Of a stretch of 26,386 nt of DNA, positions 1 to 26,386 are shown in pieces. Position numbers and translations under genes: made by a program. Origin of the DNA: Alphaproteobacteria bacterium (lineage in GTDB: Bacteria > Pseudomonadota > Alphaproteobacteria > UBA7887); the NCBI GenBank assembly GCA_965216755.1, contig CBDCGL010000008.1, forward strand, positions 1 through 26,386. Reading direction: 5' to 3'. Each line of letters opens with the position of its first letter. Positions within the stretch are counted from its first letter, which is position 1. A model generated the notes under the pieces. That model saw only the letters and a program-made list of their open reading frames with translations. It did not search any database and had not been told where the DNA came from.

Positions 1-103
1 TAAATTTCCGGCTGTCCCTCAACCAGTTTTCGGGCAGCCAGGCCGACATTGGCATCTTGCCGGTTTTTGCACCGCCGCGTGGGAGGTCGTCGAGGACGCT
101 CAT
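1..103 (-). CDS. traG: 5' end of TraG/VirD4 coupling-protein gene, cut by window edge
   Basis: Identical to 15735-15837 (MSVLDDLPRG...). Confidence 0.8.
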   Translation of the reverse strand, partial: MSVLDDLPRGGAKTGKMPMSAWLPENWLRDSRKF

Positions 104-399
104 GACAGTCTCCGTGTCTCGGGCCGCAACAAACAGCGCGCAATATGGCAAAACTGGTTTGCCCCATATTTGCCCGCTGATGCCGGTCTGATGATCAGCG
201 CCCTACCGGAGGGCACTCACACATTCACGCCATCTGGGGGCTTCTCAGGGCCAAACACGCCTATATCCGTGTCCGCCGAGGGTGCGGTAAAATGCAAGCC
301 GATGGGTGTCGTGATTATGTCTCGACTATCGGCGCGCGCCGATGGGTTCATGGCGTCAAAGCGTTAATCATTTGTATGATGATGTTTGGTACGCTTTGA

Positions 400-592
400 G
401 CAAGTTGTGTGTTGTGGCCCATAAATGGGCCATCCCCTGCGGGGACAAGCAACACGAACTTGCCAAGGAGGGCCCGCTGCGCGCCCTCCGTTGGATCCTC
501 CCCGGCTTGGTGCTGCCGCCCTGGCATCGAGCCAGGCCAGCAGCACGGCACCGTTTCGTCGGTGCATCACGACCAAGGGTAGCGCCCCTTGG
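400..592. other. Candidate oriT region
   Basis: Lies between divergent traG and mobC. Outer IR gcaagtt..gtgttg / caacac.aacttgc (400-463) encloses hairpins tggccca-taaa-tgggcca and tcccc-tgc-gggga; further hairpins ggagggc/gccctcc and ccaaggg/cccttgg follow. Confidence 0.55.
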
Positions 593-621
593 ATGGCTTT
601 CATTGGGCGGAGGTGTTGCCC

Positions 622-1017
622 ATGCCACGACCGCGCAAAGCCAACGGCCGCTCCTTCCAGCTCAAGGCCCGTTTCACGGCCACTGAGCTGGAAGCCGTCA
701 ATGCCCGTGCTGCACACACGGGCATGACGGTTAGCGACCTGCTTCGCCACGGCGTGCTGGACAACCCCCCGCCCCCGACCCGCCTTCATCGCCGGGTCCA
801 ATGTCCGGAGGAATTGGCCCGGCTGCTTGGGCAGGTCGGCCGCATCGGCAATAACGTCAACCAGCTGGCCCGTATTGCCCATGCGGGATCATGGCCTGAT
901 AGCGAGCGCATCACCCAGGCCGTCGCCGACATCCAGTGGATGCGCGCCCGGCTGATGGATGCGCTCGGCTATGATCCGGTGGACAGTGATCCCCCTGCCC
1001 CGGTTCTTACGCCATGA
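622..1017 (+). CDS. mobC: MobC relaxosome accessory protein (RHH)
   Basis: RFTATELEAV...GMTVSDLLR and signature RIGNNVNQLAR; GGAGGT RBS before ATG 622; ATGA overlap with relaxase. Confidence 0.9.
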   Translation: MPRPRKANGRSFQLKARFTATELEAVNARAAHTGMTVSDLLRHGVLDNPPPPTRLHRRVQCPEELARLLGQVGRIGNNVNQLARIAHAGSWPDSERITQAVADIQWMRARLMDALGYDPVDSDPPAPVLTP

Positions 1018-2414
1018 TCATCACCGCTTCAGAAATCGAGGCGCGCAAATGGTTTGCCGTGCACCTGCTCAACACCACTCAGAATGATCATGTTGAGGTG
1101 CACGAGCTGCGCGGCTTTGCGTCTGTCAGCCTGAACGGTGTCATGATGGAAATCGCCGCGGTGGCCAGTGGGACCCGCTGCGAAAATCCGGTCTTCTCTG
1201 TGGTTCTCAACCCGCCGGATGGTGTCACGCTCACCTATGAGCAGTTCCACAACGCCATCCGGGAGGTTGAGAAGGCCAACGGCTTGCAGAATCATCCCCG
1301 CGCCGTGGTGTTCCATGAAAAGGACGGTGAACGCCACTGTCACGTGTTCTGGTCGCGGATCGACATTGACCGTATGAAGGCGATCAACCTTCCCTTCTAC
1401 AGAAAAAAGTTGCAAACCATTAGTCGGGAGCAGTTCCGCGCATTGGGCGTGGAACTGCCGCCTGGTCTGGTTGATCCGCGTGAACGCAACCCGCTGAATT
1501 TCACCCGCGAGCAGTGGCAGCAGGCCAAGCGCATGGGTGAAGATCCCCAGGCTCTAAAACAGGTTTTCTTGGAAGCCTGGCAACACAGTGACAGCCGCAA
1601 AGCCTTCCAAGCCGCTTTAGAGCGCAGTGGCCTCTACCTCGCCCGGGGCGACAAGCGCGGCTTTGTTGCCGTCGATTTTACCGGGTCGGTTTATTCGCTC
1701 TCGCGTTGGTTATCGGTGAAGAAGAAGGATATTGCCGCTCGCATCGGTGATTTGGCGGAATTGCCGACCGTCGATCAAACCAAGGCCTTGATCTCCGACA
1801 AATACACCCCTGCCCTGCGCAAAGCCGTTGATCAGATGGAGACGCAGCACAAGGAAGAGCGCCGCGTCTGGAACCGTGAGGCCAAGCAAATGCGGCGTAC
1901 TCACCGCGCCGCCCGCCAAGACCTTGTCACCGACCAGCACGCCCGCCGGCGACGCGAAGAGCATGCCCGTGCTGATTGGTACCGCAAAGGTCTGCGCGGT
2001 CTTGTCGACCGGTTTACCGGCCGCCACAAGGTGACGACCACCCGCATCCGCCGCGACCGGGCCGCCGCGGAAGAGCGCGACCGTCAGGAGCGGGACAAGC
2101 TCATCGCTGCCCAGCTCACCGAACGGCGGCAGGTTCAGGAAAATATCGATAAGCTGGAAGCCAGCCACATCCGCGACCGCAAGCGTATGCGCGAACGGCT
2201 GGGCGTTCTGTTTGAATTTGAGAATGACGACAAGCGTAATATCGCCCTGCAGCATGCCGCCGAGGTCGCCGCCCGCAAGGAAGAGCACCGCATGGCCCGC
2301 GAATTTAATCAGGCTGACAAGGACCGCACCATGGCCGACCAAATCCGCGACCAGCAGCAGGAGCAGGATCGCGGCCGTGGTCCAGATCGTGGACGGGAAT
2401 TTGACCCGAGCTGA
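1014..2414 (+). CDS. Relaxase/mobilisation nuclease (MOBP-like), charged coiled-coil C-terminus
   Basis: FSVVLNPP motif II, HEKDGERHCHVFWSRID HUH motif, LARGDKRGFVAVD; follows mobC. Confidence 0.92.
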   Translation: MIITASEIEARKWFAVHLLNTTQNDHVEVHELRGFASVSLNGVMMEIAAVASGTRCENPVFSVVLNPPDGVTLTYEQFHNAIREVEKANGLQNHPRAVVFHEKDGERHCHVFWSRIDIDRMKAINLPFYRKKLQTISREQFRALGVELPPGLVDPRERNPLNFTREQWQQAKRMGEDPQALKQVFLEAWQHSDSRKAFQAALERSGLYLARGDKRGFVAVDFTGSVYSLSRWLSVKKKDIAARIGDLAELPTVDQTKALISDKYTPALRKAVDQMETQHKEERRVWNREAKQMRRTHRAARQDLVTDQHARRRREEHARADWYRKGLRGLVDRFTGRHKVTTTRIRRDRAAAEERDRQERDKLIAAQLTERRQVQENIDKLEASHIRDRKRMRERLGVLFEFENDDKRNIALQHAAEVAARKEEHRMAREFNQADKDRTMADQIRDQQQEQDRGRGPDRGREFDPS

Positions 2415-2420
2415 TGGTTG

Positions 2421-2859
2421 ATGATTGATCCCGACAAGCTGACATCCGAACAGCAAAAGGCTTTGGATAACCTCGGCCGCCGGCAGGCCGACGAAAGGCG
2501 CGTTTTACAACAACAGCTTAGAAGCTAGGGAGCAATCGAAACTGCGGTCCCTGGCTAACCAGGTCACCAAAACGCTGTTATTCAAAGATCGGGAGGCCCG
2601 CAAAGAGGTTGAAAAATTTTTCGCCGATCAGCGTAAAGAGCGCACCTGGCATCAAGAGCGACTTGCCCGTGTCCGGGACCGCCACGCTGATGAATGGCAG
2701 GCGCTTTACGATCGGATTGCGTTGCAGGGCGACCGCGAAACCAGCCGAACCCACGCGGAAGACATCCAGCGGGAATTTAACCGTCACGATCAGGCGCGCG
2801 GCTATGCAGAGGAATTTACCAGGACCGCCAGGGACGACGGCGGCCACGGCCGCGATTGA
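2421..2859 (+). pseudogene. Coiled-coil mobilisation-associated ORF (~145 aa) split by a +1 frameshift
   Basis: ATG 2421 MIDPDKLTSEQQKALDNL...QQQLRS* (TAG 2526-2528); +1 frame from 2518 reads LEAREQSKLRSLANQ...REFNRHDQARG...GGHGRD* to 2859. Confidence 0.7.
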
Positions 2860-2956
2860 TATTCACGATGTTCAAGATGTGGTCGGTTACCTGTCCCAAA
2901 GCTAACACCGCCTCCGCTAGCAGGACAGGATCACCGCGACCCAGGCTACAAGATAT

Positions 2957-2965
2957 TGTGGATAA
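2957..2965 (-). promoter_or_regulatory. DnaA box upstream of repA
   Basis: TGTGGATAA = TTATCCACA, perfect consensus. Confidence 0.65.
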
Positions 2966-3015
2966 CTTTGTCATATGCACTAAAACTGGTGCCCGATCTT
3001 TGCTAGATTGCGGCC

Positions 3016-3996
3016 ATGGCGGCAGGACATCGACAGCACCGGCGCAAGTCGGGAAAAACAAGCTTTCAGACCATCGGACAGGTTCAGAATTTCCGGGATT
3101 TCTCCGACCCGGCGGTTTTCAAGCTTCTTGATGCCGGAGAGGAAATCCGGCAGCGCCCGGAACCGATTCCGTCGGACAAAGCGTTTCTGACGAAGTACCT
3201 CGTGCAAGTCACACTGCCCCACTCCAACCCCGGCAATGGCGTTCCGGTTTTCCGGCGCAAGAATGGCGACATCACCCTCACCGTCACCCCGGCATTTGAC
3301 GATAACAACCAGCCGCTACACCCTTACGGCACCGTTCCGCGGTTGCTTCTATTTTGGTTAACCCGCGAAGCGTTGCGGCAAAAATCCCATCGAATCGAAC
3401 TCTCCGATAGCATCAACGGCTTTCTGCTCGACCTCGGAATGAACCCCGCAAACGGGAGCGGCAAGCGCAGCGACGCGCGGCGTATGCGGGATCAGATGGA
3501 GCGGCTTTTCCGTGCCCGAATCAGCATCGATGCTAAGCTCAAAGATGGCACCAGATCAGGTCATGCTTGGCAGGATATGCAGGTCGCCAAGGCGGCTACA
3601 ACGTGGTGGGATTACAAATGCCCGGAGCAAGGCAGTTTCTTCGACAGCTGGGTTGAGCTGGACCGGGATTTTTATGAAGCAATCCTGAGCGACCCAGTGC
3701 CAGTTGATATGCGGGCTTTGCGGGAGCTTAAACGCTCACCCATGGCCCTCGACCTCTATGCCTGGGCCACCTATCAAACTTTTGTGATTACGCGTCGCGG
3801 CAAGGGACGCAAGGTTCCCTGGCGGGGGCTAATGCAACAGCTTGGCGCTGAGTATTCTGACTACAAGGATTTTAGGAAAGCCGCCATACAAGCCCTCAAA
3901 AAGGTCCAAATGGTCTTCCCTGGGCTGTTGATATCCGATGCCACGGGTGGCTTTGTTATCCACCCCAGCCAGCCGAGCATCCTTCCCAAAGAGTAG
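3016..3996 (+). CDS. repA: Plasmid replication initiator (RepA_C-like)
   Basis: VTLPHSNPG, PYGTVPRLLLFWL, PVPVDMRALRELKRSPMALDLYAW motifs; iterons directly downstream. Confidence 0.88.
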   Translation: MAAGHRQHRRKSGKTSFQTIGQVQNFRDFSDPAVFKLLDAGEEIRQRPEPIPSDKAFLTKYLVQVTLPHSNPGNGVPVFRRKNGDITLTVTPAFDDNNQPLHPYGTVPRLLLFWLTREALRQKSHRIELSDSINGFLLDLGMNPANGSGKRSDARRMRDQMERLFRARISIDAKLKDGTRSGHAWQDMQVAKAATTWWDYKCPEQGSFFDSWVELDRDFYEAILSDPVPVDMRALRELKRSPMALDLYAWATYQTFVITRRGKGRKVPWRGLMQQLGAEYSDYKDFRKAAIQALKKVQMVFPGLLISDATGGFVIHPSQPSILPKE

Positions 3997-4038
3997 GAAC
4001 ATCAATAGTTTCCGCACTGCCTGTGGGCCGTTTATGGC

Positions 4039-4299
4039 TCATCCACAGTTCTCGCCGTGACTTGGGATATCTTTGGTTATCCACGATGAAACGGTCCCCC
4101 CAGCCAACCAGGTGGGATGAAACGGTCCCCCTTTTCTTATATTTCCCGGTATTTCAAGGCGTTGTTCTACGGTGAAACAGTATCCCCTCGCCAACCAGGT
4201 GGGATGAAACGGTCCCCCCCTCCTGGGATGAAACGGTCCCCCCTACCTATAGATAGATCCTTAAAAGGCCTGTAGTTGCCACCCCGCAACTGTGGACAA
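4039..4299. other. Replication origin with near-consensus DnaA boxes
   Basis: tcatccaca 4039-4047, ttatccacg 4077-4085, tgtggacaa 4291-4299 flanking the iterons. Confidence 0.7.
4085..4242 (+). repeat. Iterons GATGAAACGGTCCCCC (4 perfect, 1 degenerate)
   Basis: Copies at 4085, 4116, 4203, 4227; degenerate ggtgaaacagtatcccc at 4171. Confidence 0.88.
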
Positions 4300-4407
4300 C
4301 CAACCCACGGACACTTGGTATCAACGTCTTTTTTTTGTTGCGGCCCCCACGCCTTCGGCGTGCCCGCCGCCTCCCCTCCCTGGAAGGTCCCTCAGGCTCA
4401 CCAAAAA

Positions 4408-4575
4408 CAGGGACACCGCCTGTTCTCTGATCCACCTTCGGGTGATTGATCTCCTATGCCGGACAGAACCTTCATGCAAGGCACGCTTCGCTCTTTGGCC
4501 TTGCATGAAGAACCATGTCCAACATGGCCGGAGAAATCACCCGAAGGCGGCTCCGAGAACAGGCTTATAGCCCTG
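4408..4575. other. Long imperfect palindrome (~170 bp); possible single-strand initiation signal or structured RNA
   Basis: Nested pairs caggg/ccctg, gcctgttctc/gagaacaggc, ccttcgggtgatt/aatcacccgaagg, ggaca/tgtcc, ttcatgcaagg/ccttgcatgaa. Confidence 0.6.
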
Positions 4576-4685
4576 GTTGCGTGGAGAGATTGCTTTGTCT
4601 GCAAGGGGGTGTATGGGCTGGCATTGTGCCCAAACGATATCTCTAACCTGACTTAACCATCCGAGAATGAAACCCAAGCGCCCGG

Positions 4686-4842
4686 ATGTGAAAGTATGAA
4701 GATCATAAGTTATGATATGATGTTCATACTTTGTGATCGTCATAAATATGAAGTTGCGTGCCTAAGCGAATCATCTCATACTGTATGAAGATATGATCTT
4801 CATATCATAAGTTCACATAGTATGAGGTTATGAACGTATGAA
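4686..4842. repeat. AT-rich TATGA/TCATA repeat tract; putative centromere/operator
   Basis: More than 10 direct and inverted TATGA(A/T) motifs directly upstream of the par genes. Confidence 0.72.
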
Positions 4843-5083
4843 GGCCGTCAAAACTGTCGACCTTGGTCAAACATCGCAAACTGATCCGTTCCTGAAAGCC
4901 GTTGCCGTCGAAAAAGCGGCTGCTGCTGAGATGGTACGGAAAACCTTCAATCTCGAAAAACGCCATCAGAACCAAATCAACGCTGTAGCGGCTGATCTGT
5001 CAGAGACAGCCGGAAAACCCATAGGCGCCTCCGAAGCGTTGCGCCACATCCTGGATGAAGCCGCCGGGAAGGTGGGCTCATGA
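4838..5083 (+). CDS. Small putative centromere-binding protein (RHH-like)
   Basis: 81 aa, VRKTFNL strand then helices (ASEALRHILD); ATGA-coupled to parA. Confidence 0.7.
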   Translation: MKAVKTVDLGQTSQTDPFLKAVAVEKAAAAEMVRKTFNLEKRHQNQINAVAADLSETAGKPIGASEALRHILDEAAGKVGS

Positions 5084-5721
5084 AAGGTGTTGCTTTCCTG
5101 GGCGACAAAGGCGGTGTGGGCAAGACCTCTTTAGCCCACGCTTTGGCGCTTGGTGCCGCATGGAAGGGCGTGCCAGGCTACTTGATGCATACAGACAACC
5201 GGGAACCGCTCAAAGTAAACGGCAGGCCGTACGCCTATTACGATGCCCGCGACCCCAAAGATCTGGAAACCCTTATCAAAACGGCCCTGAATAATGATGG
5301 GTTGTTTATCGTTGATGGTGGTGGGAACCGGCCGGAATTCGACAAATGGATTGCCGCCAGCATGGATTTGGTGCTGGTGCCGTTCATCCCCGATGAAGAA
5401 GCTATAAACACCAATCTGGCTCATATGAAGCGACTGGAACGGGCAGGGGCGAATGTTTGGGCTATCGTGAACGCCTACCCTGGAAGCCGTTTTGAGCGCC
5501 AGTATGTTGATCGGGAGCTACTGAAGGATCTTCCGCAGGACCGGATTCTTGCCAGGGTCCCGGAAGTGAAGGCCGTCAGAACACTGCGTGCCAGTGATAA
5601 ACCAGTGTTCAAAACGCCGCCGACGCGGGTCAACGATCTGTCCCGGAAGCTCTACCTGACGGTAAATCAAGCTCTACTTGCAATTGATCGGGCAGCAGAG
5701 CCCACCCGGCTGTCAGCATAA
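5080..5721 (+). CDS. parA: ParA-family Walker ATPase (short, type Ib-like)
   Basis: KGGVGKTS deviant Walker A, FIVDGGG Walker B, DLVLVP. Confidence 0.9.
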   Translation: MKGVAFLGDKGGVGKTSLAHALALGAAWKGVPGYLMHTDNREPLKVNGRPYAYYDARDPKDLETLIKTALNNDGLFIVDGGGNRPEFDKWIAASMDLVLVPFIPDEEAINTNLAHMKRLERAGANVWAIVNAYPGSRFERQYVDRELLKDLPQDRILARVPEVKAVRTLRASDKPVFKTPPTRVNDLSRKLYLTVNQALLAIDRAAEPTRLSA

Positions 5722-5780
5722 CCAACATCCGTGCTTAGAGAAATATTTTGTAAGCTATTTATTTTCTGTACAATGCCAGG

Positions 5781-6284
5781 GTGTACTGGACCTATGGCAT
5801 TGTTGACCCTGTAACCGGTCTGTTCGTCTATATCGGGCAGACCAGCGATTTCGATCGGCGCAAATCCCAACATCTCACTGACCGGCTGCGTAAAACGACG
5901 CCGGCGCGCGGCAGCATCCAGGAATGGCTGCGCGACATGCGGAAGAGGGGGCTGGAACCGGATTTCGTGATCCTGGAGATCGTCGAAACCGAAGAAGAAA
6001 GCTTGCTATCGGAAAGCAAATGGGTCGAGAAATTCGCCGCGATTGGCCACCCGTTATTGAATCGCTGGCAAGAGCATCGAGACCTGATCCGGCAAGGCCG
6101 GGCCTCACAATATGAAGCGCTGATTTTTCAAGACGGCAAGGCATGCAGGGTAGGGGAGGCCCGTCCCAATCGGCGCAACTCAGGCTTTGCCGTTATGCTG
6201 GATAAAGACGTGAAGATAGAATTCGACGGCATGGTTCTGGAAGGGGCGCGGATTGACGTGTTGGAGCCGAAGCCGGAGGCCTAA
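5781..6284 (+). CDS. GIY-YIG nuclease-domain protein
   Basis: YWTYGI...YIGQTSDFDRRKSQH...E...LLN motif order; GTG start. Confidence 0.82.
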   Translation: MYWTYGIVDPVTGLFVYIGQTSDFDRRKSQHLTDRLRKTTPARGSIQEWLRDMRKRGLEPDFVILEIVETEEESLLSESKWVEKFAAIGHPLLNRWQEHRDLIRQGRASQYEALIFQDGKACRVGEARPNRRNSGFAVMLDKDVKIEFDGMVLEGARIDVLEPKPEA

Positions 6285-6586
6285 CTGGATGTGGCGTCTG
6301 GCTGAACACGCTTTACATTCTTGGTGATTTCGCGCTCGCGTTTGCGCGTTTCGGCAAGATCATAAGCCATTTGCAGACGCATCCACATTTCGGGTGTACT
6401 GCCAAACGCGGCGGCCAACCGGAATGCCATTTCGGCTGAAATCCCGGAACGACCGTTGAGCAAATTGCTCAGCGTCTGACGGTTAACACCCAGCACCTCA
6501 GCCGCTTCGTTGACACTCATGCCAAGTTCTTCAATGCAATCCTGCCGGACAATTCTGCCCGGGTGCGCGGGGCTATGCATAGGCAT
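6281..6586 (-). CDS. higA: HigA antitoxin (HTH)
   Basis: HPGRIVR...AAEVLGVNRQTLSNLLNGRSGISAEMAFRL...WMRLQMAYDL. Confidence 0.95.
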   Translation of the reverse strand: MPMHSPAHPGRIVRQDCIEELGMSVNEAAEVLGVNRQTLSNLLNGRSGISAEMAFRLAAAFGSTPEMWMRLQMAYDLAETRKREREITKNVKRVQPDATSS

Positions 6587-6600
6587 CGTTCTCTCCTTTC

Positions 6601-6879
6601 CTAATGGTAATCGATCAGATCAACATCTGTGGCTTCACCGTCGCTGAAGCGGAAAATGATCCGCCAATTGGCTCGCACGGTGACGCTCCAAAATCCTCTC
6701 AAGTCGCCCGTCAACTTATGGAGGCGGTAACCCGTCACATCGATATCGTCGATGGTCAGGGCCATATCGAGGACAGACAGGATATTCTCAATCCGGTCGG
6801 CCATATCAGCCCTGACCCGGCTTCTGTCACCGCGCTCATACAGGCGTTTCAATCCCCGATGACGGAACGATCCAATCAT
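6601..6879 (-). CDS. higB: HigB toxin (RelE family)
   Basis: MIGSFRHRGLKRLYE...LHKLTGDLRGFWSVTVRANWRIIFRF...DYH; toxin-first order. Confidence 0.95.
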   Translation of the reverse strand: MIGSFRHRGLKRLYERGDRSRVRADMADRIENILSVLDMALTIDDIDVTGYRLHKLTGDLRGFWSVTVRANWRIIFRFSDGEATDVDLIDYH

Positions 6880-6885
6880 ACTTTC

Positions 6886-6914
6886 AGTGTACAGTGATAA
6901 TTATCGCTTATCAA
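6886..6914 (-). promoter_or_regulatory. higBA sigma70 promoter with palindromic operator
   Basis: TTGATA-17 nt-TACACT; palindrome GATAATTATC in spacer. Confidence 0.7.
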
Positions 6915-7135
6915 GAAGAAACTTATTATTTGCATAGCTAATGTTTTGTGGGTACCGTTAATTTTGTCAGCTGCAAATTCAGCTGATCGGGTTTCACAGC
7001 TCGCGCAAGCCGGCCTTTGTATTGGCCGGATGGCGGCGAAATACGGCCTCCGGCTCAATACGCCGCACTGTGCTTGCGCAGTTGTGAACGTCCGGCCACC
7101 AGTGCCGGACGGATCATTAAACCGCAAGGCGCGGG

Positions 7136-7339
7136 ATGGAAATGCCGAAAGAAGATATTGATACAGCCGTCGTTCAAGCTTTTTTGAGGCAAGTTGAGGT
7201 CATGGCCGGTGCCGAGGGGCGGGAGCTGCTATTGCTGTTTATGGCGATAAGAGACCAGCAGCTTCGTGATGATGTTGTCAGATTTGCAGAGGCTATCGCC
7301 AGCGAAAAAGGGTGGTTAGCCAAGGACGACCGAAAATGA
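7136..7339 (+). CDS. Small helical protein resembling the C-terminal part of XRE regulators
   Basis: EGRELLLLFMAIRDQQLRDDVVRFAEAIA; ATGA overlap with next ORF. Confidence 0.65.
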   Translation: MEMPKEDIDTAVVQAFLRQVEVMAGAEGRELLLLFMAIRDQQLRDDVVRFAEAIASEKGWLAKDDRK

Positions 7340-7524
7340 GCACCACTAAGGTTTTCTATGAACTGCCGCCCGGATTGCCGATAGATCAATTCAGCATCGA
7401 CGTCACAAGCGATGAGCTGACATTTTTGATGGGCGATGACGCCGTTGTCGAAGCTGAACCGGGACGATTTGAGTTTACGGATTTGGGCAAAGACCGGATA
7501 CGGGAAGCGCCCGACCCGGAATAA
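7336..7524 (+). CDS. Small acidic hypothetical protein (62 aa)
   Basis: ATG 7336 overlaps upstream stop; MSTTKVFYELPPG... Confidence 0.6.
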   Translation: MSTTKVFYELPPGLPIDQFSIDVTSDELTFLMGDDAVVEAEPGRFEFTDLGKDRIREAPDPE

Positions 7525-7633
7525 TCCGCTTGTAAGTCGTCTGGCGAGCCAGGCGCAGATAATGGGGGGCATACTAACCGTGCAGGACGTTCGCTTCCCA
7601 AGGCTGGGTTGACCGAGTTCTGCTTTTTTGTGC

Positions 7634-7661
7634 CAGTGCGATAACTGACATTATGGACAGT
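7634..7661 (-). other. dif-like 11-6-11 recombination site A
   Basis: cagtgcgataa-ctgaca-ttatggacagt; reverse complement shares ccataa-tgtc..-ttat with site B. Confidence 0.55.
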
Positions 7662-7701
7662 TCTTTGTCGCTCCCATCAGCGTATCCCGACGCATTCTTT
7701 G

Positions 7702-7889
7702 AACCGACGGAGACAGAATAACACCGTGCTCGCGGCTTCCGTCCGCTGCGAAACAGAAGGGTTGCTAAGCTCCTGTCGTCGCTAAGCCAACCCATAACCG
7801 TTTCGTTCGGCTACAGCCACTCCGCGCGGTGTTATTTCGGAGATTGTCGGCTCCGGGGGAATGTCAGGCCTTCGTCTCACCAAGGGAAT
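7702..7889 (+). repeat. Left ~188-bp inverted repeat with internal hairpin
   Basis: Reverse complement of 11025-11211, 7 substitutions + 1 indel. Confidence 0.93.
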
Positions 7890-7979
7890 GGACGTTTAAG
7901 GCTTAAGTCATCAACACGCTAGGTTGAGGTCAATTGTCAAGCGCGTTTCTTGCATATCATTTTTCAAAAAGTGACTAGC

Positions 7980-8114
7980 TCACCAGATTAGAAGAATTTC
8001 GATTTTTTTTAATAAGGCCACAATCCCGATCCCGACCGCCCCGACGATCGCTACGATATCCCTTAAGATAGATGTCAGAAGGCTCAACTGCTCTAACCAG
8101 TCCATCGTTGGCAT
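7980..8114 (-). CDS. 44-aa hydrophobic peptide (possible small membrane protein)
   Basis: MPTMDWLEQLSLLTSILRDIVAIVGAVGIGIVALLKKIEILLIW*; below ORF-track cutoff; weak RBS. Confidence 0.4.
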   Translation of the reverse strand: MPTMDWLEQLSLLTSILRDIVAIVGAVGIGIVALLKKIEILLIW

Positions 8115-8175
8115 GTGGGAACGGAGTGCAACCCCTTCAATACGGTGTATTGGCTGATCCTGAAGACTGAGCCAT

Positions 8176-8211
8176 TCAAATCCCGATCTTCTCGACCTCG
8201 TCGAGGGTGAC
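8176..8211 (-). repeat. Diverged duplicate of the recombinase 3' end (VTLDEVEKIGI*)
   Basis: 31/36 nt identical to 8955-8990 (VTLDEVERIGI*), same orientation. Confidence 0.88.
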
Positions 8212-8236
8212 AGGACTCAAGACCGGCCCAACACCG

Positions 8237-8947
8237 TTAAGGGACAGGCCGCGGCCATGTGCTTGCAGGTCCAAGGGAGCCGTGCACAACCGATTCAGTT
8301 ATGGCCGCAACAAGGTGTTTGCCATGAAACTCTAGGAACCACATGGTCCCCAACGGAGCATCATCGGCCCGGGCATACATATAGCGAAACTGTATTTCAC
8401 CAACTGAACCAGCACTGCAGTACTTCCCATATGCTCGAATTAGTTCCGGGACGTTCTGGGAATTATAACCTTGGGCAAAGATCTGAAATTTCACAGCCGG
8501 ACCCAAAGGTTCGCCATAGCAGTGATAGAAAAGGCCGCGGACCACTCTTTCAATGAAAGCGTTGTGGGTGGCGACGGACAAAGGGACCACGCCAGCGCAT
8601 CCTATAAGCACGCCGCCTTCTGATCTAACGTCAACTTCACGAAGCCGGCCCAACACTGCGCGGTTTATGCGCTGGTTATGTCTGATTGTCGGTAGAGCGT
8701 GATTTCTCCAAAAAGCTTTGCTTTCTGGCGTGTTGACGCCTACCAGCAAACTCAGCGCCACTCGGAATTCTTCGTCGATATCAGAAAAGCCTTTGTTGCA
8801 CGGGCGACAGGCCGGCACCGTTATCATGTTGCTCGGGCGCGGCTTCACAAACACGGATCTTGGTGGCACATGATCGCCTTTTCCCGGATGTGCTTGCCGA
8901 GTGCCGCAGTAGGCACATTTGTCACTTTTTGGCCGCCGGGAAACCAT
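8237..8947 (-). CDS. HNH-endonuclease-like protein
   Basis: CAYCG...DHVPP...VPACRPCN zinc/HNH pattern; starts 7 nt after recombinase stop. Confidence 0.8.
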   Translation of the reverse strand: MVSRRPKSDKCAYCGTRQAHPGKGDHVPPRSVFVKPRPSNMITVPACRPCNKGFSDIDEEFRVALSLLVGVNTPESKAFWRNHALPTIRHNQRINRAVLGRLREVDVRSEGGVLIGCAGVVPLSVATHNAFIERVVRGLFYHCYGEPLGPAVKFQIFAQGYNSQNVPELIRAYGKYCSAGSVGEIQFRYMYARADDAPLGTMWFLEFHGKHLVAAITESVVHGSLGPASTWPRPVP

Positions 8948-8954
8948 CAGCTAC

Positions 8955-9956
8955 TCAAATCCCGATCCGCTCAACCTCATCCAGGGTGACCTGGTCGTTT
9001 GTGCGGTCGTAGAGCTGCGTGGTCCGCGGGCTTTCATGGGCCGCCATCATTTGAGCGTTTTCCAAGGTGCCGCCGTTCTCCCTATAGGCAGTGATCCCGG
9101 TGGCCCGGAAGCTATGGCAACTGATCGGGGTCGCAATACCGGCCTGCCGCGCGCGTCGCTTGACCATATCTAAGGCCATCCGCCGCTTCACAGGTTCTGC
9201 TGTGAGCGGGCCATTGCGCCACGGCACACTGCGGAATAGCCACCCTTTCTTGTCGCTGGTGATACAAGCGGCGTTGATATAGGCGTCGAGGTAGTCTTCC
9301 AGTGAATGGTGGGCCGGGATTTCGTGGAACTTGCCACCCTTTTCATGAAGGCGGAGCCACCAGCGTTTGCCGGCTGGATAGTAGTCTTCAACCCGCATGC
9401 TCAGGGCGGCGCTCACCCGCGCAAAGCTGTAGATCATCACGCCAATAAGGGCGCGATCCCGCAAGCCGGTCACCGTATCTGTTGGTATGCTATTTAACAG
9501 CTGCCGCGCTTCATCGACGCTTAGTACGGGCGTTTTGCCCCGCTTGACCTTATGGCTGGGTCCGCGGACGGCATGCGCCGGATTGAACGGCAGGACGCCG
9601 CCGGTGACCAGCCAATCGAACAGCGCGCGGATGGCGGCCAAATGCTGCTTCACAGTCGGAGCCGGGCGCAGATGGGTCTGCTCCTCAATGAACACTGCGA
9701 TATGGGTCGGCTGGATATCCTCCAGCCGGCACAGCCGATTTGCTTCACACCAGGCAAAGAACCCTGCGGCGGCGCGGCCATAAGCGGCCCGGGTGTTAGC
9801 GTTGCGGATATTGGCAGTGAAGAACTCAATGAAGCGCCGGGTGGCCCGGTCGCCGTCATCAGCGATGATTCCGGGCACAATCAGCCCGGTCTGTGGATTG
9901 GCCCCGGCGATCAACGCCGGGTCACCTTGCTGCAGTTGAAGGTCGTGTGAAGTCAT
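8955..9956 (-). CDS. Tyrosine recombinase/integrase
   Basis: Catalytic R (FARVS), K (EKGGK), HxxR (HSFR), H (AHES), Y (QLYDR); likely start ATG 9956 (MTSHDL). Confidence 0.95.
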   Translation of the reverse strand: MTSHDLQLQQGDPALIAGANPQTGLIVPGIIADDGDRATRRFIEFFTANIRNANTRAAYGRAAAGFFAWCEANRLCRLEDIQPTHIAVFIEEQTHLRPAPTVKQHLAAIRALFDWLVTGGVLPFNPAHAVRGPSHKVKRGKTPVLSVDEARQLLNSIPTDTVTGLRDRALIGVMIYSFARVSAALSMRVEDYYPAGKRWWLRLHEKGGKFHEIPAHHSLEDYLDAYINAACITSDKKGWLFRSVPWRNGPLTAEPVKRRMALDMVKRRARQAGIATPISCHSFRATGITAYRENGGTLENAQMMAAHESPRTTQLYDRTNDQVTLDEVERIGI

Positions 9957-9997
9957 AATAGCCCCCGAATATTGCCTTAACGAAATGACGTAATAAA

Positions 9998-10025
9998 GAC
10001 ACCCATAATGTCCTTTATGACCGTC
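9998..10025 (+). other. dif-like 11-6-11 recombination site B upstream of recombinase
   Basis: gacacccataa-tgtcct-ttatgaccgtc; both arms read GACnnnCATAA. Confidence 0.7.
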
Positions 10026-10137
10026 TTTCAGAGTACACCAATTAGCCGGCAAAGGGGAGGGTGGTCACCGACAATATCCAGAGATAGTTTCCTGATGACT
10101 ATGGAACGGGCCGCTCGGCAAACACATCTCTTGAGAA

Positions 10138-11037
10138 ATGACAGATCGTCCTGAAGCGATTTTTTTTGAGATTAGGCAGGCCCTCGACTTCTTTCTCTAT
10201 CCGGTTTGGCAATTCTTAAATTCCGATTTCGCTGCAACGTTATTAGCGACTTTGGTAGCAGCGTTCGCGGGTGCTTTTGGCGCGCACGTAATTATCGAAA
10301 AGACCAAGCGCAAGCAGGAGCAGCAGCGGGAGCTGCGCATCACAAACGCGGCGATAATGGTATCAGCGGATATCTGCAGTCTATTTCTTAACCTCAAAAG
10401 ACAGCATGTAAAAGATTTAAAGCAGAAATTTCAAGATGATATCGAGAATTACGCCATAGTGAGCGGCCGCAGTCAAAAAAAAGGTTGGCCAGGGCAAATA
10501 TTTATTCTTCAGTCCAATCTTACTACATTGGATCCGGTAAGAATACCAGGAGAGATACTTGTTAGGCAGGTTTTCGAAGATATTTCGCCTGGACAAAGAG
10601 CATATACACTCACGAACACCCTTATAAGATCTGCCCATTCCCTAAATAGATTTATCAATCTTCGGAACGAATTTGGTCAAAAAATGAAAGGTTTGGATAA
10701 TAATGATATTTGCAATCTCTATTTGGGTCTTCCAGACGAGCAAGGTCATGTGGATCGGACCTATACAGATTCTGTAAAGCATATTTGCAATCTCACAGAC
10801 GATTGCATCTTTTTCAGCAAAACACTCACCAATGATTTGGTAGAACACGGCGAGCTGCTAAAAACCCGCCTGGGTAAAGGCGCTCCGAGAGTGAATAAGC
10901 CGAACTTCAGCAACGCTGAGAAAGAAGGCCTGGTGCCTGACCTACAACGACATAAAGACTGGTTGGGAATGTTTGTTAAGCATGACAGCCTTGAGCCCTC
11001 ACGGCGATCGAAACTATTCAGCCTATTCCCTTGGTGA
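10138..11037 (+). CDS. Hypothetical protein, N-terminal TM helix, AT-rich cargo
   Basis: 299 aa; FAATLLATLVAAFAGAFGAHVII then basic/coiled segment; stop codon lies inside the right IR. Confidence 0.85.
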   Translation: MTDRPEAIFFEIRQALDFFLYPVWQFLNSDFAATLLATLVAAFAGAFGAHVIIEKTKRKQEQQRELRITNAAIMVSADICSLFLNLKRQHVKDLKQKFQDDIENYAIVSGRSQKKGWPGQIFILQSNLTTLDPVRIPGEILVRQVFEDISPGQRAYTLTNTLIRSAHSLNRFINLRNEFGQKMKGLDNNDICNLYLGLPDEQGHVDRTYTDSVKHICNLTDDCIFFSKTLTNDLVEHGELLKTRLGKGAPRVNKPNFSNAEKEGLVPDLQRHKDWLGMFVKHDSLEPSRRSKLFSLFPW

Positions 11038-11211
11038 GACGAAGGCTTGACATTCCCCCGGAGCCGACAATTTCCGCAATAACACCGCGCGGAGGGGCTG
11101 TAGCCGAACGAAACCGTTATGGGTTGGCTTAGCGACGAAGGAGCTTAGCAACCCTTCTGTTTCGCAGCGGACGGAAGCCGCGAGCACGGTGTTATCCTGT
11201 CCCCGTCGGTT
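11025..11211 (-). repeat. Right ~187-bp inverted repeat with internal hairpin
   Basis: Reverse complement of 7702-7889. Confidence 0.93.
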
Positions 11212-11362
11212 GTTATCCTCGTCATTTTTGCCCCGCACGATGCTTTTCGTTTGCCGCCGGAGTCCACGTTGACCAAGGTCATTCTTGAAGAAGTGCTAAC
11301 GCACGGTTTTTTCACACCCCTACCCCCCCGTTTCTTTTTAAGGGGAAGAAGGAAGGTGCACG

Positions 11363-11623
11363 ATGGGTCATGGTGACCCGGATTTGATCCTCATGGCTGC
11401 TGATCCCACGGCGGAAGACCCCAACAAACTGATCAAGGTTGCCTCCGGCGATCTCTGGCGCAATGGTCGCGGCGGTGAGCTGATTTTTGAGACCGATGAC
11501 CCGCGCATCAAGCAGCTGGTTTTCGAATCGCAACGTGTCGTCTTGCTATTTGGCGATGATGCCTGGCCATCAAAGCGACCAACGCGCAAGCGGCCCTATA
11601 GGCGGTCACACCGCGATCACTGA
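11363..11623 (+). CDS. Hypothetical protein (86 aa)
   Basis: Purine-rich RBS gaaggaagg; converges on next ORF without overlap. Confidence 0.55.
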   Translation: MGHGDPDLILMAADPTAEDPNKLIKVASGDLWRNGRGGELIFETDDPRIKQLVFESQRVVLLFGDDAWPSKRPTRKRPYRRSHRDH

Positions 11624-11626
11624 CCC

Positions 11627-12028
11627 TTATTGCGCCCCGAATGCTCGCGTGATGTTTTCGGCTCTGGCCATTTTTGACCTGTCGCGGGCTTCTGCCCTTA
11701 CCGCCACCGCGATTGCCTTGTCAATTTTCCGGTCATAGTCGTCACGGACGACCTTTGCCCGCTTCTCCGTCTCTCGCGCCTGGAACACGATACAGTCGAT
11801 GTCGATCTCGATGTCGGAAGGAAAGGGTTGGTCGTAATAGAGTGACTTGTTGCTCCAGCGGTTGTGGAGTCGGTCGTTGGCTTCACGATGCGTTCGCTCG
11901 ATCACTTTCAGGAGTGCCCTATCCCTTTCATAATACAGATTTCTTACGTGCTGTTTGGCCGTTTCGTTACTAAGCCGCGCGATCTGGGCTTGGCGCTTCA
12001 CTTCCGCATCTCTGTTGTAAAGGCTCAT
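11627..12028 (-). CDS. Hypothetical helical charged protein (133 aa)
   Basis: GGAG RBS; coiled-coil-like composition. Confidence 0.7.
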   Translation of the reverse strand: MSLYNRDAEVKRQAQIARLSNETAKQHVRNLYYERDRALLKVIERTHREANDRLHNRWSNKSLYYDQPFPSDIEIDIDCIVFQARETEKRAKVVRDDYDRKIDKAIAVAVRAEARDRSKMARAENITRAFGAQ

Positions 12029-12057
12029 CGCTCAAGCGCTCCGTTTTCGTTCCATCG

Positions 12058-12083
12058 AAAAGGGCAGGCCAAATGGCCTGCCC
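12058..12083 (-). terminator. Intrinsic terminator-like hairpin
   Basis: gggcaggcc-4 nt loop-ggcctgccc followed by TTTT on minus strand. Confidence 0.6.
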
Positions 12084-12111
12084 CGTGTCGACTGGTTTGC
12101 CGGTCAGTAGC

Positions 12112-12225
12112 TCACTCCTCTTTCGGAGTGACCTTCGGCACCGATCCCTTGCCGCCGCAGAAGGAACAGGTGCGGCCTTCTACACGTTTGTAGCCGTAAC
12201 AAACCGGACATACTTCGCTTGCCAT
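12112..12225 (-). CDS. 37-aa DnaJ-type zinc-finger mini-protein
   Basis: MASEVCPVCYGYKRVEGRTCSFCGGKGSVPKVTPKEE*; strong AAAGGAGG RBS. Confidence 0.75.
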   Translation of the reverse strand: MASEVCPVCYGYKRVEGRTCSFCGGKGSVPKVTPKEE

Positions 12226-12252
12226 GTTTTGCCCTCCTTTGTTGAACATGGA

Positions 12253-12921
12253 CTAGTGGACAGGCGGCGCGTTGCCGACAGCGCTTGAACCGTCGCCGGC
12301 GCTTGCCGTGACAATCGTGAAAGATTTCGCTATCAGCTCTTCGTCCGCCTGCTGCAAACGGAGCAACAGCGCTGTGCCGTACTCCGCATGAAATTCGTCG
12401 AAACTGGAAATGGGAATCCGGCGTTCGCCATAGCGCATCACAACCTGCGTACTGTTCGTAAACACGAACGGCACCTTGTCGTAAGCACGCTTTTTGTTGT
12501 AATGGACTTCCATCTCCTCACGCTGCCGGATTTCTTGTTGAGACTTCATGTGCGGTTCGACCAAGAACCGGTGATGGGCGGCGCCACGTTCGAAATGTTG
12601 GAAATCCTTTGACCCCACGGATCGGATTGAGATCGTGTCGGATGTCAATTTGACGTCGAATGTGGCGGGACTTTTCCATGTCGCGGCACGCCAAACACCG
12701 AATATTGCCGCGGCGGTGGTTAGAATTAGAGCGCCGGAAAGTTGGCCATCTATGGCGGAGAGGGACGCCGTGCCAAGCAGCAATGACACACCGCCGAAGG
12801 CCACCATGTCGCCAGGAGTGCCATCAGGTGATTTGTGCGTGCCGGCGATATGGACCCCATCAACGTCCGGCAATCGCGTTGTGGTGAGGAAATTTACTTT
12901 GGAACTTTGAAAGGTGGTCAT
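12253..12921 (-). CDS. Membrane protein, two TM helices plus soluble C-domain (222 aa)
   Basis: Likely start ATG 12921 (MTTFQSS), 4 nt after upstream stop; hydrophobic VAFGGVSLLLGTASL and ALILTTAAAIFGVW. Confidence 0.75.
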   Translation of the reverse strand: MTTFQSSKVNFLTTTRLPDVDGVHIAGTHKSPDGTPGDMVAFGGVSLLLGTASLSAIDGQLSGALILTTAAAIFGVWRAATWKSPATFDVKLTSDTISIRSVGSKDFQHFERGAAHHRFLVEPHMKSQQEIRQREEMEVHYNKKRAYDKVPFVFTNSTQVVMRYGERRIPISSFDEFHAEYGTALLLRLQQADEELIAKSFTIVTASAGDGSSAVGNAPPVH

Positions 12922-12925
12922 TGCG

Positions 12926-13201
12926 CTAAACCGTATGTTTAGCTGCCTGACGTCGGTCACCTTCGAAAGCGAAGATGCACCCGCAGAAAGAGCAGCCGTA
13001 TCCGATTTTTCTTGGTGACGTGCCCGCGCCGGTAGCAAAGCCTGGCACCCAGATCGGGGCACATTTCTGCTGCTGGCAATCCGGGCAAGACAATGGATGG
13101 TGGTGTCGCGGGCGATTAATTGCCGCACGGTCCATATGCGTGCCGACGCTCGAGATGCAGAACCGCGACGCGCTATGTCTCAGTGGCGTTACCTTGTTCA
13201 T
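12926..13201 (-). CDS. Zinc-ribbon-like small protein
   Basis: CPDC...CSFC; GAGGG RBS; first gene of minus-strand operon. Confidence 0.55.
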   Translation of the reverse strand: MNKVTPLRHSASRFCISSVGTHMDRAAINRPRHHHPLSCPDCQQQKCAPIWVPGFATGAGTSPRKIGYGCSFCGCIFAFEGDRRQAAKHTV

Positions 13202-13329
13202 TCGTTCGCACCCTCAGAATAAATTGCGGGAAGAGCAATTCTAAATTCTGGCGAGGGGAACGAAAAACGTAAACGGCTGTAAACTCAAGTAAATCTATGA
13301 CAATATTGACTGTGACATAACGGAGACTT

Positions 13330-13698
13330 ATGACTGTTCAAATCAATAGGTCACTAATGACAAAAAAGGTTCAGAACATGGCAAATGATAGTGAGACAGA
13401 TCAGATTCCGGAGAACGTTACCAAACTTTACACAGATTTGGCGGATATGGTCCCGCCGGAAACGATGGAACTGCTGTACGAAGTAGCTGAAATGTCCGGC
13501 AGGGATTTAAATGAGTTGGCGAATGAGGCGTTTGCAATGGGGTGTCGGATGCAGGGCCTCCGGCCTTTTCCTCCTTTGAGAGAGCTTGGCTTCGTGATTC
13601 AAGATCGCAACCGACCGGCTGTGCCGGCAACAATCCCCAGAGACGGTCCCACGGCTGTCGCGCAAATCGCTACAGGAAAAAAGCGGTGCGAACCGTAG
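13330..13698 (+). CDS. Hypothetical protein, possible RHH/CopG-like regulator
   Basis: VPPETMELLYEVAEMSGRDLNELANEAF; start uncertain (13330 or 13378). Confidence 0.55.
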   Translation: MTVQINRSLMTKKVQNMANDSETDQIPENVTKLYTDLADMVPPETMELLYEVAEMSGRDLNELANEAFAMGCRMQGLRPFPPLRELGFVIQDRNRPAVPATIPRDGPTAVAQIATGKKRCEP

Positions 13699-13758
13699 GC
13701 AAGGCAGGATAAACTCTTATTCCAGCTATCGATTTGACGTGATGTGGAGAGTGGATCA

Positions 13759-14178
13759 ATGGCCAAGAAACGAAGGTTCAAAACAATTGTTAATATCGAG
13801 CCACCGGAATTGGTCCCGGAGTTGGATCGCTTGCAGAAAGAGTCCGGTGAAAATATGGGCGTTTTCTTTGGTAGATGCCTTGCCCACGCATTACCGCTAA
13901 TCAGAAAAGAGGAAGCCCAAAAACGTACCATTCCGGACCTCCTAGAGATGATCGACGAAATGCGTAGGGAAATCCAAACGCTAAGGAGCGATGTCAGGTC
14001 CTTGAAGGCACAACTCGCCGCCTCGAAACCGGATTATTCGATGTGGCCCACCATCGCTAACCCGCCTGTGGCCGAAAACGCATTCCGCGTCAACAGGAGG
14101 CGAAAACCCACGGCGCAGAGAGCCGATTATTCGATGTGGCACACCATCATTGATGCGCCGGTAGCCGGCAGCGCCTGA
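13759..14178 (+). CDS. Hypothetical protein: RHH-like N-terminus, coiled coil, duplicated C-terminal motif
   Basis: GGAG RBS, ATG 13759; DYSMWPTIANPPVA / DYSMWHTIIDAPVA. Confidence 0.65.
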   Translation: MAKKRRFKTIVNIEPPELVPELDRLQKESGENMGVFFGRCLAHALPLIRKEEAQKRTIPDLLEMIDEMRREIQTLRSDVRSLKAQLAASKPDYSMWPTIANPPVAENAFRVNRRRKPTAQRADYSMWHTIIDAPVAGSA

Positions 14179-14316
14179 TGTTTACAGAAGTAAACAGTTA
14201 TCTATCGATTTTTGAGCTTCAGATTGCCCCACACAGAGCACCAAGCAGGGTTTTGGGTCCAATCATACCAATAAAGTTTTCGTCGCTGTACGGGGACCCT
14301 CAGGGCTTTTGAATTT

Positions 14317-15837
14317 TCACGCCGGATCGAATTTCCCCTCAAACAAGGCGTGACGGTCGTATTTGATGCGCTGGATGATCGCCGGCGGCAAGCTTGGCGT
14401 GATCACCACGGCGCGTTGTTGTGGGTCATCTCTTCCCACGAATCTGGAAACTTCCTCGGGTCCTAAAAGGTCGGTTTGTTGATACGACAAGTTGTCACCA
14501 GTCACCCCGTGTTTTCGCTGTTCAATAGATGGGTCGGATTTGGAAGGAACTGCAACGGTCGTCTTACCCAGCCGCTTGGCGATGTACTCCAAAGTGGTCG
14601 GGTCGTTGTTGCCGAAAAAGACTTGTGTGCCGCTATTGCCTAAGAACGTCTCATAGCTGGCCCCATAGAGCCGTTTGATCTGCGCTAGGTCTTGCAAAAT
14701 GAGGAGCAGCTTACAGCTGTAGCCCGCTATTAATCCGGCAGCGGTCTCGATTTGCCGCATATGGCCCAGCACCGCGAATTCTTCCAAGCACATCAGCACC
14801 GGGACCGCCGGCCGAGCGTCCTCCGCCTCCATCATGTCGAAGACCTGGTTTATGAACAGCCGCAGCCAGCGTGCACAGCTCGACATCTTCGACGGCGGCA
14901 GTACCAGGTAGATGGTCGTTGGCTTGCGCTTGAGATCGGCCAGATCAAAATCATGCCCTGACACCACATTTTGGATTTCCGGGTACCTCAGGAATTTCAG
15001 GTGCCGCCGCATGGTCGACAGCACCGACCCGCGCTCCGCTTTCGGCCGGTCGAAAAATTCATCGCGGGCGTCAAGGACAGCCCCTTTCAGCCGGTCTGGG
15101 AAGAGGCCCATTTGGTGCCGCAGCGCCGGCAAACCTTGTAGCTCTGACCCGTCGTTGCAGGTGTGAACGTTTTGCGGGGTCAGCAATTTGAAGATGGTCG
15201 CCAGATTCCGTTCATGGCTGTGGCCGGGGTAGGTAGCCGTTTGCAGGATCAAACCTTCAATCCCGGCGGTGGCGCTGTCGTCCCAATGCGGGTCTTTGCC
15301 GTCACCGCGCACCACAATGCCGTCGGCCAGTGACGCTGCATTAGCGATCATTTCCGGTTTTTCTTCGCCGGGAAAATCTTCCGGCAGGTGCGCCAGGAAG
15401 TTAAAGCGCCGGCGATAGTCCTTCACGTGCTCATGGGTAATTTCAAACGGGTCAAGGATATGCACATCCTGGCCCAGGGCGGCACGCCGCCGCGCCGTGA
15501 TATTGGCCAGCTCCCCTTTCGGGTCGATGACCAAGGTAGACCCCGCATATTCCAGCAAAGTCGGTACGATAATGGAGCGGCCTTTCCCCGCCCGGCTGGC
15601 ACAACACACAATCGCGTGGCGATCGTCGCCCAAGCCTAGCGGCTTGCCGCCGCTCACCACGTATTCGCGTGCTTCTTCATCGAACTGACAGGTACCGTCG
15701 ATCACACCCAGGAACAGCTTGGCGTTGTTGAACGTAAATTTCCGGCTGTCCCTCAACCAGTTTTCGGGCAGCCAGGCCGACATTGGCATCTTGCCGGTTT
15801 TTGCACCGCCGCGTGGGAGGTCGTCGAGGACGCTCAT
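14317..15837 (-). CDS. traG: TraG/VirD4-family type IV coupling protein
   Basis: Walker A ASRAGKGR, VIDPKGEL, WDDSA, Walker B LEEFAVLG, ILQDLAQIKRLYG; GGAGA RBS before ATG 15837. Confidence 0.92.
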   Translation of the reverse strand: MSVLDDLPRGGAKTGKMPMSAWLPENWLRDSRKFTFNNAKLFLGVIDGTCQFDEEAREYVVSGGKPLGLGDDRHAIVCCASRAGKGRSIIVPTLLEYAGSTLVIDPKGELANITARRRAALGQDVHILDPFEITHEHVKDYRRRFNFLAHLPEDFPGEEKPEMIANAASLADGIVVRGDGKDPHWDDSATAGIEGLILQTATYPGHSHERNLATIFKLLTPQNVHTCNDGSELQGLPALRHQMGLFPDRLKGAVLDARDEFFDRPKAERGSVLSTMRRHLKFLRYPEIQNVVSGHDFDLADLKRKPTTIYLVLPPSKMSSCARWLRLFINQVFDMMEAEDARPAVPVLMCLEEFAVLGHMRQIETAAGLIAGYSCKLLLILQDLAQIKRLYGASYETFLGNSGTQVFFGNNDPTTLEYIAKRLGKTTVAVPSKSDPSIEQRKHGVTGDNLSYQQTDLLGPEEVSRFVGRDDPQQRAVVITPSLPPAIIQRIKYDRHALFEGKFDPA

Positions 15838-16355
15838 GACAGTCTCCGTGTCTCGGGCCGCAACAAACAGCGCGCAATATGGCAAAACTGGTTTGCCCCA
15901 TATTTGCCCGCTGATGCCGGTCTGATGATCAGCGCCCTACCGGAGGGCACTCACACATTCACGCCATCTGGGGGCTTCTCAGGGCCAAACACGCCTATAT
16001 CCGTGTCCGCCGAGGGTGCGGTAAAATGCAAGCCGATGGGTGTCGTGATTATGTCTCGACTATCGGCGCGCGCCGATGGGTTCATGGCGTCAAAGCGTTA
16101 ATCATTTGTATGATGATGTTTGGTACGCTTTGAGCAAGTTGTGTGTTGTGGCCCATAAATGGGCCATCCCCTGCGGGGACAAGCAACACGAACTTGCCAA
16201 GGAGGGCCCGCTGCGCGCCCTCCGTTGGATCCTCCCCGGCTTGGTGCTGCCGCCCTGGCATCGAGCCAGGCCAGCAGCACGGCACCGTTTCGTCGGTGCA
16301 TCACGACCAAGGGTAGCGCCCCTTGGATGGCTTTCATTGGGCGGAGGTGTTGCCC

Positions 16356-16751
16356 ATGCCACGACCGCGCAAAGCCAACGGCCGCTCCTTCCAGCTCAAG
16401 GCCCGTTTCACGGCCACTGAGCTGGAAGCCGTCAATGCCCGTGCTGCACACACGGGCATGACGGTTAGCGACCTGCTTCGCCACGGCGTGCTGGACAACC
16501 CCCCGCCCCCGACCCGCCTTCATCGCCGGGTCCAATGTCCGGAGGAATTGGCCCGGCTGCTTGGGCAGGTCGGCCGCATCGGCAATAACGTCAACCAGCT
16601 GGCCCGTATTGCCCATGCGGGATCATGGCCTGATAGCGAGCGCATCACCCAGGCCGTCGCCGACATCCAGTGGATGCGCGCCCGGCTGATGGATGCGCTC
16701 GGCTATGATCCGGTGGACAGTGATCCCCCTGCCCCGGTTCTTACGCCATGA
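16356..16751 (+). CDS. mobC: MobC (copy 2)
   Basis: Same translation as 622-1017. Confidence 0.88.
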   Translation: MPRPRKANGRSFQLKARFTATELEAVNARAAHTGMTVSDLLRHGVLDNPPPPTRLHRRVQCPEELARLLGQVGRIGNNVNQLARIAHAGSWPDSERITQAVADIQWMRARLMDALGYDPVDSDPPAPVLTP

Positions 16752-18148
16752 TCATCACCGCTTCAGAAATCGAGGCGCGCAAATGGTTTGCCGTGCACCT
16801 GCTCAACACCACTCAGAATGATCATGTTGAGGTGCACGAGCTGCGCGGCTTTGCGTCTGTCAGCCTGAACGGTGTCATGATGGAAATCGCCGCGGTGGCC
16901 AGTGGGACCCGCTGCGAAAATCCGGTCTTCTCTGTGGTTCTCAACCCGCCGGATGGTGTCACGCTCACCTATGAGCAGTTCCACAACGCCATCCGGGAGG
17001 TTGAGAAGGCCAACGGCTTGCAGAATCATCCCCGCGCCGTGGTGTTCCATGAAAAGGACGGTGAACGCCACTGTCACGTGTTCTGGTCGCGGATCGACAT
17101 TGACCGTATGAAGGCGATCAACCTTCCCTTCTACAGAAAAAAGTTGCAAACCATTAGTCGGGAGCAGTTCCGCGCATTGGGCGTGGAACTGCCGCCTGGT
17201 CTGGTTGATCCGCGTGAACGCAACCCGCTGAATTTCACCCGCGAGCAGTGGCAGCAGGCCAAGCGCATGGGTGAAGATCCCCAGGCTCTAAAACAGGTTT
17301 TCTTGGAAGCCTGGCAACACAGTGACAGCCGCAAAGCCTTCCAAGCCGCTTTAGAGCGCAGTGGCCTCTACCTCGCCCGGGGCGACAAGCGCGGCTTTGT
17401 TGCCGTCGATTTTACCGGGTCGGTTTATTCGCTCTCGCGTTGGTTATCGGTGAAGAAGAAGGATATTGCCGCTCGCATCGGTGATTTGGCGGAATTGCCG
17501 ACCGTCGATCAAACCAAGGCCTTGATCTCCGACAAATACACCCCTGCCCTGCGCAAAGCCGTTGATCAGATGGAGACGCAGCACAAGGAAGAGCGCCGCG
17601 TCTGGAACCGTGAGGCCAAGCAAATGCGGCGTACTCACCGCGCCGCCCGCCAAGACCTTGTCACCGACCAGCACGCCCGCCGGCGACGCGAAGAGCATGC
17701 CCGTGCTGATTGGTACCGCAAAGGTCTGCGCGGTCTTGTCGACCGGTTTACCGGCCGCCACAAGGTGACGACCACCCGCATCCGCCGCGACCGGGCCGCC
17801 GCGGAAGAGCGCGACCGTCAGGAGCGGGACAAGCTCATCGCTGCCCAGCTCACCGAACGGCGGCAGGTTCAGGAAAATATCGATAAGCTGGAAGCCAGCC
17901 ACATCCGCGACCGCAAGCGTATGCGCGAACGGCTGGGCGTTCTGTTTGAATTTGAGAATGACGACAAGCGTAATATCGCCCTGCAGCATGCCGCCGAGGT
18001 CGCCGCCCGCAAGGAAGAGCACCGCATGGCCCGCGAATTTAATCAGGCTGACAAGGACCGCACCATGGCCGACCAAATCCGCGACCAGCAGCAGGAGCAG
18101 GATCGCGGCCGTGGTCCAGATCGTGGACGGGAATTTGACCCGAGCTGA
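16748..18148 (+). CDS. Relaxase (copy 2)
   Basis: Same translation as 1014-2414. Confidence 0.9.
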   Translation: MIITASEIEARKWFAVHLLNTTQNDHVEVHELRGFASVSLNGVMMEIAAVASGTRCENPVFSVVLNPPDGVTLTYEQFHNAIREVEKANGLQNHPRAVVFHEKDGERHCHVFWSRIDIDRMKAINLPFYRKKLQTISREQFRALGVELPPGLVDPRERNPLNFTREQWQQAKRMGEDPQALKQVFLEAWQHSDSRKAFQAALERSGLYLARGDKRGFVAVDFTGSVYSLSRWLSVKKKDIAARIGDLAELPTVDQTKALISDKYTPALRKAVDQMETQHKEERRVWNREAKQMRRTHRAARQDLVTDQHARRRREEHARADWYRKGLRGLVDRFTGRHKVTTTRIRRDRAAAEERDRQERDKLIAAQLTERRQVQENIDKLEASHIRDRKRMRERLGVLFEFENDDKRNIALQHAAEVAARKEEHRMAREFNQADKDRTMADQIRDQQQEQDRGRGPDRGREFDPS

Positions 18149-18154
18149 TGGTTG

Positions 18155-18593
18155 ATGATTGATCCCGACAAGCTGACATCCGAACAGCAAAAGGCTTTGG
18201 ATAACCTCGGCCGCCGGCAGGCCGACGAAAGGCGCGTTTTACAACAACAGCTTAGAAGCTAGGGAGCAATCGAAACTGCGGTCCCTGGCTAACCAGGTCA
18301 CCAAAACGCTGTTATTCAAAGATCGGGAGGCCCGCAAAGAGGTTGAAAAATTTTTCGCCGATCAGCGTAAAGAGCGCACCTGGCATCAAGAGCGACTTGC
18401 CCGTGTCCGGGACCGCCACGCTGATGAATGGCAGGCGCTTTACGATCGGATTGCGTTGCAGGGCGACCGCGAAACCAGCCGAACCCACGCGGAAGACATC
18501 CAGCGGGAATTTAACCGTCACGATCAGGCGCGCGGCTATGCAGAGGAATTTACCAGGACCGCCAGGGACGACGGCGGCCACGGCCGCGATTGA
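18155..18593 (+). pseudogene. Frameshifted coiled-coil ORF (copy 2)
   Basis: Same CAG CTT AGA AGC TAG break as copy 1. Confidence 0.65.
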
Positions 18594-18750
18594 TATTCAC
18601 GATGTTCAAGATGTGGTCGGTTACCTGTCCCAAAGCTAACACCGCCTCCGCTAGCAGGACAGGATCACCGCGACCCAGGCTACAAGATATTGTGGATAAC
18701 TTTGTCATATGCACTAAAACTGGTGCCCGATCTTTGCTAGAATTGCGGCC

Positions 18751-19733
18751 ATGGCGGCAGGACATCGACAGCACCGGCGCAAGTCGGGAAAAACAAGCTT
18801 TCAGACCATCGGACAGGTTCAGAATTTCCGGGATTTCTCCGACCCGGCGGTTTTCAAGCTTCTTGATGCCGGAGAGGAAATCCGGCAGCGCCCGGAACCG
18901 ATTCCGTCGGACAAAGCGTTTCTGACGAAGTACCTCGTGCAAGTCACACTGCCCCACTCCAACCCCGGCAATGGCGGTTCCGGTTTTCCGGCGCAAGAAT
19001 GGCGACATCACCCTCACCGTCACCCCGGCATTTGACGATAACAACCAGCCGCTACACCCTTACGGCACCGTTCCGCGGTTGCTTCTATTTTGGTTAACCC
19101 GCGAAGCGTTGCGGCAAAAATCCCATCGAATCGAACTCTCCGATAGCATCAACGGCTTTCTGCTCGACCTCGGAATGAACCCCGCAAACGGGAGCGGCAA
19201 GCGCAGCGACGCGCGGCGTATGCGGGATCAGATGGAGCGGCTTTTCCGTGCCCGAATCAGCATCGATGCTAAGCTCAAAGATGGCACCAGATCAGGTCAT
19301 GCTTGGCAGGATATGCAGGTCGCCAAGGCGGCTACAACGTGGTGGGATTACAAATGCCCGGAGCAAGGCAGTTTCTTCGACAGCTGGGTTGAGCTGGACC
19401 GGGATTTTTATGAAGCAATCCTGAGCGACCCAGTGCCAGTTGATATGCGGGCTTTCGCGGGAGCTTAAACGCTCACCCATGGCCCTCGACCTCTATGCCT
19501 GGGCCACCTATCAAACTTTTGTGATTACGCGTCGCGGCAAGGGACGCAAGGTTCCCTGGCGGGGGCTAATGCAACAGCTTGGCGCTGAGTATTCTGACTA
19601 CAAGGATTTTAGGAAAGCCGCCATACAAGCCCTCAAAAAGGTCCAAATGGTCTTCCCTGGGCTGTTGATATCCGATGCCACGGGTGGCTTTGTTATCCAC
19701 CCCAGCCAGCCGAGCATCCTTCCCAAAGAGTAG
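18751..19733 (+). pseudogene. repA: repA copy 2 with two frameshifts (probably sequence errors)
   Basis: Extra G ~18976 and extra C 19456 split the ORF in three. Confidence 0.8.
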
Positions 19734-19821
19734 GAACATCAATAGTTTCCGCACTGCCTGTGGGCCGTTTATGGCTCATCCACAGTTCTCGCCGTGACTT
19801 GGGATATCTTTGGTTATCCAC

Positions 19822-19979
19822 GATGAAACGGTCCCCCCAGCCAACCAGGTGGGATGAAACGGTCCCCCTTTTCTTATATTTCCCGGTATTTCAAGGCGTT
19901 GTTCTACGGTGAAACAGTATCCCCTCGCCAACCAGGTGGGATGAAACGGTCCCCCCCTCCTGGGATGAAACGGTCCCCC
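19822..19979 (+). repeat. Iterons (copy 2)
   Basis: As 4085-4242. Confidence 0.85.
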
Positions 19980-20576
19980 CTACCTATAGATAGATCCTTA
20001 AAAGGCCTGTAGTTGCCACCCCGCAACTGTGGACAACCAACCCACGGACACTTGGTATCAACGTCTTTTTTTTGTTGCGGCCCCCACGCCTTCGGCGTGC
20101 CCGCCGCCTCCCCTCCCTGGAAGGTCCCTCCAGGCTCACCAAAAAACAGGGACACCGCCTGTTCTCTGATCCACCTTCGGGTGATTGATCTCCTATGCCG
20201 GACAGAACCTTCATGCAAGGCACGCTTCGCTCTTTGGCCTTGCATGAAGAACCATGTCCAACATGGCCGGAGAAATCACCCGAAGGCGGCTCCGAGAACA
20301 GGCTTATAGCCCTGGTTGCGTGGAGAGATTGCTTTGTCTGCAAGGGGGTGTATGGGCTGGCATTGTGCCCAAACGATATCTCTAACCTGACTTAACCATC
20401 CGAGAATGAAACCCAAGCGCCCGGATGTGAAAGTATGAAGATCATAAGTTATGATATGATGTTCATACTTTGTGATCGTCATAAATATGAAGTTGCGTGC
20501 CTAAGCGAATCATCTCATACTGTATGAAGATATGATCTTCATATCATAAGTTCACATAGTATGAGGTTATGAACGT

Positions 20577-20822
20577 ATGAAGGCCGTCAAAACTGTCGAC
20601 CTTGGTCAAACATCGCAAACTGATCCGTTCCTGAAAGCCGTTGCCGTCGAAAAAGCGGCTGCTGCTGAGATGGTACGGAAAACCTTCAATCTCGAAAAAC
20701 GCCATCAGAACCAAATCAACGCTGTAGCGGCTGATCTGTCAGAGACAGCCGGAAAACCCATAGGCGCCTCCGAAGCGTTGCGCCACATCCTGGATGAAGC
20801 CGCCGGGAAGGTGGGCTCATGA
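20577..20822 (+). CDS. Putative centromere-binding protein (copy 2)
   Basis: As 4838-5083. Confidence 0.7.
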   Translation: MKAVKTVDLGQTSQTDPFLKAVAVEKAAAAEMVRKTFNLEKRHQNQINAVAADLSETAGKPIGASEALRHILDEAAGKVGS

Positions 20823-21460
20823 AAGGTGTTGCTTTCCTGGGCGACAAAGGCGGTGTGGGCAAGACCTCTTTAGCCCACGCTTTGGCGCTTGGTGCCGCAT
20901 GGAAGGGCGTGCCAGGCTACTTGATGCATACAGACAACCGGGAACCGCTCAAAGTAAACGGCAGGCCGTACGCCTATTACGATGCCCGCGACCCCAAAGA
21001 TCTGGAAACCCTTATCAAAACGGCCCTGAATAATGATGGGTTGTTTATCGTTGATGGTGGTGGGAACCGGCCGGAATTCGACAAATGGATTGCCGCCAGC
21101 ATGGATTTGGTGCTGGTGCCGTTCATCCCCGATGAAGAAGCTATAAACACCAATCTGGCTCATATGAAGCGACTGGAACGGGCAGGGGCGAATGTTTGGG
21201 CTATCGTGAACGCCTACCCTGGAAGCCGTTTTGAGCGCCAGTATGTTGATCGGGAGCTACTGAAGGATCTTCCGCAGGACCGGATTCTTGCCAGGGTCCC
21301 GGAAGTGAAGGCCGTCAGAACACTGCGTGCCAGTGATAAACCAGTGTTCAAAACGCCGCCGACGCGGGTCAACGATCTGTCCCGGAAGCTCTACCTGACG
21401 GTAAATCAAGCTCTACTTGCAATTGATCGGGCAGCAGAGCCCACCCGGCTGTCAGCATAA
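20819..21460 (+). CDS. parA: ParA (copy 2)
   Basis: As 5080-5721. Confidence 0.9.
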   Translation: MKGVAFLGDKGGVGKTSLAHALALGAAWKGVPGYLMHTDNREPLKVNGRPYAYYDARDPKDLETLIKTALNNDGLFIVDGGGNRPEFDKWIAASMDLVLVPFIPDEEAINTNLAHMKRLERAGANVWAIVNAYPGSRFERQYVDRELLKDLPQDRILARVPEVKAVRTLRASDKPVFKTPPTRVNDLSRKLYLTVNQALLAIDRAAEPTRLSA

Positions 21461-21519
21461 CCAACATCCGTGCTTAGAGAAATATTTTGTAAGCTATTTA
21501 TTTTCTGTACAATGCCAGG

Positions 21520-22023
21520 GTGTACTGGACCTATGGCATTGTTGACCCTGTAACCGGTCTGTTCGTCTATATCGGGCAGACCAGCGATTTCGATCGGCGC
21601 AAATCCCAACATCTCACTGACCGGCTGCGTAAAACGACGCCGGCGCGCGGCAGCATCCAGGAATGGCTGCGCGACATGCGGAAGAGGGGGCTGGAACCGG
21701 ATTTCGTGATCCTGGAGATCGTCGAAACCGAAGAAGAAAGCTTGCTATCGGAAAGCAAATGGGTCGAGAAATTCGCCGCGATTGGCCACCCGTTATTGAA
21801 TCGCTGGCAAGAGCATCGAGACCTGATCCGGCAAGGCCGGGCCTCACAATATGAAGCGCTGATTTTTCAAGACGGCAAGGCATGCAGGGTAGGGGAGGCC
21901 CGTCCCAATCGGCGCAACTCAGGCTTTGCCGTTATGCTGGATAAAGACGTGAAGATAGAATTCGACGGCATGGTTCTGGAAGGGGCGCGGATTGACGTGT
22001 TGGAGCCGAAGCCGGAGGCCTAA
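21520..22023 (+). CDS. GIY-YIG protein (copy 2)
   Basis: As 5781-6284. Confidence 0.8.
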   Translation: MYWTYGIVDPVTGLFVYIGQTSDFDRRKSQHLTDRLRKTTPARGSIQEWLRDMRKRGLEPDFVILEIVETEEESLLSESKWVEKFAAIGHPLLNRWQEHRDLIRQGRASQYEALIFQDGKACRVGEARPNRRNSGFAVMLDKDVKIEFDGMVLEGARIDVLEPKPEA

Positions 22024-22325
22024 CTGGATGTGGCGTCTGGCTGAACACGCTTTACATTCTTGGTGATTTCGCGCTCGCGTTTGCGCGTTTCGGCAAGATC
22101 ATAAGCCATTTGCAGACGCATCCACATTTCGGGTGTACTGCCAAACGCGGCGGCCAACCGGAATGCCATTTCGGCTGAAATCCCGGAACGACCGTTGAGC
22201 AAATTGCTCAGCGTCTGACGGTTAACACCCAGCACCTCAGCCGCTTCGTTGACACTCATGCCAAGTTCTTCAATGCAATCCTGCCGGACAATTCTGCCCG
22301 GGTGCGCGGGGCTATGCATAGGCAT
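22020..22325 (-). CDS. higA: HigA (copy 2)
   Basis: As 6281-6586. Confidence 0.93.
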   Translation of the reverse strand: MPMHSPAHPGRIVRQDCIEELGMSVNEAAEVLGVNRQTLSNLLNGRSGISAEMAFRLAAAFGSTPEMWMRLQMAYDLAETRKREREITKNVKRVQPDATSS

Positions 22326-22339
22326 CGTTCTCTCCTTTC

Positions 22340-22618
22340 CTAATGGTAATCGATCAGATCAACATCTGTGGCTTCACCGTCGCTGAAGCGGAAAATGATC
22401 CGCCAATTGGCTCGCACGGTGACGCTCCAAAATCCTCTCAAGTCGCCCGTCAACTTATGGAGGCGGTAACCCGTCACATCGATATCGTCGATGGTCAGGG
22501 CCATATCGAGGACAGACAGGATATTCTCAATCCGGTCGGCCATATCAGCCCTGACCCGGCTTCTGTCACCGCGCTCATACAGGCGTTTCAATCCCCGATG
22601 ACGGAACGATCCAATCAT
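22340..22618 (-). CDS. higB: HigB (copy 2)
   Basis: As 6601-6879. Confidence 0.93.
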   Translation of the reverse strand: MIGSFRHRGLKRLYERGDRSRVRADMADRIENILSVLDMALTIDDIDVTGYRLHKLTGDLRGFWSVTVRANWRIIFRFSDGEATDVDLIDYH

Positions 22619-22874
22619 ACTTTCAGTGTACAGTGATAATTATCGCTTATCAAGAAGAAACTTATTATTTGCATAGCTAATGTTTTGTGGGTACCGTTAA
22701 TTTTGTCAGCTGCAAATTCAGCTGATCGGGTTTCACAGCTCGCGCAAGCCGGCCTTTGTATTGGCCGGATGGCGGCGAAATACGGCCTCCGGCTCAATAC
22801 GCCGCACTGTGCTTGCGCAGTTGTGAACGTCCGGCCACCAGTGCCGGACGGATCATTAAACCGCAAGGCGCGGG

Positions 22875-23078
22875 ATGGAAATGCCGAAAGAAGATATTGA
22901 TACAGCCGTCGTTCAAGCTTTTTTGAGGCAAGTTGAGGTCATGGCCGGTGCCGAGGGGCGGGAGCTGCTATTGCTGTTTATGGCGATAAGAGACCAGCAG
23001 CTTCGTGATGATGTTGTCAGATTTGCAGAGGCTATCGCCAGCGAAAAAGGGTGGTTAGCCAAGGACGACCGAAAATGA
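22875..23078 (+). CDS. Small helical protein (copy 2)
   Basis: As 7136-7339. Confidence 0.62.
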   Translation: MEMPKEDIDTAVVQAFLRQVEVMAGAEGRELLLLFMAIRDQQLRDDVVRFAEAIASEKGWLAKDDRK

Positions 23079-23263
23079 GCACCACTAAGGTTTTCTATGA
23101 ACTGCCGCCCGGATTGCCGATAGATCAATTCAGCATCGACGTCACAAGCGATGAGCTGACATTTTTGATGGGCGATGACGCCGTTGTCGAAGCTGAACCG
23201 GGACGATTTGAGTTTACGGATTTGGGCAAAGACCGGATACGGGAAGCGCCCGACCCGGAATAA
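23075..23263 (+). CDS. Small acidic protein (copy 2)
   Basis: As 7336-7524. Confidence 0.58.
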   Translation: MSTTKVFYELPPGLPIDQFSIDVTSDELTFLMGDDAVVEAEPGRFEFTDLGKDRIREAPDPE

Positions 23264-23440
23264 TCCGCTTGTAAGTCGTCTGGCGAGCCAGGCGCAGATA
23301 ATGGGGGGCATACTAACCGTGCAGGACGTTCGCTTCCCAAGGCTGGGTTGACCGAGTTCTGCTTTTTTGTGCCAGTGCGATAACTGACATTATGGACAGT
23401 TCTTTGTCGCTCCCATCAGCGTATCCCGACGCATTCTTTG

Positions 23441-23628
23441 AACCGACGGAGACAGAATAACACCGTGCTCGCGGCTTCCGTCCGCTGCGAAACAGAAGGG
23501 TTGCTAAGCTCCTGTCGTCGCTAAGCCAACCCATAACCGTTTCGTTCGGCTACAGCCACTCCGCGCGGTGTTATTTCGGAGATTGTCGGCTCCGGGGGAA
23601 TGTCAGGCCTTCGTCTCACCAAGGGAAT
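23441..23628 (+). repeat. Left inverted repeat (copy 2)
   Basis: As 7702-7889. Confidence 0.9.
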
Positions 23629-23914
23629 GGACGTTTAAGGCTTAAGTCATCAACACGCTAGGTTGAGGTCAATTGTCAAGCGCGTTTCTTGCATATCATT
23701 TTTCAAAAAGTGACTAGCTCACCAGATTAGAAGAATTTCGATTTTTTTTAATAAGGCCACAATCCCGATCCCGACCGCCCCGACGATCGCTACGATATCC
23801 CTTAAGATAGATGTCAGAAGGCTCAACTGCTCTAACCAGTCCATCGTTGGCATGTGGGAACGGAGTGCAACCCCTTCAATACGGTGTATTGGCTGATCCT
23901 GAAGACTGAGCCAT

Positions 23915-23950
23915 TCAAATCCCGATCTTCTCGACCTCGTCGAGGGTGAC
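23915..23950 (-). repeat. Duplicated recombinase 3' end (copy 2)
   Basis: As 8176-8211. Confidence 0.85.
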
Positions 23951-23975
23951 AGGACTCAAGACCGGCCCAACACCG

Positions 23976-24686
23976 TTAAGGGACAGGCCGCGGCCATGTG
24001 CTTGCAGGTCCAAGGGAGCCGTGCACAACCGATTCAGTTATGGCCGCAACAAGGTGTTTGCCATGAAACTCTAGGAACCACATGGTCCCCAACGGAGCAT
24101 CATCGGCCCGGGCATACATATAGCGAAACTGTATTTCACCAACTGAACCAGCACTGCAGTACTTCCCATATGCTCGAATTAGTTCCGGGACGTTCTGGGA
24201 ATTATAACCTTGGGCAAAGATCTGAAATTTCACAGCCGGACCCAAAGGTTCGCCATAGCAGTGATAGAAAAGGCCGCGGACCACTCTTTCAATGAAAGCG
24301 TTGTGGGTGGCGACGGACAAAGGGACCACGCCAGCGCATCCTATAAGCACGCCGCCTTCTGATCTAACGTCAACTTCACGAAGCCGGCCCAACACTGCGC
24401 GGTTTATGCGCTGGTTATGTCTGATTGTCGGTAGAGCGTGATTTCTCCAAAAAGCTTTGCTTTCTGGCGTGTTGACGCCTACCAGCAAACTCAGCGCCAC
24501 TCGGAATTCTTCGTCGATATCAGAAAAGCCTTTGTTGCACGGGCGACAGGCCGGCACCGTTATCATGTTGCTCGGGCGCGGCTTCACAAACACGGATCTT
24601 GGTGGCACATGATCGCCTTTTCCCGGATGTGCTTGCCGAGTGCCGCAGTAGGCACATTTGTCACTTTTTGGCCGCCGGGAAACCAT
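23976..24686 (-). CDS. HNH-like protein (copy 2)
   Basis: As 8237-8947. Confidence 0.8.
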   Translation of the reverse strand: MVSRRPKSDKCAYCGTRQAHPGKGDHVPPRSVFVKPRPSNMITVPACRPCNKGFSDIDEEFRVALSLLVGVNTPESKAFWRNHALPTIRHNQRINRAVLGRLREVDVRSEGGVLIGCAGVVPLSVATHNAFIERVVRGLFYHCYGEPLGPAVKFQIFAQGYNSQNVPELIRAYGKYCSAGSVGEIQFRYMYARADDAPLGTMWFLEFHGKHLVAAITESVVHGSLGPASTWPRPVP

Positions 24687-24693
24687 CAGCTAC

Positions 24694-25695
24694 TCAAATC
24701 CCGATCCGCTCAACCTCATCCAGGGTGACCTGGTCGTTTGTGCGGTCGTAGAGCTGCGTGGTCCGCGGGCTTTCATGGGCCGCCATCATTTGAGCGTTTT
24801 CCAAGGTGCCGCCGTTCTCCCTATAGGCAGTGATCCCGGTGGCCCGGAAGCTATGGCAACTGATCGGGGTCGCAATACCGGCCTGCCGCGCGCGTCGCTT
24901 GACCATATCTAAGGCCATCCGCCGCTTCACAGGTTCTGCTGTGAGCGGGCCATTGCGCCACGGCACACTGCGGAATAGCCACCCTTTCTTGTCGCTGGTG
25001 ATACAAGCGGCGTTGATATAGGCGTCGAGGTAGTCTTCCAGTGAATGGTGGGCCGGGATTTCGTGGAACTTGCCACCCTTTTCATGAAGGCGGAGCCACC
25101 AGCGTTTGCCGGCTGGATAGTAGTCTTCAACCCGCATGCTCAGGGCGGCGCTCACCCGCGCAAAGCTGTAGATCATCACGCCAATAAGGGCGCGATCCCG
25201 CAAGCCGGTCACCGTATCTGTTGGTATGCTATTTAACAGCTGCCGCGCTTCATCGACGCTTAGTACGGGCGTTTTGCCCCGCTTGACCTTATGGCTGGGT
25301 CCGCGGACGGCATGCGCCGGATTGAACGGCAGGACGCCGCCGGTGACCAGCCAATCGAACAGCGCGCGGATGGCGGCCAAATGCTGCTTCACAGTCGGAG
25401 CCGGGCGCAGATGGGTCTGCTCCTCAATGAACACTGCGATATGGGTCGGCTGGATATCCTCCAGCCGGCACAGCCGATTTGCTTCACACCAGGCAAAGAA
25501 CCCTGCGGCGGCGCGGCCATAAGCGGCCCGGGTGTTAGCGTTGCGGATATTGGCAGTGAAGAACTCAATGAAGCGCCGGGTGGCCCGGTCGCCGTCATCA
25601 GCGATGATTCCGGGCACAATCAGCCCGGTCTGTGGATTGGCCCCGGCGATCAACGCCGGGTCACCTTGCTGCAGTTGAAGGTCGTGTGAAGTCAT
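24694..25695 (-). CDS. Tyrosine recombinase (copy 2)
   Basis: As 8955-9956. Confidence 0.93.
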   Translation of the reverse strand: MTSHDLQLQQGDPALIAGANPQTGLIVPGIIADDGDRATRRFIEFFTANIRNANTRAAYGRAAAGFFAWCEANRLCRLEDIQPTHIAVFIEEQTHLRPAPTVKQHLAAIRALFDWLVTGGVLPFNPAHAVRGPSHKVKRGKTPVLSVDEARQLLNSIPTDTVTGLRDRALIGVMIYSFARVSAALSMRVEDYYPAGKRWWLRLHEKGGKFHEIPAHHSLEDYLDAYINAACITSDKKGWLFRSVPWRNGPLTAEPVKRRMALDMVKRRARQAGIATPISCHSFRATGITAYRENGGTLENAQMMAAHESPRTTQLYDRTNDQVTLDEVERIGI

Positions 25696-25736
25696 AATAG
25701 CCCCCGAATATTGCCTTAACGAAATGACGTAATAAA

Positions 25737-25764
25737 GACACCCATAATGTCCTTTATGACCGTC
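25737..25764 (+). other. 11-6-11 site B (copy 2)
   Basis: As 9998-10025. Confidence 0.68.
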
Positions 25765-25876
25765 TTTCAGAGTACACCAATTAGCCGGCAAAGGGGAGGG
25801 TGGTCACCGACAATATCCAGAGATAGTTTCCTGATGACTATGGAACGGGCCGCTCGGCAAACACATCTCTTGAGAA

Positions 25877-26386
25877 ATGACAGATCGTCCTGAAGCGATT
25901 TTTTTTGAGATTAGGCAGGCCCTCGACTTCTTTCTCTATCCGGTTTGGCAATTCTTAAATTCCGATTTCGCTGCAACGTTATTAGCGACTTTGGTAGCAG
26001 CGTTCGCGGGTGCTTTTGGCGCGCACGTAATTATCGAAAAGACCAAGCGCAAGCAGGAGCAGCAGCGGGAGCTGCGCATCACAAACGCGGCGATAATGGT
26101 ATCAGCGGATATCTGCAGTCTATTTCTTAACCTCAAAAGACAGCATGTAAAAGATTTAAAGCAGAAATTTCAAGATGATATCGAGAATTACGCCATAGTG
26201 AGCGGCCGCAGTCAAAAAAAAGGTTGGCCAGGGCAAATATTTATTCTTCAGTCCAATCTTACTACATTGGATCCGGTAAGAATACCAGGAGAGATACTTG
26301 TTAGGCAGGTTTTCGAAGATATTTCGCCTGGACAAAGAGCATATACACTCACGAACACCCTTATAAGATCTGCCCATTCCCTAAAT
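25877..26386 (+). CDS. TM hypothetical protein (copy 2, cut by window end)
   Basis: As 10138-10647. Confidence 0.8.
   Translation, partial: MTDRPEAIFFEIRQALDFFLYPVWQFLNSDFAATLLATLVAAFAGAFGAHVIIEKTKRKQEQQRELRITNAAIMVSADICSLFLNLKRQHVKDLKQKFQDDIENYAIVSGRSQKKGWPGQIFILQSNLTTLDPVRIPGEILVRQVFEDISPGQRAYTLTNTLIRSAHSLN

Follow-up and report, generated by a model that had tools for sequence, protein, structure and literature searches.

An inverted pair of hairpin-plus-tail elements on a small mobilisable plasmid of the Alphaproteobacteria

The origin of the IncQ plasmid RSF1010 contains ssiA and ssiB, two priming hairpins that are paired and oppositely oriented. Many origins of transfer (oriTs) consist of a hairpin followed after about 10 nt by a conserved sequence, an arrangement that is strand-asymmetric. 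In integrons, the stem ends of attC sites follow the consensus RYYYAAC ... GTTRRRY, and in enterobacteria the ERIC/IRU sequences are intergenic palindromes that form rods. The described class nearest to the element reported here is that of the Frpo/ssi hairpins, which serve IncF and IncI plasmids as single-stranded DNA (ssDNA) promoters and as initiation signals (Masai and Arai 1997, as cited in the available text of PMC11541004). For ssDNA-promoter hairpins, the available text of PMC12672017 distinguishes classes 1-3 and gives a screen at below -75 kcal/mol.

Here we describe a locus at which an inverted repeat brackets a tyrosine recombinase gene and each arm of the repeat folds into a long rod. 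The initial annotation of this locus treated the rod as a candidate noncoding RNA or as an attC-like folded substrate of the recombinase. We find instead that the rod is the middle of a larger plasmid element whose conserved parts are the base of its stem and the tail behind it, and that the recombinase has a candidate site of its own.

The plasmid and its inverted repeat

The window (the whole stretch of DNA analysed, 26,386 nt) is an entire contig of its assembly. It is a head-to-tail, or direct, concatemer that holds 1.68 times a unit of about 15.73 kb, with 99.95% identity between positions 1-10647 and 15735-26386, and the laps of the unit differ by five one-base gaps only. We read it as a small mobilisable circular plasmid of about 15.7 kb from a long-read assembly, the concatemer being typical of an assembly artefact. 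Because the contig is a concatemer, gene counts made on it are inflated. The unit encodes a MobA/VirD2-type relaxase (PF03432), a RepA_C initiator, a GIY-YIG protein, a HigB/HigA pair and a type IV coupling protein, and also gives a weak ParA-like match (CbiA family, 20.2 bits, under the cut-off of 25.4). The iterons of the RepA_C origin lie at 4097-4242, away from the hairpin elements. A protelomerase with hairpin telomeres was considered and rejected, since the laps of the concatemer all run in one direction and the palindrome is not perfect.

The inverted repeat is 190 bp long, its arms (7702-7891 and 11025-11211) being 96-97% complementary. Judged by alignment with its relatives, each arm is one copy of a plasmid element of about 175-190 nt that we name 'frame B', and the rod is its middle. 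The parts of the repeat are as follows.

7702-7891, + strand: left element copy (hairpin and tail), the left arm; covariance model R1 scores 103.4 bits over 7716-7868
7717-7836, + strand: 120-nt rod of the left copy; basal stem AATAACACCGTGC / GCGCGGTGTTATT conserved in the family, interior specific to this plasmid
7837-7891, + strand: conserved 3' tail with two direct repeats ending GGAATG, at 7856-7863 and 7883-7890
11025-11211, - strand: right element copy, inverted; rod at 11078-11196; R1 scores 97.1 bits
23441-23630, + strand: third copy, an assembly duplicate of the left copy on the second lap of the concatemer

The two genuine copies differ at ten places, four of which lie within the 120-nt core. 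The core has diverged less (4 changes in 120 nt) than the flanks, which show 4 substitutions in 70 nt and a ragged end. No target-site duplication is present at the arms, where the flanks read TTCTTTG on the left and GTTATCC on the right. Both copies sit between convergent open reading frames (ORFs) and face the 3' ends of genes; the ORFs upstream of them and co-oriented with them, at 7312-7524 (+) and 11627-12028 (-), have no protein-family support. Contigs from four public runs break at the repeat, at 7745-7747 and 11166-11168. In its own genome the repeat occurs on this contig only, and it is absent from all 22 genomes of the family.

Rod, basal stem and tail

The rod of about 120 nt that the initial annotation had drawn at 7717-7836 is recovered by structure prediction, with all of the helices that had been listed for it. 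It is a single imperfect rod of 41 pairs in which 38 of the 120 positions are unpaired. Folded as RNA it reaches -49.8 kcal/mol (z -5.14, with 0/200 shuffles as good) and folded as DNA -25.9 kcal/mol (z -3.41, with 1/200 shuffles as good). For the full 206-nt arm, folding as DNA does not outperform the shuffles (z -0.75 and -1.40). The core differences between the copies also fall where the annotation had placed them, namely in the apical loop, in two internal loops, or at a pair converted from A-U to G-U:

7717, A/G: terminal pair, A-U to G-U
7775: indel in the apical loop
7799, C/G, and 7819, A/C: both in internal loops

By our own arithmetic, the chance that at least three of four changes fall in loops is about 0.1, given 38 unpaired positions in 120.

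A further proposal was that the G-U pairs are specific to one strand, the left (+) and right (-) strands that point into the module, and this survives only in part. On the sense strand, two G-U pairs (7727·7826 and 7748·7806) form in the left copy and three form in the right, and the fold is unaffected by the core differences (-49.8 against -50.3 kcal/mol). However, the antisense strand has G-U pairs of its own and folds as well or better. On the left it carries two such pairs and reaches -60.0 kcal/mol (z -6.1), which is more stable than the sense strand, and on the right it reaches -52.0 kcal/mol as RNA against -50.3 kcal/mol for the sense. The two antisense folds lie 8 kcal/mol apart, positions 7799 and 7819 being G-U-paired in the left one and unpaired in the right. 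Under DNA parameters, the energies of the four strands are -25.9, -27.9, -26.0 and -26.0 kcal/mol. Across the family, the antisense strand is the more stable as RNA in six of eight hairpins, and the strands are about equal as DNA. In other words, fold energies give no consistent strand preference.

Neither in nor beside the rods is there a sigma-70-type -35/-10 pair (7500-8300 and 10900-11700 scanned), and a relaxed promoter scan of the sense strand gave 7/12 at best, a score that 281-287 of 300 shuffles also reach. No U-tract terminator follows the rods. Separately, the antisense strand of the tails carries promoter-like matches that point outward through the rod, at approximately 11047-11080 (+) and 7833-7866 (-), as scored against an alphaproteobacterial consensus. 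The match in the right tail, CTTGAC-N16-CAATTT, scores 10/12 and is reached by 1/300 shuffles, but it was one of eight tests and we do not treat it as established; that in the left tail, CCTGAC-N16-CAATCT, scores 9/12 and is reached by 29/300 shuffles, again as one of the eight.

Relatives of the element were found through its tail. A sensitive BLAST search with the arm against 72,556 plasmid records returned two weak matches only, both to the 55 nt after the rod, and tails on Acuticoccus and Maritalea plasmids share 81-83% identity with the one in the window. Members were gathered by iterated searches, and the covariance model R1 was then built on the frame. Frame B begins with a basal stem of about 10 pairs that includes a conserved T·G, reading ATCGCCATGC...GCGTGGCGAT in Acuticoccus against AATAACACCGTGC...GCGCGGTGTTATT in the window. 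The junction motif TGCTCGC follows the 5' arm and CTSCGCG precedes the 3' arm (CTGCGCG in the comparison of Acuticoccus with the window), and between them lies a variable interior that in every case folds on itself. Behind a spacer of about 10 bases comes the tail, of about 55 nt, with two GGAAT/GGAAC direct repeats, the shared tail sequence being TGTCGGCTCCGRRGGAATGTC ... CGTCTCNCCARRGGAATG. Both window arms have the T·G stem, the TGCTCGC and CTSCGCG junctions and the two GGAAY tail repeats, the 120-nt rod being the basal stem together with the variable interior of this particular plasmid. Within the plasmid unit, the GGAATG repeat motif is almost confined to the element tails.

R1 matches the window three times (97-103 bits), loci L088, L089, L091, L126, L127 and L129 at 85-118 bits, and L131 at 64 bits. 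Because R1 was built with the window copies included, the independent evidence for membership is the BLAST match of the tail and the alignment. The element is present on eight other replicons, a small sample and all from Alphaproteobacteria; the member plasmids belong to Acuticoccus, Maritalea, Shinella, Neorhizobium, Rhizobium and Devosia, to which L131, of the same class, is added. At a ninth place, on a Rhizobium ruizarguesonis plasmid (L130), the tail stands behind a different small hairpin.

The initial annotation held that the structure is under selection. In a structure alignment of eight rows, made up of both window copies and of six related elements on other plasmids, the sole structure common to all members is the basal stem, in which 95.8% of cells pair, against 14-51% in slid controls. 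Four of its nine pairs have changed on both sides, in 11 cells, and 0/500 shuffles reach the covariation score. Given the small sample and the near-identity of the window rows, we take this covariation as support and not as proof. The T·G wobble, which pairs on the sense strand only, is retained in seven of the eight rows, and this favours the left (+)/right (-) strand. The idea of selection therefore holds for the basal stem, where covariation among homologues was found, and does not extend to the rest of the rod: no structure beyond that stem is shared and the interior is not conserved, other members carrying a branched core, GCAAGGGCTTCGCCCTCCTCCACTGCGTTGCGG, in its place. As far as sequence comparison can tell, detectable constraint within the element is on the stem base and the tail only.

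The interior of the rod has no match in the 22 family genomes, in any plasmid record or, convincingly, in metagenomes. The initial annotation had also proposed a comparison with Rfam, and no known family was matched: there were 0 matches in the window at gathering scores, and permissive searches left the elements unmatched, both those in 14 related loci (E up to 1) and those in window positions 7400-11500 (E up to 10). We could not find the element described in the literature searched or in Rfam; the papers on ardC and ssDNA promoters that the search returned concern plasmids of the pLS20 type.

Several candidates from wider searches were rejected. A metagenome search with the pattern AATAACACCG-N85-110-CGGTGTTATT gave 23 stretches, by our own estimate about the chance number for 20 fixed bases; they share no sequence beyond the fixed letters and encode no relatives of the module proteins, L012 lying inside a large ORF and L018 and L019 in unrelated high-GC DNA. 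A class-wide BLAST search with the Acuticoccus element matched 38 of 401 genomes (E up to 0.01 per genome), and four of these matches were inspected. L094 and L095 lie in apparent coding sequence, and in L093 the core is found upstream of an ORF. The fourth, L096 (G384:C22), is a chromosomal stretch that has no matching hairpin ahead of it, 81% identical to 46 nt of the tail and about 60 nt from a tRNA-Pro gene; it could be a chance match or a remnant left at an integration site. A tRNA-like reading of the tail was given up as well, ARAGORN having found nothing in the elements.

Neighbouring genes and candidate functions

The segment between the arms contains three ORFs and a short palindrome.

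8237-8947, - strand: HNH-like ORF of 236 aa; HNH_5 at 21.2 bits, under the cut-off; weak PADLOC PDC-M01B matches
8955-9956, - strand: Xer-like tyrosine recombinase; Phage_integrase at 75.7 bits; XerD model at 113.9 bits, under the cut-off
9998-10025, - strand: dif/lox-like 28-bp site, GACGGTCATAA-AGGACA-TTATGGGTGTC; 11-bp arms, 6-bp spacer, ATAA...TTAT
10138-11037, + strand: ORF of 299 aa with no family match; ends 13 nt inside the right repeat arm

PADLOC and NCBIfam scans of the module proteins returned nothing firm. The recombinase likely starts at the ATG at 9956; the ORF extends to 10052, and alignments with homologues begin near residue 33-60 of this longer frame. Its last 11 codons and stop (VTLDEVERIGI) recur beyond the HNH-like ORF with 83% DNA identity (8170-8211 and 8949-8990). 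The HNH-like ORF is thus bracketed by 42-bp direct repeats, which is how an insertion at the recombinase 3' end would look.

The proposal of an attC-like substrate does not stand up to the comparison of recombinase loci. By its model scores the enzyme is not an integron integrase: it scores 30.6 bits against the integron-integrase model TIGR02249, for which the cut-off is 265, and its best models are XerD and XerC, both under their cut-offs. Relatives occur in 128 plasmid records and 57 genome loci, metagenome-assembled genomes included, and 61 loci (L031-L087 and L004-L007) were compared. The core ATAA-NGGACR-TTAT is present in 29 of these. In the window it lies at 10005-10018 (-), within the 28-bp site and 42 nt upstream of the likely recombinase start, and in relatives the palindrome reads TAGTGTAACATAA-AGGACG-TTATGTTACACTA and variants of this, is 28-34 bp long and lies mostly about 50-150 nt upstream of the gene. 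The candidate site at 9998-10025 is probably cognate to the recombinase, and the palindrome of the recombinase family is likely a multimer-resolution site. By contrast, 0/61 loci have similarity to the arms, a long flanking inverted repeat or an R1 match at E below 0.001. Since the element is absent from these loci, a recombinase beside such a rod is a combination specific to this plasmid, and the basis for an attC-like reading is lost. The neighbouring recombinase probably does not use the rod as its target. Because the enzyme has its own dif-like site, the attC reading is not supported, and labels such as transposon ends, attC or proven invertible switch should be avoided for the long inverted repeat.

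The plasmid also carries a candidate for its transfer origin.

16197-16228, + strand (also about 463-494, on the first lap): candidate oriT, a small hairpin with GCGCCCTC, which resembles the MOBQ nick core

The hairpin is CCAAGGAGGGC / GCCCTCCGTTGG, with GCTGCGCGCCCTCC spanning the loop and the 3' arm; downstream of it come a mobC-like ORF (16323-16751) and the relaxase gene. The MOBQ nick core, given as GTGCGCCCT in the available text of PMC3832669, is absent from the repeat arms. Position and motif suggest that 16197-16228 is probably the oriT of the plasmid, which argues that the frame-B element is not the primary one.

On other plasmids, the element occurs as a single copy and has no recombinase near it. 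An ORF or gene of the same orientation precedes every frame-B copy. For five of the eight other replicons (L089, L091, L126, L129 and L131) this is an HTH_36 gene, relatives of which are called 'replication protein A' in some sources, and the element follows it by 50-150 nt; in L088 and L126 genes for a type IV secretion system coupling protein are close by. Four loci with RepA homologues (57-69% identity) lack the element, which is therefore not an obligatory origin, and the repA-like genes that precede the other elements show no homology to the ORFs flanking the window copies.

In their interior the relatives share a core that the window copies lack; it matches 160 plasmid records, 120 of them from Rhizobium. 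In the loci examined (L090, L123, L124 and L125) it lies about 90-130 nt upstream of a co-oriented gene for an ardC-like metallopeptidase. This ardC-linked core occurs without the frame on plasmids of Rhizobium, Sinorhizobium, Brucella anthropi and Shinella, and core-bearing frame-B elements lie upstream of toxin-antitoxin genes. Genes like ardC are typical of establishment regions. The core reads GCAAGGGCT(T/G)CGCCCTCCTCCACTGCGTT(G/C)CGG and sits inside a longer hairpin (L090, L122-L125, L128 and L093, and also Phaeobacter plasmids), without a match in Rfam; the CCTCC within it could pair with GGAGG, the ribosome-binding site of the downstream ardC.

We tentatively hypothesize that frame B is a cis element whose active form is single-stranded and which serves plasmid replication or establishment. 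It would come into play when the DNA is single-stranded, either as the plasmid replicates or once it has entered a cell by conjugation. The hairpin base and the tail would then be recognised by a protein, for instance to prime the complementary strand as an ssi signal does, and with two inverted copies each plasmid strand would carry one functional copy. The single-strand action, and any role in priming or establishment, is what we infer here from a locus whose anatomy, family, basal-stem covariation and separate recombinase site are observed. Our confidence is modest because there is no strand bias in energy and no promoter. That the fold energy does not favour the strand named in the initial annotation counts against the proposal, and so does the fact that the window copies face convergent gene 3' ends and no start of an establishment gene. 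If the element is indeed active as a single strand, a form without sigma-70 boxes points to recognition other than by the host RNA polymerase holoenzyme. Hairpin establishment signals have so far been demonstrated experimentally only in enterobacterial IncF and IncI plasmids; were frame B such a signal, hairpin-based establishment or replication signals would extend to small alphaproteobacterial plasmids. The R1 model provides a marker for unassigned intergenic regions downstream of repA and near ardC or toxin-antitoxin genes.

The same hairpins may instead function in RNA, either transcribed with the co-oriented upstream gene, whose 3' end they would form, or as a small RNA, stabilising or terminating a transcript or binding a protein. 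We regard this as doubtful, though with an appreciable chance of being right. It would explain why frame-B copies follow co-oriented genes, in five cases 50-150 nt after repA, and why both window copies follow co-oriented ORFs (7312-7524, +, and 11627-12028, -); the conserved T·G is a pair on the sense strand only, the differences between copies are neutral for the sense fold, and the CCTCC of the related core has a possible partner in the ardC ribosome-binding site. Yet the rods are not followed by a U-tract terminator and match no Rfam family, the antisense folds at least as well, and the small ORFs upstream of the window copies lack family support. It is also rather improbable that the repeat is an inert relic, a copy duplicated in inverted orientation during a rearrangement whose rod is a functionless palindrome in decay. 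The interior of the rod is found nowhere else, and the copy of the 11-codon recombinase 3' end beyond the HNH-like ORF is a sign of rearrangement, but the frame is conserved across genera with compensatory changes, and the core differs less between the copies than the flanks do.

The position of the arms around a tyrosine-recombinase module invites the explanation that they are substrates by which the 3.1-kb module is inverted or moved, either by the recombinase, acting on the palindrome, a cruciform or an attC- or CTX-like folded strand, or by RecA. The palindrome could in principle extrude as a cruciform from either strand, an 8-mer resembling a half-site (ACCCATAA, 7790-7797) is found in the rod as well as in the dif-like site (a coincidence with a chance of about 0.6% by our own estimate), and 190 bp at 96% identity suffices for homologous inversion. 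We nevertheless consider this explanation unlikely. The recombinase family has its own dif-like palindrome of 28-34 bp beside the gene in 29/61 loci and in the window, and neither the element nor a long inverted repeat at the flanks occurs in any of the 61 homologue loci. The enzyme does not belong to the integron integrases, the 13-bp arms of the rod lie 94 nt apart and are unlike any core site, the repeat arms lack a target-site duplication, and on other plasmids the element is single and recombinase-free. Alternatively, the element might be a secondary or orphan oriT, in which a relaxase recognises the hairpin base and tail and mobilises the plasmid or a segment of it. Its layout is that of many oriTs, the core of its relatives contains TGCGCCCTC or one-off variants that resemble the MOBQ nick core as quoted above, and several carrier plasmids have a coupling protein and no typed relaxase. 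However, the window copies lack that core, the better candidate at 16197-16228 adjoins mobC and the relaxase gene, the rhizobial cores stand in front of ardC, kilobases from where we presume a conventional oriT to lie on those plasmids, and two inverted oriTs would be unusual; taken together, these points make an orphan oriT quite improbable. It is more speculative still, and very improbable, that frame-B elements are folded single-strand ends delimiting exchangeable plasmid cassettes, with a relaxase-like or Xer-like enzyme processing the hairpin base and tail. What suggests this is the shared frame, the differing interiors and an inverted pair that brackets a self-contained recombinase module. 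If it were true, the bracketed segment would be moved or inverted as ssDNA, and it would constitute a new hairpin-bounded mobile cassette, distinct from integron cassettes and from IS200/IS605-type elements.

Comparison with known systems

Like an integron attC site, the rod is an imperfect palindrome of similar length that lies beside a tyrosine recombinase gene and has stem ends of the AAC...GTT form. Unlike attC, its stem ends read GAATAAC ... GTTATTT, of which only AAC/GTT fit and the full R''/R' consensus is not satisfied; there are two inverted copies and not an array in the same orientation, there are no cassettes, and the partner enzyme is not IntI. Core sites of the dif and loxP type have two inverted arms of about 11 bp on either side of a 6-8-bp spacer. 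The resemblance to them belongs to the 9998-10025 site of the module, with its 11-bp arms, 6-bp spacer and ATAA...TTAT. The rod, whose 13-bp arms are 94 nt apart, differs from such sites and is not conserved with the recombinase.

With ERIC/IRU sequences or MITEs, the locus shares an imperfect palindrome of about 120 bp placed between convergent genes. It departs from them in having only two copies, both on this plasmid, in lacking a target duplication, and in being part of a larger unit with an asymmetric tail. The pair ssiA/ssiB of RSF1010 offers a closer parallel in arrangement, as there too a small mobilisable plasmid carries two copies of a hairpin signal on opposite strands. The window copies, however, stand 3.1 kb from each other with genes between them, a plasmid primase was not found, and the iteron origin lies elsewhere.

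The proposed single-strand signal is best set against the Frpo/ssi hairpins. Differences are evident in the stem, which has none of the -35/-10 boxes that define the class and shows no consistent strand bias, and in its stability, the rod reaching about -26 to -28 kcal/mol as DNA with both strands alike (z -3.4), against the threshold of -75 kcal/mol in the available text of PMC12672017. The single-stranded tail with direct repeats that characterises frame B has no counterpart in the descriptions given in the available portions of PMC11541004 and PMC12672017. The window copies, moreover, do not lie upstream of a co-oriented leading-region gene; only the core relatives, upstream of ardC, do. 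What frame B has in common with the Frpo/ssi class is that it is a plasmid-borne intergenic hairpin, conserved more in structure than in sequence, and that relatives of its core are found just upstream of establishment genes, namely ardC and toxin-antitoxin pairs.

What the first reader, a model, noticed from the sequence alone, without database searches (positions are those of the whole stretch)
8176..9956. Tyrosine recombinase whose own 3' end is repeated around an HNH gene: candidate gene-capture system
Seen: the last 36 bp of the recombinase (8955-8990, VTLDEVERIGI*) recur at 8176-8211 (VTLDEVEKIGI*), same orientation, bracketing exactly one gene. The five differences are three synonymous third-position changes plus an R-to-K codon, so the spare copy diverged as coding sequence of a related recombinase rather than as a fresh duplication. 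The HNH gene starts 7 nt after the recombinase stop, and another small ORF follows the spare tail. Inference: a unit of [recombinase tail + cargo gene] inserted just before GTCACC, restoring the recombinase, pushing the old tail and its gene downstream, and placing new cargo in the recombinase transcript. This would be integron-like capture using the integrase gene as its own attachment site. Only one repeat unit is visible here.
Basis: partly seen in the sequence, partly recalled or inferred. Interest (0 to 1): 0.88.

Follow-up and report, generated by a model that had tools for sequence, protein, structure and literature searches.

The report
Recombinase gene tail duplicated around cargo
On a small mobilisable plasmid, the last 36 bases of a recombinase gene appear again after one inserted nuclease-like gene, and the same scar recurs in unrelated bacteria, which suggests that this enzyme family takes in foreign genes at the end of its own gene.

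Summary
The recombinase's last 36 nt (8955-8990, minus strand) recur at 8176-8211 at 31/36 identity (35/42 with 6 nt past the stop). They lie in direct orientation with one HNH-like ORF between them. No shuffle exceeded 23/36.

The window is a 1.68x concatemer of a ~15.7 kb mobilisable plasmid. The recombinase is a Xer-like tyrosine recombinase from a very large family whose C-terminal peptide ITLDEVERIxI is conserved.

I examined 163 homologous loci. Fifteen (13 independent) carry orphan 3' fragments of the recombinase gene, and a pattern search found one more. The fragments are 3'-terminal and end within 8 nt of the stop in the 13 measured. Six are only 36-60 nt long with one small cargo segment between. 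One locus has two orphans with the same breakpoint. No orphan 5' or internal fragments were found. Cargo differs in every locus and lacks an integrase in those scanned. Downstream neighbours across the family include anti-phage defence genes.

Best reading (about 0.5): the gene's own 3' end is the attachment site, and DNA carrying a related tail is inserted there, which restores the ORF.

Three results do not support this. No excision junction was seen, the tail shows no DNA-level constraint, and arrays are rare. The reading therefore resembles known accretion and cis-mobilizable (CIME) elements as much as integrons.

The parts
8955..9956 (-). Tyrosine recombinase gene (333 aa), Xer-like and plasmid-borne. 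By alignment to XerD the catalytic residues are R180, K209, H281, R284, H307 and Y316.
   Evidence: Pfam PF00589 at E 3.9e-21 and PF02899 at E 6.9e-6. Conserved columns in A3. Profile alignment to XerD 1a0p at E 1e-16. More than 8000 relatives at E<=1e-30.
8955..8990 (-). Functional tail of the recombinase (VTLDEVERIGI plus stop). It is proposed to be the attL-like junction, where resident int sequence is joined to incoming tail and cargo.
   Evidence: Repeat family D7. Alignments. The tail peptide is conserved across the family.
8237..8947 (-). Cargo ORF of 236 aa. The N-terminal ~60 aa form a His-Me/HNH zinc-finger-like region, and the C-terminal ~170 aa have no family. The ORF starts 7 nt after the int stop.
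   Evidence: HNH_5 at E 2.8e-4, below cutoff. Weak PADLOC PDC-M01B at E 1.2e-5. 56 relatives, the best non-self at 37% identity. GC3 is 0.53 against 0.72 for int.
8170..8211 (-). Orphan (spare) tail encoding VTLDEVEKIGI plus stop, with 6 nt of post-stop similarity. It is proposed to be the attR-like junction and is attached to no recombinase ORF.
   Evidence: D7. 31/36 and 35/42 identity. The open frame upstream of it is only 31 codons.
7980..8114 (-). Small 44-aa hydrophobic ORF that starts 61 nt after the orphan tail. It is the candidate former neighbour of the recombinase, a role that is inferred only.
   Evidence: ORF list. No Pfam or NCBIfam hit. No relatives among the loci.
7702..7889 (.). 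Left copy of a ~188-nt inverted repeat that brackets the whole module (small ORF, orphan tail, cargo, int, ORF299).
   Evidence: I2 and I3, 96-97% complementary. Alignment. Found only on this plasmid within the genome.
11025..11211 (.). Right copy of the ~188-nt inverted repeat.
10138..11037 (+). Divergent 299-aa ORF of unknown family inside the repeat-bounded module. It is low in GC, like the cargo.
   Evidence: No Pfam, NCBIfam or PADLOC hit. GC3 0.45.
23909..24729 (-). Second-unit copy of orphan tail, cargo and int tail, created by the concatemer assembly. It is not independent evidence.
   Evidence: D7 copies at 23909-23950 and 24688-24729, spaced 14,960 and 779 nt.

Best explanation
The window is a ~15.7 kb mobilisable plasmid. 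Its Xer-like tyrosine recombinase belongs to a large family, and I propose that the family's recombination (attachment) site overlaps the last ~40-60 bp of the recombinase gene itself. A circular DNA carrying a related tail plus an HNH-like gene recombined with the resident tail in a Campbell-type insertion. The recombinase ORF was restored with the incoming tail. The new gene landed 7 nt behind the stop codon, in the recombinase's orientation with no terminator-like site called between (a consensus scan). The old tail, with its former neighbour, was pushed 779 nt downstream. The result is a cargo segment without an integrase, flanked by two direct att-like sites. That makes it formally a cassette or cis-mobilizable unit that the neighbouring enzyme could excise or move. 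Shown: the repeat itself, its coding-type divergence, the recurrence of orphan 3' tails in unrelated lineages, their orientation, their shared right end at the stop codon, the clustering of short breakpoints, the diversity of cargo, and the absence of an integrase in the cargo. Inferred: that this recombinase catalyses the event, that the crossover lies inside the tail, and that the incoming DNA was a small circle rather than a whole replicon that was later trimmed.
For: 1. The repeat is real and far beyond chance.
2. The spare tail differs by three synonymous changes plus R>K, and K is seen in other family members. It therefore diverged as coding sequence of a related gene, and at 14% divergence over 36 nt RecA-type homology is poor.
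3. Recurrence: 15 of 163 loci (13 independent, from Binatia, Alphaproteobacteria, Planctomycetota, Bryobacterales, Vicinamibacteria and soil or peat metagenomes) have orphan 3' fragments. One more turned up in a pattern search of 401 Planctomycetota genomes.
4. Homology ends within -8 to +8 nt of the stop in the 13 orphans measured. It starts 36, 48, 52, 54, 55 and 60 nt before the end of the stop in six loci, and 92-320 nt before it in the rest.
5. Control 11-mers from N-terminal and central motifs gave no orphan at >=9/11 identity. High-identity orphans of C-terminal motifs all sit in 3' fragments or in L066's frameshifted second copy.
6. L089 carries two orphans with the same 119-nt breakpoint, separated by 4-5 kb cargo units that lack an integrase.
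7. The cargo ORFs searched (window, L023, L037, L117, L148) are unrelated to any other locus. The clear cases lie on the int strand 7-73 nt after the stop: window, L023, L037, L148.
8. Cargo GC3 (0.53) differs from int (0.72) and the backbone (0.59-0.71).
9. No tRNA gene lies next to int; only 2 of 56 loci have any tRNA within 10 kb. The usual integrase targets are therefore absent.
10. The 3' flank of int is hypervariable across the family and includes SIR2-HerA, Hma/DISARM-like SNF2 helicases, HsdM, GmrSD, Mrr and STAND NTPases. L013 has SIR2-HerA inserted exactly between int and the helicase that abuts int in L012, L016 and L019.
Against: No biochemical or read-level evidence of recombination exists. 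Public contigs show only the integrated form and no joint skipping the 779 bp, although contigs drop rare forms. The tail DNA shows no constraint beyond the protein. Synonymous-codon entropy at tail columns falls within or near the range of other columns (the two Ile columns are higher), and the palindrome in the consensus tail shows no covariation (|z|<=2.1 at the 11 variable pairs). The palindrome is no stronger in loci that have orphans. Breakpoints are clustered but not identical, and no common identical crossover block is evident across loci. Only 1 of 14 orphan-bearing loci is an array. L013 gained two genes next to int without a detectable orphan. In L033 a duplication starts right after the stop with no tail copy. 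Longer remnants tend to lie further from int, as expected if some are decayed second gene copies. The loci were the best 80 hits of each collection, not a random sample.
Confidence: 0.5

Rival explanations
1. Tandem accretion followed by decay, the CIME pathway. A whole related plasmid or element carrying its own copy of the recombinase fused with this plasmid. Fusion occurred at the tails by site-specific recombination, or elsewhere. Later deletions removed almost all of the second element, leaving its first downstream gene (HNH) and the last 36 nt of one recombinase copy. No small tail-plus-gene cassette ever existed as a mobile unit.
For: Tandem or second copies exist: L066 (frameshifted copy plus tail, +9.1 kb), L041, L067, and the second frameshifted copy on pPOT-3. 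Remnants form a series of 92, 119, 130, 137, about 138, about 182, 189 and 320 nt, and the longer ones mostly lie kilobases away. L121 and L128 have the remnant upstream of an intact copy. L159 has a 179-nt remnant only 84 nt after the stop with no cargo. Decay of integrated elements to att-flanked units without an integrase, followed by accretion, is described for ICEs and IMEs (passages read in PMC5704250).
Against: If deletion end points were random along a ~1 kb gene, six independent remnants would not all fall within 36-60 nt, and none of 15 would exceed 320 nt (the arithmetic is mine and rough). No 5' or internal remnants were found. This route still needs a first joining step at or near the tail, so it overlaps with the best explanation more than it excludes it.
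Confidence: 0.25
2. An origin without any site-specific recombinase. The cargo entered by homologous or microhomology-mediated single crossover between a short int-3' fragment on incoming DNA and the resident gene, or by a replication or duplication error. The recombinase is only a conserved landmark next to a variable region.
For: A Campbell-type single crossover on any shared segment yields the same direct repeat. There is no sign of a DNA-level site in the tail. Insertions next to int also occur without orphans (L013), and L033 shows a plain tandem duplication that starts after the stop.
Against: The copies are 10-22% diverged over 36-137 nt, and the longest identical block in the window is about 13 nt, which is poor substrate for RecA. 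The process would have to hit the same ~60 nt of one gene family repeatedly in unrelated phyla. The spare tail's changes are of the coding type.
Confidence: 0.12
3. The HNH gene is a free-standing homing endonuclease. It cut the conserved recombinase tail of a cassette-less plasmid and was copied in together with a protective, recoded copy of the tail.
For: The cargo has an HNH-like N-terminus. Nuclease genes sit near related recombinases on other plasmids: the annotated GIY-YIG gene overlapping the match in H20, and an HNH-like homologue 30 nt after a serine recombinase on pP73D.
Against: The HNH_5 match is below Pfam's cutoff. None of the other orphan-bearing loci whose cargo was scanned has a nuclease-like cargo (L023, L037, L148, L089, L065). 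Homing does not normally duplicate the target.
Confidence: 0.04
4. A chance similarity or an assembly artefact of the concatemerised contig.
For: The contig is a 1.68x concatemer whose period varies by small insertions and deletions.
Against: The best match in 200 shuffles was 23/36 and the expectation is <=1.3e-7. Independent contigs from two samples span both junctions. The same architecture occurs in other genomes.
Confidence: 0.01

Closest known systems
Cis-mobilizable elements (CIMEs) and tandem accretion of ICEs/IMEs at the 3' end of a target gene
   Same: Cargo without an integrase lies between two direct att sites. [quoted passage not shown] Serial integration pushes older units outward. 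These points come from passages read in PMC5704250.
   Different: Here the target gene is the recombinase gene itself, the platform is a plasmid, the units can be as small as one gene (404-1681 nt), and no tRNA or housekeeping target is involved.
Integrons (IntI, attI, attC cassettes)
   Same: A tyrosine recombinase sits beside a site where single promoterless-looking genes are inserted in its vicinity. Cargo is variable and the flank includes defence genes.
   Different: The integron integrase model scores 31 bits against a cutoff of 265. The repeated unit is a coding 3' fragment, not an attC. Cassettes lie downstream of the recombinase in its own orientation. In integrons, as I recall, they are expressed from Pc at attI, divergently from intI. 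Arrays are rare here (1 of 14 loci).
Archaeal SSV-type 'suicidal' integrases (SSV1, pTN3, pT26-2)
   Same: The recombination site lies inside the integrase's own gene, giving a compact int-plus-att module (passages read in PMC8371274).
   Different: In those systems integration splits and inactivates the gene, and they are reported only in archaea. Here the site would sit at the extreme 3' end and the ORF is restored. The protein matched only PF00589 and PF02899, not the Phage_integr_3 domain named in that review.
Tycheposons and tRNA-targeting islands with arrays of partial tRNAs
   Same: Partial copies of the target's 3' end are scattered behind the intact copy, newer elements push older ones outward, and integrase fragments remain as remnants (passages read in bioRxiv 10.1101/2020.12.28.424599).
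   Different: The target there is a tRNA gene and the incoming elements carry their own integrase. Here the leftover pieces are pieces of the recombinase gene.
Xer/dif systems, IMEXs and pdif modules of Acinetobacter plasmids (recalled, not tested here)
   Same: The enzyme is Xer-like in sequence, with XerD the best solved relative at E 1e-16. Small gene modules are bounded by short recombinase sites on plasmids.
   Different: The XerD and XerC equivalog models score 114 and 92 bits against cutoffs of 330 and 335. The sites here are direct repeats made of the enzyme's own coding end, not 28-bp dif-like sites.

Membership tests
Tyrosine recombinase superfamily (Pfam PF00589) | Catalytic domain match above the curated cutoff | tested here: met
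   PF00589 scores 76 bits against a 27.1 cutoff at E 3.9e-21. The N-terminal SAM-like PF02899 scores 26.7 against 22.3.
Tyrosine recombinase superfamily (Pfam PF00589) | Catalytic R-K-H-R-H/W-Y residues | tested here: met
   R180, H281, R284, H307 and Y316 are invariant and K209 is >=90% conserved in A3. They align with the corresponding XerD motifs in the profile alignment. The XerD residue numbering is recalled.
XerC/XerD chromosome-dimer resolvases | Score above the NCBIfam equivalog cutoff | tested here: not met
   XerD scores 114.3 bits against 329.6, and XerC scores 92.5 against 335.15. The gene is plasmid-borne.
Integron | IntI-type integrase | tested here: not met
   TIGR02249 scores 31.1 bits against a cutoff of 265, and only over residues 256-318.
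Integron | Cassettes bounded by attC sites (imperfect palindromes unrelated to the integrase gene) in arrays next to attI | tested here: not met
   The boundaries are copies of the recombinase's coding 3' end. The palindrome in the consensus tail shows no covariation. Only L089 has two units. No dedicated attC model was run.
SSV-type suicidal integrases | Integration splits the integrase gene, and the protein has the Phage_integr_3 domain | tested here: not met
   The int ORF is intact next to the insertion. Only PF00589 and PF02899 were reported. The feature definition comes from PMC8371274.
Integrative elements that target and restore the 3' end of a gene (ICE/IME/CIME type) | The inserted DNA is flanked by direct repeats, one of which completes the target gene | tested here: met
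   Seen in the window and in the 12 other loci of the 163-locus set that carry orphans, plus G162.
Integrative elements that target and restore the 3' end of a gene (ICE/IME/CIME type) | The element encodes its own integrase (ICE/IME), or has lost it (CIME) | tested here: met
   The CIME condition holds. No recombinase domain was found in the cargo of the window, L023, L037, L148 or L089, and there were no extra int-like tblastn hits inside them.
Integrative elements that target and restore the 3' end of a gene (ICE/IME/CIME type) | Demonstrated excision or integration | tested here: inconclusive
   No joint skipping the cargo appears in contigs of 3 public runs, but contigs cannot show rare forms.
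HNH homing endonuclease | HNH domain above cutoff, with insertion explained by cleavage of the empty allele | tested here: inconclusive
   HNH_5 scores 21.2 bits against 27.5. Cargo in the other orphan-bearing loci scanned is not a nuclease. Cleavage cannot be tested with these tools.

The most novel reading that the evidence does not exclude
A widespread bacterial family of Xer-like recombinases, found on plasmids and chromosomes in Planctomycetota, Acidobacteriota, Proteobacteria, Binatia and others, uses the last ~40-60 bp of its own coding sequence as its attachment site. It captures small gene units that have no integrase but bring a replacement tail. This would be a gene-capture platform invented independently of integrons, and a non-suicidal bacterial counterpart of the archaeal integrases that carry att inside their own gene. 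It would seed the defence-rich variable region found behind these genes.
Probability: 0.3. Interest if true: 0.85.

Novelty: new variant of a known kind. Interest (0 to 1): 0.6.

Why it matters
If the enzyme really recombines at the end of its own gene, recombinase and site form one inseparable module of about 1 kb. Such a module can accept foreign genes without being destroyed, and it turns any plasmid carrying it into a docking platform. That would explain why the DNA just behind these genes is so variable and includes phage-defence systems. It would also add a second natural gene-capture design beside integrons, and it would offer a compact self-contained integration tool. A review read here states that integrases with the att site inside their own gene are known only in archaea, where integration destroys the gene. 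My literature searches found no description of a bacterial family of this kind.

Tried and rejected
1. DNA-level site in the tail. The family consensus tail contains a palindrome (CGCTCGAC-GAG-GTCGAGCG), with a mean of 7.9 of 12 Watson-Crick pairs against 2.2-2.5 for slid partners. Pairing follows from column composition alone (|z|<=2.1 at the 11 variable pairs). Synonymous-codon entropy in tail columns is not lower than in other conserved columns. Loci with orphans are no more palindromic. I therefore dropped the palindrome as evidence for a site.

2. Reads. One run search and one lay gave Logan contigs only. Both junctions were confirmed, and no joint across the 779-bp unit and no inversion of the repeat-bounded module was seen. 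This cannot show absence.

3. Close relatives of the plasmid, sought to find an empty site. There was no DNA match in the plasmid collection (near; distant with 7890-8954). None of 40 relatives' genomes matched apart from one weak hit. The best 80 metagenome loci were at most 66% identical.

4. Context of HNH homologues. The family is rare (56 proteins). Three plasmid contexts showed no recombinase of this family, and one homologue lies behind a serine recombinase.

5. Shared cargo between loci. None was found.

6. Structure. The AlphaFold2 model from 22 sequences was poor (mean pLDDT 54.6, about 30 in the tail), so I did not use it and ran no fold search.

7. Rfam at gathering thresholds gave 0 matches in the window.

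8. Viral contigs. Only 4 of 22 loci were true family members, and none had an orphan.

9. Three whole plasmids reported with two places. The second recombinase belongs to a different family (28% identity), and there were no orphans.

10. The promoter/terminator scan found nothing on the minus strand between int and the small ORF (this is a consensus scan only).

11. The broad pattern search was low-yield: 14 of 401 genomes had any hit. I did not repeat it for other phyla.

12. Supplements of papers were not opened.
Full report
**What the window is.** The 26,386-nt window is a whole contig (G000:C8). It is a 1.68-fold concatemer of a circular element with a period of 15,734-15,739 nt.

One unit encodes:
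- a RepA_C replication protein (3016-3996);
- a MobA/VirD2-type relaxase (1014-2414);
- a NikA/MobC-like protein (589-1017);
- a type IV coupling protein (14317-15885);
- a ParA-like ATPase;
- a GIY-YIG protein;
- a HigB/HigA pair.

It is therefore a small mobilisable plasmid. It has no close DNA relative in the plasmid collection or in 40 related genomes.

**The observation.** On the minus strand lie:
- a 333-aa tyrosine recombinase (8955-9956);
- a 236-aa ORF with an HNH-like N-terminus (8237-8947), whose ATG comes 7 nt after the recombinase stop;
- a copy of the recombinase's last 36 nt (8176-8211);
- a 44-aa hydrophobic ORF (7980-8114) that starts 61 nt further on.

The two 36-mers match at 31/36. 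Similarity begins at GTCACC and runs 6 nt past the stop, giving 35/42. The five differences are three synonymous third-position changes and CGG>AAG (Arg>Lys). Lys occurs at this position in other family members. The best match in 200 shuffles was 23/36. Contigs from two public samples of one study span both junctions.

**The enzyme family.** The protein has the SAM-like and catalytic domains of tyrosine recombinases and the catalytic residues. It scores far below the curated cutoffs for XerC, XerD and integron integrases. XerD and XerA are the nearest solved structures.

The family is very large. All 8000 scored candidates had E<=1e-30, and 130 plasmids carry a full-length relative. The best non-self identity is below 70%.

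The C-terminal 11 residues, (I/V)(T/S)LDE(V/I)ERIx(I/F), which follow the catalytic Tyr by a few residues, are as conserved as the active-site motifs. The family is rare in viral contigs, where 4 of the 22 loci returned are true members. It is not associated with tRNA genes: 2 of 56 loci have any tRNA within 10 kb, and none is adjacent.

I collected 80 genome loci, 80 metagenome loci, two plasmid loci and one plasmid unit of the window, 163 sequences in all. I searched them for extra copies of the tail by peptide motif, by ungapped DNA match, by tblastn and by self-blastn.

- Fifteen of the 163 carry an orphan 3' fragment of the recombinase gene. These are 13 independent loci, because L065=L143 and L117=L157.
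- They are the window, L023, L030, L037, L058, L065, L089 (two orphans), L117, L121, L128, L148, L159 and L160.
- A pattern search of 401 Planctomycetota genomes added G162.
- Also seen were an inverted copy (L057) and second, partly broken gene copies (L041, L066, L067, and one on pPOT-3).
- Three whole plasmids and four viral loci had no orphans.

**Anatomy of the orphans.** All lie on the recombinase's strand. Eleven independent loci have them downstream and two (L121, L128) upstream.

In the 13 orphans measured, homology stops within 8 nt of the stop codon. It starts:
- 36 (window), 48, 52, 54, 55 and 60 nt before the end of the stop in six loci;
- 92, 119, 119, 130, 137, about 138, about 182, 189 and 320 nt before it in the others.

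The six short ones lie 404-1681 nt behind the gene. In the clear cases a single ORF sits between, on the same strand and 7-73 nt after the stop.

L089 is a two-unit array. Both orphans start at the same place, and its cargo units (TPR and NMT1-like proteins) have no integrase.

Control 11-mers from N-terminal and central motifs produced no convincing orphan. C-terminal controls did so only inside the 3' fragments or L066's frameshifted second copy. If deletions ended at random in a 1-kb gene, this distribution would be very unlikely. That arithmetic is mine and rough.

**Cargo.** Cargo is unrelated between loci. It includes an HNH-like protein, a 331-aa protein with no family, a 183-aa membrane protein and a 114-aa membrane protein. 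In the window the cargo's GC3 (0.53) differs from that of the recombinase (0.72).

Across 97 loci with a same-strand ORF starting within 200 nt of the stop, the neighbours are extremely diverse. They include Hma/DISARM-type SNF2 helicases (5 of 97), HsdM, GmrSD, Mrr, STAND NTPases and antitoxins. L013 has a SIR2-HerA pair inserted between the recombinase and the helicase that abuts it in L012, L016 and L019, but with no detectable orphan.

**Interpretation.** The recurrent, oriented, stop-anchored 3' orphans match the signature that integrative elements leave at the 3' end of a target gene. They also match the known decay and accretion pathway that yields att-flanked units without an integrase, and the partial tRNAs of tycheposon islands.

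What is unusual is that the target is the recombinase gene itself. Several points make site-specific recombination by this enzyme family the most economical explanation:
- the copies are 10-22% diverged;
- the window's copy carries coding-type changes;
- the enzyme sits at the junction;
- no other integrase is present in the cargo that was scanned.

Whether the incoming DNA was a minimal tail-plus-gene circle or a whole related replicon that was later trimmed cannot be decided here. The tight 36-60 nt class favours the first. The longer, more distant remnants and the broken second copies show that the second also happens.

**Against.** Nothing shows activity. No excision joint was seen (weak evidence). 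The tail DNA carries no signal beyond its protein-coding constraint. Breakpoints are not identical, and arrays are rare. L013 and L033 show that the flank also changes by routes that leave no tail copy. The structure model was too poor to say anything about the tail.

**Comparison with known systems, and novelty.** The system is not an integron by enzyme or by site, and it is not Xer. It works most like CIME/accretion systems. It shares the idea of att inside the integrase gene with the archaeal SSV-type integrases. A review states that those are exclusively archaeal and self-destructive.

My searches found no description of a bacterial family that targets its own 3' end and is restored. These were searches of listings and abstracts, with passages read only in PMC8371274, PMC5704250 and bioRxiv 10.1101/2020.12.28.424599. 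The library lacks most subscription journals, and supplements were closed.

I rate the finding a new variant of a known kind, with interest 0.6. The bolder reading, a self-contained capture platform, has a probability of about 0.3.

Noticed in passing
window 1-26386: The contig is a 1.68x head-to-tail concatemer of a ~15.7 kb circular plasmid. The period varies from 15,734 to 15,739, which indicates small indel errors typical of long-read assembly.
   Followed up: partly
window 7702-7889 and 11025-11211: Inverted repeats of ~188 nt, 96-97% identical, bracket the 3.1 kb module (small ORF, orphan tail, HNH, int, ORF299). Each copy is itself a long imperfect hairpin (z -3.3 on the minus strand). 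There was no Rfam match, and the repeats occur only on this plasmid within the genome. They could mark a mobile or invertible module. No inverted form was seen in public contigs.
   Followed up: partly
window 4097-4242: Three 35-nt direct repeats (CCAACCAGGTGGGATGAAACGGTCCCCC core) lie just downstream of the RepA_C gene. They are iteron-like (family D6).
   Followed up: no
L013 11005-13822 versus L012 10915-14361: A SIR2-HerA defence pair lies between the recombinase and an HmaA/DrmD-like SNF2 helicase. In L012, L016 and L019 that helicase directly abuts the recombinase stop. No orphan tail was detected.
   Followed up: partly
L033, int stop 6506; +0..378 and +1970..2346: A 92%-identical duplication of the downstream region begins exactly at the base after the recombinase stop codon. 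There is no tail copy at the second junction.
   Followed up: partly
L089 1802-10690: The two cargo units of the only array each hold a TPR protein and an NMT1-like binding protein. The two units are in inverted order relative to each other (67-74% DNA identity), while the two orphan tails are direct.
   Followed up: partly
L175 6049-6438, L176 18045-18413, L177 45226-45618, L004 7552-7974: In proteobacterial and Singulisphaera plasmids an ORF of about 120-140 aa annotated as hypothetical overlaps the start of the recombinase gene, suggesting a two-gene operon. The window's plasmid lacks it.
   Followed up: no
L167 (Celeribacter pP73D) 3342-4630: A distant homologue of the HNH-like cargo lies 30 nt behind a small serine recombinase gene, among restriction-modification genes.
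   Followed up: no
L037 about 7476-9805 and 15598-17927; L071 about 5728-7215 and 14152-15640: Near-identical repeats flank the recombinase region: 2.3 kb direct in L037 and 1.5 kb inverted in L071. They look like insertion-sequence copies forming composite units. Their content was not annotated.
   Followed up: no
window 8981-8994: A short hairpin-capable sequence, CCAGG-TCAC-CCTGG on the minus strand, sits exactly where the homology between the two tails begins. It is absent from the spare copy.
   Followed up: no
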